DNA from: a virus
DNA length: 64,000 nucleotides
Direction: 5' to 3' (one strand)
IMG/VR virus record: IMGVR_UViG_3300010160_000003
Span: 36,391 to 100,390 of that record
In this document: positions 1 through 64,000 of the stretch, one piece after another
How positions within the stretch are numbered: the stretch's first letter is position 1
How the letters are laid out: each line of letters opens with the position of its first letter
The notes under the pieces: model-generated
What the model saw: only the letters and a program-made list of their open reading frames with translations
Database searches by the model: none
Told to the model about the DNA's origin: nothing
Program-made: the position numbers and the translations under genes

Positions 1-1
1 C

Positions 2-349
2 CTAGGAGATACACCAAAAGATTATTATGCTAAACTTGCAAGTGTAAAGATTGCTCCTTGCCCATCTGGGGCAGCAGTAATAGATACATTTAGATTTTTT
101 GAGGCAATAGAATTATTGACACTTCCAATTGCAGACAAACTAGATCCATCAATGACAGAAACAAAATTTTATATTAAAATGTTTGGTCCTGAATTTCCTG
201 TTGAATCTGTAGACAATTGGAATAATATTGAAAAACTTCTTCCAGAATTATTAGAAAATTATCCAAACAATATGCATAGAGTTGTTTCTTGGTGGATTAA
301 ATATAAAAGAGATCTGGGTATTAAAATAATGGAGCAATTAAATGCATAA
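2..349 (+). CDS. Exostosin/GT47-like glycosyltransferase, C-terminal part (5' truncated by window)
   Basis: Frame is open from position 2 (LGDTPKDYYAKLASVKIAPCPSGAAVIDTFRFFEAIELLTLPI...). CPSG...RFFEA...LPI matches the exostosin-type motif. The track ORF 116..349 is only its tail. Confidence 0.65.
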   Translation, partial: LGDTPKDYYAKLASVKIAPCPSGAAVIDTFRFFEAIELLTLPIADKLDPSMTETKFYIKMFGPEFPVESVDNWNNIEKLLPELLENYPNNMHRVVSWWIKYKRDLGIKIMEQLNA

Positions 350-1100
350 AAGAGATATAACTATTGTTTTAGTAACCTCTGTCTTGCCATCTCACCCAAA
401 TACAGACATCATTGATGAAACAATTAAGTCTATTAGATTTCATTTTCCAGATAATGAAATAATTATGCAGATTGATGGATTAAGAAGAGAACAAAATCAC
501 CGCAAAGCAGACTATAATGAATATAAGAGTCGTATTTTGTGGAAATGTTTGCATGAATATAAAAATGTTCTGCCAATGGTTTTTGAAAGTCACATCCACC
601 AAACAGGAATGATGAGACTAACAATGCCAGAAATAAAAACATCATTGATTCTTTATATTGAGGGAGATGCTCCTCTTACACTTGACCCCATTGATTGGGA
701 AAAGTGTTTAGATATGATTGAATATGGCAAAGCAAATACTATTCGTTTTCATTTTGAGGCTTTCATTCCAGAACCTCACAAACATTTAATGCTTGGTTTA
801 GAAGATGGGTTCTTGAAGACTGCTCAATGGAGCCAACGTCCACACCTAACAACAAGAAGTTATTATAGAGATATTGTTTTGCCATCATGTGACAAATTCT
901 TTTTTATAGAAGACACTTTTCATGGAGTAGTTCAAGATGATATTTTGCCATATGGAATTTTTAATAAAAATGGATGGGATATACATAAGTTATGGATTTA
1001 TCATCCTGAGATAAACATTAAAAGATCTTATCACTTAGATGGTCGTGATGGTCATAAAAAATTTACTACAGATGATAATTTTTGGGGATATAAAGAATGA
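342..1100 (+). CDS. Putative GT-A fold glycosyltransferase
   Basis: N-terminal ITIVLVTS..PSHP, IIMQIDG and LYIEGD (DxD-like) motifs; overlaps neighbouring GT genes. Confidence 0.6.
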   Translation: MHKRDITIVLVTSVLPSHPNTDIIDETIKSIRFHFPDNEIIMQIDGLRREQNHRKADYNEYKSRILWKCLHEYKNVLPMVFESHIHQTGMMRLTMPEIKTSLILYIEGDAPLTLDPIDWEKCLDMIEYGKANTIRFHFEAFIPEPHKHLMLGLEDGFLKTAQWSQRPHLTTRSYYRDIVLPSCDKFFFIEDTFHGVVQDDILPYGIFNKNGWDIHKLWIYHPEINIKRSYHLDGRDGHKKFTTDDNFWGYKE

Positions 1101-2128
1101 GACTAGGAATTATAGCAAGATCTGATAATACTGGCCTTGGTAATCAAACCAGAGAACTGGTAAATATGCTAAACCCTGACAAAATTTTACTCATTAACTC
1201 AAGTTTTTTTAATCAAAATGAACAGCATCCCGAGTGGTATGCAGGCTATAACTGCATTACGACAGACAGAGGATTTCCTAGACAGGGGGAAATAAAAGCA
1301 TTTTTACAAAACCTTGATGTTGTTATTAGTTGTGAAACATTTTACTCACAACAGTTTATTGATATGGCTAGGTTTGCTGGTATAAAAACTATTCTTCAAT
1401 ATAACTATGAATTTTTAGGTAATTTACAACATCAAGACTGGTCATTACCCGATGTATTATTGGCTCCAAGTACTTGGCATATAAATGATATTAAAAATTT
1501 ATATGGTGATAGATGTGAAATTATTCATCTACCGCCGCCGACTGACGCAGAGTTATTTAAAGATGTAAGAAATATAAATGCACAAGACCATAAAAGAATT
1601 CTTCATGTTGCTGGCAAGGCAGCAGTTAAGGATCGTAACGGAACAGAAACCGTTATTAAGATGCTTAATTATTCACGGGAAGATTATAAATTAGTTATTA
1701 AAACACAAACACCGTTAGAGATTAAATCAACAGATGAAAGAATCATTATACAAACCGATAATGTTGTAAACAGGCAGGATCTATACTCTGGTTATGATGC
1801 AATGGTATTGCCTAGAAGGTATGCTGGTTTATGTCTACCAATGAATGAGGCATTAATGAGTGGTTTACCAGTCTTTATGCCTAGGGTTTCTCCAAACACA
1901 ACTGTATTGCCAGATGAATGGACACTAGAGGCTGAAAAAATTGATATGTTTAAGGCTAAAGCAACTGTAAATGTTTGGTCAGTTAATCCTAAATCACTTG
2001 CTAAACTTATTGATAACTATATTGTTAGTGATAAAGAAGCAATAAAAACAAAAGCCTTTGAGTTGGGGTTTGAACATTTTTCAAGAGAATCACTAAAAGA
2101 AAAATATATAAATATAATTAACTCTTAA
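1097..2128 (+). CDS. GT-B fold (GT4-like) glycosyltransferase
   Basis: N-terminal TGLG; C-terminal LYSGYDAMVLPRRYAGLCLPMNEALMSGLPV resembles the GT4 signature. Confidence 0.8.
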   Translation: MRLGIIARSDNTGLGNQTRELVNMLNPDKILLINSSFFNQNEQHPEWYAGYNCITTDRGFPRQGEIKAFLQNLDVVISCETFYSQQFIDMARFAGIKTILQYNYEFLGNLQHQDWSLPDVLLAPSTWHINDIKNLYGDRCEIIHLPPPTDAELFKDVRNINAQDHKRILHVAGKAAVKDRNGTETVIKMLNYSREDYKLVIKTQTPLEIKSTDERIIIQTDNVVNRQDLYSGYDAMVLPRRYAGLCLPMNEALMSGLPVFMPRVSPNTTVLPDEWTLEAEKIDMFKAKATVNVWSVNPKSLAKLIDNYIVSDKEAIKTKAFELGFEHFSRESLKEKYINIINS

Positions 2129-2131
2129 AAC

Positions 2132-2159
2132 AAAAAAGCCAGCCTATTTCTAGACTGGC
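2132..2159 (-). terminator. Intrinsic terminator at the convergence of the plus- and minus-strand blocks
   Basis: Minus strand GCCAGTCTA-GAAA-TAGGCTGGC followed by TTTTTTG. Confidence 0.8.
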
Positions 2160-2176
2160 AATTCTGTAAGTAAATA

Positions 2177-2446
2177 TTACTTCTTTGGTGCTGCTTTCTT
2201 AGCAACCTTCTTAGCGGGTGCCTTAGCAGCCTTCAGAGCCATGCCTACGGCCTTAGCATCTGGCAATAGACCAAAAGCCTTGTCGTTAGGATTGATTGCT
2301 CTAATTGCAACGGGTGCAATTGCTGCAACAAGTGCAGTCCAAAGATCCTTTGGATCCGTCACTCCTGCCATGTATAGTGCAAGGCCTGATGCAAGGACTG
2401 AACGTCCGTATGACGCAAGTAATGCCTTTAATTGTTCTGTGTTCAT
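2177..2446 (-). CDS. Putative holin with Lys/Ala-rich tail
   Basis: Two hydrophobic helices, NPNDKAFG motif typical of actinophage holin-like proteins, basic tail AKAPAKKVAKKAAPKK, AGGAGG RBS. Confidence 0.6.
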   Translation of the reverse strand: MNTEQLKALLASYGRSVLASGLALYMAGVTDPKDLWTALVAAIAPVAIRAINPNDKAFGLLPDAKAVGMALKAAKAPAKKVAKKAAPKK

Positions 2447-2454
2447 TTTTCCTC

Positions 2455-2613
2455 CTAGGATAGAACTTTAATTAGTATAGCATATCCAGCCCATAGCCCT
2501 ACAATTCCTGCGACTCCCGCAAAAACTGGTGGTGCTGGTACTGGCAATTTGAATGCAGCAAATATTATGCCACATCCAAAACCTGTTAGTATTGATAATA
2601 ATATATCTTTCAT
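2455..2613 (-). CDS. XapX-domain (DUF1427-like) small membrane protein, missing from ORF track
   Basis: Hand translation MKDILLSILTGFGCGIIFAAFKLPVPAPPVFAGVAGIVGLWAGYAILIKVLS (52 aa); LPVPAPP between two TM helices; ATGA overlap with the upstream gene. Confidence 0.8.
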   Translation of the reverse strand: MKDILLSILTGFGCGIIFAAFKLPVPAPPVFAGVAGIVGLWAGYAILIKVLS

Positions 2614-3056
2614 TGTTTTATTTCATCCTCTGGAAGTAGTGTTTTTAATTCTTTATATGCTTTTGAAATATTTTTCATAGAAGGATAGTCTGGCCTTGAC
2701 ATAGATAGTACCTCTCCATATTCATCAAAATGTGATACATCTGCATCAACATCATTAACAAACTTAGTTAATCCTTTTTGTACATTTTCAATATATGAAA
2801 AAGCCCAATCCCGTGAGTCAGAAAGAAATTTAATAAAGTTTTCTTTATGTATTGATTCATCTGAGTCTTCTTTTGTTTTTATAGATTTTGTTAAATCAAC
2901 ATATTCTTGAAGCAAAGTATTTTCAATAAAAAGTTTTGCAATATCTTTTTTAAGTTTAACAGATTGTCTTAAAACTAAGAAATATGACAATGCAAAGCAA
3001 ACTGACAATGTTATAAAAACAACAATAAAAATATCTTTCATATCCCCACTCCACAT
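2610..3056 (-). CDS. Hypothetical protein with N-terminal TM helix and coiled coil
   Basis: ORF track; hydrophobic N-terminus; preceded by a consensus promoter. Confidence 0.7.
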   Translation of the reverse strand: MWSGDMKDIFIVVFITLSVCFALSYFLVLRQSVKLKKDIAKLFIENTLLQEYVDLTKSIKTKEDSDESIHKENFIKFLSDSRDWAFSYIENVQKGLTKFVNDVDADVSHFDEYGEVLSMSRPDYPSMKNISKAYKELKTLLPEDEIKQ

Positions 3057-3062
3057 GTTTTA

Positions 3063-3091
3063 AGTATATCCTAATACTACAGTTTTGTCAA
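3063..3091 (-). promoter_or_regulatory. SigA/sigma70-type promoter
   Basis: TTGACA-17 nt-TATACT; ATG at 3056 is 6 nt downstream (possibly leaderless). Confidence 0.8.
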
Positions 3092-3991
3092 ACTATAAAA
3101 ATCTTTAAAGTTAGTATTAGTAAAGATCTCATACTCTGCAAGAGATCTAATGTTCCCAGCACCAAAAATTCCCTCTTCTTCACCACAAAGTATTCTTTTT
3201 TGTTTCTTATATGATATTTCTTCTAACTCTTTCCAAGATAAACCTCTTAGATTTCTATCTCCCCAAATCTTATAGTATCCACCACGAGAATAAAAATGAT
3301 AAACAATATTTTTTGCAGGAGAATAAATATCCCAGCCTCTAGTCCAAGCCCTCATAGCAAAACAAATTTCTTCACCAAAGAAACTTAGATCTGGATCGTA
3401 TGGAAGTTCATTAACCATTGCACCATAAGAAAACATAAAACCACCAAGAACGGTCTCTGATATTTCTGGATATTCTTTTATTCTATTTGCAAACTCAACT
3501 CTTTCTGCTGTCCATTGATGTTTTCTATTTAATGCTATTTTCTGTCTAGTTGGATATGACTTTATCTTTGGATGTTTTTTTATTAAATGCATACCGCCAT
3601 TACTTTCTGGCTCATATGGAGCAGGGAAATATGAAAGAATGACAGATGAGTGACCAGAAATATTTTTAGCCTTTTCTAGTTGATCAATAGATATAAGGTC
3701 CCAGTCTTTTTGAAACCTTGTATGTGAGTCAACTTGAAGGAAATAGTCTTGATTGGAGTATAGTTCCATGGCTTTTGCTCTTGCATACCCAGCACCTCTG
3801 GCTTCTTTAGAGTGCATAGTTACTAGAGATAAGTTTGGAACTGAGTCAAAGTTTGGCATTTCTAGTGGCAAGCCCTGATAAATAACACCAAAGTATAGGT
3901 TTTCTGGATTGCTGGCATTGTCAATAGCACTTTTAATAGTCCATTCAAGTTCTGGATCACGAAAAGATGCTATAGATATAAAGATTGTCAT
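3077..3991 (-). CDS. GT60-like protein GlcNAc transferase (Skp1-hydroxyproline GlcNAc-transferase family)
   Basis: TIFISIASFRDPEL, ARGAGYAR, LQVDSHTRF..DWD, FFGEEI...RAWTRGWDIY and VYHFY motifs. Confidence 0.8.
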   Translation of the reverse strand: MTIFISIASFRDPELEWTIKSAIDNASNPENLYFGVIYQGLPLEMPNFDSVPNLSLVTMHSKEARGAGYARAKAMELYSNQDYFLQVDSHTRFQKDWDLISIDQLEKAKNISGHSSVILSYFPAPYEPESNGGMHLIKKHPKIKSYPTRQKIALNRKHQWTAERVEFANRIKEYPEISETVLGGFMFSYGAMVNELPYDPDLSFFGEEICFAMRAWTRGWDIYSPAKNIVYHFYSRGGYYKIWGDRNLRGLSWKELEEISYKKQKRILCGEEEGIFGAGNIRSLAEYEIFTNTNFKDFYSLTKL

Positions 3992-4218
3992 TTAATAGCC
4001 TCTCTTGTAACTAACACTATTGCGCCTTCCATTTCTAATGCTTTTTTTGCATTTAATACATATTGTAATGCCTGTATTTTGTCATCATGAACCATCTTTG
4101 CAAATACATATTCATCTAATTTAATTGTTAAAAAATGTTCATTATCAATTAACTCTACCTTAAAGTTCTTTGGAGGAAGAATAGAATGAAAAGCCCTACG
4201 CATTTGATCTGTGTACAA
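3988..4218 (-). CDS. Hypothetical protein
   Basis: ORF track; tightly packed in operon. Confidence 0.65.
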   Translation of the reverse strand: MYTDQMRRAFHSILPPKNFKVELIDNEHFLTIKLDEYVFAKMVHDDKIQALQYVLNAKKALEMEGAIVLVTREAIK

Positions 4219-4503
4219 TTATGTCTCCATTGTCAATGATTGCCATGTATTAGCCCAATCTTGCTTTGTTTTATGTTTATTAAATTCTCTAGATATATTT
4301 CCTAATTCAAGAAATACACCACCCCAAACACCATATTCTTTGCCAGAAACACCAACAGCAAAACATGTTGTTGATACTGGACATCTTTGGCACATTGAGT
4401 CTACAATTGAACGGACATCAATGACTTCTTCATACTTATCAAAAAATATATTAGTATCAAGGCCAAGGCAGGCTGCTTCATCTTTCCATAAATGTTGTTT
4501 CAT
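4219..4503 (-). CDS. whiB: WhiB family Fe-S transcription factor
   Basis: W...AAC, C-x2-C-x5-C and GVWGG signature. Confidence 0.92.
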   Translation of the reverse strand: MKQHLWKDEAACLGLDTNIFFDKYEEVIDVRSIVDSMCQRCPVSTTCFAVGVSGKEYGVWGGVFLELGNISREFNKHKTKQDWANTWQSLTMET

Positions 4504-4713
4504 TTACTGACCGTATTTGTTTGGAATATCCCAACCATTACGATTAAGGTTAAAGGTTTTTTGTAGATACCATGCATTTTTTACACGTACCCCGCTTGGC
4601 GATGTTCTGGCAAGATCTGACCTCTTACGCTCTACAACATCCCAACCTATCCATGCTAGTTCTTTATTTTTTGAAACAATTTTTTCCATATGTGCTAATG
4701 AATTGATTATCAT
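4504..4713 (-). CDS. Hypothetical protein
   Basis: Track ORF 4504..4746; likely start at MIINS (4713) to avoid overlap. Confidence 0.6.
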   Translation of the reverse strand: MIINSLAHMEKIVSKNKELAWIGWDVVERKRSDLARTSPSGVRVKNAWYLQKTFNLNRNGWDIPNKYGQ

Positions 4714-4726
4714 GATACTCTTTCTA

Positions 4727-5077
4727 TTAATAACGGAATATTCCAACTTCTACATTTTTTAATTCTGCAGAATGGACTAATTTTGATACAGATTGTTTTG
4801 GTTTACTTAAGAATGCAAAATAGTTTATTTGTTCCATATTTTCTTGAACCCAAGATTCTGGAACTTTATAAAACTTTATTTTACGACCCCTGGCTTTCAT
4901 GCCTCGTTCTGAAAGGTTTGAGAATTCTGAAACAAAAGAATTAATTCTTACAGGCCCAACGGAATAAATTGTAAATTCTTTTTCATCACTTTTCATTCCC
5001 GATAGGGCAACGCTCATTGCACGAAGAAATAAGTTGTAGTCATCAAACTCGTTAGTTCCTTGCACCGCCACTATCAT
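4727..5077 (-). CDS. Hypothetical protein, SLOG/YspA-like fold possible
   Basis: MIVAVQGTNEFDDY resembles the GSR.F.DY start of YspA/DUF2493 SLOG proteins; likely start 5077. Confidence 0.5.
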   Translation of the reverse strand: MIVAVQGTNEFDDYNLFLRAMSVALSGMKSDEKEFTIYSVGPVRINSFVSEFSNLSERGMKARGRKIKFYKVPESWVQENMEQINYFAFLSKPKQSVSKLVHSAELKNVEVGIFRY

Positions 5078-5468
5078 TTTTTCTCCCACCATTTAAGTTA
5101 TCCAGGATGAATAACATTTTATTTACTTCTTTTTGAGACATTGTTGATATGTCTATTGGTTTTCCAGTCTCTGGTTTAACTTGACCATTATCTGTATCAC
5201 CAACATAGAACATATTATTAGATACCCAATATGCTTTTTGATCTATTATAAGAAACTTGGTTGTTTTTTTATCTTTCCAAATTTTAGATTGGGAAGAAAC
5301 AGCCTCGTTATCAAAAATATCTCTAAAGAAAAATTCTTTTAACATATTGTGCATATCACTTTGACGATACAATGTTTTATTAAAAGATTTTTTTTCTTTT
5401 TTACCTATTATTATAAGTATAGAGGAAAACATAGCCAATGTCAAGCCAACAATTAAGGCAATCTCCAT
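5052..5468 (-). CDS. Hypothetical membrane-anchored protein
   Basis: N-terminal TM helix; AGGAG RBS. Confidence 0.65.
   Translation of the reverse strand: MEIALIVGLTLAMFSSILIIIGKKEKKSFNKTLYRQSDMHNMLKEFFFRDIFDNEAVSSQSKIWKDKKTTKFLIIDQKAYWVSNNMFYVGDTDNGQVKPETGKPIDISTMSQKEVNKMLFILDNLNGGRKNDSGGARN
5416..5444 (-). promoter_or_regulatory. Intragenic SigA-type promoter upstream of the whiB operon
   Basis: TTGACA-17 nt-TATACT inside ORF 5052..5468. Confidence 0.6.
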
Positions 5469-5484
5469 TGTTTCTCCTAATTAT

Positions 5485-5649
5485 TTAGTTATTTTTTTTG
5501 GGAATATTATTTTTTTCTAATGCTGGCTCTGTAGGCAAAACCCTAGTAAGTTTTAACTGTGCTTGTAACAAGTTAAACTCCAGATCTGTTGCCCTTTGTT
5601 TATAAAATATAACTAACTGTTTTACTTCTTCAATTGTTAAATCTTCCAT
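5485..5649 (-). CDS. Small coiled-coil hypothetical protein, missing from ORF track
   Basis: Hand translation MEDLTIEEVKQLVIFYKQRATDLEFNLLQAQLKLTRVLPTEPALEKNNIPKKNN; AAGGGG RBS; fills the gap. Confidence 0.7.
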   Translation of the reverse strand: MEDLTIEEVKQLVIFYKQRATDLEFNLLQAQLKLTRVLPTEPALEKNNIPKKNN

Positions 5650-5652
5650 AAT

Positions 5653-6021
5653 TTATTTCCCCCTTATGCTAAATGGACTTCCTTGCCATAGTTTTTCTGT
5701 CTTACTTTTTTCTCTGTTTACTATTGCCCTACTCCAAGCAAACCCTGCATCTCCACCCCAGGCTAACCACATGATCTTCCCATTAGATGGATTCTCTGCA
5801 TTATCAAAATCTTTTCCTTTTTTATCTACTTCGTGACGGGAAAAAAACGAATACATTCTTTTAACTGTATCAAGAGACATGGATGCACCATTTACAATAT
5901 CTGTTGCTCTACCCCAACCTACTGGAGTTCCAGCACCTGTTGCTTTACCATCTTCTTTATACTTTAAGGCACGTCTTGCAGCGGCCTTCATTCCATCATT
6001 AGGAGAGTATGTATCTGCCAT
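5653..6021 (-). CDS. Conserved phage protein, probably head-associated
   Basis: RMYSFFSRHE and WLAWGGDAG motifs recalled from head-gene fusions in other phages; C-terminal KLWQGSPF. Confidence 0.6.
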   Translation of the reverse strand: MADTYSPNDGMKAAARRALKYKEDGKATGAGTPVGWGRATDIVNGASMSLDTVKRMYSFFSRHEVDKKGKDFDNAENPSNGKIMWLAWGGDAGFAWSRAIVNREKSKTEKLWQGSPFSIRGK

Positions 6022-6155
6022 TATTTATCCTTCTTTGGATGTTTTACTTCATATGGACCAAGAATAGATTTAATTGTACCGTTTTTGTTCATGCGTACAA
6101 TCTTTCCGTCCTTAATTTGTGTTGCATTAAATGATTGTGCTTTTTTCTTTGGCAT
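6021..6155 (-). CDS. Small basic hypothetical protein, missing from ORF track
   Basis: Hand translation MPKKKAQSFNATQIKDGKIVRMNKNGTIKSILGPYEVKHPKKDK; TAATG couplings on both sides. Confidence 0.65.
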   Translation of the reverse strand: MPKKKAQSFNATQIKDGKIVRMNKNGTIKSILGPYEVKHPKKDK

Positions 6156-6760
6156 TATTTTAAAAATCCATTCCAAAAATTATCTGATCCTAATTCTTTT
6201 TCAGACTTATATGTTCCACCACGACGTTTATATTCAGCAACTACCCAAGCATTTGCATAGGCAGATGGATAAACATCAAACTTATCTTTTGCTGCCTGTA
6301 CAACTCTTGCATAAAGTTTTGGATTTGATGGATTGCTACCACCACTGCGTGGTTTAATAATATTTTCATAGTTTGGCTTTGCTTTGCCAATTGATGAATC
6401 ATACATTGCCATTGCAACTTCTGAATTCATAGAATTATTATTTTGAAGATCTGGAATAAATAATGGTTCAATTTTTGTTACCATAGAGGCCTTTACACCA
6501 ATTAAATATTCAGTTTCATCCCAACCATAGTCTTCCTCAAATTCAAGAATACGGACTAAGACTACTGGCTCTTCTGTTGAGGCTTTTAATGAATAGTCAG
6601 AGTATTCTATTCCAAACATGCCATCCACCATCACATACTGAATAATTCCAACATATGTTTCATCTTCTCCTGTTGTAATAACAAAATCACCTTCTACAGG
6701 CATTGACTTTTCTAGGCTTGTAATAACCCTATATTCTCCTACTGGCTTACCTACTGGCAT
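6155..6760 (-). CDS. Two-domain hypothetical protein (Tudor/DUF2945-like N-terminus, DUF5872-like C-terminus)
   Basis: EGDFV...GIIQYVM...EEPVVLVRI...WDETEYLIG; NPKLYARV...PSAYANAWVVAEYKRRGGTY; AGGAGG RBS and own promoter. Confidence 0.55.
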   Translation of the reverse strand: MPVGKPVGEYRVITSLEKSMPVEGDFVITTGEDETYVGIIQYVMVDGMFGIEYSDYSLKASTEEPVVLVRILEFEEDYGWDETEYLIGVKASMVTKIEPLFIPDLQNNNSMNSEVAMAMYDSSIGKAKPNYENIIKPRSGGSNPSNPKLYARVVQAAKDKFDVYPSAYANAWVVAEYKRRGGTYKSEKELGSDNFWNGFLK

Positions 6761-6785
6761 AGCAATCCTCCTAGTTTATACATTG

Positions 6786-6794
6786 ATTATATCA
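6786..6794 (-). promoter_or_regulatory. Extended -10 promoter (TGATATAAT)
   Basis: Intergenic TGn-TATAAT upstream of the RBS of 6760. Confidence 0.65.
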
Positions 6795-6798
6795 GACT

Positions 6799-7128
6799 TT
6801 ACTTTAGTAATAATCGCTTGACTTCTTCTAATGCCCAGATTTCAGGCTTAGTAAGTTTAGAAATCTCATTTTTATCTAGTCCTTTTTCAGATATAGTCAC
6901 TATTGGATCTGGTAATAAAAGGTCAATATTTACATACCCTTTTTCCCATAAATTTAATAGATTATCATTGACTGTCTTAAGATGATCTTCATATAAATCT
7001 GGCATAACTTCTTTCATTTTAGAGGTTATAGCATAAAGAAATTCTCCATTTTCAGAGTCTAGTCCAGCAACCTCTAAGGCCCCTTTAAGTATAAGATTAT
7101 TTATTAAATCATCTTCGTTGTTATTCAT
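6799..7128 (-). CDS. Hypothetical protein (winged-helix-like)
   Basis: ORF track; LWEKGYV...VTISEKG pattern. Confidence 0.6.
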   Translation of the reverse strand: MNNNEDDLINNLILKGALEVAGLDSENGEFLYAITSKMKEVMPDLYEDHLKTVNDNLLNLWEKGYVNIDLLLPDPIVTISEKGLDKNEISKLTKPEIWALEEVKRLLLK

Positions 7129-7378
7129 ATTTAATTAATTCCTCTAACTGTTGCCTTGTCTTTGCACCAGTTACACGGTGAATTTCTTTGTTATTTTTCA
7201 TTACTACAAAAGTAGGAACAGATTTAATCTCAAAATCTTGAGCCATCTCAATTTCTAAATCAACATCAATAATAAAAAATTTAGCCATTGTTTGTTCACG
7301 ATTTAAGTCTTCAACGATTGGCTTTGTTTGTTTACACGGACCACACCAATCAGCAGTAAAATAAAGAATAATATTCAT
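7121..7378 (-). CDS. trxA: Thioredoxin
   Basis: FTADWCGPCK active site and SVPTF cis-Pro motif. Confidence 0.95.
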   Translation of the reverse strand: MNIILYFTADWCGPCKQTKPIVEDLNREQTMAKFFIIDVDLEIEMAQDFEIKSVPTFVVMKNNKEIHRVTGAKTRQQLEELIKYE

Positions 7379-7785
7379 TACTTACCTGATTTTAATCTAG
7401 CCTTTTTAAGTGCCTGGAAATCTTTAACTTTAGTATCGCCAAGGTAACCCCAAGCATAACCATCATTAATCATTTTATCATTGATAGATATTGTATCTCC
7501 ATTAACATATACCCAGCCTAAGATACGACCATACTTTTCAGATGAGTCCATTTTTTCAGTCTTAATTACAACAGACTTAGCATCCTTTAGAGCCTTCTTA
7601 AGGTACTCTTTGGCCTCAAGACCAAGAGCCTTTTCAGCAAGATCCTTTGTCCTAGACTCAGGGGTATCAATACCAGCCAATCTTACACGGGACTGAAATA
7701 AAATATCAAACCCTAAATCAATAAGAACGTCAATGGTATCTCCATCTACTACGTTCTCTACTTTTCTAACATAATACTCATACAT
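7378..7785 (-). CDS. Thermonuclease (SNase-like)
   Basis: VVDGDTI, VRLAGIDTPE, KYGRILG motifs. Confidence 0.92.
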   Translation of the reverse strand: MYEYYVRKVENVVDGDTIDVLIDLGFDILFQSRVRLAGIDTPESRTKDLAEKALGLEAKEYLKKALKDAKSVVIKTEKMDSSEKYGRILGWVYVNGDTISINDKMINDGYAWGYLGDTKVKDFQALKKARLKSGK

Positions 7786-8029
7786 AATCTTTATCCTTTA
7801 ATTTATTTTGAACCAATTTATCTCGTTCGTCTATAACCGTAAGAGCAAAAGACATCATCTTTTTATATCCACCTGAATCATTCATAATCTTATTATAGTG
7901 ATGCCCACAAAACATTAAATCTCCAGATATTCCAGTTACTTTAACCAGTGCTTCTGATGGACAAGAATCACAACGATCTGTTGCTTTTAATAGCCATTCT
8001 TTTTCTGCAACATCTTCTGTAATTGTCAT
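7778..8029 (-). CDS. Actinobacterial small zinc-binding protein (DUF7455-like)
   Basis: DRCDSC...LMFCGHH; second ATG (8029) lies 6 nt after TATAAT, consistent with a leaderless start. Confidence 0.7.
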   Translation of the reverse strand: MTITEDVAEKEWLLKATDRCDSCPSEALVKVTGISGDLMFCGHHYNKIMNDSGGYKKMMSFALTVIDERDKLVQNKLKDKDYV

Positions 8030-8044
8030 ATTCATATTATACTG

Positions 8045-8218
8045 CTACTTTCTGTTGTCGGTTGAGTAAAATCCAGTACCGTTAAATATAGCGGTAGGTG
8101 CAGACCATTGCCTTGTCATTGTTTGATTACAACATGATGGTTCTATATCTTCACCATATTCTCTTTTGAATTCAGTAGATATTGAACACACTGTGCATTT
8201 ATAATCATAAACTGGCAT
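8045..8218 (-). CDS. FmdB-family zinc ribbon protein, missing from ORF track
   Basis: Hand translation MPVYDYKCTVC...PSCC...MTRQWSAPTAIFNGTGFYSTDNRK; MPxYxYxC and FxGxGFYxTD signatures. Confidence 0.85.
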   Translation of the reverse strand: MPVYDYKCTVCSISTEFKREYGEDIEPSCCNQTMTRQWSAPTAIFNGTGFYSTDNRK

Positions 8219-16909: not shown

Positions 16910-17141
16910 ACTTTCCCTCTAGTCTATTTATTTCATCTTTAATATAAAAAATGGCCTTTTCTAAATCTTGAATGGTTTTTGCTTCATCTTTAAGTCCTGC
17001 TCTCCACAAGTACTTAAAGGCATTACCAATGTTAAAGTTACGATGACGAGTAATTTGAATTGCTTCTATACCACTAGGGTCAGAAGTATAGTGAACGGGA
17101 TGATTAACCTGGTCAACTGTAATGTTAAACTTTTCACTCAT
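16899..17141 (-). CDS. DUF3310 (SaV-like) protein
   Basis: VNHPVHYT...IEAI...FNIGNAFKYLWRAGLK...DLEKAIFYI. Confidence 0.88.
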   Translation of the reverse strand: MSEKFNITVDQVNHPVHYTSDPSGIEAIQITRHRNFNIGNAFKYLWRAGLKDEAKTIQDLEKAIFYIKDEINRLEGKYVN

Positions 17142-17256
17142 CTTCATTCCAGTCTATATCAAAAGCATCTTCAAGATCTTTTAATGAAGAAAGTGCATAA
17201 GTAATTCCAACTGCACCTACAATTGCTAGGGCTAGAATAATTTTCTTTTTATTCAT
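17134..17256 (-). CDS. Small single-TM protein, missing from ORF track
   Basis: Hand translation MNKKKIILALAIVGAVGITYALSSLKDLEDAFDIDWNEDE; ATGA overlap with the upstream stop. Confidence 0.65.
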   Translation of the reverse strand: MNKKKIILALAIVGAVGITYALSSLKDLEDAFDIDWNEDE

Positions 17257-17408
17257 CGTTTAGACTTCCTTAGATTAAATTTAGCAAGGTATACGTAGAT
17301 AGTCTCAACACTGGCTCCGCACTCCTTTGCAATTTCTTCTGGGGTCTTCTTATCCACAAGATAACGCTTACGCATGAAAACTTCTGAAGTATACAGTTTA
17401 GCAGTCAT
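17253..17408 (-). CDS. Small HTH DNA-binding protein
   Basis: KTPEEIAKECGASVETIYVYLAKF; start trimmed from the track ORF. Confidence 0.7.
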   Translation of the reverse strand: MTAKLYTSEVFMRKRYLVDKKTPEEIAKECGASVETIYVYLAKFNLRKSKR

Positions 17409-17423
17409 ATTGTTATTTGTCAA
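17395..17423 (-). promoter_or_regulatory. SigA-type promoter
   Basis: TTGACA-17 nt-TAAACT with TGC extension. Confidence 0.6.
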
Positions 17424-18057
17424 GTTCTGTATCAATAACATCATAGTCATAAGCATTGGAGTCTTCAAGCATCCATTTATCGTAACTCTCAACATCCCAT
17501 TTATTTGTATTAATGAGTCTTTGTATAACTAGATCTTTTTTGGTAACAAATGAAGGTTCTTTTAGCCTTACCCGATTATTTGGCTGGATTGCAAAATTGC
17601 CATCGTCTCTTTGAATAACATGGCCACATTTATGCTGACCTGGATTTTCTGAATACCCGTCATCTAATATATTTGTCTCTGGGTTATGCCAATCCAGGGT
17701 AAATAAATATGTTCCAGGAACGCTGGTCTTAGTTCTATCAAGATAGGACATCCTCATATTACTTAAGTTTTCAAACTTTGTTACTGAAACATATGGACTA
17801 AAAGAATTCCATAAGACAAGATTTTGAATTGGTTCTTCTGGAACACCTGGCTTAGTGCAAAAAGCATTAATTGGCATTCTCCACCAGATACCACCATCCT
17901 CCATTAAGAAATGGAACAAGGGGCTTCTACTTTTAATACTTGAAACACCAAATATGACGCATGGAAAATATTGGTCATGGCTATCTTCTTGGTCTCTTAA
18001 AAAGTTTCCACGAACGTAGCACTCAATTGGTGGTATGTTTGCATTTAACTCTGGCAT
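17413..18057 (-). CDS. Conserved phage hypothetical protein
   Basis: ORF track; LNANIPP, HKCGH and QPNNR motifs. Confidence 0.7.
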   Translation of the reverse strand: MPELNANIPPIECYVRGNFLRDQEDSHDQYFPCVIFGVSSIKSRSPLFHFLMEDGGIWWRMPINAFCTKPGVPEEPIQNLVLWNSFSPYVSVTKFENLSNMRMSYLDRTKTSVPGTYLFTLDWHNPETNILDDGYSENPGQHKCGHVIQRDDGNFAIQPNNRVRLKEPSFVTKKDLVIQRLINTNKWDVESYDKWMLEDSNAYDYDVIDTELDK

Positions 18058-18659
18058 TATTTATTATCTCCTATTGCTTTCTCCCAGTTTTTTATTGCCC
18101 AATGTCCAATACCACAGGCATCTGCAACATCATTATCAACTATATTTTTATCATACTGCATATTAATAAACCTAATAGTTTTTTGTTTTCTTATTTCTCT
18201 TTCATTTGATTTGTGCCATGCTTCTGACTTACCTGGATTCTTTGATCTTATTAAAAACTTTTCATCTTTAGTTAATTTACCATTCCCTAAAAATATTTGC
18301 CAAGTAATTGGTGCAACCTTGCCAATGGCTTTTGTTCCAGACTGACCTGCTGCTCCAAGAATAGCACCCTGAACTAATGCAAGGTCTGCAGCGGTCTTGG
18401 GACTGTTCATAAAGACAGTATGTTCAATTACTATTGCTTCAAAACCACTATAGTAATCAAAGAAAGCCTTAACCTTTTGCCCTGCATCCATAACTTTTTG
18501 GTATGTATCTTTACCTTCAAAGTTAATTTTTCCTATAGTTCCTAATGCTTTTTGTTGGGTATCAAACAAAGCAAAAGCAAGACTATTAGTACTAGCATCA
18601 ATAGCACAAATAGTTTTTGGCATCATCTCTAATCCCCATTTATTCTTGCTCATATTCAA
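18057..18659 (-). CDS. ruvC: RuvC-like Holliday junction resolvase
   Basis: AIDASTNSLAFA, VIEH, LALVQGAILG, DVADACGI catalytic pattern. Confidence 0.8.
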   Translation of the reverse strand: MNMSKNKWGLEMMPKTICAIDASTNSLAFALFDTQQKALGTIGKINFEGKDTYQKVMDAGQKVKAFFDYYSGFEAIVIEHTVFMNSPKTAADLALVQGAILGAAGQSGTKAIGKVAPITWQIFLGNGKLTKDEKFLIRSKNPGKSEAWHKSNEREIRKQKTIRFINMQYDKNIVDNDVADACGIGHWAIKNWEKAIGDNK

Positions 18660-18930
18660 TATAACCTTTCAACTCTTTTAACATTTTTGTAACTGCCTTT
18701 TCGCTAACATTACAGTTAGCACAAAATCCAGAATCGTTATAAATAGATAATTCTTGTCCACACCCTCCAAGACAAAGACGTACCTTGTTTTTTCTTTTTT
18801 GTCTTTTTGTGACAGCATATCTTTCTGCAATTTTTTCTTTAGTTGCAAGGTCTCTACAAACCTTGCTACAATAAATTTGATAACTTACTGCAGCCTTAAA
18901 AGATGAGTGGCAGATGCTACATAGTTTCAC
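18640..18930 (-). CDS. Cys-rich zinc-finger hypothetical protein
   Basis: CxxC, CxxxC, CxxxC, CxxC. Confidence 0.65.
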   Translation of the reverse strand: MKLCSICHSSFKAAVSYQIYCSKVCRDLATKEKIAERYAVTKRQKRKNKVRLCLGGCGQELSIYNDSGFCANCNVSEKAVTKMLKELKGYIEYEQE

Positions 18931-19702
18931 GCAGTTCCTCCAGGGATGCTATCTTTATTACGCCCACCCCTGCTTCTCCGCAAGCCTTCTTAATAGGACA
19001 GTTCTTGCAGATTTTTGAATTAGATCTATAGTTTTTTGTAGGAAGAGTTTTATCTTCCCATGCCTTACGAACATCACGCATCCACTGAAAAGCCATGTCA
19101 ATCCACGCTCTATAGTGATCGTTTACTTCTACTGGAATAATTAATAGTTCATGATTATTTTTATTTTCATAAACTAGAATACCTTTGGATTTTTTAAGAA
19201 CCTTCATATAAATAAGCAACTGAACTACGTGACCCATTTTTGGTTTGTTTGTACGCTTGCGGTACTCAAATACCTCATTGTTTGTTGTCTTAACTTCAAC
19301 AACAATCTCATCGCCCTTCCATTGAATAAAGTTATCCACATACCCAAAAATTGGTGGGTCATCATGGAATAACTTAAATTCAGAGTTAATTGAAATACCA
19401 GAGTTTTTAAACGCTGCTTCAATTCGGCTATGAGAAAGAGTACCATTAGTCATGTTTGCTACCGCATAGGCATCTGAGTTATCTTCAAAAACTGCACCCT
19501 CAAAAGCAAGATACCAGTATCTTGGACATTCACCATGACCGTATGCAATTGTAGACGGACCAAAAGTCTTTTTTTGTTTATGCTCAGGATCTCTTCCTAC
19601 AAGATATCCTTGTTGAATAACATTAACTAATTCTTTTGCATCTATCTGTTCTGGTGTTTCAACTTCTTTAATCATTATTGTATGTAGTAAATTTTTTGTC
19701 AT
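18917..19702 (-). CDS. Cas4-like PD-(D/E)xK exonuclease
   Basis: CPRYWY, GTLSH, GYVD...EVKT, QLLIY and C-terminal CKNCPIKKAC (Fe-S Cys). Confidence 0.85.
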   Translation of the reverse strand: MTKNLLHTIMIKEVETPEQIDAKELVNVIQQGYLVGRDPEHKQKKTFGPSTIAYGHGECPRYWYLAFEGAVFEDNSDAYAVANMTNGTLSHSRIEAAFKNSGISINSEFKLFHDDPPIFGYVDNFIQWKGDEIVVEVKTTNNEVFEYRKRTNKPKMGHVVQLLIYMKVLKKSKGILVYENKNNHELLIIPVEVNDHYRAWIDMAFQWMRDVRKAWEDKTLPTKNYRSNSKICKNCPIKKACGEAGVGVIKIASLEELRETM

Positions 19703-19739
19703 TATATCCCCTTGTTTATATAAGTATAGCAGGTTACGG

Positions 19740-20045
19740 TTATCGTATTAAATACTTAAGTGCTGAAACAAGAGAGTTAATTGATTCTGCTGCAGTATAA
19801 TAAATGTTCTTTTTTGCTCTATTACTTTTGTCTACGTTGGCCATCCAAGTAGCCTTTAAAGCCATCTTAGCGGCTATAGCCTGGAGTCTAACAATTTCTA
19901 GACTTGCAACCTGTATAGGGATATCTGGCTTAATGATAATCTTGGCAATCATTGTTAACGCTACTGTCAACTCTTCATCATCCATATACTCTGCAATTTC
20001 TGCTAATCCATTGACCTGCTCAAGTGTTGTCTTTGTTGGTTCCAT
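19740..20045 (-). CDS. Hypothetical helical protein
   Basis: ORF track; AAGGAG RBS. Confidence 0.7.
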   Translation of the reverse strand: MEPTKTTLEQVNGLAEIAEYMDDEELTVALTMIAKIIIKPDIPIQVASLEIVRLQAIAAKMALKATWMANVDKSNRAKKNIYYTAAESINSLVSALKYLIR

Positions 20046-20331
20046 TATTATTCTCCTTTATTAATTGTTCTAACATATCTAATTCTATTATAGCAAGGCG
20101 TACCTTTTGTGTCCCCTCGCCAAGCACGATAACCAAAGCAGGATCCATACTTTTCTTTAATGCATCAGTTGTGGCCTTAGCCCAAACATCTTGGTTTAAT
20201 GTAAAAGATTTTGAACATTCTTTAAAGTCTATTACAAAATTATTCCAGGAAGCATCGCCTTTGGTGTTGTTGCGACCACTATTCTTATGTTGTTTGGCAC
20301 CTATTCTTTTAGATTCTGATCTTTCACTCAT
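20020..20331 (-). CDS. PD-(D/E)xK Holliday junction resolvase-like nuclease
   Basis: E...NSG...KGDA...IDFKE motif; start trimmed to MSERSE. Confidence 0.7.
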   Translation of the reverse strand: MSERSESKRIGAKQHKNSGRNNTKGDASWNNFVIDFKECSKSFTLNQDVWAKATTDALKKSMDPALVIVLGEGTQKVRLAIIELDMLEQLIKENNNGTNKDNT

Positions 20332-20509
20332 CTTCAAAATCCCTTTTTTTCTTTTTAGATGGAATAAGACCAACTCTTGATACATGTTTTGATGTGCACA
20401 TCCAAGTAGCATCCCCCGTTTCAGACCAAAGCCTTAAAGAGGTAACTGGTAATTTGCATTTTTGACAAATAAACTCACCAGCAAAAACCTTAAAATCTCT
20501 TTCAGCCAT
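20324..20509 (-). CDS. Small zinc-ribbon protein
   Basis: CQKC...WMC..KH. Confidence 0.6.
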   Translation of the reverse strand: MAERDFKVFAGEFICQKCKLPVTSLRLWSETGDATWMCTSKHVSRVGLIPSKKKKRDFEDE

Positions 20510-21515
20510 TGGCAAGTTTGTCCTTTAAACTTTTTTGTAAGTCAAGATCTTCTCTGACACGACTAATAAAACCTTCTCTGCCTTGAACCTTTGTGCCATC
20601 ATCAAGTTGATACCAAGCACCAGTACGATTAACAAGTCCTATTGATTCTGCTGTGTCAACCAAATCACCAATAGCATCAATACCAATATCGTCACCTCTA
20701 AAATAAAAATCATACTCACCAGATTGAAATCCTGGAGAAGTTTTAGAAAATTGTAACTCCCAACGAATCTTTCTTCCAATCTTTTCTTCAATTAATTTAT
20801 CGCCTATCTTAATTTTTCCCTTAATTGCTTGATTTTCGGACTCGGAACTAAATAACTTAATAATGCAAGAAGAATAAAACTTAGTAGCCTGACCACCAGA
20901 AGGCTGCTGGCTAGTATACATAGCATTAATATTATTACGAGACTGGGAAATAAGAACAAGAAGAGTAGGCTTAACCTTGTTATTAGCATAATTAAGCATT
21001 TTCCATGCATTACTAAAGTCACGTGATTCTGCTCCAATCTGTTTTGTGTTTTCTAAAGCCTTCATATCATCAGTGTCTTTCTCAAAGTAAATTGCAGGAA
21101 GCATTGATGTAATAGAGTCTATCACGATAATATCTACTCCAGCATTAATAAGACCAACACCTACATCTACCATGTCGCTTATTGTTCTTGCTTGTGAATA
21201 AATTAATTTTGTTGGATCTACCCCAAGTTTTATTGCCCAGTCTTCAGAGTATGACATTTCAGAGTCGATCCACGCACATACCTTACCTTCTTTTTGTGCT
21301 AAAGCAATCATTTGAAGGCACATAGATGACTTTGCAGAAGACTTACTTCCCCAAACTAATACCTGTCTGCCGTATGGTAGTCCTCCACCTAGTGCACGGT
21401 TTAATCCAAAACTGGGTGTTGGTTGATGATCAAAGTTTATTCCAACACCACTCCCTAGCCTCTTTCTTAATTTAGGGTCTAGTTGTGCTAATACTTCTTC
21501 TATTGTTACTGACAT
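20502..21515 (-). CDS. recA: RecA-like recombinase
   Basis: LNRALGGGLPYGR, variant Walker A GSKSSAKS, WIDSE, IVIDS, GGQATKFYSS, GAWY. Confidence 0.92.
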   Translation of the reverse strand: MSVTIEEVLAQLDPKLRKRLGSGVGINFDHQPTPSFGLNRALGGGLPYGRQVLVWGSKSSAKSSMCLQMIALAQKEGKVCAWIDSEMSYSEDWAIKLGVDPTKLIYSQARTISDMVDVGVGLINAGVDIIVIDSITSMLPAIYFEKDTDDMKALENTKQIGAESRDFSNAWKMLNYANNKVKPTLLVLISQSRNNINAMYTSQQPSGGQATKFYSSCIIKLFSSESENQAIKGKIKIGDKLIEEKIGRKIRWELQFSKTSPGFQSGEYDFYFRGDDIGIDAIGDLVDTAESIGLVNRTGAWYQLDDGTKVQGREGFISRVREDLDLQKSLKDKLANG

Positions 21516-21844
21516 TAAAATCGTACCCCGTGTTTTTCTGGTCTAGTTTTATTAAAGTTAATTTTTTCTTCCATTGCATAATCAAGGGATAACTTAGTAT
21601 ACCCTGCTTCAACCATTCCTGCATATAGATCAAGTGTGCGAATAATAATGTCTGCAAACTCTTTAGTAATTTCTTCTTCACCTTTATCTTTACGTACCGC
21701 TTCCATTACTTCTGTTACTTCAGAAACAATCATCATACATTGTTTTGCAATAAAAATATCATTAACCACTGCTGGCCAAAATCCTTTTTCAACTGCATTT
21801 TTGTGCAACTCTATTGCTAAATTGTCAAATACATTGTTATACAT
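21515..21844 (-). CDS. mazG: MazG-like NTP pyrophosphohydrolase
   Basis: SEVTEVMEAVRK...EFADIIIR..D...N..R..KHG. Confidence 0.85.
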   Translation of the reverse strand: MYNNVFDNLAIELHKNAVEKGFWPAVVNDIFIAKQCMMIVSEVTEVMEAVRKDKGEEEITKEFADIIIRTLDLYAGMVEAGYTKLSLDYAMEEKINFNKTRPEKHGVRF

Positions 21845-24800
21845 TTATATCCTCCAGTGTTATTGTTCCATCTTTTGTTTTACCAAAACTAAATTTATAT
21901 GCCTTGCCTTCTTCAATATTCATGTAGGCTTTTGGAAATGCCGTTGGAAATACTGTTATAGAGTGTAAGTCTCTGCTGGTATCTGCTAAAGTTAATGAAG
22001 CCATCTTCTTTCCAGCCTTTGTAATTCTAGGCTTAAAAGAAACTACAAACATTTCATTATCTTTATACGGTAGTTGTTTATATCCTAAGAATCTTACAAG
22101 AGCATTTGAAGATCCTTTTATTTCATCAACGGGGATTGCAGAAACAATCCTGTTATCATTTGCAAGAATAAGATAAGTACGACCTGTCTCAATGGTGGTT
22201 GCTTCTTCATCAAATATACCAACGCTGCCCGTTTTATCTAGAATCTCAACTCGTGACCAACCCTTTCCTCGTTTAATTGCCTTGACCATTCCCATTAAAA
22301 TAAATGATCCCTTCTCTTCAAAAGAATCAACATCCTGTATAAATGCGTAGTAGTGAGATGGAATTGTAATGTTAAACTCTGGAAGATTTAAGAACTCGTA
22401 TAAGTTTTCTTTAATTTCTGCATCATTTCGTGGTTGATCTGAGAATGTTGCTCCACCAATAACACGTAATGCATTTAATGCACGGCTATTTACCCCATTG
22501 CCTTTTGTAAAAGTAAACTCTTCAAGTTGTTTATAGGATGTAAATGGACGAGCAGCAATATATTTTTCTGCAATGTTTGTTGATATAAACTTAATACCAG
22601 TCAAACCAAAACGAATACCCTTGCCTTCAATCTTAAAATCTAAATCAGAATCATTAATGTGTGGAAGTTTAATCGGAATGTTCATTCTTTTTGCTTCAAT
22701 TAGATACTCTGTTCTTGCATCCTTATCCTTTTCATTTTTTAAAAGGGCAAACATAAACTCAAGTGGATAATAATACTTTAGCCATGCTGTCCAATAGGAT
22801 AGGGTTGAATATGCTACTGCGTGAGACTTATTAAATGAATACCCTGCATGAGCCTCAAAGTCATGCCATAAATCACGAGCATCATTAGGAGCAATATAAG
22901 CAGAGGCACCAGAAACAAACTGCTCTTTGTATACATCAAACTCTTTTGCGTTTTTCTTCTTACCAATAATCTTTCTAACCTTATCAGCATCCGACATTGA
23001 CATACCACCAAGGTGTACGCAAGCCTGCATAACTTGTTCCTGGTATAAAATACACCCATATGTATCAGAAGTAAATGGCTTCATAATTTGATGACTATAT
23101 GAAACATTTTGCTTTCCATGTTTACGAGCAATATAATCTTTACCAATTGTGTTCATTGCACCTGGACGAACTAAAGCATTAGATGCTGCAAGTTCATCAA
23201 AATTCTTTACACCCATTTTAACTAAAAGGTTTGTATATGGAGTTGCTTCGCATTGAAACACACCCTTTGTGTAACCATCAGAAAGCATTTCATAAACTTT
23301 TGGATCTGCCATATCAATAGATAGTAATTCAATATCTTTATAATGATTTTGTTTAATCATTGATACTGCATCTTGAATAACGCTAAGAGTCTTAAGTCCT
23401 AGTGCATCTATTTTTATAAGCCCGATGCGTTCAGCCTCTTCCATGTCGACACCAACCACAGGTATACGTTCATCAGACCCAGGAGAAGATCTCGTTTCCA
23501 ACGGAGCAAACCTAAAAATTGGATCTTTGCTAGTGACCACACCAGCAGCGTGTATACCAGTACCACGAATACGACCACGTAATTGTTCACCATAAACCTC
23601 CACCTCTGGATATTTTTCTCTAAACTCTCTTGTTGACTTAGAACTACAGAAGTCTTCCCAAGTATCTACTAATTTTAAAACCTTGTTAACATCTGTTAAA
23701 GGAATATCTAAAACTCGTGCAACATCTCGCACAACTCCTTTGTCTTTAAATTGTAAGAAGGTGGCAATAGATGCAACATGTCGATATTGTCTAACTAAAT
23801 AATCTTTAACTTCATCACGGCGAGTATCTTGAATATCGGTATCAATATCAGGAAAGTCGTTGCGATCTGGGTTAATAAAACGGAAAAACAAAAGTCCATG
23901 TTTAATTGGATCAATATCTGTAATACCAAGGCAATAACAAACCAAAGAACCAGCAGAAGACCCACGACCAGGACCAACCATAATTCCCTCTTTCTTTGCC
24001 CAAGCAATCATGCTTTGAACTACAAGAAAGTATGGAGCAAACTTTTTATTTTTAATGATTTCAAGTTCTTCTTCAACTCTGGCAATATACTCTGGGTTAT
24101 CTAAAAGGCCTCTGCTCTCCAAACCTTCATAAGCAATCTTTTTAAGTTCTTTGTCAGGGCTCTTGTACTGTACTGGCAGTAGGTTAAGACCTTCTTGAAT
24201 GTCATAGTCTTCTACTGTATCTGCTAATAATAAAGTGTTTGAGTAGATGTCTGGTCGATCAATACCCTGCAATTCCATGGCTGATTTAATTTCTTTATAG
24301 GACAGAAGGTGTATATCAAACTTATTAAATGTTATTTGGCGGTCTTTACCATAAAGGTAATCAAGTCTATCCATCATAGAAGAATGCTTTGATGCCTTTG
24401 CAAATGTTGTTTCTTTAACAACCTTGGCGTGTGTATTCATTAAAAGTTTAAACTCTTGAATTTCTTTTTGTGAGGGATCAGAATGATGACAATCTGGTGT
24501 AACAATAACTTTAATATTAAACTCATCGGCAAGTTCTATAAGATATTTGTTAATGTGTGCTTCGGTGTGTGGCATTACCTCAATATAATAATCACTGCCA
24601 AAACGTTCTTTAAACCAAGTAATATATTTTTTGGCAAGAGCAAACTCTTCTTCTTCTAATGCTTTTACAAGAACGCTGCTTGGACATGCAGAAGAAACAA
24701 TAATTCCTTCTTTATACTTTTCCAATATAGTAAAATCAAATCGTGGCTTTTTAAAGAAACCATCTGTCCAAGACAGTTCACTAATCTTGTTAAGGTTTTC

Positions 24801-25109
24801 TAAACCTATTTTATTCTTGGCTAGAAGGATAATGTGGTTATAGACAAGATCTTGTTGACCTTCTCTTTCAGACTTATCTCTTGTATCAGAGATATCTGCA
24901 CACATGTATCCTTCTAGACCTAGAATTGGCTTAATGCCCTTTGCTTTTGCAACTCGGTACAGTTCCCTATGCCCAGATAATGTTCCGTGATCTGTGATAG
25001 CCAAGGCTGGCATACCAAGTTCAACTGCTCGGTCTATATATTCTTCTGGAGTAGCAATCCCATCAAACAAACTAAAATGGGTATGGACATGTAAGCCTAC
25101 GTAGTTCAT
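21837..25109 (-). CDS. dnaE: DNA polymerase III alpha subunit (DnaE-type) with PHP domain
   Basis: LHVHTHFSLFDG, ITDHG, GPGRGSSAGS, PDIDTD, HAAGVV, KIDALGL, YQEQ, FNKSHA; start trimmed to MNYVG. Confidence 0.97.
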   Translation of the reverse strand: MNYVGLHVHTHFSLFDGIATPEEYIDRAVELGMPALAITDHGTLSGHRELYRVAKAKGIKPILGLEGYMCADISDTRDKSEREGQQDLVYNHIILLAKNKIGLENLNKISELSWTDGFFKKPRFDFTILEKYKEGIIVSSACPSSVLVKALEEEEFALAKKYITWFKERFGSDYYIEVMPHTEAHINKYLIELADEFNIKVIVTPDCHHSDPSQKEIQEFKLLMNTHAKVVKETTFAKASKHSSMMDRLDYLYGKDRQITFNKFDIHLLSYKEIKSAMELQGIDRPDIYSNTLLLADTVEDYDIQEGLNLLPVQYKSPDKELKKIAYEGLESRGLLDNPEYIARVEEELEIIKNKKFAPYFLVVQSMIAWAKKEGIMVGPGRGSSAGSLVCYCLGITDIDPIKHGLLFFRFINPDRNDFPDIDTDIQDTRRDEVKDYLVRQYRHVASIATFLQFKDKGVVRDVARVLDIPLTDVNKVLKLVDTWEDFCSSKSTREFREKYPEVEVYGEQLRGRIRGTGIHAAGVVTSKDPIFRFAPLETRSSPGSDERIPVVGVDMEEAERIGLIKIDALGLKTLSVIQDAVSMIKQNHYKDIELLSIDMADPKVYEMLSDGYTKGVFQCEATPYTNLLVKMGVKNFDELAASNALVRPGAMNTIGKDYIARKHGKQNVSYSHQIMKPFTSDTYGCILYQEQVMQACVHLGGMSMSDADKVRKIIGKKKNAKEFDVYKEQFVSGASAYIAPNDARDLWHDFEAHAGYSFNKSHAVAYSTLSYWTAWLKYYYPLEFMFALLKNEKDKDARTEYLIEAKRMNIPIKLPHINDSDLDFKIEGKGIRFGLTGIKFISTNIAEKYIAARPFTSYKQLEEFTFTKGNGVNSRALNALRVIGGATFSDQPRNDAEIKENLYEFLNLPEFNITIPSHYYAFIQDVDSFEEKGSFILMGMVKAIKRGKGWSRVEILDKTGSVGIFDEEATTIETGRTYLILANDNRIVSAIPVDEIKGSSNALVRFLGYKQLPYKDNEMFVVSFKPRITKAGKKMASLTLADTSRDLHSITVFPTAFPKAYMNIEEGKAYKFSFGKTKDGTITLEDINV

Positions 25110-25110
25110 A

Positions 25111-25767
25111 CTACCAATCAGCGTTAGTTGATGAGGTAGTAGAAGGGCCATCAAAGCCCAAGTAGAACGCTTCTTGTTCCGCATATGGAATCTTCTTTAG
25201 TGCTGACTCCAATGGATATGGTTCGATTGTTCCCCAGTTAAATGGTTCTTTATCTGGTGCTGAAGGAATTAATGTGTAGTTGGTTTCAGTACCCTGACCA
25301 TTACGCTTTAACTTCCATAATACGTTTGAGATGCTTCCTGTTTCAAGTGCATACTCACGAATAGTATTAAATGATGACTGCTTACTAATTCCCATGTTCC
25401 AAATTGCAACATATGGTGCTTCAATTCCATCATCAACAAGTACGTTGCAATAGAAACGTAGACGGGCTCTCCAGCCAGCCTTCATATCTTTGCGGTGCAT
25501 TTCTTCTGCCCAGTCACGACCTTCTGATTCCATTGTGTCTACAGCCTTGCGCTTATAGTCCTTTGGATTTGTGTGCTCCTTGACAACTAGTGCAAGGCCA
25601 CGCTTTTCGTTATAGTTTGCTGAGTCTTCATCTAACTCCTCAACAAATCGAATCTTTACTGACTGACCGTCTGCAAGTTTTAACCACTTTACTTTTGGTC
25701 CATCATTTTCATACTTTGGCTTTTCGAGCAGGGTTTCTATATTCTTTAATCCCTTTACAATGCTCAT
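25111..25767 (-). CDS. Single-stranded DNA-binding protein (gp32-like)
   Basis: WLKLADGQSVKIRF...KLKRNGQGTETNYTLIP, acidic/aromatic tail; sits between primase and DnaE. Confidence 0.7.
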   Translation of the reverse strand: MSIVKGLKNIETLLEKPKYENDGPKVKWLKLADGQSVKIRFVEELDEDSANYNEKRGLALVVKEHTNPKDYKRKAVDTMESEGRDWAEEMHRKDMKAGWRARLRFYCNVLVDDGIEAPYVAIWNMGISKQSSFNTIREYALETGSISNVLWKLKRNGQGTETNYTLIPSAPDKEPFNWGTIEPYPLESALKKIPYAEQEAFYLGFDGPSTTSSTNADW

Positions 25768-25793
25768 ATTTTATCTCCTTCGTGTTGTTTATA

Positions 25794-26720
25794 TTATTTT
25801 AGCATAGATGATATAGATTTGTCAAACTGAAACTCAAGTTTCTTTATTTCTGCATCTTCCATATCGCCTATGTCTTTATAGTTTTTATTAAGCCGAATAA
25901 CAGTAATTAAAGATCCAAGTTTTTCAATTAACTTGTCTTTCATTATGTTACCAGCATCATCGTTGTCTGCAATTAGTACAACATTTGTGAAGTACTTTTC
26001 TAATAATCTAGTTTGTGAATTAGATACATTAGCCCCAAGAGTTGCAACTGCTGGGAATCCTATTTGGTCTAGCCGAATTGCATCAAAAGATGATTCAACT
26101 ACGTATACTGTACCAGATGATTTAACTCTGTGCAAGTTAAATAATATCTTACCTTTTGGTAATCCTGGAGTATTTTTAAAGTCTTTTCCTTCAATAGTTC
26201 TTGCAACAAAACCAAGACACATTCCATCTGGAGAGTGCATTGGTACTGTTATCGAATCTTGTTTTTCTGAATATCCCAAAGAAAACTTTGACCATGATGT
26301 TGGTTCAATTTTTCTATACTTAAGATAATTCTTTGCCTTATCTGATACTGCAAGTTGGTTGTATAAACGCTTTAATATTAATTCATCATACTGAACAAAC
26401 TCTGGTGGTGCAACTAGTGTTTTGTTAACAAGTTTTTCAATATCGTTTTCTGTTTCTTTGCTTTTAATATATCTAACTGCTTCAAAATATGTTCGTCCAG
26501 ACATGTGCATAATAAATTCTTCTAGGTTCTTTGTTGTCTGGCATCCAAAACAAAAGAACAGTCCGCTATCCTTAGCAACTTCTCCAGCAGGAGTTCTGTT
26601 GTTATTGTGATATGGGCAAAAGATTATATAGTCATTGCCAAACTCTGCCTCAATATCCACTCCTGCACCTACAAGAACACGTTTAATCTGTTCTTGTGTA
26701 TATATATTATTTGTCTTCAT
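25794..26720 (-). CDS. dnaG: DNA primase (zinc finger plus TOPRIM)
   Basis: CPYH...CFGC, VVESSFDA, ATLG, DNDDAG, KDIGD. Confidence 0.92.
   Translation of the reverse strand: MKTNNIYTQEQIKRVLVGAGVDIEAEFGNDYIIFCPYHNNNRTPAGEVAKDSGLFFCFGCQTTKNLEEFIMHMSGRTYFEAVRYIKSKETENDIEKLVNKTLVAPPEFVQYDELILKRLYNQLAVSDKAKNYLKYRKIEPTSWSKFSLGYSEKQDSITVPMHSPDGMCLGFVARTIEGKDFKNTPGLPKGKILFNLHRVKSSGTVYVVESSFDAIRLDQIGFPAVATLGANVSNSQTRLLEKYFTNVVLIADNDDAGNIMKDKLIEKLGSLITVIRLNKNYKDIGDMEDAEIKKLEFQFDKSISSMLK
25796..25825 (-). promoter_or_regulatory. SigA-type promoter for ssb-dnaE
   Basis: TTGACA-18 nt-TAAAAT with TGC extension. Confidence 0.65.
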
Positions 26721-27927
26721 AGTCTTTATAACGATAATAACCCTTGTCAAAATCTACTTGAACTAAAAAATCGCCCATGTATCCATTACGATTCTTGCGG
26801 AATACACATTCAATAATATCACTATTAGTTGCACGACCAAGAGCCATGACCCAGTCAGCATCATAGGCAATTTGTCTTGACCAAGCGGTTTGTCCAAGTG
26901 TTGGAGGACTTGATAAATCTTTTACATCGTCAGGGGTAGCAGAAGATATGGCAATAATAGGCACTTCTTCACTAATTGACATTAGTTTAAGTTCTCTTGA
27001 AAGGTTTTTCATTCGTACCGTTTCAGAATCAGCCTTTTGGTTTGGAGACATAAGTTGTAGATAATCAACAACAACAAAGTCTGGACGGTACTGATCAATC
27101 TTTCCACGAATAACAGAAGGTGTTACTTCTCCACCACTATCGTTAGAGATAATATGAAACTCTGGACGACCCTCAACCTTGTTATGGTGCCACTTTTTTA
27201 ACATATCAATTTCTACTTCACCATTAGATAATTTTCTGTGTGACCAAAGACCCTCACCCATAATAGCAAGAACACGGTTACGAACTTCTGTTTCACTCAT
27301 TTCAAGTGAAATAATCATTGGAGACTTACCTTGCTTCCATGCTTGTACTGCAAAGTAAAGAGCAAGCCAAGACTTTCCAATTCCTGGATATGCAAGAAAC
27401 ACACCCAATTGACCTGGCATAATTCCAGAAGGTAGGTAATTATCAAACCCTGGAAGCCCAGTCTTAATACCAACATGACCAAGTTCTTTTTGCTTCTGAA
27501 CATTTTCAAAATATGCAACGGCAGAGTCTAGATCTGTTGCATCAATGTCACGGATAGCAGAGGTATTCTTTTTTAATTCAGATGTCTTTGTTATTAGGTG
27601 TTCAAGTGCTTCTCCACCGTTACCGCTTTGAACTTCGCCTGCAGCATTACGTAAAATATCTTTTAGGCTATCGTTAAGGTATTCTACCTGTAACTCTGCT
27701 AGATGATGCTTAGTTGCCCCAACTCCAGCAATCGGCTCAAAGTCTCTAAACTTCTCTCTTACTAAATCTGCTGGTGGAATGCATTGATTATTTTCTGAGT
27801 AAAGACGAATAAAATTCCAGACATCGTTGTGGGTCCTTAAAAGGTTTTCAACATTAGCCTGTAGCAAAACATGAATCTGTTTGTCTTGTAATAATGCAGA
27901 AATAACTTTTGCCTCTGTATTATTCAC
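26707..27927 (-). CDS. dnaB: DnaB-like replicative helicase
   Basis: AYPGIGKS, SLEM, VVVDYLQL, IAYDAD, KNRNG. Confidence 0.93.
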   Translation of the reverse strand: MNNTEAKVISALLQDKQIHVLLQANVENLLRTHNDVWNFIRLYSENNQCIPPADLVREKFRDFEPIAGVGATKHHLAELQVEYLNDSLKDILRNAAGEVQSGNGGEALEHLITKTSELKKNTSAIRDIDATDLDSAVAYFENVQKQKELGHVGIKTGLPGFDNYLPSGIMPGQLGVFLAYPGIGKSWLALYFAVQAWKQGKSPMIISLEMSETEVRNRVLAIMGEGLWSHRKLSNGEVEIDMLKKWHHNKVEGRPEFHIISNDSGGEVTPSVIRGKIDQYRPDFVVVDYLQLMSPNQKADSETVRMKNLSRELKLMSISEEVPIIAISSATPDDVKDLSSPPTLGQTAWSRQIAYDADWVMALGRATNSDIIECVFRKNRNGYMGDFLVQVDFDKGYYRYKDYEDK

Positions 27928-28228
27928 TTAACCACTCCTTTGCTAATTTTCTACGGACTATTCTATCTTTGATGTCTTGTTCTGTTTCTGCCTTACCGTT
28001 TAATATTTTTTCTGCATTATATGAAAAATAATTCCAAGAAGGCTCTTGTGCAATAGAAAAGTAATACTCTAATAATTCATAGCACTGTGCGACTCCATAT
28101 GACTCTACAAGGCCATCAGCAGCCCACTGCTCAACGTTTAGATTCATGTTAGACTTCTGACCATACCTCTGCAGGTAAAACTTGTTAAACCTGCTGAGCA
28201 AAGCCATTCGGTCTTTGCGATCAGCCAT
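27920..28228 (-). CDS. Hypothetical protein (replication operon, possible helicase loader)
   Basis: ORF track; overlaps the dnaB start. Confidence 0.6.
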   Translation of the reverse strand: MADRKDRMALLSRFNKFYLQRYGQKSNMNLNVEQWAADGLVESYGVAQCYELLEYYFSIAQEPSWNYFSYNAEKILNGKAETEQDIKDRIVRRKLAKEWLSE

Positions 28229-28230
28229 TA

Positions 28231-28437
28231 CTATTCGTTAATTTCAGACTTTGCTTCTTGAATCTTATCTGTTAGTTTATCTTCAACAAACTTATAAATA
28301 CGCTCAAAGGCTTCATCAACATTCTCACCATCACGCTTTGAGTCAACAATTCCAAGGTCAAGTCTTAAGGATTGAAAGTTGCCAAGATTTAAAGTATAGC
28401 CTAGTGTTACATTGATTTTTGTATTTTCGTTTTCCAT
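28231..28437 (-). CDS. Conserved phage hypothetical protein
   Basis: VTLGYTLNLGNFQSLRLD; start trimmed to MENEN after a GGTGGGG RBS and TGCTACAAT promoter. Confidence 0.7.
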   Translation of the reverse strand: MENENTKINVTLGYTLNLGNFQSLRLDLGIVDSKRDGENVDEAFERIYKFVEDKLTDKIQEAKSEINE

Positions 28438-28488
28438 TTTACCCCACCTAATTTGTTTGTTTTTACAATTGTAGCACACTCTAGCCGA

Positions 28489-29031
28489 TTAGATATTTTC
28501 TGACCAAACTGGAATATACCTTCCATCTTCTGTCTTTGTATATGTAAGTATACCTTCTCCCATTCGCCTTGTCAACTCTTGACTTGTAGGTGTCATATTA
28601 TTTGTTATTAATTTATCTTTTCTTGGTTGTCCAATATGTATTGTTGCCAGGATAGAGCAAATTTCTCTAACGTCGTCTTCTGAATAATAAGATCTAATTT
28701 GCCACCCAGTTTTACCATCAATGCTTGATCCAACAGGTGCAGGTATGACTCCTCGTTTTATTAATCTTGGCATATACTTTCTGTGCCGATTAACTAATTT
28801 AGCAGTCTCTGCAACAGTGTAAGCCTTTTTCCTATTTCTTCTAAAATCAGAACGCAAGCATGTTTCTAGTCTATCTTTATTAATATTATAAACAGTTACC
28901 ATTCCTGTTGATCTAGAACTATGATGAAGTCTTACTAGGTCTCCATTAAGAAACCATATTTTTTTACCGCCAGGTATTATAGGTTCGTTATTATATGCTT
29001 CGCTCTGAATTTTTCCTTTTGCAGTAACCAT
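28489..29031 (-). CDS. MerR-like HTH DNA-binding protein
   Basis: YTVAETAKLVNRH...LIKRGVIP...RSYYSEDDV. Confidence 0.7.
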   Translation of the reverse strand: MVTAKGKIQSEAYNNEPIIPGGKKIWFLNGDLVRLHHSSRSTGMVTVYNINKDRLETCLRSDFRRNRKKAYTVAETAKLVNRHRKYMPRLIKRGVIPAPVGSSIDGKTGWQIRSYYSEDDVREICSILATIHIGQPRKDKLITNNMTPTSQELTRRMGEGILTYTKTEDGRYIPVWSENI

Positions 29032-29165
29032 TTTCCCTCCGCAGATTCGTTAGGTGGATGATAAAATTTTCTATTTCCACATCTAACACAATATGTTTCT
29101 AGATGGTCTATGTTTGAATGTATTCTATCAACAAACATTTTTCCTTGACATCTTTCACAATACAT
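28977..29165 (-). CDS. Small zinc-ribbon protein
   Basis: CERCQGKMFVD...YCVRCG. Confidence 0.7.
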   Translation of the reverse strand: MYCERCQGKMFVDRIHSNIDHLETYCVRCGNRKFYHPPNESAEGKWLLQKEKFRAKHIITNL

Positions 29166-29166
29166 G

Positions 29167-29607
29167 CTAATTTGGAACACCAATAGCAATAAGATTTATG
29201 CCAATGGTTGCAGTTCCAGAAACCCCATATCTTACTGTAAACCCAGCCTCTGTAGTTGTAACAGATGTTAAAACTACTGTAGTATTAGATCCAGCCGTAG
29301 TTCCGCTGGTATTTACAATTGACAGAGTTACAATTGGTGGAAACTTAAAGTTAGAATACGGAATAGAAAAAGACTTTTCCTGTCCAGCAGTTACGGTTTC
29401 ATTATTTGCAATTGACTTAAACTTGCCAACAAATTTTGTATCAGAAGTCTTTAAACTCTTTTTTTCTGCTCCAACTACATCAATATCTGTATAGTTATAG
29501 GTTGCATCTGAAACCTGTGTTGATAAAACATTTAAAGCATCTACTATTTGATAGATGTATGTTACATCAAGCGGTTGCCCTCTTTCGGGTAGTGGTAATC
29601 TTGCCAT
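29167..29607 (-). CDS. Minor tail/virion protein
   Basis: PLPERGQPLD N-terminus; FKFPPIVTLS...IAIG C-terminal beta-domain; end of tail module. Confidence 0.6.
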   Translation of the reverse strand: MARLPLPERGQPLDVTYIYQIVDALNVLSTQVSDATYNYTDIDVVGAEKKSLKTSDTKFVGKFKSIANNETVTAGQEKSFSIPYSNFKFPPIVTLSIVNTSGTTAGSNTTVVLTSVTTTEAGFTVRYGVSGTATIGINLIAIGVPN

Positions 29608-29625
29608 ATTATTCCTCCTATTTAA

Positions 29626-30051
29626 TTATACCAAAGACACTATGCCAGAGTCAAAGATATTTAATGCGGTCTTAATTTCTTTTTTTGATGAAACAATTTG
29701 AACCTTTACTCTGACTGTTGTAGTCCCAGTATTTAAAAATGCATATGAATGTACTTTTGATGTACCATGATAAAGAAACTCTCCTGAATCAAATTTAACA
29801 AAAATATCATACTCTGGGCGAAGGTTTTCATCTCCCCAGACAGCAGTAATAATATTTGCTGTAACGGATAATGCTCCACTTACACCCGTTATTGTTTCTC
29901 CAGAAATACTATATACTGGAGACCAGTGAGATGTTCTATTCCTATCTTCAGAAATAATTCTATATCTTAAATTATATTTTAAAGTATCATTATCAATTGG
30001 TGGAAGTGATGATTTTAAGATACGTAATTTTTTTATGTTTGCATCAACCAT
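29626..30051 (-). CDS. Minor tail protein (hypothetical)
   Basis: Position in tail operon; RYRIISEDRNRTSHWSP. Confidence 0.55.
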   Translation of the reverse strand: MVDANIKKLRILKSSLPPIDNDTLKYNLRYRIISEDRNRTSHWSPVYSISGETITGVSGALSVTANIITAVWGDENLRPEYDIFVKFDSGEFLYHGTSKVHSYAFLNTGTTTVRVKVQIVSSKKEIKTALNIFDSGIVSLV

Positions 30052-31211
30052 TATGTTACACCAATAGAAAATCTAAACTCAATATAGTTGTTTGTATTAG
30101 GAGACTTAACAATGGTTGTAGCATTGTCATTTTTAATAATAGAATATCCAGTTAAACCATATATTGGATTAACTGTTGCTATATTTTCAAGCCTTAGTGC
30201 ATCTAATGCAATGTAATAATCTGAGGTTGGATAAAGTCCTCCGCTTAAACTATCAAAAATAGAAACATAAATCTTTACTACACTCACTGCATTCCATGTA
30301 AAATCTTGGCTTTTATATAATTCTTGTAGTTGTTTTGAAACAACAAAATATCTATTTGTTGCAAAGTCATATCCATCAACACCATCTTCAATATTAACTT
30401 CAAACCTAGCATATGTTGTTGGAATGTCATTCTCGGTTGCTGCAAAATCAATAAGTATTCTTACCGTATCGGGATTTGATGCCGAACCTCCGTCTCTATT
30501 TACCAGAGAAAATGCAAACCTTAATTCGTCTATTGGAGAGTTTTCTGAAAAGTTAACATTTGGTGAAGCAAGATGTATGTGATTTCCAGAATCAACAACT
30601 AAATTATCAACCCCTCCAGATCCTCCGCCATCTAAACTTAAGTCTGAGTCATTTCCTCTCATTAAAATTGTATTATTTAAAAACCTTGCTCTTTCATATC
30701 TATCAATACGATCTTGGTTATAAAAAATAGCATTGTCGGCATTGGTTTGAAATACACCAGTTTCCGTTCCAACTGCTGCAATAACATCATCCTCTTCTGG
30801 GTCATCTAGTGGTATAGAAACTACAGGGATTGCTGTTGATGCAGAGGCTGTATGGTGTTCCCAGTTTTCCCCTTGAGTAAAAGCAAAAACAGTCTTACTG
30901 TCTTGTGCACCAGCAGAGGGGTTAGAACCTGCAGAGTATAAACCTACCTCTGTAATTTCATATCTTTCTTCTGTTGGTAGTTCTGCTGTAAATACAATTT
31001 TATCTATACCGTTTTCATTTATAAAACCTCTAGAAGATATAGGAACTCTAAACATTTCAAAGTCAAGGTTTTCTTTTTCTGCAAAGTTATCTGCAACATC
31101 TTCAGTTTGAAGCGGTATTGGGCCGCATCCAACAGCCAAATATGAGGCATATGCTGGTACCTGACCAAGCATATATTTTCCAATAATACTCTTGCCCTTA
31201 TTAGTTATCAT
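30051..31211 (-). CDS. Minor tail/baseplate protein
   Basis: MITNKG...LAVGCG...EITEVGLY motif typical of tail-fibre attachment/baseplate proteins. Confidence 0.65.
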   Translation of the reverse strand: MITNKGKSIIGKYMLGQVPAYASYLAVGCGPIPLQTEDVADNFAEKENLDFEMFRVPISSRGFINENGIDKIVFTAELPTEERYEITEVGLYSAGSNPSAGAQDSKTVFAFTQGENWEHHTASASTAIPVVSIPLDDPEEDDVIAAVGTETGVFQTNADNAIFYNQDRIDRYERARFLNNTILMRGNDSDLSLDGGGSGGVDNLVVDSGNHIHLASPNVNFSENSPIDELRFAFSLVNRDGGSASNPDTVRILIDFAATENDIPTTYARFEVNIEDGVDGYDFATNRYFVVSKQLQELYKSQDFTWNAVSVVKIYVSIFDSLSGGLYPTSDYYIALDALRLENIATVNPIYGLTGYSIIKNDNATTIVKSPNTNNYIEFRFSIGVT

Positions 31212-31708
31212 GACGTAGTTGCTCCAAATTCCGCTTCATATATTGTACCATTTAAAGATATTTCAACCTCAAGTAGTTCATCTTTGTTTATATTAATACT
31301 TTCAATAATTAAGTCTCCAGTTGTTTCATCAAAATATATGTTTGAACCATTGAGACCATTGCCTTCTTCTGGTACTTTTTCTTCAAACTTTATAGCAAAA
31401 TTAGCAAAATACTTGTCAGAGGTTGCCTGCAATCCAAGAATATTATTTGGGTTATATCTTTGTTGAATAAGACCAAGGTTTTTAATTGGGGTATAAGATA
31501 TTTGTTGTCCATTAATAATGTCATTTCTAGTAATATTTATTAATTCATGCCCTCCAATATCTTCAAAAATTAAATCAGCCATTATTTCAACAGACATAGA
31601 ATCATTATTAAATAAAACTGTATCTATTGGTGCTGTTTTTACTGGATTTACAGGTGCTTGATTTGAAGCAGATGCGTTAGATGGTGTATCTGGAGTTGCT
31701 GATACCAT
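31208..31708 (-). CDS. Minor tail protein (hypothetical)
   Basis: Position in tail operon. Confidence 0.55.
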   Translation of the reverse strand: MVSATPDTPSNASASNQAPVNPVKTAPIDTVLFNNDSMSVEIMADLIFEDIGGHELINITRNDIINGQQISYTPIKNLGLIQQRYNPNNILGLQATSDKYFANFAIKFEEKVPEEGNGLNGSNIYFDETTGDLIIESININKDELLEVEISLNGTIYEAEFGATTS

Positions 31709-31710
31709 TG

Positions 31711-34700
31711 TTATACCTCACTTAAATAAACTGTCATGCTTGGTCCAGAAATAGACCTAGCGTATTCTATATTATAAATAACAAACCTTGAAAGATCGGA
31801 TGTAATTAAATCAAGTCCTGTTGAATCTTTATAATCTACTGTTACAATATCTCCAAGTTGAAGAGTTGGTATGCTAAATAAATTAATACCAATAGATTTT
31901 TTAGGAATCATAACTTTATTTATAATCCAGTTCATCATTGCTTCTGCATCATCTTGTGTTTGTATGTATGTACTGTCAATACTAAATTCATTTTTACCAT
32001 ATGTTAATCTACTTAGTTTAATTTCATCATATCTTGATTTTTCAACTAAAGGAGAATATGTAAGAACGCTGCCTACTAACTCTGGGTCTGATAAATTACC
32101 ACGTTTTTTAAAGAACTCATCTACTGTTAATTCATGAGTTGTGTTTTGTGTAAAAGTAATTCCCTGGATTCTTAAAAAATTTCCAGTTGTTTCATCTAAG
32201 TTTAATGCTTTGTCTGTTGAATTAAAGATTAAAAATTCAGCACCGTAAGAATTTGCATAAAAACCTGATGTTGTATATCCTTTTATATTATTAAATGTTG
32301 GTGAAAGTTGTGCATAAAGTGCTGGATAGGCACGATCATATTTAATGTCAAAATAAGCACATTCACGCATGATTGAGCCAAATTCTTCAAAATACATATT
32401 ATAGTTTGGTGGCTGTTGAGAACTTATGCCAGACAAATAAGTTGATTGAACAACTCCACTCATAGCATATTTCCTAAACGATTCACTCACATCAATTTTA
32501 GAATTACCAAATGCATTAAATAAAGTTTCTCCTATAGTAAAAGATGTATCTTTACTATAATTTTTTGATAAAGCATAGATGTTTTCAAACATGCACTTAG
32601 ATGACCCACGAACAAATAAAGCCATGTTGTTGTATACGGGAAGCGGATCTGGATCATCTACAATCTTAATAAGTTGATTGTTTATATATAAATAAAATCT
32701 TCTTGTTTTTCCAATATCTTCATATTCTACTGATAAATCATAAACAGTTGAATTTTCTTCACCAGCCATTCTTTGTTGTCCAGAAAACTTACCATCATCT
32801 ACAAGTATTTTTGATAAACCACCCCAGAGTTTAACTGGTATTGCATCTGTGTTGCTAGAGTCTTTTTTAACTTTATAGAAAATAACATTATTAATTGAAA
32901 ACTCTGCTTCATTATTGTCATTTAACTTTAAATAAGAAGTAATATTATCTTCGCTTAGTGCAACTATTTCAAAATAATATCCGTTATTTGTTACTGGGTT
33001 TAACAAAATTGCAAGACCTCCAGAGCCTCCGCTAATATTTATGTTTTCGTCTGGCTTACTTCCACTAACCTGATAATAAGGAACGCTACCATTTGCGGTT
33101 TGACTTCTTGCAATAGTGTTTTCAATTTTTCCTATAATCCTCATTCTTGTGCCAAAATGCCTGTATGCGTTGTTTAAACTTTTATAAACATATGAAACAA
33201 AGTTAAGTGGTGTTTCAGGAGTTTTAAATCCTGGTCCATTAAAGACTAATGCAGAAGATTGAATTGTTCCAGTTTGAGTTGATGGTAAACTGTTAATTTC
33301 AGTATCTGTTAAGTTGCTTGTTGTCATAAAGTTTTTAATTATACTATTTCTTGTTGACTGCTTAGCAATTACATTACTCACTCCAGCAGCCCCTACTGTT
33401 GTTGCTGGCAAGGTTAAGGTTACATCTTCATCTAACTGGGTTGTAAAAAGGTCTTGAGTTTTCATGTCAATGCCACGTACATTATCGTTATTTGTCCAAT
33501 AAGTATTAATTCCAGCATAGTGAGCAGTTATTGTTGTTCCAAATTGACCTCGTCCATGATTCATAACTGCTCCATTTTGGAGTCTAGTTATACCATTAAC
33601 TGTTTCATAGTATGGAGTTGAGTATATTCTTACCAGTCCCGTTGGATATATTTTTCCATTAAATGGGAGAGATGCAAAATATTTTTGATATTCTTGGTTG
33701 CTGCTAATCCACACATTGCTTGAGCCTTGAACATGAGTTGTTTTCCATGCACCAATTATTTTATCCGCTTGGGTTTGAACAATTGCTCTAGACTTTACCT
33801 GTGTATTTAGGTCTGCTATAACTGTTGCTGGTGCAAGTTTTCCTGGCTCAACAAAATATTGCTTTTTATAATTTGGAGTACCGTCAGAGTTTTTGTCATA
33901 CCATAATGCAATAGTAAGACTAAACTCTGCTGCATCGTATCTAATAATTTCACCATTAGAATACAAGTATCCATTATATCTTGTTAACCAATAAATGTTT
34001 TCTCCAAGATCCATTATGTTATTTATTAAAACATTCTTTGAAACTGTTGGTGGTTCAGCAACAATATTTGAGTTTAAGGGCATAGCACCAAGCACATAAC
34101 TTCCTTGTTTTGATGCTAGTTCATTTATTGTTTTTGTTGAATCTGTTCCTGCAACTTCCCATAAAAGTGATGGTTTATATATCCATGTTTTTTCTTTATC
34201 AATCATACTTGATTGTTTTATTGATCCATAAGATCTTTGAATATATCTTGTTGTGTAGTTAATCTTTCCATCATTATAAACTTTTTTATCTTGTGATGCA
34301 ATAGATAAAATATTTGGAAGATTTCCAGATGTTGAATTTTCTATGACTCCAGAATCTGTTTGATTATTTGATCCCGAAACAACAAAGTCTGTTGCTCTTT
34401 GTGTTAAAGTAGGCATTAGATAGTCTTTGCTCATTACTACAAAGTTATTATACTCATCAAAAAACATTGCAGTTTGTGTTGATACTGCTAGTTGATTTAA
34501 AACTTCTGCAACATTTTGATCTGGTGCAATAAAGAAATATGGAATTATTGGATCATTTTCTCCATCAACTCTTTTAAATGTATAGTTACTAAATCCAATA
34601 TAGTCAAGTAAAAGAGAAATCGCATAACTTAAAGATGTTTGAGTTGTTAAAAGTCTTGGGGCAGGCATTGACTCTAGGAAAAAATAAAAATCTCTTAACT

Positions 34701-36219
34701 CTAAAGAAATGGTTCCTGCAGTAACATCTGCCTGTGGGAATCCTTCTGAGTATAATGTTTTAATAGGAACTGAATATTCATCTCCATCAACATTAAAAAT
34801 TGATTCATAAAAAAGAAATTTAATATTTTTTCTAATATAATCAGAAACAATACTTAAAGTGTTGTTTTCATTAAAAGCCTGATCATCATCGAATAAAGAT
34901 AGTGATCCAGTTGATGCAAGCAGTTGTCCTACTGGCAAAGAAGTTGTACCAATATCCGATAAAATCTTTTTTATATTAAAATTAATAACCTTGTTTGAAA
35001 TATCTACAACAAGTCTAGGTGACATTTCAATTAAATCAAAAGTAGAATCAAACTTATTCATTGTTTCTACAACAATTCTAATACCACGAACATAAGAAAA
35101 CTCTCTGTATGTAGTTAAATTATTTGCATCATTTGTAAAAAAGTCTGGACTTGTAAGATCTGTAACAAGACTTGTTGAACTATTCAATATTCCAGATCCA
35201 AGTATCCAACCATATTCTGGAGTAAATGTATCATATTCGCTATTTGCTGTATTCCAAATATAAAATAAGCCTCGCTCATTTTCATTTTCAATAACAAGGT
35301 AAGCATAGCCATCAAGTGATTCATCTGGAAGGAGTGTACTAGATGTTATTTTTTCTGCAAACTCAAACTTTGCTTTGTACTCTTCTGGAATTTGTAAGCC
35401 ATACTCTAATTCAACATATCCATCCTCTGGAATAATGGCTGTGCCATCATCTCTAATAGAGTTTTCATTAAATGAATAAGCATCAGTCCAATTATTTTCA
35501 TTTAAATATTGTATCTTCCATCTAACGGGAGTTGTTTTATTTGTTGTCCCGTAAAGTGGATCTGCCAATGTTCCAGACTGAGTTGTAAAATTTCCAAGAT
35601 CTACAGTTCCAACATTTGTTTGCATTTTTACAATAAGTCTATTTGCTGGAACAGTTTTTTTATAAACCACAAAAGGGGCTGTATCATCAATATAATTAAG
35701 AGAGTTTGATATATTTTTTGCAACTCCTCTTTCAATATTATCTTCAGTTCTAAAAGATGACCAATATTTAAACTCGTCATATCGTGATGGCATATAATAT
35801 CTTGGTCTAAGAGTCATTGATGCACCAGAGTTTGATATATATTTTCTATTAAAATATGATGCTTTGTTAATTCCAGATCTTGGTCTAAATGGTTTTACGC
35901 AATCCTCTAAAGAATAAAGCATCTTAACTTTTTCTTTAATTGAGGTAAAAAGTTGTGGTACTTCTAAATTTGTATATCCACCATCAATAACAACATCTGC
36001 ATCTGTTGCACCAGTATAATAATTCCCAGCATCTAAATTATCAAAAGTCAAAGGAAGTGTGCGAAACTGAACATTTGATCCTAGTGGTCTATATCTATAG
36101 TTACCTAGTTTATAAATGTTATCTGGCATATTCATATTCCATTCAGCCAAGACTAATGACTGAAGGCTTATGGTTGACGATGTTTCTAGGTGTGTCTTTA
36201 ATACATCACTTACAAACAT
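31711..36219 (-). CDS. Large minor tail (tail tip/hub) protein
   Basis: 1502 aa, second gene after the tape measure; C-terminal PTLQLGDIVTV hub-like motif. Confidence 0.75.
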   Translation of the reverse strand: MFVSDVLKTHLETSSTISLQSLVLAEWNMNMPDNIYKLGNYRYRPLGSNVQFRTLPLTFDNLDAGNYYTGATDADVVIDGGYTNLEVPQLFTSIKEKVKMLYSLEDCVKPFRPRSGINKASYFNRKYISNSGASMTLRPRYYMPSRYDEFKYWSSFRTEDNIERGVAKNISNSLNYIDDTAPFVVYKKTVPANRLIVKMQTNVGTVDLGNFTTQSGTLADPLYGTTNKTTPVRWKIQYLNENNWTDAYSFNENSIRDDGTAIIPEDGYVELEYGLQIPEEYKAKFEFAEKITSSTLLPDESLDGYAYLVIENENERGLFYIWNTANSEYDTFTPEYGWILGSGILNSSTSLVTDLTSPDFFTNDANNLTTYREFSYVRGIRIVVETMNKFDSTFDLIEMSPRLVVDISNKVINFNIKKILSDIGTTSLPVGQLLASTGSLSLFDDDQAFNENNTLSIVSDYIRKNIKFLFYESIFNVDGDEYSVPIKTLYSEGFPQADVTAGTISLELRDFYFFLESMPAPRLLTTQTSLSYAISLLLDYIGFSNYTFKRVDGENDPIIPYFFIAPDQNVAEVLNQLAVSTQTAMFFDEYNNFVVMSKDYLMPTLTQRATDFVVSGSNNQTDSGVIENSTSGNLPNILSIASQDKKVYNDGKINYTTRYIQRSYGSIKQSSMIDKEKTWIYKPSLLWEVAGTDSTKTINELASKQGSYVLGAMPLNSNIVAEPPTVSKNVLINNIMDLGENIYWLTRYNGYLYSNGEIIRYDAAEFSLTIALWYDKNSDGTPNYKKQYFVEPGKLAPATVIADLNTQVKSRAIVQTQADKIIGAWKTTHVQGSSNVWISSNQEYQKYFASLPFNGKIYPTGLVRIYSTPYYETVNGITRLQNGAVMNHGRGQFGTTITAHYAGINTYWTNNDNVRGIDMKTQDLFTTQLDEDVTLTLPATTVGAAGVSNVIAKQSTRNSIIKNFMTTSNLTDTEINSLPSTQTGTIQSSALVFNGPGFKTPETPLNFVSYVYKSLNNAYRHFGTRMRIIGKIENTIARSQTANGSVPYYQVSGSKPDENINISGGSGGLAILLNPVTNNGYYFEIVALSEDNITSYLKLNDNNEAEFSINNVIFYKVKKDSSNTDAIPVKLWGGLSKILVDDGKFSGQQRMAGEENSTVYDLSVEYEDIGKTRRFYLYINNQLIKIVDDPDPLPVYNNMALFVRGSSKCMFENIYALSKNYSKDTSFTIGETLFNAFGNSKIDVSESFRKYAMSGVVQSTYLSGISSQQPPNYNMYFEEFGSIMRECAYFDIKYDRAYPALYAQLSPTFNNIKGYTTSGFYANSYGAEFLIFNSTDKALNLDETTGNFLRIQGITFTQNTTHELTVDEFFKKRGNLSDPELVGSVLTYSPLVEKSRYDEIKLSRLTYGKNEFSIDSTYIQTQDDAEAMMNWIINKVMIPKKSIGINLFSIPTLQLGDIVTVDYKDSTGLDLITSDLSRFVIYNIEYARSISGPSMTVYLSEV

Positions 36220-36855
36220 TTATACCTCTTCCAGTGTTACCGAAATATTCCAAAGATCGTGGTTTGCTCCACCACGTTTTACAACAGAATAATTAAAATC
36301 TGCAATATAAACCTGCATGATTTGATTGTATTGTGCAAGATGTCCATAGTCTGCATCAGCCTTGCCAAAATTTGAATACTTGTCGTATGCCATAAACATC
36401 CAAAAAGGGCCTGTATGGTTTTCATACCAGTCAAGTATTTCTACTCCGCCTGCTCCACCATCTACTGTAAACTCTCCAGTTGTATTTTTTTCAGGGGACA
36501 AACCAGTAGATAAAAACCCTGCATCTTGATAGTATCCTCTTGATGGCAAGTTATTCCATGAAACAGACATTGTTAGTTTATCTGCTATGTGATATGAACG
36601 CATACGTCCATTAATGGTTCTTTGTCTTTGTTCTATTCTTGTGGGTGTAAAACTTAGTTCCCCCCGATTATGGTCTGACAGAATCAAAAATTGATTAATT
36701 AAATCTGTATCTGTTGATGCATCAAAGTTGCCTTGTACTTCATAGCCAGTGGGCAGATATACCCCATTAGAGAGCGTACCAGGGTTCTCAGACCACAACA
36801 AAGCCTGGGGGCGTTCATACCTACGTCTACCTGTTAAATACGCTGCTGTGGCCAT
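36220..36855 (-). CDS. Distal tail-like minor tail protein
   Basis: Directly after TMP; RTINGRMRSY...SWNNLP...WNISVTLEEV. Confidence 0.7.
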   Translation of the reverse strand: MATAAYLTGRRRYERPQALLWSENPGTLSNGVYLPTGYEVQGNFDASTDTDLINQFLILSDHNRGELSFTPTRIEQRQRTINGRMRSYHIADKLTMSVSWNNLPSRGYYQDAGFLSTGLSPEKNTTGEFTVDGGAGGVEILDWYENHTGPFWMFMAYDKYSNFGKADADYGHLAQYNQIMQVYIADFNYSVVKRGGANHDLWNISVTLEEV

Positions 36856-39800
36856 TATGGTCTTTGTGTCCTAATTCTCTGTGAGTCAACTTGTCTAATT
36901 TGTGTCATAACGACTCTTGCAATATCTTGTGGATTTGCATCAGATTTAACGTTAACGCTTAGATTATAATTATACACCTTCTGGCCACTGTAGGATCCAT
37001 CATTTATAGACTTCATTTTATTAATACCATATGAGTCAACTGCATATTTGCTCATTATAAATTCACCAGGAGTTAACATTGCTGGAACTGTATCTGTTCC
37101 CTTTGCATACCCTCCTACAGCAAAATATTTAGGCATAACCATTCCACCCATATTCATTCTTTGTGGAGGTGCTGGTTCTGCTCTAGTAGTTTTTACTATT
37201 CCACCAGAAGCAAACACTGGTCGTGCTGGAGGTTTTGGCGTTGGCTTTGGCGTTGGAGTTGGTGAAGGCGTTGGAGTTGGTGAAGGCGTTGGAGTTGGTG
37301 AAGGCGTTGGAGTTGGTGAAGGCGTTGGTGAAGGCGTTGGGTTGCCTCGGTCTGGATTATTTGCACCTTCATCTGGATTATGGACTGCTCCATTACCTGT
37401 ATCGCCAGGAGGTGGTGTTGGTGTGGGAGTTGGTGTTGGTGTGGGAGTTGGTGTTGGTGTGGGAGTTGGTGTTGGTGTGGGAGTTGGTGTTGGTGTAGAT
37501 GAAACTGTTGCTAAATATTCATCATAAGACATTTGGTCTTCTGGTGGAAGAGTTGCTTGTAATTTATTCCACGCTGCTCTAGACATTGGCTTTTGTTTAT
37601 TTAAGAAGTTATCAAGTGCTGCACTAGCATTATTCCATCCATCTTTTGCATTTTCTGCAGGATCGGTTAAACTCTTATTAAATGTTAGTTCCTGACCAAT
37701 TAATTCAGCATAAGCAATTACTTGATCTTCTGTAAGTCCCCATTCTGTTGCAAGATCTGTAATTTCTTTAGTAGATAGGTCATCATCTAAAGTTGCAGCA
37801 ACAAATGCAGCATACTTCGCTACTTCGTCATATGGCACTCCCCATTTTTTTGCAAGTGCTTCAATTTGTACAGGAGATAATTCCGTACCTAAAGTAGTAG
37901 TAACAAATGAAGCATATTTCAGAACTTCACTTTCTGTAAGATTCCATGTTGCTCCAAGTTTTGTAATCTCTGCACTAGATAGACCTTTACTTAAAATAGC
38001 AGTAACAAATGCAGCATACTGCTCTGCCTCAGTTTTTGGTACTCCCCAGGCTTCTCCAAGTTTTGCAATCTGTACAGGAGATAATTCCGTACCTAAAGTA
38101 GTAGTAACAAATGAAGCATATTTCAGAACTTCACTTTCTGTAAGATTCCATGTTGCTCCAAGTTTTGTAATCTCTGCACTAGATAGACCTTGACTTAAAA
38201 TAGCAGTAACAAATGCAGCATACTTCGCTGCCTCAGTTTTTGGTACTCCCCATGCTATTCCAAGGTTTGTAATCTGTTGATCAGATAAAGTTCTTCTATT
38301 AAGTTCTAAATAACCCTCAAGATATTGTCTTGCTTGGCTTTGGCTTATTCCCCAGGCTGTGGCAAGTGCTACAACGTCTGCATCTGATATGGCTCCATCT
38401 TTAATTGCCTTTTGAATAAGCGCATATGAGGCTGCTCCTACTGTTGCAAAATCTATTGATAGTTTAAGAAGATCAAACTGTGTAATAATTTCTGCTCCAA
38501 AGATTGCAGCCTTTACTAATAAATCTTGAAAAGCAATAGTTGCAACTTCTGATTCTGCAATTTTTCCTGAAACCTCTGCCCATTGAACCTTTAGATCATT
38601 AAGATATTGCAAATCTCTTGCTTGATTATCTTGAATTACTTTTAGTTTTCCTTGCTCTATCACAAGAAGTGCTTGTGCAGAAGATAACTCTTTATTTGCA
38701 GTAAAAAGATTTAATTCTTTAGCATCACCAATACCATTTGTAATATTATAAATTCTATCTTCAAGATCACGGATATCTAGTAGTATTGCTTTTCTTGCAT
38801 CTTCAAGAGGTTTAATGTTATATTTTTTAATTGTAGCAATTTTTGCTTCAATTGCTTCTCTACCCTCTTCAAGGTCATAGATGTCTTGAGTTATTTGAAA
38901 TTGGGCTTCTTCAATTTGTAATCTGGTTAGACCATTAGCATTTCTTAAGTTTCCAAGTTCTTGTTCTTTTGCTATGTTTAGGGAGTCTCCAGTACCAGAT
39001 GCTGCCCCCTCTGATGCTGTAGATTGTATGTCTTGTGACATTTGTGCTGCTGCAGAAATATCTCCTTGTGATAGAGCATCTGCAAGAGATATTTTTTGTT
39101 TTTCTTGTGCAATTAAGTTTTGATTTAATTCAGAGATTTTACTTAATGCATCTTGTTGTACATCATACTTTTTATTAATTGCCTCTGCTGCATGATCAAT
39201 TATACTTAAATCATTTGATAGGTCAGAAGCCTTTTCTTGTGCGGCAGCAATTGGAATATCAAATGTTTCAGAAATTTGATCTTCATATTCTTTAATTTGA
39301 TCTTCAAAGATTCTTAATTGTCTTGTTACATCTGTTTCAATTTTTACTTGTTTTTCATCTATTTTTGATTGAATTTCATCAATTGTATGCTGAATATCCG
39401 AAACATTCTTTTGTGCTGCTTCAACTACTTTTTGTTTAGCCTCAATTTCTCTTTCTGCAGAAAGTATTGATCTAGCATATTTTCCTTCTACTGCTGTTTG
39501 TGCTTTTGAGAAGAAGTTGTTCATTTCACTTTCTACCTCAGATAATTTATCTTTAAAATGTTGTAGTGGATCTTGTACTTTTCCTAAATTTTCTTGAGCC
39601 TTTTTTAACTCTCTAAATTTTGCAATTAAAGCATCTAGTTCTGGTCCTGGGGCTGCAGCACTTAATGATAAAGCAAAATTTGCATCTGATAACATTTCAA
39701 TTGCTTCTTTAGCAGTTACTCCTGCTGAAGTTAATTCTTTAAATTTGGATTTTTGTTTTTCAATACCAGCAATTGTTACAACTGCAGAACTTTGGAATGC

Positions 39801-42800
39801 TCCAATAACTGCTTCTTTGTATCCTCTTGCTGCTGCAAACCCATCAGTGGTTAGGTTAACAAACTTTTTATTTAACCTATCTACAGAAACATATCCCTTT
39901 TTAACGGCTTCATCTAGTCCACCAACAAAATTAATGAAATCTTCATTTTGACCAAGGTTTGATAGTTCCTGGTTAAGACCTTCAAAGATTTTGATATCTT
40001 GCTTCTCTCCAAGAATTCTTCTAAGTTCAAGCAATCCACCTTCTGCATTAATGGACGCATCTCTTGTTAATTTTAATTGAAGAAGTAAGTCATTTAGGTT
40101 AGTATCTATTGGTTTTACTTCTGCGACTGTTGGTGTTTTAACAACTTTACCGCTACCATCAACAACTGGGTCTCCTGTATATGTTCTTGTTTTTTTACCA
40201 GCAATTTCTGCTATCTGTTGATCTAATGTTTTTGTCTTACCTGATTTATCTTTAGTAATATTATTAGTCTCAAGAAATTTATTTCTTTTTATTGATGCTT
40301 GACGGGAGCCTAGTTCGGATGGGCCGCTTTCTCCTATTTGTTCTTGAGCATAGTCTTGAATATATTTTCTTTTTGCATTATCATCTTCAAACTCAACTGC
40401 GTAGATACTAATATATCTAGAAATTGTTTCTTTTTTAAATTCATCTGGTAATGCAGCAAAATCTTTATATTGTTTTGTTAGTTGTTCAAGGTTTGCAATT
40501 GATGAACTGTCTTTGTGGTCTTCTATAAACTTTGAAAGAATTTCTTTAGTTATTGGAGTTTTAATGCTATCAACTTGATCAAGAAGTGCAGAAAGTTCTA
40601 ATAATTTTTTATTATTCTGTTTAGTTAATCCTGTTAGTGCAACCTCAAGATTAATTTCACTTCCATCCATTGATTGTAAAAGGGCAATTGCTTTTCCTGT
40701 TTTATCAAATTCTGCTGGTTTCATTTTAATCATGTCAATAACTAACTTAGTGGATAATTTTTTATCTGATACTCCTCCAAGTAATTGTGTTATCTCTGAT
40801 ATTTTTGCAATACCGTGAGTTTTTACTCCAAGTTCAAGGTTTGAATCTAATTCTCCTAATTTACCAGCAAAAAGGTCCATCATTGCAGTTGTCTGTTCAG
40901 GATTTAATTGTCCGCTTGCCATCATTAAGTTCATTTTTACTTCAAAGTTTTGAGCCTTTGCTGAAGTTTCAAATCCTGCTTTTGAGTATTGTGATGTTGA
41001 AGTTCCAAATCCAATATCACTTAGTTTAGCCAGTTTGCTTTGAACGGTATTGGCCTGTGTAGCAAATAAGGTATCCTTATATCTATCTTTTACTTGACCT
41101 TTTAATGAATCAAAATATGCACTTTTACTAGAATTCATATGCATTAAATTTGCTATATCAACTGCCCCTTTATTGCCACCTAAGAATGAAGGGAAAGATT
41201 CTTTTGGATTATTAAGTGCTGGATTTTTTGCATTCTTAAACTGTTTCATTGCAAGATTAAGAGATTGTGCAGTTCTAGCATTTGTCTTTTCTGTATCAAT
41301 TCCTTGCTGCACAGTTAAACCAGCAATTTTTTCTTGTATCTCTAACTGTTTTTCTTTATTAGACGTTATTAAAATTTCTTTTGATAAAGACTCAATTTGC
41401 TTTTGTGTTATTTGGTATATAGCATCTGCTTGGGCTTGAGCAAGAGCAAGGTTTTGTACACCATATGAAGCCAGTTGTGCTGCTGCAGCATTATCCTTAA
41501 TGCCACCTGAAACAATATTTTTACCTGCTTGCTCTGCAGTATCAATTAAGTTCATTCTAACCTTAATTGGGTTTTTAAGAATATCGCTTCCATCTGGTCC
41601 GACTAACATTCTTAACTGTCCCTCAACATTTGCGGTAAATGTCTTATCCCCTAGATTAGTTCCAATTTGATCACCAATACTATTTGCTTGCTCTGCAGTA
41701 AGGATTCCATCTGAAATATATGCTGCTAATTGCAAAGATAATTCTTTTGCTGCTGCTGCTGCACCATTTTTTTCTATGCTTGTAAATACGCCAGCATTGA
41801 CTGTTTTTCCAACTTCACTCTTTAGGAAGGTATCTCCAAATCCGCTTCCTTGTCTGTTATAGTCATTATAAGATTGAAGAGATCCCGCTTCTTTTTTCTT
41901 TGCAGTTAATTGAGATGCACCAACTGTATCAGTTAATACACTTATCTCTTCCATTTTCTTTGTTGTTGCAGAAATAGATGCAACATACTGTCCTTGCCTT
42001 ATAGCAGCATCTTTTTGCATTTTTTGATAAATTAACATTCCTGCACCAACTGCAACAACTGAAGCAGCAAGAATTGAAAATGTACTAGTTAGCATTGGTA
42101 AAATTCCAAGTAAGGCTGAGGCTGCAAATAGACCAGTTGTTACCTTTTCATTTCCACCAGTCATAGCACTTGCCATTCCTAGTCCACCCAATGCACCAGA
42201 GCCCATTGCTGCTTTCCCACCCATACCCTGTTTTGGTGTTTTTTCTGCTAAAGGAGCATCTGCTTTTCCTGGAATTCTGTATGTAACTTTTGGTGTTTGA
42301 ACAACTTTCTTTCCTTTTGGAATAGTAGTAATTATTGTATCTTTTGGACTTCCGCTTGAAGATTTAACATTTACAGGTTTCTTTTTTCCTTTTATTGGTG
42401 TTACCTTTTTAGTTTTTTTATCTTGTAAAGATTCATCCTTTGTTACCAAAACAGCAGAATGCATTTTATGGAATTCTCTCCAGTCAACCTTTCTTGCTTC
42501 TTCAAGTCTATTTATCATTGCTTGATACATTGATTTTTCTTCTGCATTTAAAGTCCAACTTGAAACAAGGTTTTTAAGTTTTGGAAGTGTTTTATCAATT
42601 TCAGAAATCATAGATGAGTTATAAGCATCAGGCGTCATATTTTTTGGAATATCCATTGTTGATTCAGCAAAGAATCTTTTTGCTCCACCATTAACACCAA
42701 GTAAATTAATTCTTGCTTGTTCTGCCATAGACTTCATATTTGTTGAGAATTCTCTCTTCCCAGATGCTTTATCAAACACTCCTGCAGTTCCTACATCTGC

Positions 42801-45800
42801 AAGAACATTTCCTGAAAGGTTTCCAGCATGAAGATCTTTATCACCACGAAGGTTTGCTGCTACTAGTTGTTTGAAGTATTCATCTTTTGTAAATTTACCA
42901 GTAAAATTAGATTCTGCAAATTTTGGATTAAACTGTGATTCTAACGCAAATAATTTTTTACCAGTTCTTGGATCTTGAATAACCTTTATGCTTTGAACTG
43001 GAGACTCTAATCCATGAACTTCTCTAGCAATTTGTGTTGCACGAATTTCTGCAAGAGCAGCCTTTTCATCCATCATGGCTTTTACAAAAACTTTTGATCC
43101 ATTTTCTTTTTCATAAACACCGCTTATGTGATTAGCATCAATAAAACTAAATCCAGATGATCTAGATACTTGTTTTACATATTTTGTTATAGAATCATTT
43201 TTAAATCTACTGGAGTTAACATCTTTCTCTGTTTCTAAAAACACCTTTTGTCTTTGAGTTTCTTTTTCTAAAGCAATTCTTTCTGCTTCTTTAAGAGCAT
43301 TTTTATTTATTTTTATTTGTCTTCCACCACCACGATTAACTCTTCCAGTCTTAAATCTATCGCCAATTAAGACACCAACATTTTTAGTGCCAGAGAATGT
43401 TCCAGTTTTACTACTAATTTCAGGTCTTTCATATGCGGTAATATTACCTGAAGAATCTCTTTGTACAGGAATCTTATAGTTTGAATCAAGTTTCATTACT
43501 GACTCTAATGCTTTAATTACTGACTGGCTTGTTTTTGTTTTTTTAACTTTATCAATAACCTCTGAAATAGGAGCATCAGGTGGGCTAAATTTTATGTTTG
43601 AAGAACCTCTTGGGCTAATTGCAGCAGGAGCATATAGTTTTTTTACTCCTTCTGTTAATTTTCCTCCAGCACCTTCTTTAATAAGATTACCAAGAATTCC
43701 ATTTTTTTCATCTCCCATTCTTGAATAAACATCTTGGTCTCCAATAAAAGTTGATGGATTTACGTCTAAAAATGATTTTATTAAACTTGTTCTTATTTTT
43801 TCACTAGTTTTATTTGCATCTTCTGGAGAAAAACCATCACCTATAAGTCTTGCGTTCATTGTATTTATTGCAGAGGCTTTTTCTATTTCTTGTAAATATT
43901 CACCAAGAGTTATTTTAGAATTAATTAATTTTGCATTTGTTTCTGGACTAACATCAAAACCAACTGCTGTATATGCATTTGCTTCAGCAAATCCAAGTTT
44001 TTTTATATTTTCTGGAAGGTTAGAACCTGTTAATGTTTGAAAATTTACTGCGTGAGCAAATACTGTTTTATTTGGTTTAACTTCACTTGTTCCTTCTGCA
44101 AATCCCTGCATTTTTCCATCAATTAAACCTTGTATTAATGCTCTTGCATATGGTTGCTGCATAACATCTTTTGTAACAACTGCTTCGCCAGGCTCTAGCA
44201 TTGCTGGAATAGTATCACCATTTCCAGAACCTGGGACCATCGATATACCACCTGCAAGTTTTCTAACTTTATTTCTTGATGCTGTTAACTTTCCTGCATT
44301 GGCTGTTTTTCCTGCAACTACTTTAGCACCACTAACCATCATACCTGGATTTGCCATAGCAAATTTTGCTGCTGCAACTGTTGCTTCAACATATGCGTTT
44401 CGCAAAAGTTTAACTGCAACTGTTTCTAATTCAAACTTTTGAGTTAACTGTGTATGAGCCTGATTAAGTGATGCTGCAACAGTGGCTGCCTCTAACTGTT
44501 CTGCATTTAAATAGTTTGTTTGTTCAGCAAGAATTTTTGAATTTCCGCTAAGTTTTAAGAATCCACCACGCATTGCAAGAAATAGTTTAATTATGTTTGC
44601 AGCACCATTAGCAAGTAAACCAAATGTCATAAGAAGAACTGGACCAATTACTCCAACAAGCGTTGTTGCAATTACTATAAACTTTTTAGTTCCATCACTT
44701 AAATTATTAAATTTTTCAAGAAAGTTTCCAATTACTTTAACTATTGGAGTAATCGCCTCTAAAAATGTTTTTCCAATTGGGGCAATTGAAAGTTTTAGTT
44801 GTTCAATTGATGCTTTAAAATTTGTTCCAACAGCATCTTCTATTGTTTTTAATTCTCGTTCTGATAAAATTGCAAGTTCTTCTATTGATTTTCCTGTTAA
44901 ACCTAAAACCACACTTGCTTGTGTTCCATCTTTTGCTACGTTTTGAAATAAAGTTGATAGTCTTGAGAATTGAAACTTACCAAATAACTGTTCAATTGCT
45001 CTTGCTCTTTGTAATGGGGCCAGTGTATCTAATGCTTGTGCAAACTGGATAACAGTATTTTTAATATCTCCTTGATTACCTTCAACAATACCTTTGATAT
45101 TAATGCCAAGACCACTAAGCATTGCACTTGCTTTTGCTGATGGGTTAATTAATGATGCAAGTCCAGACTTTAATGCGTTGGCACCTTCTGATGCATTGAT
45201 TCCACCTTCTTTCATGGCGGTAAGGAAAAATGCAAGATCTTCTACATCTCCACCAAGTTGTTTAATAACTGGTCCTGCTTTAGGAATAGCAATAGTTAAG
45301 TCTTCAATAGAAAGAGTTGTTTGGTTTTCAACAGCATTTAAAAAATTAATCTTAGTTGATAGTTCATCTGCTGCTATACCAAATGCATTTGTAAGAGATA
45401 TTGTTGTTTCAAGTGCAGCAGATTGCTCAACCCCGCCAAGTACTGCAAGTCTAGTTGCTTCTGAAACCTGTGCAGTTAAGTCTGATCCAGTCTTACCCAT
45501 TGCTGCTGCTGAAGCAGCCATTTCCATAGTTTTTGATACTGCAACACCATACTTTGTAAAGCCATCTGCAAGTTGTTGAACATCAGCAAGTGCCTTATTT
45601 GTTTGTGCACTTGTTGTAAACATATCTCCATAAACACGTTTAAACTTTACTGCTTGTGCTTCCAAGTCCATAAATGTTTTTGCAGCCATCGAACCAAAAT
45701 ACAGAAGAGGAACAGTAAAACCAACCATAAGTTGGCGACCTGCCCACTGTGTATTTTTACCAAAATTTAAAAGACTTGTTGATCCTTGTCTTACAACTTG

Positions 45801-46307
45801 ATTAAAAATTGCCTGTTTTTGTGCAGCAAGTGCAGTTTTTGTTGCATAATCATTCATGTTTAAGGTTTTTGGCGTAACAGCCATAGCCTTCATTGCACCG
45901 TTTGCATCACGACCCATTTTAATATATTGGGTTTGCATTTTCTTGACACGTTCTTCTGCTACCTTGCCAATTGTGTCAAATTCAGATCTAAATAGTTTTC
46001 CAAAAGTTTTTGAAGCACCGCCTGCATAACGGAAATACTCACGCATAGAAAGTTTATTAGTCTCTAATGCGTGAGTAAATGACTCCGTCGATGATCTAAC
46101 ACTACCCATTGTTGCAGTAAATTTGTTAGTGGCATTAATGGAATTTAAAAGATTATTTTGTAATCCTTTTTGTGCTAATGCTGCTGATTGGCTATTTTTT
46201 GCTACTGATGCATGAAATAATGCAATCTGACGTTGTAAAACCTTGAGTTCGGCTAATGCTGATGAGGCATTTATATTTATGCCTATATTAGCATTAACGT
46301 CACTCAT
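36855..46307 (-). CDS. Tape measure protein (3150 aa) with inserted kinase-like cargo domain, Trp repeats and Pro/Thr tract
   Basis: TP901-type core ([32 protein letters not shown]), coiled coils, TM segments; follows the tail chaperones. Confidence 0.93.
37232..37496 (-). repeat. Two 18-nt minisatellites encoding (TP)n and (TPSPTP)n in the TMP
   Basis: Plus-strand GGTGTTGGTGTGGGAGTT x4+ (37414-37496) and GGTGAAGGCGTTGGAGTT x3+ (37261-37340). Confidence 0.9.
37867..38252 (-). repeat. Near-perfect 204-nt tandem duplication inside the TMP
   Basis: Blocks starting TGTACAGGAGATAATTCC at 37867 and 38071 are almost identical over about 180 nt. Confidence 0.9.
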
Positions 46308-46326
46308 GAATTTACACCTCTTTTAT

Positions 46327-46659
46327 TTAATTATTTGCAAGTACTGTGTTTAGCAGTGCATTAGCATCGCTAAGTTTTACTCCAGATGCCGCTTCAATAA
46401 TGCTGTAGACTGTTGGTAGATCTAAAACATCTTCCAACTTTGCTATATCCCCAGCCAATTCTGGCTTGTATTGCTCCATTGCAATTTGTACACATTCAAC
46501 GAGCAAAACCATAGACTTTTCGTTATCTTCTGCTACTAAGGCTACCTGCTCAAATTTCTTCATAAATGGACGAAGCAAGGAGATCTTTAAAGGACGCACC
46601 TTTATCTTTGTTCCATCCATAAGTGTCAGTTCTGCCCCATCATAAACTGTTGTTGCCAT
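46327..46659 (-). CDS. Tail assembly chaperone, short (G-like) paralog
   Basis: Between MTP and TMP; homologous to the N-half of 46729..47439; AGGAGG RBS; TGCTATAAT promoter at 46687-46695. Confidence 0.75.
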   Translation of the reverse strand: MATTVYDGAELTLMDGTKIKVRPLKISLLRPFMKKFEQVALVAEDNEKSMVLLVECVQIAMEQYKPELAGDIAKLEDVLDLPTVYSIIEAASGVKLSDANALLNTVLANN

Positions 46660-46728
46660 TGTATTTCCTCCTGTTAAGTTATGTCAATTATAGCACAAAT
46701 AGGCTATTTTTTAAGTTATTAAACATTT

Positions 46729-47439
46729 TTATTTCATTACGCTTGGATCTCTTTCATCGCCATAATCCAACCCCATATTTATACCAAACCCCGCCTTTTG
46801 TGCATTAACTCCTTGTAGAGCCAAAACGTCATTGCTATCTGTTGCTTTGCCACCGCTAAAGACTCTTGCTTTCATGTCTTCCCATTCTTTCTGTCCTTTA
46901 TTTTGATTTTTATCCCCGTCTAAATCCACACCTTGAATTGCTGCAAGAAACTTTTTTTCTGAATAATCTAACTCTCTAAGTACTTCAAGAGTTACCATCA
47001 GTTCTGGCATTGATAGATATGTTTCTAGTTCTTGATAATCTTTCCAGATACCCAGCAAAAAAACCTCTGCTTCAAGTTTTGCTAAATCTAGTGTCTCCCA
47101 GGTTTCTCCACTTTTTTCTGCTTGATCTTTTACTGGCTCTTCAGATTTTTGATTAATTTTAATTCCAGCAGATGAATCTAATATTTTATAAATTGTTGGC
47201 ATGTCAAAATTATCTTCTATATCTTTAGCGGTAGATGATATTTCTGGACAGTACTGTTTCATACATATACGAACACACTCTACTAAGACAGCGATAGATT
47301 CATCATCACTTTTTGCTTCTTTTACATTTTCAAATACCTCCATAAATTCACGAAGATATCTTATCTTTAATGGTATGATTTCTAATTCTTTACCATTAAA
47401 TAAAAATATTGTTTGATTTTTGTATACCCTGGTTGCCAT
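46729..47439 (-). CDS. Tail assembly chaperone, long (GT-like) in-frame fusion paralog
   Basis: Start MATRVY (47439) 8 nt after TGGTAGAAT; N-half G-like, C-half LDLAKLEAEVFLLGIWKDYQELE...LSMPEL T-like. Confidence 0.75.
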   Translation of the reverse strand: MATRVYKNQTIFLFNGKELEIIPLKIRYLREFMEVFENVKEAKSDDESIAVLVECVRICMKQYCPEISSTAKDIEDNFDMPTIYKILDSSAGIKINQKSEEPVKDQAEKSGETWETLDLAKLEAEVFLLGIWKDYQELETYLSMPELMVTLEVLRELDYSEKKFLAAIQGVDLDGDKNQNKGQKEWEDMKARVFSGGKATDSNDVLALQGVNAQKAGFGINMGLDYGDERDPSVMK

Positions 47440-47461
47440 TATAATCAATTCTACCACAAAC

Positions 47462-47491
47462 AAAAAACCCACCTCCAATTAAGGAAGTGGG
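47462..47491 (-). terminator. Intrinsic terminator after the major tail gene
   Basis: CCCACTTCC-TTAATT-GGAGGTGGG followed by TTTTTTG. Confidence 0.8.
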
Positions 47492-47527
47492 CTAGTTGTA
47501 ATCTAAAATTAGATTATTACAACATTA

Positions 47528-48163
47528 TTATGATGTAACTGTGTGGGTACGGTCAATGATCTTGCCGTATGATCCAGATGTATCTTCTGGTAGAAGACGG
47601 AATGATACTTCAAACATTGAAGCCTCATCACGCTTTGCTGAAACTGTTACGTTTTCAATTGATAGAGCACGGTATCCAACGTATATGCGCTCTACTGCAG
47701 CAGAATCATCACAGTCGCCTGTTCCTGGTCCTATTGCAACAATACCACGCTCAACTGGACATTCTCCGATGTCTCCAGCATTAAATGATAAAGTTCTTCC
47801 AGCAGATGAAGCCTTTGTTCCACTTAGATCATTGTTGTTTCCTGCTAGGGCCAATAGAAGGTTTTCTAAAGTAGCCTCAGCAAATGCAGTTGCAATGCTA
47901 ACTTGCATTCCCTGCTTATAAAGTTTTGCAACGTCAAGAATCTGGTCTACCTGGACTTCACCGAAGTCTGGTTGGAACTGCATTTCAAGTCCGTTTGTTG
48001 TGTAACCAACATTGTCATATCCTGCATCAGCAGAGAGAGTGTCTCTGTATGATTCTGATCCTGAAAATGCTGGGGACATTGTTGGTACTAAAGTTGTGTC
48101 TGCCATATAAAATGCTGCAGCACCAACGATAATGTTTGTTGATGTTCCACGGGTATAAGCCAT
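47528..48163 (-). CDS. Major tail (tube) protein
   Basis: NIIVGAA, VGYTTNGLE, VDQILD, FAEATLENL, YGKIIDR; position before the chaperones. Confidence 0.88.
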   Translation of the reverse strand: MAYTRGTSTNIIVGAAAFYMADTTLVPTMSPAFSGSESYRDTLSADAGYDNVGYTTNGLEMQFQPDFGEVQVDQILDVAKLYKQGMQVSIATAFAEATLENLLLALAGNNNDLSGTKASSAGRTLSFNAGDIGECPVERGIVAIGPGTGDCDDSAAVERIYVGYRALSIENVTVSAKRDEASMFEVSFRLLPEDTSGSYGKIIDRTHTVTS

Positions 48164-48239
48164 TTGTTCACCTCTTTCTTAAATAGATATTAAGTTGTTT
48201 TGGCGTTTTTGTTTCCTCAGACATAATTATAACATCTTT

Positions 48240-48860
48240 TTATATGACTATTTTTCCGCCTGCTGGCAATCCTTCTGGGGTCCAATTAGACCCCATCATA
48301 ATGTCTTTTGAATATTCATCAAAAACTGGCATCGGATGGTAGTCAAACTCAATAATAAACTTGTTGCCACCATAGGTTCTTGCTGTACCAAAATCAATAA
48401 TGTCTCTTGCTTCTTCTAATTGATAAACCTTGAATCTATGAAAATAAAATACGTTATTTATAAAATTAGGGCTTTCTTCTGTTCCTAGGTTAACCTTGCG
48501 AATAGAGCACCAATTGTTAACTTCTTCTGCTGTTTCGTCTAGCCTATCCATTAATCTTAAAACTGCCTCTTGTATTTTTATCATATTTACCGTTGAGTTT
48601 TCTGCTGTGGCATAAAAATAATACAAAATTTGTTCTGTTTTTATATGCGGGAATTTACTCTTATTCATTCTTGATAATCTATCATAAACACACATGACCC
48701 CATCCTGAGATGATGGAAATGTATTAGTTAAATCATCAAGGGTTGATGGGGATGATGGGAAAAATGGAAGCCTAGTAAAGCCAGCAAGATCTTCTACTTT
48801 TGTTTGTAAATATTTATTAATCCAAATTAATGGCGTGTTTAATAGATCTGTATCAGCCAT
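48240..48860 (-). CDS. Tail terminator/completion protein (putative)
   Basis: Synteny: immediately upstream of the MTP gene. Confidence 0.55.
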   Translation of the reverse strand: MADTDLLNTPLIWINKYLQTKVEDLAGFTRLPFFPSSPSTLDDLTNTFPSSQDGVMCVYDRLSRMNKSKFPHIKTEQILYYFYATAENSTVNMIKIQEAVLRLMDRLDETAEEVNNWCSIRKVNLGTEESPNFINNVFYFHRFKVYQLEEARDIIDFGTARTYGGNKFIIEFDYHPMPVFDEYSKDIMMGSNWTPEGLPAGGKIVI

Positions 48861-49530
48861 GTATTAGCCCCGCATTCGTTATCCATTTATATCCTACGGA
48901 CATTCCTTTTGATCTCCCAGAAACTTTGCCTGCACGAATATTTTTTTTGTATAATATTGGATTTTCTAAATATGCGGCAACCCCGCTTGATCTTAAGAAT
49001 GCTTGAGTAAAATACTTTTTAAAGAAAGAATCAATTATATTTTCAAAAGCACCAGTAGTTGCATTTCCTCCTGGACTGTCAACTGTGACGCTACTTTTAG
49101 TAAAAACCGTTTCTCCATCTTGTTCAAAAACCAAAACATCAGAATTTCTTGGAGTAATTACAACTGAAATTCCTTGCTCCATAATTTTTGCCTTGTCGTA
49201 GAATGGAACATTTGATCCATTTTTAATTGATGAAGATTGTTTAAAATTTGTCATAAATGATAAACCTAGATTGCTTACCGTATAGTTTATATCATATAAT
49301 CTTGCTTCTGGGCTTCCTACCTTAGACCATTCATATATGTGGTGAAGTGCTTGAGGGTTTACCCTTGCATTTGAGTCAATATACTTTTCTAAGACTTCTT
49401 TTACATTTAGTCCAAGGTTTTTAAAAAATACTGATTTACCTGCTTTTACTCCATCCAAATATCCCAAAGAATATTGAACAATGTTGTTCATTTCTTTTGT
49501 AAATTGCTTAGTGTTTACGGATACTCTCAT
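48853..49530 (-). CDS. Neck/tail-completion protein (HK97 gp10-like position)
   Basis: Synteny; LHHIYEW, KAKIMEQG motifs. Confidence 0.55.
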   Translation of the reverse strand: MRVSVNTKQFTKEMNNIVQYSLGYLDGVKAGKSVFFKNLGLNVKEVLEKYIDSNARVNPQALHHIYEWSKVGSPEARLYDINYTVSNLGLSFMTNFKQSSSIKNGSNVPFYDKAKIMEQGISVVITPRNSDVLVFEQDGETVFTKSSVTVDSPGGNATTGAFENIIDSFFKKYFTQAFLRSSGVAAYLENPILYKKNIRAGKVSGRSKGMSVGYKWITNAGLIHG

Positions 49531-49976
49531 TATATATCCGACCCCTGATTCTCTGAACGGCGTATAGCCAAAGCATAATAATCTGGATCTCCAAATGGTC
49601 CTATAATTGGAGACTGAGACTCTATCTCATATATTGTTGACTTACCAGCCCTTACTCCAGAAGTTTCTATGTATAGTGGAACATCTGTTCTTGTTCTAAT
49701 GTTTGTTATAACTACATTTGTTATTGAGTCTGCATTATTTTCTTGTGAAAATCTAATGTCCTTTTTTGTTCTTCCCATTAAAACTTTTTTTAATGTTATG
49801 TTTACATTTGGCTTTACTTCTTGGTCTACCGTTCCATCTTTAGAAAAATTACAGATTATTGTTTTATTAAAAACCCAGGTTTTTTGAACATTGCCGTATG
49901 CTCCTTGTTCAACTATTGGATAGTAGACATCTGCTTTCATGGGATACATGAAGTCTGTATCTTCGCATGATTCCAT
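49530..49976 (-). CDS. Head-to-tail stopper (putative)
   Basis: YPMKADVY...YGNVQKTW; synteny. Confidence 0.6.
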   Translation of the reverse strand: MESCEDTDFMYPMKADVYYPIVEQGAYGNVQKTWVFNKTIICNFSKDGTVDQEVKPNVNITLKKVLMGRTKKDIRFSQENNADSITNVVITNIRTRTDVPLYIETSGVRAGKSTIYEIESQSPIIGPFGDPDYYALAIRRSENQGSDI

Positions 49977-50953
49977 TATAAAATCCCAGGTCTGACAATG
50001 TTATTGAGGTACTTGTCTAAAATCTTATCAACTAGAATATTACCAGTTCCATCAAGTAATCTTTTATCATATTCAATTTTAAACTGCTCTGTGCTATATG
50101 CTTTTACATATCTTTTGTAGTAGTCAAGTTTTCCACATTTAATATCATTAATAAGCATCTTAGTTGCGTCTTGAATGTCATATGGCACTACCTTGTACCC
50201 AGTTTCTAAAAGAATAATATAATCTGTTCCTTCAGAAAATGCCACTCCACCACTAACCGTTTGAACGTTTCCGCTGTCTTCTGTATCAAATAAAGAGATT
50301 GAGTCTGAGTATCCTAATGGTATTCTTGCAGGTTTTCTTTCTGCACGGTTTAAAGCATCTACTGTTTCTACGGGATCCTTTGTAATTGCAGTCTTGTCTT
50401 TTGTTATTAAAAAGTTATATGTAGTTAATGCCGCTGGATCTTCTGATGAGTCATATACTAGTTCTGCATTTTCATGTACCGTTAAAATTTTATGTGCTTT
50501 ATCCCATAATGGAATATAGTCAGTTCCTTGGCCAACAACTTCTAGGTAGGTTCTCTTATAATAAAATCCACCGACAACGGAATCAATTATTGTTCTTGCA
50601 AGGTTTTCATACTCTGTATATTCTGTAATTTCTGTTGGTGTTGTTCCAAGTGTTGATGGATCTACATATGGCCTTACAATGTCTAAATTATCTTCTAAAA
50701 CAATATCTCCACGAGAATCCTGAACTCCAGAGACTGTAATGCTTTCGTAAATTGTAACGGGATAAGACTTGTCATATTTAAGAAAATTTCCAGTAAGGCT
50801 ATAAGTTAAAACTTTTTGAGCACTAGAAACAAGAATAATCTCAAGTTCTGTTTGTTCTAGTAGGTCATCAATTACAATAATATACTCTGTAGATGCATCT
50901 GGAACTGTATAAGAAAGAGTCAGTGGGTATGGGGGAAGTCTAAGTATTTGCAT
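49976..50953 (-). CDS. Head-to-tail adaptor
   Basis: ARTIIDSVVG...GYKVVPYDIQDATKMLI...TGNILVDKILDKY. Confidence 0.7.
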   Translation of the reverse strand: MQILRLPPYPLTLSYTVPDASTEYIIVIDDLLEQTELEIILVSSAQKVLTYSLTGNFLKYDKSYPVTIYESITVSGVQDSRGDIVLEDNLDIVRPYVDPSTLGTTPTEITEYTEYENLARTIIDSVVGGFYYKRTYLEVVGQGTDYIPLWDKAHKILTVHENAELVYDSSEDPAALTTYNFLITKDKTAITKDPVETVDALNRAERKPARIPLGYSDSISLFDTEDSGNVQTVSGGVAFSEGTDYIILLETGYKVVPYDIQDATKMLINDIKCGKLDYYKRYVKAYSTEQFKIEYDKRLLDGTGNILVDKILDKYLNNIVRPGIL

Positions 50954-51288
50954 TATTTACCGTAATAATTCGCTAGTTCTTCTGGTGTTGCGCTACGAAC
51001 CTTTTTAAGAGTTAGCCATTTTTCTGAGGATTCTTTTGAAACAATATTGTAGCCAGTTATAAGTTGCCCTACTCCTTGCCAATGAAGATTTCCTAATGAA
51101 TATACGGCAACCTTTTCATTTATTTTTACTTCTTCTTTTAATTCTTGGGCTGGTTCTGGAACAAAATTATTAATAATTTCTAAAATTTCATTTCTTGTTT
51201 TTGCCTCATTTATAGCAATATTATTTTTTTTGGCATAGGCTTCTAACTCAAATACTGTTTTTTTACTTAAATCATTAATAGTAATCAT
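50953..51288 (-). CDS. Head-associated protein with HeH/Rho-N-like N-terminus
   Basis: LSKKTVFELEAYAKKNNI...RNEILEII; immediately after the MCP gene. Confidence 0.55.
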   Translation of the reverse strand: MITINDLSKKTVFELEAYAKKNNIAINEAKTRNEILEIINNFVPEPAQELKEEVKINEKVAVYSLGNLHWQGVGQLITGYNIVSKESSEKWLTLKKVRSATPEELANYYGK

Positions 51289-51320
51289 ACGAGCCTCCTA
51301 AGTTATTATACCAGAATATG

Positions 51321-51351
51321 AAGAAGGGAAGCCACTGTTACATGACTTCCC
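51321..51351 (-). terminator. Probable terminator after the major capsid gene
   Basis: GGGAAGTCA/TGGCTTCCC stem followed by TTCTT. Confidence 0.6.
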
Positions 51352-51372
51352 TCTTTCAATTATTTATGAGTA

Positions 51373-52530
51373 TTACTCAGAAACGCTATCTGCATCGCCA
51401 TAAGCAACTGCATCTAGTTCTTCCCATTGAATACCAAAGCGGACGAATACTGTGTATTCAATTGTATCCTTCTTTGGCTTGTATTCACGGTTTACAGTAA
51501 TATCACGTTGGAATCCCCAAACACGGTTGGATGGGAATGTTAAGTCAACGAAATTGTCTGGGTAGTAAGGAACTTCCATGACATCAATTCCTAACACACG
51601 AGTTGTACGTGCGTTACCAACTGTTTGTGCTCCACCATCAAGATAGTCTTGACGATTTGCTTGTGTGCTACCAGTGCGATCAGAGAATGCTGAAGAGATT
51701 GCATCTGCTAGTGTACCGTTGTTACGAACAATACCAGAGAATGCATCTGTACCAGCATAAAACTTTAGGTTGCTCTTGACTGCACGATACTTACGTGGCA
51801 TTGCAAGAACAATCTTCTGCATGATAGATGTTGTCCAGTCATCATTTGACAATGAGACAACGGCTTCGTGAGCATCTGTTGTGCCTACGATTGCGCTGTG
51901 CTTAGTCTGGTTTACGAAACCATTCATGATTGAAAGGAAGTCACCTGTTGAAGCATCACCATTAATGGCAAGGTCTTCAATATCGTTTGCGAATGCATTT
52001 GTCATCAAGCGAACTAGATGATCTTCAAGTGCTCCACCTTCAATATTGTCTTCAAGTGATTCTGTAGAAACTTCCCAATCAAGACGAATCTTTTTTGTAG
52101 TAAGTTCTACCTTTGTAAATGTTGCACCAGCGTTTGTGTAGTTTGGACTACCTTGTGCTGCTGCACGAATGACACGCTCTCCAACGTTAACCTTTTCGAT
52201 TTCCATTGTGTTTGCTCGCATTGTAACTTTACGACCATCTTTGGCGAGTACTGTTGCATCCCACACGTAGTCGATGAAGCGACGAGCCTGTTCTGGTGCA
52301 AGAATACCACCTGCTGCCCCAGTTGGGTTTACAGCATTGGCTCCAGTTGTTACACCAAAGTTTGCTGTTGCAGTATTACCGAGTTGTGATCCAACAGACG
52401 CTGCTGCTGAATCTAGACCTGTAGCACTACCAACCCCACCTGATACGAGTGATCCCTGGGAGTTAAGTTCTGCTCCTGAGCCACCTGAACCTGGATAGTT
52501 TTTGGCTATATCTTTATCTTGTTCTGACAT
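51373..52530 (-). CDS. Major capsid protein (HK97 fold)
   Basis: GGILAPEQARRFID, LTTKKIRLDWEVSTESLEDNIEG, DIEDLAINGD, EYKPKKDTIEY; follows protease/scaffold. Confidence 0.93.
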   Translation of the reverse strand: MSEQDKDIAKNYPGSGGSGAELNSQGSLVSGGVGSATGLDSAAASVGSQLGNTATANFGVTTGANAVNPTGAAGGILAPEQARRFIDYVWDATVLAKDGRKVTMRANTMEIEKVNVGERVIRAAAQGSPNYTNAGATFTKVELTTKKIRLDWEVSTESLEDNIEGGALEDHLVRLMTNAFANDIEDLAINGDASTGDFLSIMNGFVNQTKHSAIVGTTDAHEAVVSLSNDDWTTSIMQKIVLAMPRKYRAVKSNLKFYAGTDAFSGIVRNNGTLADAISSAFSDRTGSTQANRQDYLDGGAQTVGNARTTRVLGIDVMEVPYYPDNFVDLTFPSNRVWGFQRDITVNREYKPKKDTIEYTVFVRFGIQWEELDAVAYGDADSVSE

Positions 52531-52556
52531 TATTTCACCTCCTAGTGAATATATTG

Positions 52557-53855
52557 TTAATTAAATAGGTCGGAATTTTTGAGGAAACGTCCGCCCCATA
52601 GGGATTTCTGAACCTTTACAGGCTCAAACTGCACGATCTCGCCTAGATCGCCAGACTTGCGGAAAGCGGTATCTTGCTCAACGGCATCTACTCTCTTTCC
52701 AAACTCATTGAACTGACCCTTGACCTGTGTTACTTCTGTAGACACATCGTCAATGGACTTGTTAAGTGCTGCAACTTGTTCATTAAGAGACTTAATGGTT
52801 GTAGCGAGATCGCCAAAGGCATTAGTAAGAGAGTTCTTGATTTCAGCAACTGCATCAGCAATTGATTCATCTGACTTTGCTACAGCAAGTTCGGCTTCAA
52901 CTGCTGGAGCAACGCTCTCTTCTTCTACTACTGGAGCAGAAGGAACTGCACTACCATCATCTGACTTTTCAACAACAGTATCTGTTGGTGCTTCCTCAAC
53001 GACTGCAGGAGTTTCTACTTCTGCTGGCTGTGCCTCTGGAGTAATTTCAACATTCTCAACTGCAGCATCTAACACTGCTTCTGTTGCTTCTGTCATTTTA
53101 TTTACCTCCTTGGTAATCTTAATTGTACTAATGCCTTTAGCACTATCAACTAAGAACTTTATCATATTTGCTTTTTCTTCATCGTTTTTTTCTACAAAAC
53201 CAATGTTTTCCATGTTTTTGCCACTGATTGGACTTGCTTCTGTTTCTGAATCAGAAACTAATACAATACCGTTTTCGGAATCGTAAAAAACATTTTCAAT
53301 AACAGTATCTGCAGATGTTCCAGTTACAACATTCTGACCATTTATTTTTTCAACAGAAATGATGCTTGCAAATTGATTTGCTGGGCTATCAACTAATGAT
53401 AATTCATAAAGATCATAGTCTTTAATAATACGAATTGACTTGTCTAAGTCTGCATTATAGGCATCGTCCCAAACCTTAATATTGCCACCAATAGAAAAAC
53501 CAGTGTATGTGCCATCTAGGACTTTCTCCCAGGCATTTTGAGCACCTTTTGAAACATAGGCAGAAACATAAACTCCGTTATAAAACTTTTTTGAATTTGG
53601 ATCAAAATAGCGATCTTCTTTAAATGAAATCATTCTTCCTACTGCTGATGGCTGATGCATTTCTCTTAAGTTACCCTTGAAATTTTTAAATGCCTGAACA
53701 CTTGCTTCTGCTGTAACAATGTCGTCTTGTTTATCAATGTTATCAAGAGATGCAAAACCAGAAACCATACGACGTTCTACATCTACCTTGCCAATAGGCA
53801 TTGACAGACGGAGGCTATCTTTGTCTGTTGTCCAATTTGCCTTGTTTATTATCAT
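52557..53855 (-). CDS. Prohead (capsid maturation) protease fused to scaffold
   Basis: RMVSGFAS...DKQDD...LREMH...GFSIGG...ELSLVDSPAN; acidic linker and coiled coil; track ATG at 53867 overlaps the -10 box, so start set to 53855. Confidence 0.9.
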   Translation of the reverse strand: MIINKANWTTDKDSLRLSMPIGKVDVERRMVSGFASLDNIDKQDDIVTAEASVQAFKNFKGNLREMHQPSAVGRMISFKEDRYFDPNSKKFYNGVYVSAYVSKGAQNAWEKVLDGTYTGFSIGGNIKVWDDAYNADLDKSIRIIKDYDLYELSLVDSPANQFASIISVEKINGQNVVTGTSADTVIENVFYDSENGIVLVSDSETEASPISGKNMENIGFVEKNDEEKANMIKFLVDSAKGISTIKITKEVNKMTEATEAVLDAAVENVEITPEAQPAEVETPAVVEEAPTDTVVEKSDDGSAVPSAPVVEEESVAPAVEAELAVAKSDESIADAVAEIKNSLTNAFGDLATTIKSLNEQVAALNKSIDDVSTEVTQVKGQFNEFGKRVDAVEQDTAFRKSGDLGEIVQFEPVKVQKSLWGGRFLKNSDLFN

Positions 53856-53896
53856 ATCAGAATCCATTATACCAAATGTTTTATTAGATTTCTCAA

Positions 53897-55504
53897 TTAT
53901 TGAGACGATCTACCCTCTCCAGCAGGATTACGCCCAGCAACTGTACTTGGAGAGTCAGAGTTGTTATTTGTTCTTTGTGCATCTCTTGCCCTATTGCCAG
54001 CAAGGTTTGCAGCGGCATCTGTAGCCTGTCTTGGAGTCATAATAAATGGAGTATCTCCATCTTTACGTAGTGGCAAATCAAGAGCCTGACGAGCCTCATT
54101 TGGCATCATAATCTGAGTCTTAACAAGCCTTTCAAGAATCTGTGATTGAGCAATTTCATCTGTTAATGTTAGTTCATTAAACTTAAGTTCAAGAACATCT
54201 GTTTTTTCTTTAATAATTTTGTTAACAACTTTTTCTAAATGATGTTGTGCTGGTCTGGCAACTTGCTCTTTAAATGTACGATCTTGTGAAAGTGCTGCTG
54301 CTAAACCAGACTCTGAGCCACCAAGTTTAGATATAGGTACTTGATGGGCAATTAGAATATCGTCACGATTTTGTTTACGATATTCTTTGAAAGATCCCTC
54401 TTGAATACCGTTTTCAATTGGCTCCATTTTAAACTCAACCTTGTTCTGGTCTGTATCTCCAGGGAGTGGAATATAAAGGGTTCTGTGAGACTGCGACTTA
54501 AGACCAGTCTGTAAAAATCTAAACATTTTATCTTCTGCGTCTCCAGAAAGTTTTGCACCCTTTAAAGTAATGATGTATCGTGGTACAGCCTTGTTTTCAA
54601 AATAATCAATGTTGTATCTTGATGCTAGTTGATCACCAATTAACGACGGCATTGCAGAAACAATATCTGGAATCCCATAATAAGTATTTAATGGAGAGTA
54701 TGACTTAAGATGAATAATTTCATTTGCACGGCTATCTGCTGTTACTGGATTCGTATTACTTGCACCAAAATTTCTAAAATAAACAACAGCCTGACCAATA
54801 ATCTGAAGGTAGCCATCATTAAGTCTACGAACACGAACAGTAGTCGCTGGGATATGCCCAAGATATCCAATCTCGCCCTTAGTAGTTCTGCCTATTTCAA
54901 TAAAACCATTGCCTGTTGCTTCAACATCTGTATAAACCTTTTCCATAACTTTTGTAAAAGAATCATCATCGTTAAGGTTTTCTAGCCAATCACGAAGTTC
55001 AATCTTGGCTCTTTCAATTCTGCTTCTTGCTCTACCAGTTGCGCCTTCATCTTCTGAAGTTTCTAGTCTTAGCGCAGTCCTATCTGTAATGTCAAACCTA
55101 TAACCAAGACCTACAATGTTTTCTACCTTTGCATCAATTGCAGCGTGGTTTGAAAAACATGTATCATAAAAATTTGCAAGTTCATACATATTATATGGTG
55201 GAGTAATTACGTCAAATAGACCGTATCCATTTCTGTATACCGTTCCAGGATTAAGTGCTTTAGAGCCAGCATCGTCTGCTCCAGAAGGAGTTGCATTTGC
55301 TGAGTCTAGATATGCTGCTGTTGGAGAAACTGCTTTGCTAATCTGTCTTACTATACGACGGCGAAAGTTTTGATCTAAGCCAGTGTATTCTTTAAGTTCT
55401 TCCCAGTTTTTATTAAATGGGTCACTTAACTTAAACTCATTATCTTTTTCTTCTTGAGTATTTAGACTTGCCCTAACATACTGGAAGTTATCATCATCAG
55501 TCAC
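53897..55504 (-). CDS. Portal protein
   Basis: HAAIDAKVENIVGLGY, YYGIPD, YFENKAVP, AHQVP, PNEARQ; likely GTG start at 55504. Confidence 0.92.
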   Translation of the reverse strand: MTDDDNFQYVRASLNTQEEKDNEFKLSDPFNKNWEELKEYTGLDQNFRRRIVRQISKAVSPTAAYLDSANATPSGADDAGSKALNPGTVYRNGYGLFDVITPPYNMYELANFYDTCFSNHAAIDAKVENIVGLGYRFDITDRTALRLETSEDEGATGRARSRIERAKIELRDWLENLNDDDSFTKVMEKVYTDVEATGNGFIEIGRTTKGEIGYLGHIPATTVRVRRLNDGYLQIIGQAVVYFRNFGASNTNPVTADSRANEIIHLKSYSPLNTYYGIPDIVSAMPSLIGDQLASRYNIDYFENKAVPRYIITLKGAKLSGDAEDKMFRFLQTGLKSQSHRTLYIPLPGDTDQNKVEFKMEPIENGIQEGSFKEYRKQNRDDILIAHQVPISKLGGSESGLAAALSQDRTFKEQVARPAQHHLEKVVNKIIKEKTDVLELKFNELTLTDEIAQSQILERLVKTQIMMPNEARQALDLPLRKDGDTPFIMTPRQATDAAANLAGNRARDAQRTNNNSDSPSTVAGRNPAGEGRSSQ

Positions 55505-55895
55505 TTTCGTACGCATCCCTTCCGTGTGTTTTTAATGTCTTCTGTGCATCTGCAATTGCACCAAGGTCATTCACGTTTGGAATTAACCCTTGCCTCATTC
55601 TATCTTTTTGTTCTGAGTACTCTTCTTCAGATACCCTGGTTAATCCAGCAACAAAATGCGCTGTTCCCGTTCCATCATCACCATTAAATACTGCAGCCCT
55701 TTTAAGTTCTGCAATTTTTGAAATGTCACCTTTTTGAGCAGGAACGTTTAATACAGAGCCCGTTCCATCAGTAAACCACTTTCCGTTTGATTTCTTATAT
55801 ACGTATAGGCCCCAGTCATAATGCTTATCAATCACCTTACGACGTACATTTTCAACAATAGGTTTGCCAGTTTTTGGGCTAAATAAAGAATCCAT
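55497..55895 (-). CDS. Conserved hypothetical protein upstream of portal
   Basis: ORF track; ATG 55895 lies 7 nt after TGGTATACT. Confidence 0.7.
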   Translation of the reverse strand: MDSLFSPKTGKPIVENVRRKVIDKHYDWGLYVYKKSNGKWFTDGTGSVLNVPAQKGDISKIAELKRAAVFNGDDGTGTAHFVAGLTRVSEEEYSEQKDRMRQGLIPNVNDLGAIADAQKTLKTHGRDAYESD

Positions 55896-55913
55896 AACCA
55901 TAAGTATACCAGA

Positions 55914-58900
55914 TCATACTGGTGCCCCTACAGATGACGACCAACTGGTGTCATTATAGAATTTCATCTTGTCAGACTCAAATATCATGCCTTCTTCATC
56001 ATCAATGATAATCTTATTAGTTCCCATATAATTATTATAAACATCTTCTGCGTTTACGCCATAAAGTGATGATGATGCTATAAATAAAACGCCATCCCAG
56101 GTATAGTTATTTAACCAGTATGACCATTCATAATCTGTTATGCCTTCTTGTTTAACCTTGTTCCATGTCCTATTAATCTTTGACTGTATCTGCTGAAGAC
56201 TATTGGCTTGATAGTATGCAATGTTATTAAATATTGCGGGGCTGTTTAAATTTACAGATCCCAGGAATAAGTCAAGGTTTAAGGCTGTTGCAAAGTTTAT
56301 TCCTAGAACTGCCCATTCTTTTATTGTTAAAGTTGGCTCACGAACAAGGTTTCCATTTAAAAAATATGATATACCATCAAAATCGGAGTTATCATTTTTG
56401 TTTTTTGCATAAATTTTTCCTCTTTGACCCAATTCATCATTAGCAACTATGTAAAAGATAACTGTATTACTTTTGTGTTCTATCTCAAATAAACTTATTG
56501 GTGTTGCAGGAAAAGATTCTTGGTCATATCTAATCCAAGATTGAAAAGCACTTATTCTGTAGTTTTCTGCAACAGATTGATTAATTGGCATTGATATTCC
56601 ACGATCAAAATTAGAATCAAAATCTCCACGAACCTGAATGCCCGATGTTTTATTTACATAAAGATATGGAGTGCTTCCTTTATAAATGCTAAATGGATTT
56701 TTTGATTTATAGTCATAGTAAATTCCAGACCGCTTGTAAGGAAACAGATCAATTCCAGATCTCGTACCAATTGCATTAAATGAGTTGTTATTAAGAGCCT
56801 GAGATGCAATTTCTAACTTTTTAATAAGAACTGGTTTTGTTAGTATTCCACGAACATTAAAGTCTAAACTATAAACAATTGCTAATTGGTTAAAATCAAT
56901 ATCTTTTCTTGGATAAATTAAAGTATTGTCAATGATTTCAAATTTTGTTGTAGACCACGATGAGTAATTTGAAATATCAATAACTGAGTTTTCTGTTGGT
57001 AAAACCGTAGTTGTAAATTTGCTTGGTAAAGAATTTGCTCCATCAAAAATATATTGAAAAGTTACATAACTTTTAATAGAGGCATTTTCTGTATTGTATT
57101 CGTAGTATTTTAAAGCATTTTGAGATAAATCTTGATAATTATTTAATCCCGTAAAAAGTGCATTATCTAATTGTTTGTATGTTTTTCGTACTGGATTTTT
57201 GTATCCATTTGTAAACTCTTCATATGTCCAAGATTCTATAGTCTCTGTTTCTAATGGGCTAGATGGAGAGGGATATCCAAAGTTAAACTGCAAGAAGTCT
57301 AAATCATAAAATGAATTTCCTGCTTCATTTTGTACGTACTGTCCAAAATAAGATAGAGGAAGATAGTCTTCCCAATGACCTGCAACACCAATATCTAAGA
57401 ATAATTTATTATATGCAAATGTTGGCAAAAGAGTATAACTTGCTGTATGAGCCAAAAGTGCTAGAGCAGTCTCTGATGACTCAATCCCGCTACCCGTATA
57501 GGTATCAACAATAACGGTTCCATTATCCTCAAAATAGTCAGATATAGAATTTGCATTTAAGGCTGTTGTAAGCCCAACAGAAAAAATATATCCTTTAAAT
57601 GTTTTATCTCCATTGTTGTCTCCACCAACATAAAGACTTAAAGAGTTTTGATTACCAAAGAAGGTTGCAACATTACCACCATTTTCAGCCACAAGACTTT
57701 CAATATTAATTCCTGCTGCAAAAAGTTCTTGTAATCCAATATCGTCTGTGCGATAAATCACTTCTGAAACTCCACTATATACTAAAGAATAAACAATTTC
57801 TAGGCCATCCACGTTTACTGTAAAATAGTTACCTGTGCTTTGATTGTATATTTTAAATAATATCTGTTCTTCATCATTAGTGCCACTTCCTTGGTTATTT
57901 ATTTGAAATACTCCATATATAGAGGCCACTTGATCATTTAATACATTAAAGTTTGGAAAGTTAATGTATGATCCTTTATCGTCCCAGGAATTATCAGGAT
58001 TTAGTGATATAAAATAACTATCTGTTCCTAGATTTCCACTTGCAATATTATCATATAGAGTGGTTGAATCATCATATAGATCTTGAAGTGTTTTTGTTCC
58101 CGTAAAAATTGTTGGTAAAGTATATTGAGGAGTTGTTAGGGATGCTGCTGTTGTAGATAAATTATCAAAACTACCCTGTTCCCATTGAGCAAAACTTGGG
58201 TAGTTATAATTAGCCGTATAATCTGCAAATGGATAATCAATTATTGCAGAACTTCCACTATAAGCAGAGTCAATACTTTCTGATGAACCAACTCCTTGCC
58301 CATAGACCCAACGTCTTTTTGCAAGAATATCTGGCACTTTGTATGAGTAAATTGCTACACAGTCAATTTCAATTGGAGTTACGTCTTCGTATGCATAAAA
58401 CCCAAGCCAGTTTTCTTCATTTCCAGATGCTAGTGTCATTGAAGAAGTTACAAAATCTAAAGATATAACCTGCTCTCCATTTATCATAACTGTTGCATTG
58501 TCTTTAATTACTGTTATATCAATTAACATTGGCCTAAACCATTCACCAACAAAATGAGAACTAAAATTTCCACCAATAAAAAGAGTTAAGAATCCACTAT
58601 CTACGTATAAACCATCTCCGCTTGCAATTGGACCAAAAATTCTTTTTGGAGTATAACTATCTGAGTTAATTCTTGCCCAAAACTCAACAGTATAATTGCT
58701 ATATCTTCCTTCTTCGTGTAAAAAGCCTTTTCCAGGAAATATAACTGATGGGCTATTTCCATTTGGTATAAGTTTTGTAACACCAGATGCACCAAAAACC
58801 AAAGGTATTCCAGTATTTTTTGCAACTAAAGAATTTTCATTAACAAGGTAGTATGCAGTGTCTGATGAAATTCCATATGCTGATGCTGGAACAACTTCAC

Positions 58901-59555
58901 TTGTTGTTGTCAAATCAATGCCTGCTGGAAAAGCCTCTGACTCTATTCCTAATGACCTTACATTAAACTCTTCAGACCACTGGCCAAGTGTTATTCCATT
59001 AAAATAAAATTCATAATCTGTAATGCTTACTCCGCCATCAGTAGTTACAATTTTTATAACTATTCGCATATTTGTGTTTTCATCTGGTATTTGGAAAGTT
59101 TCAGATATAAAACCCCAACCCTGAAACAAAGAAGTTTCAAAGGTTTTAAAATTTTGAACTATCTCAGATGTTGTTGTATCTGTATACTCATAGCCAATAG
59201 AGACTGATTCAATATATGTACTGTTTGAATAAAAATGTGTTCCTATACAAAATGTTCCAAGGTCTTGATTTAGATCTTGAAAATTTATAATATTAGGACT
59301 TATTAAAATTGCTTCATTTGTTGCCCCGACTGGAACATCACAACTAACTTTTGTATTATAACTATCAACAAATGGCTCGCCAGTTAAAGCAGTGCCAGAT
59401 GAAAAGGTACATCCTGTTTCAGACCAAAGACCTAAAATATTTCTTTGAGACTCTGAGATTAAACTAATATAGTCAAGTTTATCATCTAATGCCCAAAGAA
59501 CCAGTGGGTGTTCACTAAAGATTTTTTCTGCATATAAGTTAGATGGGTTAGACAT
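55914..59555 (-). CDS. Large virion structural protein with LamG/concanavalin-like domains
   Basis: YAEKIFSEHPLVLWALDD N-terminus, YTVEFWARI...ATVMINGEQV...IDCVAIY; beta-rich 1213 aa. Confidence 0.65.
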   Translation of the reverse strand: MSNPSNLYAEKIFSEHPLVLWALDDKLDYISLISESQRNILGLWSETGCTFSSGTALTGEPFVDSYNTKVSCDVPVGATNEAILISPNIINFQDLNQDLGTFCIGTHFYSNSTYIESVSIGYEYTDTTTSEIVQNFKTFETSLFQGWGFISETFQIPDENTNMRIVIKIVTTDGGVSITDYEFYFNGITLGQWSEEFNVRSLGIESEAFPAGIDLTTTSEVVPASAYGISSDTAYYLVNENSLVAKNTGIPLVFGASGVTKLIPNGNSPSVIFPGKGFLHEEGRYSNYTVEFWARINSDSYTPKRIFGPIASGDGLYVDSGFLTLFIGGNFSSHFVGEWFRPMLIDITVIKDNATVMINGEQVISLDFVTSSMTLASGNEENWLGFYAYEDVTPIEIDCVAIYSYKVPDILAKRRWVYGQGVGSSESIDSAYSGSSAIIDYPFADYTANYNYPSFAQWEQGSFDNLSTTAASLTTPQYTLPTIFTGTKTLQDLYDDSTTLYDNIASGNLGTDSYFISLNPDNSWDDKGSYINFPNFNVLNDQVASIYGVFQINNQGSGTNDEEQILFKIYNQSTGNYFTVNVDGLEIVYSLVYSGVSEVIYRTDDIGLQELFAAGINIESLVAENGGNVATFFGNQNSLSLYVGGDNNGDKTFKGYIFSVGLTTALNANSISDYFEDNGTVIVDTYTGSGIESSETALALLAHTASYTLLPTFAYNKLFLDIGVAGHWEDYLPLSYFGQYVQNEAGNSFYDLDFLQFNFGYPSPSSPLETETIESWTYEEFTNGYKNPVRKTYKQLDNALFTGLNNYQDLSQNALKYYEYNTENASIKSYVTFQYIFDGANSLPSKFTTTVLPTENSVIDISNYSSWSTTKFEIIDNTLIYPRKDIDFNQLAIVYSLDFNVRGILTKPVLIKKLEIASQALNNNSFNAIGTRSGIDLFPYKRSGIYYDYKSKNPFSIYKGSTPYLYVNKTSGIQVRGDFDSNFDRGISMPINQSVAENYRISAFQSWIRYDQESFPATPISLFEIEHKSNTVIFYIVANDELGQRGKIYAKNKNDNSDFDGISYFLNGNLVREPTLTIKEWAVLGINFATALNLDLFLGSVNLNSPAIFNNIAYYQANSLQQIQSKINRTWNKVKQEGITDYEWSYWLNNYTWDGVLFIASSSLYGVNAEDVYNNYMGTNKIIIDDEEGMIFESDKMKFYNDTSWSSSVGAPV

Positions 59556-59590
59556 TGTTCTCCTATCCCCTTATTATAGCAGGATAGAGC

Positions 59591-61624
59591 CTAATATAAT
59601 TTAATCTCACAAGCATCTGTTGAGCAGTATTTTTCTGATTCTGCATCTAAATTATCTTTTCCATCATAAATTGCAGACCAATCAATCTTTCCAATTGTTC
59701 CAACGTAAGAGTTGTACTCTTCCCTGGTAATCTCTGTATAAGGCTGTTGGAGATATGTTTTGTTTCCCATTGGAAGAAATGAGACTGCCTTTAGTTGACC
59801 CTCATACATATTTAAGGCTGGAGCAATAAACTTTGTTTCTTCTTCTTTGTCAAATGAAAGCGTAACAGAAACTCCATTGTCAGACCAATACTTCTGTGCT
59901 GTTGCTGCCAAACCAATTTTTTCAAATAGACTAACTTGCTTTTCAGAACGTTTGTGTCCTGATGCAACTGGGAAGTAAACTACTGAGGTATTTGCTGATA
60001 CAACATCGTCTTCAACTTTATATCCCGCCGCTTTAAATAAATAAATCATTGGATCGGTATTGCCAAAACGAATAGCACGAAGATAAAACTCTCCACCAGG
60101 ACCCCAATGAACTCCAGGTGTTGCCCCAGATAAAAGAGAAACAGATCCTGAAGGTTTAACGGTAGTTACACGAACGGATTCACGAACACATAGCCACTCT
60201 GAATACTTGTGGTCATAGTGACGAATCTTATTATATCCCTCATCCATCCACTCACGCAATGCTGGTAGACCGCTAGTGTCTGCAAAAGATGCAATGCCTG
60301 TTAGGGATGTTCCAATGCGACGATTTCTTTGCATAATGCCATTTGTCTGTTGCCAATGTGTTGGCATTAACGTTACAGTCTTTCCATACAAATATGCAAA
60401 CTTTAGTGTCTTAAGGAAGTCCTCTTTAGACTCATGACGATTTAAATGCACTTCTACAAGTGTGCAAAGTTCATAAGATTCTAAGGGTTGTTCAGCACAT
60501 GGATTAAATCCCATAATTCTGGAATCTTTATAATCTGGTGCATCTTTTAATCTTCCGTATTCTCTTGCTACATCTAACCAAATAAATCCTGGCTCTCCGT
60601 TGTCTGCAATTAAATCTACATAGTCTTCATATTTTGTTCCAACTGTTGCTGAAATAGAATTATTAGACATCCAAGCCCAGCCTGGTTTTTCTGGATCATA
60701 AGAGTTTCTTTCTGGAAACACTTCTGGGTTTTTAAGATTAATAAAACCTTCATCTTCTGCTGCGCCAAGTGCAAGGGTAGCAGAACGACGAACATTTCCA
60801 GAAACAACACATGTCCCAATTAAATTTACTAAGTCAACAATTGCACGGCTATCTAATAGTTCCCCCGCCCTAGAGCCAATTACATTTCTAATACGTGTAT
60901 GTAGTTCAATTAGTGGTGCTGGACCGCTGGCTACCCCTCCAAAGCCTTTAATGGGTGATCCTAGAGGACGGATAAGGTCATAGGTAAACTCTTGAATAGA
61001 CTGGTTTTGACGGAGGTATGAATTTATTAAATACCGCACAGATTCAACCCAACCCTCACGAGTATCTGGTATTTCATAAACTACTGCTGGCTCTGTAGGT
61101 GCATAAATAGACATTTGTTTGTCTTGGCCAAGGGTATCAAATCCAACTCCAATACCCAGCATTAATGCATCCATTACCCAAGCAAATAATGCACCAGGAT
61201 CATTACGATCAATATCTCTGGTTGAAACCATTGCACAATTTTGAAGGGATGCTGAATTACGCTTCTCCATAGTCATAGGAGTTCCAAATGCCCAAAGACC
61301 ACGACCTGGTGGTGTCCATTTTAATTCAAACATTCTTTGAAAGGCTTCTTGGGCAGACTTCTGAGCCTTGTTATCATTCCAAGGTAGACGATTGTCTTTA
61401 GCATGATTTTTTTGAACTGAATACATACCCTCAATTACACGACGACAAACTTCATGCCAGCGTTCTTTTGTCCCGTCTTCTTTAACACGAGAATATGTAC
61501 GAATAAATGTAACCTCTCCTAATGAGTTAGACCCTGCATCTGAAAATCCAAATGGTGCTGGGATGGTTTGATATTTATTTACAAATTCTTCTGATAGACG
61601 AAACGAGAATATGGTTTCTGACAT
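59591..61624 (-). CDS. nrdJ: Class II (adenosylcobalamin-dependent) ribonucleotide reductase
   Basis: TPPGRGLW, LQNC, GNVRRSA, NPCAEQ, TTVKPSG, C-terminal CSTDAC. Confidence 0.93.
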   Translation of the reverse strand: MSETIFSFRLSEEFVNKYQTIPAPFGFSDAGSNSLGEVTFIRTYSRVKEDGTKERWHEVCRRVIEGMYSVQKNHAKDNRLPWNDNKAQKSAQEAFQRMFELKWTPPGRGLWAFGTPMTMEKRNSASLQNCAMVSTRDIDRNDPGALFAWVMDALMLGIGVGFDTLGQDKQMSIYAPTEPAVVYEIPDTREGWVESVRYLINSYLRQNQSIQEFTYDLIRPLGSPIKGFGGVASGPAPLIELHTRIRNVIGSRAGELLDSRAIVDLVNLIGTCVVSGNVRRSATLALGAAEDEGFINLKNPEVFPERNSYDPEKPGWAWMSNNSISATVGTKYEDYVDLIADNGEPGFIWLDVAREYGRLKDAPDYKDSRIMGFNPCAEQPLESYELCTLVEVHLNRHESKEDFLKTLKFAYLYGKTVTLMPTHWQQTNGIMQRNRRIGTSLTGIASFADTSGLPALREWMDEGYNKIRHYDHKYSEWLCVRESVRVTTVKPSGSVSLLSGATPGVHWGPGGEFYLRAIRFGNTDPMIYLFKAAGYKVEDDVVSANTSVVYFPVASGHKRSEKQVSLFEKIGLAATAQKYWSDNGVSVTLSFDKEEETKFIAPALNMYEGQLKAVSFLPMGNKTYLQQPYTEITREEYNSYVGTIGKIDWSAIYDGKDNLDAESEKYCSTDACEIKLY

Positions 61625-61833
61625 TTATGGTATACCTTTCACAGTAAAATTATAGGAGTACTTCGTAATTTGTGAAGTAGTCTTAAGTATAGCATAACTT
61701 TAAAAAGAAAAATACGCTCAATAAGGGTATGTAAACCTTTACTTTAGACTTAGAACTTTGTTAGTTTAAAAGTTCTAGTCTTAATAAGCAGTCCCGCGTA
61801 AGCGGAACTATTCAGTTAAAAGTGTGTTTACTA

Positions 61834-62136
61834 TTAGTTAACTTGTGATTGCATCACTGCAAGAATTGCAGCAGCCTTAGCACCTTCAACAATTTCAGTT
61901 TTAAGTAAGTTAGTTACTTGGTCAAATTGTTGTAGAATTGCTAAACGTTCTAGTCTATCCATTGGGCATTGACGAGCAGCATCTTGACTTTCTATCCCTT
62001 TAAGATGAATTAAATCAGCATCCCAGTCACCATCTAATGTTGCAAGTAATGCTTTGTAGTTAGTAACATTTGCAGCATAAGAATTAACCTCCACTTGACG
62101 AGCCTCTAAGTGTGTTATTTGTATTTCTTGTGTCAT
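61834..62136 (-). CDS. Hypothetical helical protein
   Basis: ORF track; AAGGAG RBS; follows the propeller gene. Confidence 0.65.
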   Translation of the reverse strand: MTQEIQITHLEARQVEVNSYAANVTNYKALLATLDGDWDADLIHLKGIESQDAARQCPMDRLERLAILQQFDQVTNLLKTEIVEGAKAAAILAVMQSQVN

Positions 62137-62158
62137 TGTATTTCTCCTTTGTTAGTAG

Positions 62159-63172
62159 TTAATTAAAACTTACACTTGTTCCACTACCAGTAGGCAAAGT
62201 TACTGGATTTGTATATTTAGTACCGAAGCCAGCCGACCATGGATACACTTGAATAAATGGAGTTAAAACACTTGTAATTGCTATAGTATTACCTTTACGA
62301 TTAAAAGCAATCGTAGTTCCATTTGATCCAGGAACTACTGCGGGGTTTGCATACTTTGTACCAAAACCTGCTGACCATGGATAAGCAGAAACATAAGGAG
62401 TAGTCGAATGTCCAACTGCTATATTTGTACCTATGGGGTCAAAAGCAACGCACAAACCAGGGTCTGCTACTGGTAAGGTTGCTGGGTCTGAATACTTTGT
62501 ACCAAAACCTGCTGACCATGGATAAGCAGAAATAAATGGTGTTGTATAGTGAGCAACCGCAATAACAGTACCAGCGGAATTGAAAGTTACAGAATTACCA
62601 TTACCAGCAGGTAACGTGGCAGGGTTTGCATACTTTGTACCAAAACCTGCTGACCATGGATAAGCAGAAACATAAGGAGTAGTCGAATGAGCAACCGCTA
62701 CATTATTATTTCCAGAACTAAATGCAATACCTAAACAATTTCCAGTAGGCAAGGTTGCTGGGTCTGAATACTTTGTACCAAAACCTGCTGACCATGGATA
62801 AGCAGAAACATAAGGAGTAGTGATGTGTGCTACTGCAATAGAAGAAACTGTAGAATCAAAATCAATTGAACGAGCACTTCCAGTAGGCAAGGTTACTGGG
62901 TCTGAATACTTTGTACCAAAACCTGAACTCCAAGGATAAGCAAGAATATAAGTACCACTATTACTGGCAATTGCAAGAACAGTACCAGTAGGGTTAAAAG
63001 TTATACCATTACTAGTGTCAGAAGGTAATGTAGCGGGATTAGAATATTTACTACCAAACCCTGAAGACCAAGGGTAAACACTTACGTAAGGGCTAGTACC
63101 GTGTCCTACTGCAATTATATCAGGGGTTGCAGTATAAAAACTGCCAATAAATCCATTAATTGTACCTGTCAT
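62159..63172 (-). CDS. Seven-bladed beta-propeller repeat protein (putative receptor-binding/lectin)
   Basis: Seven ~46-aa repeats IAV.H.TTPY.SAYPWSAGFGTKY(S/A)(D/N)PATLP. Confidence 0.8.
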   Translation of the reverse strand: MTGTINGFIGSFYTATPDIIAVGHGTSPYVSVYPWSSGFGSKYSNPATLPSDTSNGITFNPTGTVLAIASNSGTYILAYPWSSGFGTKYSDPVTLPTGSARSIDFDSTVSSIAVAHITTPYVSAYPWSAGFGTKYSDPATLPTGNCLGIAFSSGNNNVAVAHSTTPYVSAYPWSAGFGTKYANPATLPAGNGNSVTFNSAGTVIAVAHYTTPFISAYPWSAGFGTKYSDPATLPVADPGLCVAFDPIGTNIAVGHSTTPYVSAYPWSAGFGTKYANPAVVPGSNGTTIAFNRKGNTIAITSVLTPFIQVYPWSAGFGTKYTNPVTLPTGSGTSVSFN

Positions 63173-63999
63173 TATGTTAATCCATTTCCACTAATAATCC
63201 AAGTGGTTGATGCAATTTTAACAGCAGTTGCAATACCAAAAGCAGCAAGTGTTCTTGAACCAGCAGTTCCTATACCTGCTAAATACATAGTATCTGTTGT
63301 AATAGCAATAGTTACGGTTGCACCAGAACCTGCAACAAAAGTAATTGTTGTTCCAACTGGTAATGCTAAGTTAGCATTTGAATCAATTGTAATTGTACGA
63401 GTTGCTGTTGAATAAATATGTTTACCAGCATCTGCGGCTGCAACTGTAGCGGCACCCGTAGTTGCTGTTACTTGTGGCATACCCATATATCCAGCACCAG
63501 ATGCAGCAGTACTTGTAGTACCTGCTGCTGGTGTGATGGTTGGACTTGTTCCAAACACCAAAGAACCTGACCCTGTTTCATCTGTAACTGCTGAAATTAA
63601 ATTAGCAGAAGAGGGTGTACCAAGGAAGGTTGCTACACCAGTACCAAGTGAAGTGATACCAGTACCACCATTTGCTACTGGAAGTGTGCCAGTTACTCCA
63701 GTTGTTAGTGGCAGACCAGTAGCGTTGGTCAAGGTACCTGAAGTTGGTGTGCCTAAGACTGGAGTTACAAACGTTGGAGATGTAGCAAATACTAGCGACC
63801 CAGTACCAGTCTCGTCTGAGATAACACCTGCTAGTTGAGCAGAAGTGGTTGCTGCAAATTGTGCTAGGGTTCCTGAAGTAAGACCTAATCCAGTTGTAGG
63901 GTGAACGTGGTCTGACCTAGCAGGAACAGTTGCAGTACCTGCTGAGGCTGAAGCGGCCAAAGCCGTACCTGTAGTAGCCGTTAATAGTGAACCAGCAAG
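63172..63999 (-). CDS. Tail fibre-like Gly/Thr/Ala-rich protein (5' truncated by window)
   Basis: Frame is open to the window end; duplicated DETG(T/S)GSLVF(A/G)TSPT motif, [10 protein letters not shown]-terminal WIISGNGLT. Confidence 0.7.
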
Positions 64000-64000
64000 G

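What the first reader, a model, noticed from the sequence alone, without database searches (positions are those of the whole stretch)
5653..6794. Candidate capsid cargo-loading system: scaffold-like C-terminal W-x-G-x(0-2)-F peptide on two distant proteins
Seen: the protease/scaffold ends VQKSLWGGRFLKNSDLFN (~52560-52613). Two unrelated proteins 46 kb away end REKSKTEKLWQGSPFSIRGK (5653..6021) and YKSEKELGSDNFWNGFLK (6155..6760). The scaffold has many hydrophobic-x-K-[S/A] sites (INKA, VEKS, VAKS, LNKS, FRKS, VQKS), and the 201-aa protein has LEKS and IGKA at apparent domain boundaries. Both genes are driven by the same extended -10 promoter class as the structural genes. Established: scaffold C-termini bind coat protein, and prohead proteases cut at short repeated motifs. 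Inference: these proteins borrow the coat-binding peptide to be packaged, then are released by K-S/A cleavage, analogous to T4 capsid-targeting sequences or encapsulin cargo peptides.
Basis: inference. Interest (0 to 1): 0.78.

Follow-up and report, generated by a model that had tools for sequence, protein, structure and literature searches.

The report
Scaffold-like address tag on phage cargo
Two small proteins of an uncultured freshwater actinobacterial phage end in the same short peptide as the phage's own capsid protease-scaffold, and comparisons with thousands of relatives suggest, without experimental proof, that it is a portable tag loading them into the virus head.

Summary
Three ORFs end as quoted, and W-x-G-x(0-2)-F lies 6-13 residues from each C-terminus. 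Within this one genome the match is weak: a 10-mer similarity search does not link the tails.

The comparative evidence is strong:
- The scaffold tail KSLWGG[RS]FLK..DLF is near-invariant down to 55% identity; one relative has WGERF. Streptomyces phage Coruscant has KWGGHFL.
- 198 of 216 homologues in which the 122-aa domain (phrog_2859) is the last domain end in K-[VLI]-W-x-[GDN]-S-[PA]-F.
- 119 of the 120 listed homologues of the 201-aa protein keep W-x-G-(x)-F after DUF5872. The other is a gene-fusion form ending in the 122-aa type of tail.
- Some relatives end KS[ILV]WGGxF, the scaffold core itself.
- In other phages the phrog_2859 domain is fused to prohead protease-capsid, MuF or portal proteins and to effector domains.

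Both tails are predicted to be disordered.

Best reading (about 0.55): a scaffold-like capsid-targeting tag on modular, polyvalent-type cargo.

- The two proteins are modules of one shuffled family in a single operon, not independent cases.
- The 122-aa protein has no hydrophobic-x-K-[S/A] site.
- The promoter class is not specific to structural genes.

The scan found the same motif on related genomes before.

The parts
6786..6794 (-). Extended -10 promoter-like element TGATATAAT, followed by AGGAGG, upstream of the 201-aa gene
   Evidence: One of 15 TGNTATAAT sites, all on the coding strand (5.8 expected).
6155..6760 (-). 201-aa protein: disordered N-terminus (1-18, contains LEKS), Tudor/SH3-like beta-barrel (about 20-100), disordered linker (108-141, contains IGKA), DUF5872 helical hairpin (144-188), disordered tail
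   Evidence: Pfam DUF5872 30.4 bits against cut-off 27.5. AF2 segment confidence. Tudor-like matches at Z about 7, modest.
6158..6205 (-). C-terminal tail of the 201-aa protein (residues 186-201); motif W196-N-G-F199 at 6164-6175
   Evidence: W196 and G198 are invariant in 44 aligned homologues. 119 of the 120 listed homologues keep W-x-G-(x)-F after a variable linker. pLDDT below 50.
6021..6155 (-). 44-aa lysine-rich ORF. Its ATG overlaps the 201-aa stop (TAATG) and its stop overlaps the 122-aa ATG (TAATG)
   Evidence: Sequence read. No PHROG match. The same 133-nt gap is present in relative G001.
5653..6021 (-). 122-aa protein: five-helix phrog_2859 domain (1-110) plus disordered tail
   Evidence: phrog_2859 E=1.3e-29. 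AF2 mean pLDDT 88.6, falling to 54 over residues 111-120 and 43 at 121-122. No PDB fold match.
5656..5691 (-). C-terminal tail of the 122-aa protein (residues 111-122); motif W112-Q-G-S-P-F117 at 5671-5688
   Evidence: 198 of 216 homologues with this domain last carry K-[VLI]-W-x-[GDN]-S-[PA]-F.
5485..5649 (-). 54-aa coiled-coil ORF, last gene of the operon. In several relatives it is fused in frame behind the tail, where a Gln stands in place of the window's stop
   Evidence: for example P0058, P0079, P0106, P0110, P0112.
52557..53867 (-). Prohead protease-scaffold fusion: XkdF/S78 protease, acidic linker, coiled coil, C-terminal tail
   Evidence: Pfam Peptidase_S78_2 and Peptidase_S78 above cut-off; phrog_9427 E=7.9e-110.
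52560..52613 (-). Scaffold C-terminal tail VQKSLWGGRFLKNSDLFN; W424-F428 at 52584-52598
   Evidence: Near-invariant in 24 relatives down to 55% identity; L065 has WGGSF and L084 has WGERF. Coruscant has KWGGHFL.
51373..52530 (-). Major capsid protein (HK97-like), the presumed binding partner of the tail
   Evidence: phrog_1623 E=2.8e-73 and phrog_10. Annotated as major capsid protein in Streptomyces phage relatives.
53897..55516 (-). Portal protein
   Evidence: Pfam Phage_portal E=2.1e-29.

Best explanation
The operon at 6794->5485 (minus strand) encodes small, bead-like modules of the kind found in phage polyvalent or head-packaged proteins. These are a Tudor-like barrel plus DUF5872 (201 aa) and a five-helix phrog_2859 domain (122 aa).

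Each protein ends in a disordered peptide with the core hydrophobic-W-x-G-x(0-2)-F. That core copies the conserved C-terminal tail of the prohead protease-scaffold (K-S-L-W-G-G-R-F-L-K).

Proposed mechanism (inferred):
1. During procapsid assembly the scaffold tail docks on the inner face of the capsid protein.
2. The accessory proteins use the same docking site and are co-assembled into the head as cargo.
3. They are then trapped, possibly trimmed at Lys-Ser/Ala sites in disordered linkers. This step applies to the 201-aa protein only.
4. They are probably ejected with the DNA.

Shown: the motif, its conservation and portability, the disorder, the fusion partners and the operon structure.
Inferred: binding to the coat protein, packaging, cleavage and ejection.
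For: 1. The scaffold tail is near-invariant across relatives at 55-97% identity; one has WGGSF and one WGERF. It is recognisable in Streptomyces phage Coruscant.

2. Tail residues W, G/D/N and F are under selection, while the x positions and the preceding linker vary.
- 198 of 216 phrog_2859-last proteins carry the tail.
- 119 of 120 DUF5872-last proteins carry it.
- W196 and G198 are invariant.

3. The peptide is portable.
- It follows phrog_2859, DUF5872, a Cys-rich module, an N-terminal Cys/His module (G005 77-aa protein, STWTGFF) and others.
- Where a further domain follows, a related junction K[AS]-[LM]F-x-[DN]-FG stands in the same place.

4. Several tails reproduce the scaffold core exactly: P0264 IQKSIWGGTFLK, P0146 VQKSVWNGTFLK, P0276 EKSFWGGFF and P0347/P0371/P0381 KSVWGGAF. 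A profile built from 28 such tails returns the five scaffold tails that carry the W-x-G-x-F core (G000-G004; G005 has WGERF) as the top 5 of 894 ORFs.

5. Rosetta-stone fusions of the phrog_2859 domain:
- It is the N-terminal domain of 800-975-aa protease-capsid polyproteins (CRP-821, S-CBS3, P0344, P0380).
- It is the N-terminal domain of a coiled-coil head-module protein in Vibrio phages.
- It lies inside MuF-ADP-ribosyltransferase proteins.
- The tally in 88 long homologues is Peptidase_S78 8, Phage_Mu_F 7, portal 3, Phage_capsid 2.
- BFVD structural matches lie in prohead protease, XkdF and portal fusions.
- The fused forms lack the tail.

6. Both tails and linkers are predicted to be disordered.

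7. Precedents:
- 80alpha scaffold and SaPI1 CpmB share a C-terminal helix-and-hook on one capsid-protein site (PMC5644958).
- T4 and P1 have capsid-targeting sequences (PMC9024508).
- The SPN3US protease C-terminus acts as a packaging signal (PMC7411985).
Against: - There are no virion proteomics, binding or structural data. The phage is known only from metagenomes.
- Within the genome the similarity is not significant on its own.
- The profile test is partly circular, because the tails were chosen by a W.[GDN].F pattern. WhiB scores almost as high (7.0 against 7.1 bits), and 1 of 20 shuffled proteomes reached 7.5.
- The two window tails differ from the scaffold by one-residue indels.
- The two proteins share ancestry of the tail through module shuffling, so there are only two independent occurrences: scaffold and cargo family.
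- Some family members end without a tail (TUDOR-last, some DUF5872-last) and carry only the internal junction.
- In read-through fusions the motif is not C-terminal.
- The genes lie 46 kb from the head genes, among lysin, nuclease, thioredoxin and WhiB genes.
- Streptomyces phage Coruscant has the scaffold tail but no second WGGxF protein.
Confidence: 0.55

Rival explanations
1. The motif is a structural cap or inter-domain linker element of one shuffled modular protein family. Its resemblance to the scaffold tail is coincidence between two short hydrophobic peptides. The proteins act in the cytoplasm and are not packaged.
For: - The motif also occurs at internal junctions and is inherited with the modules.
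- Within-genome similarity is not significant, and WhiB GVWGGVF scores as well.
- The genes sit among non-structural genes.
- Standalone phrog_2859 proteins without a tail occur next to replication genes in PaBG.
Against: - AF2 gives the tails low confidence and does not pack them on the domains.
- The same peptide follows at least five unrelated modules.
- Exact KS[ILV]WGGxF tails recur in divergent members.
- The phrog_2859 domain is fused to head-assembly proteins in about a fifth of long homologues.
Confidence: 0.2
2. The peptide is a docking or recognition element for the prohead protease itself rather than for the coat protein. It marks the scaffold and polyprotein-like substrates for processing at nearby Lys-Ser/Ala bonds.
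For: - K-S directly precedes the motif in the scaffold and in type-2 tails.
- Hydrophobic-x-K-[SA] is enriched in the scaffold (7 against 2.3, P=0.005), and the sites are conserved amid variable linker sequence.
- IGK[SA] is conserved at a disordered domain boundary in about 100 of 120 homologues of the 201-aa protein.
- The motif punctuates domain junctions.
Against: - A recognition element at the extreme C-terminus would release only 2-15 residues.
- phrog_2859-last tails are preceded by EK, KK, NK or TK rather than K-[SA].
- The 122-aa protein has no such site.
- Prohead proteases are normally active only inside procapsids, so this rival still implies packaging.
Confidence: 0.15
3. The peptide binds a host factor, for example a chaperone or a protease as a degron, and both the scaffold and the accessory proteins use it for timing or turnover.
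For: It is a short, disordered, hydrophobic C-terminal motif, which is typical of degrons and short linear motifs.
Against: I know of no actinobacterial degron or docking motif of this form (from my own knowledge, not searched). This reading does not explain the fusion of the same modules to head-assembly proteins.
Confidence: 0.05

Closest known systems
Staphylococcus phage 80alpha scaffolding protein and SaPI1 CpmB (C-terminal helix-and-hook mimicry; PMC5644958)
   Same: A second protein carries a copy of the scaffold's C-terminal roughly 16-residue peptide. It is thereby thought to use the scaffold's site on the capsid protein.
   Different: CpmB is a satellite-encoded alternative scaffold that changes capsid size, and its motif (RIIK) is unrelated. 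Here the carriers are the phage's own small globular modules, so they are cargo rather than scaffold. No structure exists.
T4 internal proteins IPI-III and Alt with the capsid targeting sequence, and the P1 DarB N-terminal signal (PMC9024508, PMC7411985)
   Same: A short portable peptide directs non-structural proteins into the prohead. The cargo is small and likely ejected with the DNA. A prohead protease may trim it.
   Different: Those signals are N-terminal, bind a scaffolding core and are unrelated in sequence. The T4 signal is removed at [LI]-x-E. Here the tag is C-terminal or at a domain junction and resembles the scaffold's own end.
Encapsulin cargo-loading peptides
   Same: A disordered C-terminal peptide shared by unrelated cargo, proposed to dock on the inner face of an HK97-fold shell.
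   Different: The shell here is a real phage capsid with portal, protease and DNA. The motif differs, and the cargo genes are 46 kb from the shell gene.
Polyvalent proteins of phages (Iyer et al. 2017, PMC5512222) and MuF-toxin fusions
   Same: The phrog_2859 domain occurs in MuF-ADP-ribosyltransferase, Zeta-toxin, Acb1 and protease-capsid fusions. The family shows the same bead-on-a-string shuffling.
   Different: In this phage the modules are split into short free-standing proteins. They are not covalently anchored to MuF, portal or protease. A peptide tag would replace the covalent anchor.
Prohead protease C-terminal packaging signals (HK97 gp4, from my own knowledge of Duda et al. 2013, a paper the library does not hold; SPN3US gp245, PMC7411985)
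   Same: The C-terminus of the protease or scaffold is the element that brings it into the procapsid.
   Different: In those systems no natural non-structural proteins are known to carry a copy of that signal.

Membership tests
Caudovirus prohead serine protease (Peptidase_S78 / XkdF) fused to a scaffold | Profile match above the curated cut-off, in a portal-protease-capsid gene order | tested here: met
   Peptidase_S78_2 25.0 bits against 24; Peptidase_S78 23.6 against 21; phrog_9427 E=7.9e-110. Portal at 53897-55516 and capsid protein at 51373-52530 flank it. Catalytic residues were not examined.
Pfam DUF5872 (201-aa protein) | Profile match above the gathering score | tested here: met
   30.4 bits against 27.5, but only profile positions 1-49 of 116 are matched.
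phrog_2859 domain (122-aa protein) | Profile match and shared fold with family members | tested here: met
   E=1.3e-29 over residues 6-108. BFVD matches with TM 0.7-0.9.
Polyvalent / head-packaged protein modules (Iyer et al. 2017) | The domain recurs in multidomain phage proteins together with MuF, portal or protease anchors and effector domains | tested here: met
   In 88 long homologues: Peptidase_S78 8, Phage_Mu_F 7, portal 3, Phage_capsid 2, ADPrib_exo_Tox 4, Zeta_toxin 1, Acb1 1. Architectures are given.
Polyvalent / head-packaged protein modules (Iyer et al. 2017) | The protein itself is a large multidomain polypeptide | tested here: not met
   The window's proteins have one and two domains (122 and 201 aa). 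Relatives carry the fused forms.
T4-type capsid targeting sequence | N-terminal propeptide of about 10-20 residues | tested here: not met
   The shared peptide is C-terminal or at domain junctions.
T4-type capsid targeting sequence | Sufficient to load a reporter into proheads, and removed by the prohead protease | not testable with these tools
   Needs expression and assembly experiments.
Scaffold C-terminal mimicry (80alpha SP / CpmB type) | Second protein shares the conserved C-terminal peptide of the scaffold | tested here: met
   The core W-x-G-x-F is shared. Exact KS[ILV]WGGxF occurs in family members. In the window's own two proteins there are one-residue indels, and the similarity is not significant alone.
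Scaffold C-terminal mimicry (80alpha SP / CpmB type) | Both peptides bind the same site on the capsid protein | not testable with these tools
   No multimer prediction or structure is available here.
Encapsulin cargo-loading peptide | Cargo gene adjacent to the shell gene; the shell lacks portal and packaging machinery | tested here: not met
   The genes are 46 kb from the capsid gene. The genome has a portal and tail genes.

The most novel reading that the evidence does not exclude
Tailed phages of an abundant freshwater actinobacterial-phage clade use a natural, portable C-terminal cargo-loading peptide copied from the scaffold's coat-binding end. With it they pack an interchangeable set of small effector modules into the head. 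This would be a non-covalent alternative to MuF, portal or protease fusions, and a phage counterpart of encapsulin cargo loading. The tag would let one predict head-packaged, injected proteins from sequence alone.
Probability: 0.45. Interest if true: 0.8.

Novelty: new variant of a known kind. Interest (0 to 1): 0.6.

Why it matters
If true, this is a sequence-readable rule for which proteins a phage carries in its head and injects. No such tag is described for siphoviruses with HK97-type protease-scaffolds in the papers searched here or, to my knowledge, elsewhere.

- It links three known ideas in one natural system: scaffold C-terminal docking, capsid-targeting sequences and polyvalent proteins.
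- It concerns a family with thousands of members in lake metagenomes (1175 near-length and 4846 longer homologues).
- It would give a natural peptide for loading foreign proteins into HK97-fold capsids.
- It would mark the phrog_2859, DUF5872, DUF5824 and Hva1_TUDOR modules as candidate injected effectors whose functions are unknown.

Tried and rejected
- **10-mer similarity scan.** An ungapped BLOSUM62 10-mer scan of six related genomes with the scaffold tail did not rank the window's two tails; WhiB and unrelated proteins scored higher.
- **Profile of all 176 cargo tails.** It was dominated by the phrog_2859 type and gave the scaffold only 5.9 bits, E 0.7.
- **Broad pattern.** [LIVMAFT][WF].[GDNS].{0,2}F is unspecific. 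For example, it hits the small Zn-ribbon protein's FNGTGFY.
- **Function of the phrog_2859 domain.** There was no PDB sequence match, no Foldseek PDB match, only a weak DUF7440 hit, and nothing useful from the protein atlas.
- **Second tagged protein in Coruscant.** A search for a second WGGxF protein in Streptomyces phage Coruscant found only the protease. Co-variation of scaffold and cargo tails therefore could not be tested, and the scaffold tail barely varies in the six genomes.
- **RBS constraint as the cause of tail conservation.** Rejected for W-x-G-S-P-F. The AGGGGGA Shine-Dalgarno covers only the last R-G-K codons, and the motif persists where it is internal.
- **Duda et al. 2013** could not be read.

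Full report
**1. Source**

The window is bases 36391-100390 of a 100,390-bp IMG/VR virus contig with direct terminal repeats. It has 35.5% G+C.

It carries a WhiB gene at 4219-4503. Its portal, protease and capsid genes resemble those of Streptomyces phages of the Stanwilliamsviridae. Relatives come from metagenome contigs in IMG/VR. The host is probably a low-G+C freshwater actinobacterium; this is an inference.

**2. The observation**

In the whole genome, W.G.{0,2}F occurs nine times in 155 greedy ORFs. Three occurrences lie within the last 13 residues, and they are exactly the three proteins named.

This alone is weak evidence. The motif was defined after the fact. An ungapped scan with KSLWGGRFLK ranks other peptides, including the WhiB GVWGGVF turn, above the two tails.

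**3. Operon and promoters**

- An extended -10 element (TGATATAAT, 6786-6794) and AGGAGG precede the 201-aa gene.
- The 201-aa stop overlaps the ATG of a 44-aa lysine-rich ORF.
- That ORF's stop overlaps the ATG of the 122-aa gene.
- A 54-aa coiled-coil ORF follows after 3 nt.

This is therefore one operon with one promoter.

TGNTATAAT occurs 15 times, always on the coding strand, against 5.8 expected. It stands before lysin and other non-structural genes as well as head and tail genes. It does not mark late genes specifically.

**4. The scaffold tail is a conserved functional element**

In 24 relatives at 55-97% identity the C-terminus reads DTAFRKSGDLGE..[QE]KSLWGG[RS]FLK..DLF[NKR]; one relative (L084) has LWGERF. 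Streptomyces phage Coruscant ends ...KKSDSKWGGHFLMNTSDIR.

Hydrophobic-x-K-[SA] sites are enriched in the protease-scaffold: 7 against 2.3, P about 0.005. Several of them (VAKS, FRKS, VQKS) are conserved within an otherwise variable acidic linker.

**5. The two accessory proteins belong to one shuffled modular family**

*The 122-aa protein.*
- It is a five-helix phrog_2859 domain. Confidence falls to pLDDT 54 over residues 111-120 and 43 at 121-122, so the tail is predicted to be disordered.
- It has no solved fold relative.

*The 201-aa protein.*
- It has a Tudor/SH3-like barrel, with modest Z of about 7.
- A disordered linker and a DUF5872 helical hairpin follow.
- It ends in a disordered tail.

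*Architectures at the same locus in related genomes.*
- G003: one 361-aa protein joins an N-terminal Cys/His module, the barrel, a Cys-rich module and phrog_2859.
- G004: phrog_2859 plus Hva1_TUDOR.
- G005: only the 45-aa N-terminal module followed by ...KKSAESTWTGFFYNNIQKSE.

Metagenomes hold 1175 near-length and 4846 longer homologues of the 122-aa protein.

**6. The peptide is conserved and portable**

- Where phrog_2859 is the last domain, 198 of 216 proteins end K-[VLI]-W-x-[GDN]-S-[PA]-F plus 2-6 residues. The x position is freely variable.
- Of the 120 listed homologues of the 201-aa protein, 119 keep FWNGFLK or TK[SN][ILV]W[DG]G[SA]F[DN]P... after a variable linker. The other is a fusion form ending in the phrog_2859-type tail. 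W196 and G198 are invariant.
- After the Cys-rich module, DUF5872 and other modules the end is often KS[ILV]W.G.F[LI]K. Examples are VQKSVWNGTFLK, IQKSIWGGTFLK, EKSFWGGFF and KSVWGGAF. This is the scaffold core.
- Where another domain follows, the same place holds K[AS]-[LM]F-x-[DN]-FG-[KT]D[YF]T...[IVL]FK[AS].
- Seven of the 120 listed near-length clusters carry the motif fused in frame to the 54-aa coiled coil, with a Gln where the window has its stop.

A profile of 28 such tails, none from a scaffold, returns the five scaffold tails that carry the W-x-G-x-F core (G000-G004) as the top five of 894 ORFs from six genomes. They score 11.7 and 7.1-7.3 bits, against shuffled-proteome maxima of 3.0-7.5.

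This test is partly circular, because the tails were picked with a W.[GDN].F pattern. WhiB scores 7.0.

**7. Link to the capsid**

*Fusions found in annotated phages.*
- In Roseobacter phages CRP-8xx and Synechococcus phages S-CBS1 and S-CBS3, the phrog_2859 domain is the N-terminal domain of an 800-975-aa polyprotein. In CRP-821 that polyprotein contains DUF5824, Peptidase_S78 and Phage_capsid.
- In Vibrio phages it heads a 444-aa coiled-coil protein in the head module.

*Tally among 88 long representatives.*
- Hva1_TUDOR 15
- Peptidase_S78 8
- Phage_Mu_F 7
- DUF5872 5
- ADP-ribosyltransferase 4
- portal 3
- Phage_capsid 2
- Zeta toxin 1
- Acb1 1

Close relatives at 70-78% identity have the order MuF, phrog_2859, ADP-ribosyltransferase. 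Structural matches in BFVD lie in proteins annotated as prohead protease, XkdF and portal. These are the architectures described for polyvalent, head-packaged proteins (PMC5512222).

The covalently fused form examined here (CRP-821) lacks the W-x-G-x-F peptide after the domain. That fits a tag needed only when the module is free-standing.

**8. Reading**

Most likely (0.55), the peptide is a copy of the scaffold's docking end and brings these modules into the procapsid.

Precedents:
- 80alpha scaffold and SaPI1 CpmB share a C-terminal helix-and-hook on one capsid-protein site (PMC5644958).
- T4 and P1 have capsid-targeting sequences (PMC9024508).
- The SPN3US protease C-terminus is a packaging signal (PMC7411985).

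Cleavage at Lys-Ser/Ala is plausible for the scaffold and for the 201-aa protein. In the latter, LEKS and IGKA lie in disordered segments, and IGK[SA] is conserved in about 100 of 120 homologues. The 122-aa protein has no such site.

Rivals:
- a family-specific linker or cap with a chance resemblance to the scaffold (0.2);
- a protease-docking element (0.15), which still implies packaging;
- a host-factor motif (0.05).

**9. Limits**

- There are no proteomic, binding or structural data.
- There are only two independent occurrences: the scaffold and the cargo family.
- Some members lack a terminal tail.
- The genes are far from the head module.
- Coruscant has the scaffold tail but no second WGGxF protein.

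**10. Earlier notes of this scan**

Other notes describe the same tag on related genomes, and one follow-up reached the same reading. I saw them after my own analysis, and they count as agreement, not as evidence.

Noticed in passing
window 6021-6155 (-): A 44-aa lysine-rich ORF is wedged between the two genes, with TAATG overlaps at both ends. The same 133-nt gap is conserved in relative G001. No PHROG match.
   Followed up: partly
window 5640-5740 (-) versus L087:1785-1885: The 20 nt encoding W-Q-G-S-P-F are identical in G000 and G001, while the codons just upstream differ at many synonymous sites. This is either a nucleotide-level constraint or a small-sample effect.
   Followed up: no
window, 15 sites (for example 9029, 9323, 9917, 13285, 29625, 46687, 48226, 51305, 59573): TGNTATAAT extended -10 elements are all on the coding (minus) strand, 15 against 5.8 expected. 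This is the general promoter type of this arm of the genome.
   Followed up: partly
window 55914-59555 (-): A 1213-aa ORF upstream of the portal gene, separated from it by a 134-aa ORF, has no Pfam or PHROG match. It keeps W[LI]GF near residue 365-388 in G000-G004; not seen in the incomplete G005 record.
   Followed up: no
window 59591-61624 (-): The 677-aa ORF next to the head module is a class II (B12-type) ribonucleotide reductase-like protein, not a terminase.
   Followed up: no
window 4219-4503 (-), 7121-7378, 7378-7785, 8045-8218, 8218-9000: Neighbours of the operon are a WhiB regulator, a thioredoxin (WCGPC), a staphylococcal-nuclease homologue, a small Zn-ribbon protein and a CHAP plus PG_binding lysin.
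   Followed up: partly
G003:C1:5494-5691 (+) and G004:C1:8587-8991 (+): In G003 a 65-aa ORF next to tail-fibre-like genes ends ...WTWDGTNFVEPLE. In G004 a 134-aa ORF has an internal TSLWGTRFLD. These may be further carriers of the motif or chance matches.
   Followed up: no
P0137, P0143, P0214, P0215, P0252 and similar proteins: A further recurrent C-terminal module ends ...HIK/IRRARALG..D.LP..W(K). It follows the tag in many relatives and has no Pfam name.
   Followed up: no

What the first reader, a model, noticed from the sequence alone, without database searches (positions are those of the whole stretch)
42450..43200. HipA/PI3-PI4-like protein kinase domain embedded in the tape measure protein
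Seen: within the TMP lies SGVYE...KVFVK (ATP-binding Lys), AEIRA (helix-C Glu), GDKDLHAGN (D-x-H-x-x-N catalytic loop, 42819-42836) and LADVG (DFG/IDHG-like). Established: this motif order is that of HipA/CtkA/PI3K-like kinases, and TMPs are ejected into the cell at infection. Inference: the domain sits between two hydrophobic TMP segments (~44590-44680 and ~42030-42230), so it could enter the cytoplasm before phage transcription. It would then act as a virion-delivered kinase for host takeover or anti-defence, with the TMP carrying swappable enzyme cargo much like MuF/polymorphic toxins.
Basis: partly seen in the sequence, partly recalled or inferred. Interest (0 to 1): 0.88.

Follow-up and report, generated by a model that had tools for sequence, protein, structure and literature searches.

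The report
Kinase-fold cassette inside phage tape measure
The 3,150-residue tail "ruler" protein of this uncultured 100-kb phage, probably of actinobacteria, carries an optional ~300-residue module that folds like an atypical kinase and keeps every catalytic residue, so the virion may bring a ready-made kinase into the host with its DNA; neither activity nor delivery has been tested.

Summary
Window 36855-46307 (-) is one 3,150-aa tape measure protein (TMP). Residues ~1036-1290 carry the motifs at the stated coordinates, between two hydrophobic segments.

- **Fold:** the AlphaFold2 model (pLDDT 83) matches almost only protein-kinase-like folds. CotH scores Z 11.9; CtkA, MavQ, LepB, PI4K, HipA and Vps34 score 8-10.
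- **Conservation:** in 130 representative homologues the Gly-loop Gly, K1076, E1087, N1163 and D1171 are invariant, and D1158 is kept in 129/130.
- **Correction:** the "H" of D-x-H-x-x-N is not conserved. No Pfam, NCBIfam or PHROG model matches, and an E. coli HipA profile comparison also fails. This is a new sequence family, not a HipA or PI3K member.
- **Distribution:** about 700 clusters were found, and every long member tested is a giant TMP. No cultured phage has it.
- **Optional cassette:** of 126 TMPs with a 78-98% identical N-terminus, 53 carry it and 73 lack it, through a clean ~310-aa indel. The flanking segments vary.
- **Precedent:** Thermus phage P23-45 has a TMP-fused virion RNA polymerase.

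Delivery, activity and substrate are inferred only. This scan has already noted the same domain on many other genomes.

The parts
36855..46307 (-). Tape measure protein gene, 3,150 aa (P0001)
   Evidence: Single open frame. Pfam PF10145 E 1e-23 and PHROG tape-measure families over the N-terminus. 31% identical over aa 55-663 to the annotated TMP of Streptomyces phage Tomas.
44979..45557 (-). PhageMin_Tail core domain, aa 251-443
   Evidence: Pfam hit, 84.6 bits against a cut-off of 33.2.
44598..44687 (-). Hydrophobic segment 1, aa 541-570
   Evidence: Kyte-Doolittle 19-aa mean up to 2.3. Present at the same place in most relatives.
44175..44252 (-). Gly-rich ...[11 protein letters not shown]... 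module, aa 686-711; end of the strongly conserved N-terminal part
   Evidence: The regex finds 375 copies in 238 relatives and 0 in the reversed sequences. Collinear homology with kinase-less relatives stops at about aa 745.
43296..44075 (-). Variable insert upstream of the kinase cassette, aa ~745-1004, fold unknown
   Evidence: The tested segment aa 712-1035 is shared by only 14 of 276 relatives and is replaced by other sequence in the nearest relatives P0152 and P0002. The AF2 model has pLDDT 68.9. Nothing in the fold searches reached a meaningful score: Foldseek E>=0.23, VIA Z<=4.8.
43203..43295 (-). Long lead-in helix of the cassette, aa ~1005-1035
   Evidence: Helix 2-31 of the model, pLDDT 83-88. 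Homology with other kinase-bearing TMPs resumes at aa ~1005-1020.
42438..43202 (-). Protein-kinase-like domain, aa ~1036-1290
   Evidence: AF2 pLDDT 83.4, pTM 0.80. VIA-align: CotH 5jda Z 11.9 (216 aa, rmsd 4.1), and 47 of the top 50 rows are kinase-fold proteins. CtkA Z 10.2, MavQ 9.4, LepB 9.2, HipA 9.2. All of Foldseek's top 50 are kinases.
43113..43127 (-). Gly-rich nucleotide loop I-S-G-V-Y, aa 1061-1065
   Evidence: G1063 130/130 and Y1065 126/130. It lies on strand 63-66 of the model.
43080..43082 (-). K1076, predicted ATP-binding Lys (strand beta-3)
   Evidence: 130/130. It lies in strand 72-78 of the model.
43047..43049 (-). E1087, predicted helix-C Glu
   Evidence: 130/130. It lies in helix 81-97 of the model.
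42819..42836 (-). Catalytic loop D1158-L-H-A-G-N1163
   Evidence: D1158 129/130 and N1163 130/130; H1160 varies. The loop follows helix 141-154 of the model.
42789..42797 (-). D1171-V-G1173, the DFG equivalent (metal-binding Asp)
   Evidence: D1171 130/130 and G1173 127/130. It lies only 8 residues after N1163, behind a short beta hairpin.
42225..42437 (-). Lys/Pro-rich linker after the kinase, aa 1291-1361
   Evidence: Low pLDDT in the model.
42024..42143 (-). Hydrophobic segment 2, aa 1389-1428, preceded by a Gly/Ala/Met-rich stretch
   Evidence: Homology with kinase-less relatives resumes at about aa 1360.
37050..37097 (-). Second copy of the ...[11 protein letters not shown]... module near the C-terminus, aa 3071-3086

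Best explanation
Residues ~1005-1360 of this tape measure protein are a self-contained, optional cassette. It has a complete phosphotransfer set: Gly loop, K1076, E1087, D1158-x4-N1163 and D1171-x-G.

Shown here: the fold, the conservation, the restriction to giant TMPs, the presence/absence pattern, and the position between two hydrophobic segments.

Inferred: the TMP leaves the tail ahead of the DNA and its hydrophobic segments enter the host membrane. The kinase module then refolds at or near the cytoplasmic face, where ATP is available. There it phosphorylates a host target before any phage gene is expressed. A protein substrate is somewhat more likely than a lipid. Because close relatives do without it, it is an accessory function (host takeover or counter-defence), not a structural part of the tail.
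For: - **Fold:** the AF2 model has pLDDT 83.4 and pTM 0.80. In an unbiased structural search, 47 of the top 50 chains are kinase-fold proteins. CotH scores Z 11.9 over 216 residues, and 16 chains score Z>=8. The second look gives CtkA 10.2, MavQ 9.4, LepB 9.2 and HipA 9.2. All of Foldseek's top 50 are kinases, led by LepB.
- **Catalytic residues:** they sit on the expected elements of the model and are invariant in 130 representatives that diverge to 21% identity. 281 of 282 members keep the D..N..DxG loop.
- **Carrier:** 164 clusters at 50% identity and 698 clusters at 90% identity were found. The long ones lie inside 2,000-4,400-aa proteins, all carry PF10145 where annotated, and no free-standing family appears.
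- **Optional cassette:** 53 of 126 near-identical TMP cores have it and 73 lack it, with median lengths of 2,818 and 2,484 aa. P0167 and P0296 differ by a clean indel. There are at least 8 gains or losses on the N-terminal tree.
- **Position:** 193 of 238 long relatives have hydrophobic segments on both sides.
- **Precedent:** Thermus phage P23-45 gp96 carries a virion RNA polymerase in the N-terminal part of its TMP, an enzyme that must act in the cytoplasm (PMC10770324). Kinase domains are also predicted in head-packaged polyvalent phage proteins (PMC5512222). The best viral structure matches are such large ART-, MuF- or portal-fused phage proteins.
Against: - No activity, virion or delivery data exist, and no cultured phage carries the domain.
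- Three folded ~30-kDa domains are hard to fit into a tail-tube lumen. The module would have to travel unfolded or metastable and then refold. This is my inference from general knowledge.
- The charge distribution around the two hydrophobic segments does not indicate which side is cytoplasmic.
- Structural neighbours include both protein and lipid kinases at similar Z, so the substrate class is open.
- The N1163-D1171 spacing (8 residues) is shorter than in the kinases I know, and the D+2 residue varies.
- The model rests on an alignment of only 17 sequences.
Confidence: 0.55

Rival explanations
1. It is a lipid kinase rather than a protein kinase. Tethered between the two membrane segments of the ejected TMP, it phosphorylates a host membrane lipid at the entry site. 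Phosphatidylinositol, which actinobacteria make, is the candidate. It would thereby change local membrane properties or signalling.
For: MavQ (PI 3-kinase, Z 9.4-9.6), LepB N-domain (a PI kinase by my knowledge; Z 9.2, 18% identity, Foldseek's top hit), PI4KII-alpha (9.3-9.4), PI4KIII-beta and Vps34 (8-9) are all among the best matches. The language-model search independently pointed to LepB_N clusters. The host is probably an actinobacterium: the genome has a WhiB gene, the portal and TMP core are nearest to Streptomyces phages, and the single genome hit is an Acidimicrobiaceae MAG. The position next to membrane segments fits.
Against: The best match is a protein kinase (CotH, Z 11.9), and CtkA and HipA score as high as the lipid kinases. 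The Pfam PI3_PI4_kinase and LepB_N models do not match. The His typical of PI3K/PI4K loops is not conserved. The host's lipid composition is unknown.
Confidence: 0.2
2. The domain works in the producing cell, not the newly infected one. It would act as a late-expressed kinase or ATP-dependent switch during TMP handling or tail assembly, and may be cut out before the TMP enters the tail.
For: A folded kinase domain does not obviously fit inside the tail tube (my inference). In the producer cytoplasm the TMP is a soluble, chaperone-bound protein with access to ATP. Gly-rich ...PAML.PGE... modules recur along these TMPs and could be processing sites.
Against: Seventy-three of the 126 closest TMPs lack the cassette, so tail assembly does not need it. 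A kinase needed late could be a separate gene, yet the exhaustive search found no free-standing form. It always sits inside the TMP, usually between the two hydrophobic segments. The recurrent module directly flanks the kinase in only 44 (upstream) and 26 (downstream) of 238 relatives.
Confidence: 0.15
3. It has a kinase fold but different chemistry, or no catalysis. It could be an AMPylase or other nucleotide transferase (as in some kinase-fold proteins), or an ATP-binding module that serves as a folding or energy device during ejection.
For: Kinase-fold proteins with non-kinase activities are known (my knowledge). The family has unusual features: a short N..D spacing, an extra invariant G-x-S-F loop before the Gly loop, and D1156 nearly invariant next to D1158.
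Against: The full canonical set for phosphotransfer, including the catalytic-base Asp (129/130), is retained at canonical spacing D+5=N. Nearly all structural neighbours are phosphotransferases.
Confidence: 0.12
4. The motifs are a chance constellation in a low-complexity helical protein, and there is no kinase domain.
For: No sequence-family model matches.
Against: The model is confident and globular, the list of kinase matches is homogeneous, and the five key residues are invariant across hundreds of clusters.
Confidence: 0.02

Closest known systems
CotH, atypical Ser/Thr kinase of the Bacillus spore coat (PDB 5jda; Pfam PF08757)
   Same: It is the best structural match: Z 11.9, 216 residues, rmsd 4.1. 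It has the protein-kinase-like fold with Lys, a catalytic Asp and a metal Asp; D228 and D251 are the residues mutated in PMC7821199.
   Different: Sequence identity is 7%. The PF08757 model finds nothing in this genome and Pfam finds nothing in the domain. The Asp-to-Asp spacing is 23 in CotH and 13 here. CotH is a free-standing cellular protein.
CtkA / HipA / PI3K-PI4K / MavQ / LepB-N group of atypical kinases
   Same: The fold class is the same, with Z 8-10 over 180-226 residues. LepB is Foldseek's top hit, E 5e-4.
   Different: The His of D-x-H-x-x-N is not conserved. hhalign against E. coli HipA gives probability 0.06%. PF00454, PF18640 and the other kinase models do not match. The N-to-D hairpin is shorter.
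Thermus phage P23-45 gp96: tape measure protein fused to a virion RNA polymerase (PMC10770324)
   Same: A giant siphophage TMP carries, in its N-terminal part, an enzyme that can act only in the cytoplasm. The authors propose it stays associated with the TMP pore.
   Different: The enzyme is an RNA polymerase, not a kinase. It is experimentally characterised. It belongs to a different phage lineage and host.
Kinase domains of phage and plasmid polyvalent proteins (Iyer et al. 2017, PMC5512222) and the T7 protein kinase
   Same: They are phage kinases proposed or known to modify host proteins early in infection. The polyvalent ones are thought to travel in the virion. The best BFVD structure hits are large ART-, MuF- or portal-fused phage proteins.
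   Different: Those domains are described as lacking the whole C-terminal subdomain and as occurring in Verrucomicrobia, Chlamydia and Bacteroidetes elements. This one has a helical C-terminal part and sits in a TMP, which that paper does not mention. The T7 kinase is expressed after entry, not carried in the virion (my knowledge).
Tape measure proteins with embedded cell-wall hydrolase domains
   Same: They are enzyme domains embedded in a TMP. For example, the TMP of Streptomyces phage Tomas, the nearest cultured relative, has a C-terminal Peptidase_M23, and relative P0140 has both M23 and the kinase.
   Different: Those enzymes act outside the membrane and need no ATP.

Membership tests
Phage tail tape measure protein (PF10145 / TP901 type) | PhageMin_Tail core domain in a very long, largely helical protein encoded between the tail chaperone genes and the distal tail genes | tested here: met
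   PF10145 at 84.6 bits against a cut-off of 33.2. PHROG tape-measure families reach E 2.6e-98.
Protein-kinase-like (PKL) fold superfamily | Two-lobed fold with a beta-sheet N-lobe, helix C, catalytic loop and metal-binding loop | tested here: met
   The AF2 model has pLDDT 83.4. 47 of the top 50 VIA rows and all 50 top Foldseek rows are kinase-fold proteins, with best Z 11.9.
Protein-kinase-like (PKL) fold superfamily | Conserved beta-3 Lys, helix-C Glu, catalytic Asp + Asn (D-x4-N) and D-x-G Asp | tested here: met
   K1076, E1087, N1163 and D1171 are 130/130 and D1158 is 129/130. 281 of 282 members keep the loop. Residue-level superposition on a solved kinase could not be inspected.
PKL kinases in general | ATP binding and phosphotransfer activity | not testable with these tools
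   This needs biochemistry.
HipA (HipA_C) kinases | Sequence-profile similarity to HipA | tested here: not met
   hhalign of A1 against E. coli HipA gives probability 0.06%. There is no Pfam hit at E<=1.
HipA and PI3K/PI4K kinases | Conserved D-x-H-x-x-N catalytic loop | tested here: not met
   The His position (1160) is S, Q, G, A or K in most members; only D and N are kept.
PI3K/PI4K catalytic domain (PF00454) | Match to the family model | tested here: not met
   There is no hit for the window's domain or for 16 relatives. The only weak hit (E 0.0082) lies in a different, downstream stretch of P0137. Fold similarity is Z 8-9.4.
CotH (PF08757) | Match to the family model | tested here: not met
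   Six-frame search of the genome finds no match at E<=10, while the control genomes respond. Pfam scan finds none. It is the best fold match only.
LepB_N (PF18640) | Match to the family model | tested here: not met
   There is no match at E<=10. Structural similarity is Z 9.2 at 18% identity, and there is a language-model lead.
Polyvalent-protein kinases of Iyer et al. 2017 | Loss of the whole C-terminal subdomain; occurrence in MuF-type polyvalent proteins | tested here: inconclusive
   The model has a helical C-terminal part, helices 194-284, and the carrier is a TMP. Their alignment was not available for direct comparison.

The most novel reading that the evidence does not exclude
The giant tape measure proteins of this group of (probably freshwater actinobacterial) phages are modular injection vehicles. 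Behind a conserved core they carry exchangeable cassettes of cytoplasm-acting enzymes. The kinase cassette stays tethered between two membrane-inserted segments. It phosphorylates a membrane lipid such as phosphatidylinositol, or an envelope-associated host protein, at the DNA entry site before any phage gene is expressed.
Probability: 0.2. Interest if true: 0.85.

Novelty: new variant of a known kind. Interest (0 to 1): 0.66.

Why it matters
Tape measure proteins are usually treated as rulers and channel formers that at most carry cell-wall hydrolases. One experimentally studied case (P23-45) shows that a TMP can bring a cytoplasmic enzyme, an RNA polymerase, into the cell.

A conserved, apparently active kinase module in hundreds of uncultured TMPs would extend that to post-translational or lipid modification of the host at the very first moment of infection. 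Current annotation misses it entirely: these proteins are labelled only "TP901 family tape measure" or "hypothetical".

The natural pairs of nearly identical TMPs with and without the cassette offer a ready-made comparison for experiments.

Tried and rejected
- **Sequence-family searches of the domain:** Pfam, PHROGs and NCBIfam gave no family.
- **PDB by sequence:** phmmer gave only marginal hits to PKC C2 domains, which are chance. The profile search gave nothing relevant.
- **Cultured phages:** tblastn against 50,697 records found no match at E 1e-3, and only an irrelevant hit at E 4.
- **Free-standing homologues (79-1,141 aa):** 18 short proteins, mostly on very short contigs (12 of them under 3.5 kb), so probably gene fragments.
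- **Six-frame searches of this genome:** CotH and LepB_N models found nothing. FHA and PP2C partners were also absent.
- **hhalign against E. coli HipA:** no similarity.
- **Topology by positive-inside rule:** no clear asymmetry.
- **Are the ...PAML.PGE... modules universal borders of the kinase cassette?** Rejected. They are adjacent upstream in 44 and downstream in 26 of 238 relatives, and not adjacent in this window.
- **Upstream insert (aa 712-1034):** the model has only moderate confidence, and nothing in the fold searches reached a meaningful score: Foldseek E>=0.23, VIA Z<=4.8, mostly the terminal helix. No relatives were found in viral contigs by pattern search.
- **Host assignment through genomes:** the first genome-contig scan found nothing, and the alignment A1 was too divergent for the tool. 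The second scan found one Acidimicrobiaceae MAG contig, which may be a mis-binned phage contig.
- **Nearest relative P0152:** a PDB sequence search found nothing.

Full report
**What is there**

The finding lies inside one uninterrupted 3,150-aa ORF on the minus strand (36855-46307). It is a tape measure protein (TMP):
- Pfam PhageMin_Tail matches at aa 251-443 (84.6 bits).
- Several PHROG tape-measure families match over aa 10-672.
- The gene sits in a tail-gene block of a complete 100,390-bp IMG/VR virus record with direct terminal repeats.

The genome also encodes a portal, a DnaE-type polymerase, a class II ribonucleotide reductase and a WhiB-family protein. The portal (44-45% identity) and the TMP core (about 31%) are closest to ~130-kb Streptomyces siphophages of the Stanwilliamsviridae. 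The only hit in species genomes is a contig binned with an Acidimicrobiaceae MAG. An actinobacterial host is therefore likely but not shown.

**The observation**

All five motifs are at the stated coordinates, and so are the two hydrophobic segments at aa 541-570 and 1389-1428.

**Is it a kinase domain?**

Sequence-family libraries are silent: Pfam at E<=1, PHROGs, NCBIfam, and PDB by sequence and by profile.

An exhaustive phmmer search of 1.84 billion representatives found 164 clusters, 139 of them at E<1e-30. Almost all lie inside proteins of 2,000-4,400 aa. A search of the 90% clusters found 698, annotated only as PF10145, "TP901 family tape measure" or "hypothetical".

I aligned 130 domains that cover the whole module (pairwise identity 21-99%, median 42%):
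- Invariant in 130/130: G1052, G1063, K1076, E1087, P1103, Q1147, N1163 and D1171.
- D1158 is kept in 129/130 and G1173 in 127/130.
- Of 282 members that cover the loop, 281 keep D-[LVIM]-x3-N-x(7-9)-D-x-[GS].

An AlphaFold2 model of aa 1001-1326 is confident (pLDDT 83.4, pTM 0.80). It shows the kinase order of elements: N-lobe strands, helix C, two more strands, a helix, the catalytic loop, a short hairpin, the D-x-G, then a helical C-terminal part. The conserved residues fall on the expected elements.

Structural searches agree:
- A search of 48,161 representative chains that does not depend on Foldseek returned kinase-fold proteins in 47 of the top 50 rows. CotH scored Z 11.9 (216 aa, rmsd 4.1), MavQ 9.6, PI4KII-alpha 9.4, CtkA 9.1, Fam20 8.8, Vps34 8.5 and HipA 8.4.
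- Re-alignment of Foldseek's list gave CtkA 10.2, MavQ 9.4, LepB 9.2 (18% identity) and HipA 9.2.
- Foldseek's own top 50 are all kinases, led by LepB.
- A protein-language-model search independently pointed to LepB_N-bearing clusters.

The fold and an intact catalytic set are thus well supported. I could not inspect a residue-by-residue superposition.

**Which kinase family?**

None of the known ones by sequence.
At that position the family has S, Q, G, A or K.
- hhalign of the family alignment against E. coli HipA gives probability 0.06%.
- The CotH and LepB_N models find nothing in the genome.
- No member of the alignment reaches a Pfam kinase model with this domain.
- The Asn-to-Asp spacing of 8 residues is unusually short. 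An invariant G-x-S-F loop precedes the Gly loop.

I therefore treat it as a new sequence family of the atypical wing of the kinase-like superfamily. It is structurally nearest to CotH.

**Is it cargo?**

I searched with the N-terminal 680 aa and tested the hits locally with an HMM of the domain.
- Among 126 TMPs whose N-terminus is 78-98% identical to this one, 53 carry the domain and 73 do not. Median lengths are 2,818 and 2,484 aa.
- The difference is a clean indel. P0167 (kinase at 983-1299) aligns with kinase-less P0296 over 1-963/1-966 (79% identity) and again over 1275-2738/976-2482.
- This window's TMP aligns with kinase-less relatives over aa 1-~745 and from ~1360 onward.
- On a tree of 291 N-terminal regions, presence or absence changes at least 8 times, against 60-70 for shuffled labels. 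The cassette is therefore mostly inherited but was repeatedly gained or lost. Its distance from the N-terminus changes at least 40 times. The set mixes proteins fetched through the kinase with proteins fetched through the N-terminus, so the proportions are not population estimates.

The segment just upstream in this phage (aa ~745-1004) is a further variable piece.
- The tested segment, aa 712-1035, is shared by 14 of 276 relatives.
- In the nearest relative P0152 (93% identical over aa 1-744) it is replaced by 745 aa. These contain a second copy of the ...PAML.PGE... module and a weak, full-length match to cytidylyltransferase-like domains, E 0.022 and below the cut-off.
- Its own fold remains unknown.

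Other relatives add further domains:
- a HAD phosphatase after the kinase (P0145);
- an M23 peptidase (P0140);
- a second, different PI3/4K-like stretch (P0137);
- a borderline GNAT (P0360).

So modularity is shown. A confidently identified alternative enzyme in exactly the kinase's place is not.

**How it probably works**

Shown: the domain is optional, catalytically intact, and confined to TMPs. It usually lies between two hydrophobic segments (193 of 238 long relatives).

Established elsewhere: siphophage TMPs leave the tail at infection. In Thermus phage P23-45 the N-terminal part of the TMP is a virion RNA polymerase that transcribes pre-early genes. The authors propose that it stays at the TMP pore (PMC10770324).

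Inferred: this cassette is carried in a non-native state in the tail and refolds at the cytoplasmic side of the membrane, where ATP is available. It then modifies a host target before phage transcription. The substrate class is open. Protein kinases (CotH, CtkA, HipA) and lipid kinases (MavQ, LepB, PI4K, Vps34) are equally near. A membrane-tethered phosphatidylinositol kinase is an attractive but unsupported variant for an actinobacterial host.

Rivals are use in the producing cell, and non-kinase chemistry on a kinase fold. The charge-based topology test was inconclusive. The genome has no FHA or PP2C partner.

**Known or new?**

Full-text searches for kinase domains in tape measure proteins found none described. 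Iyer et al. 2017 describe kinases in polyvalent, probably virion-borne proteins. Those lack the C-terminal subdomain, occur in other bacterial lineages, and TMPs are not mentioned. The best matches among predicted viral structures are large ART-, MuF- or portal-fused phage proteins and phage "PI3/4-kinase catalytic domain" proteins. This fits a shared pool of ejected-protein cargo, but I did not test it further.

I rate this a new variant of a known kind: an enzyme carried by a TMP, and a virion-borne phage kinase.

This scan has already recorded the same domain on many other genomes, with the same closest structure. One of those notes gave me the P23-45 lead, which I checked in the paper.

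Noticed in passing
window 43203-44171 (-), TMP aa 712-1034: The segment upstream of the kinase is shared by only 14 of 276 relatives. It has invariant short motifs (T-x-F-A-H-A, G-F-D, E-R-P-E). The AF2 model has pLDDT 68.9 and a mixed alpha/beta fold, and nothing in the fold searches reached a meaningful score (best VIA Z 4.8).
   Followed up: yes
relative P0152, aa ~745-1490 (no locus held): The nearest relative (93% identical over aa 1-744) has a different 745-aa segment in the same slot. It contains a second copy of the ...PAML.PGE... module (aa 986-1052). It also has a weak but full-length match to Pfam CTP_transf_like (E 0.022, 15.4 bits, below the cut-off) with a G-x4-P-F-T-K-A-H stretch.
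   Followed up: partly
relative P0137, aa 265-296: A fragmentary relative carries a second, different kinase-like stretch downstream of the family kinase. It has D-T-H-P-G-N and D-L-G, and hits Pfam PI3_PI4_kinase weakly (E 0.0082).
   Followed up: partly
relatives P0145, P0140, P0360: Other enzyme domains occur in TMPs of the family. P0145 has a HAD acid phosphatase after the kinase (E 1e-6). P0140 has Peptidase_M23 (E 1e-22). P0360 has a borderline GNAT (19.9 bits against a cut-off of 20.7).
   Followed up: partly
window 44175-44252 and 37050-37097 (-): A Gly-rich ...[IV]PAML.PGE[AF][VI]... module occurs twice in this TMP and 375 times in 238 relatives (0 in reversed controls). It directly flanks the kinase only in a minority of relatives. 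Its role is unknown.
   Followed up: partly
window 37787-38277 and 37235-37510 (-): Near the C-terminus of the TMP there is a 102-nt (34-aa) tandem repeat of about 4.8 copies (as a 204-nt unit, 2.4 copies at 89% match). There are also Pro-Thr/Pro-Ser microrepeats with periods of 6 and 18 nt.
   Followed up: partly
window 4315-4488 (-): A WhiB-family gene is present (PF02467, 47.5 bits against a cut-off of 23.6). This family is typical of actinobacteria and their phages, so it hints at the host.
   Followed up: partly
L013 (CAYVOK010000043.1, 20.5-kb contig of an Acidimicrobiaceae MAG): This is the only hit in 185,579 species genomes. It is 51% identical to the kinase domain and lies inside a >2,268-aa open frame at 38-40% GC. 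It is probably a phage contig binned with the MAG, and could be a host clue.
   Followed up: partly
BFVD matches to model m8cced21fa916: The best viral structure matches are large ART-, MuF- or portal-fused proteins of Mycobacterium and Gordonia phages, proteins of haloarchaeal tailed viruses, and phage proteins named PI3/4-kinase catalytic domain (E 6e-6 to 1e-3). This suggests related kinase-fold cargo in head-packaged proteins.
   Followed up: no
window 21837-25184, 53897-55516, 59591-61624 (-): The window also encodes a DnaE-type DNA polymerase III alpha, a portal protein and a class II (B12-dependent) ribonucleotide reductase.
   Followed up: no
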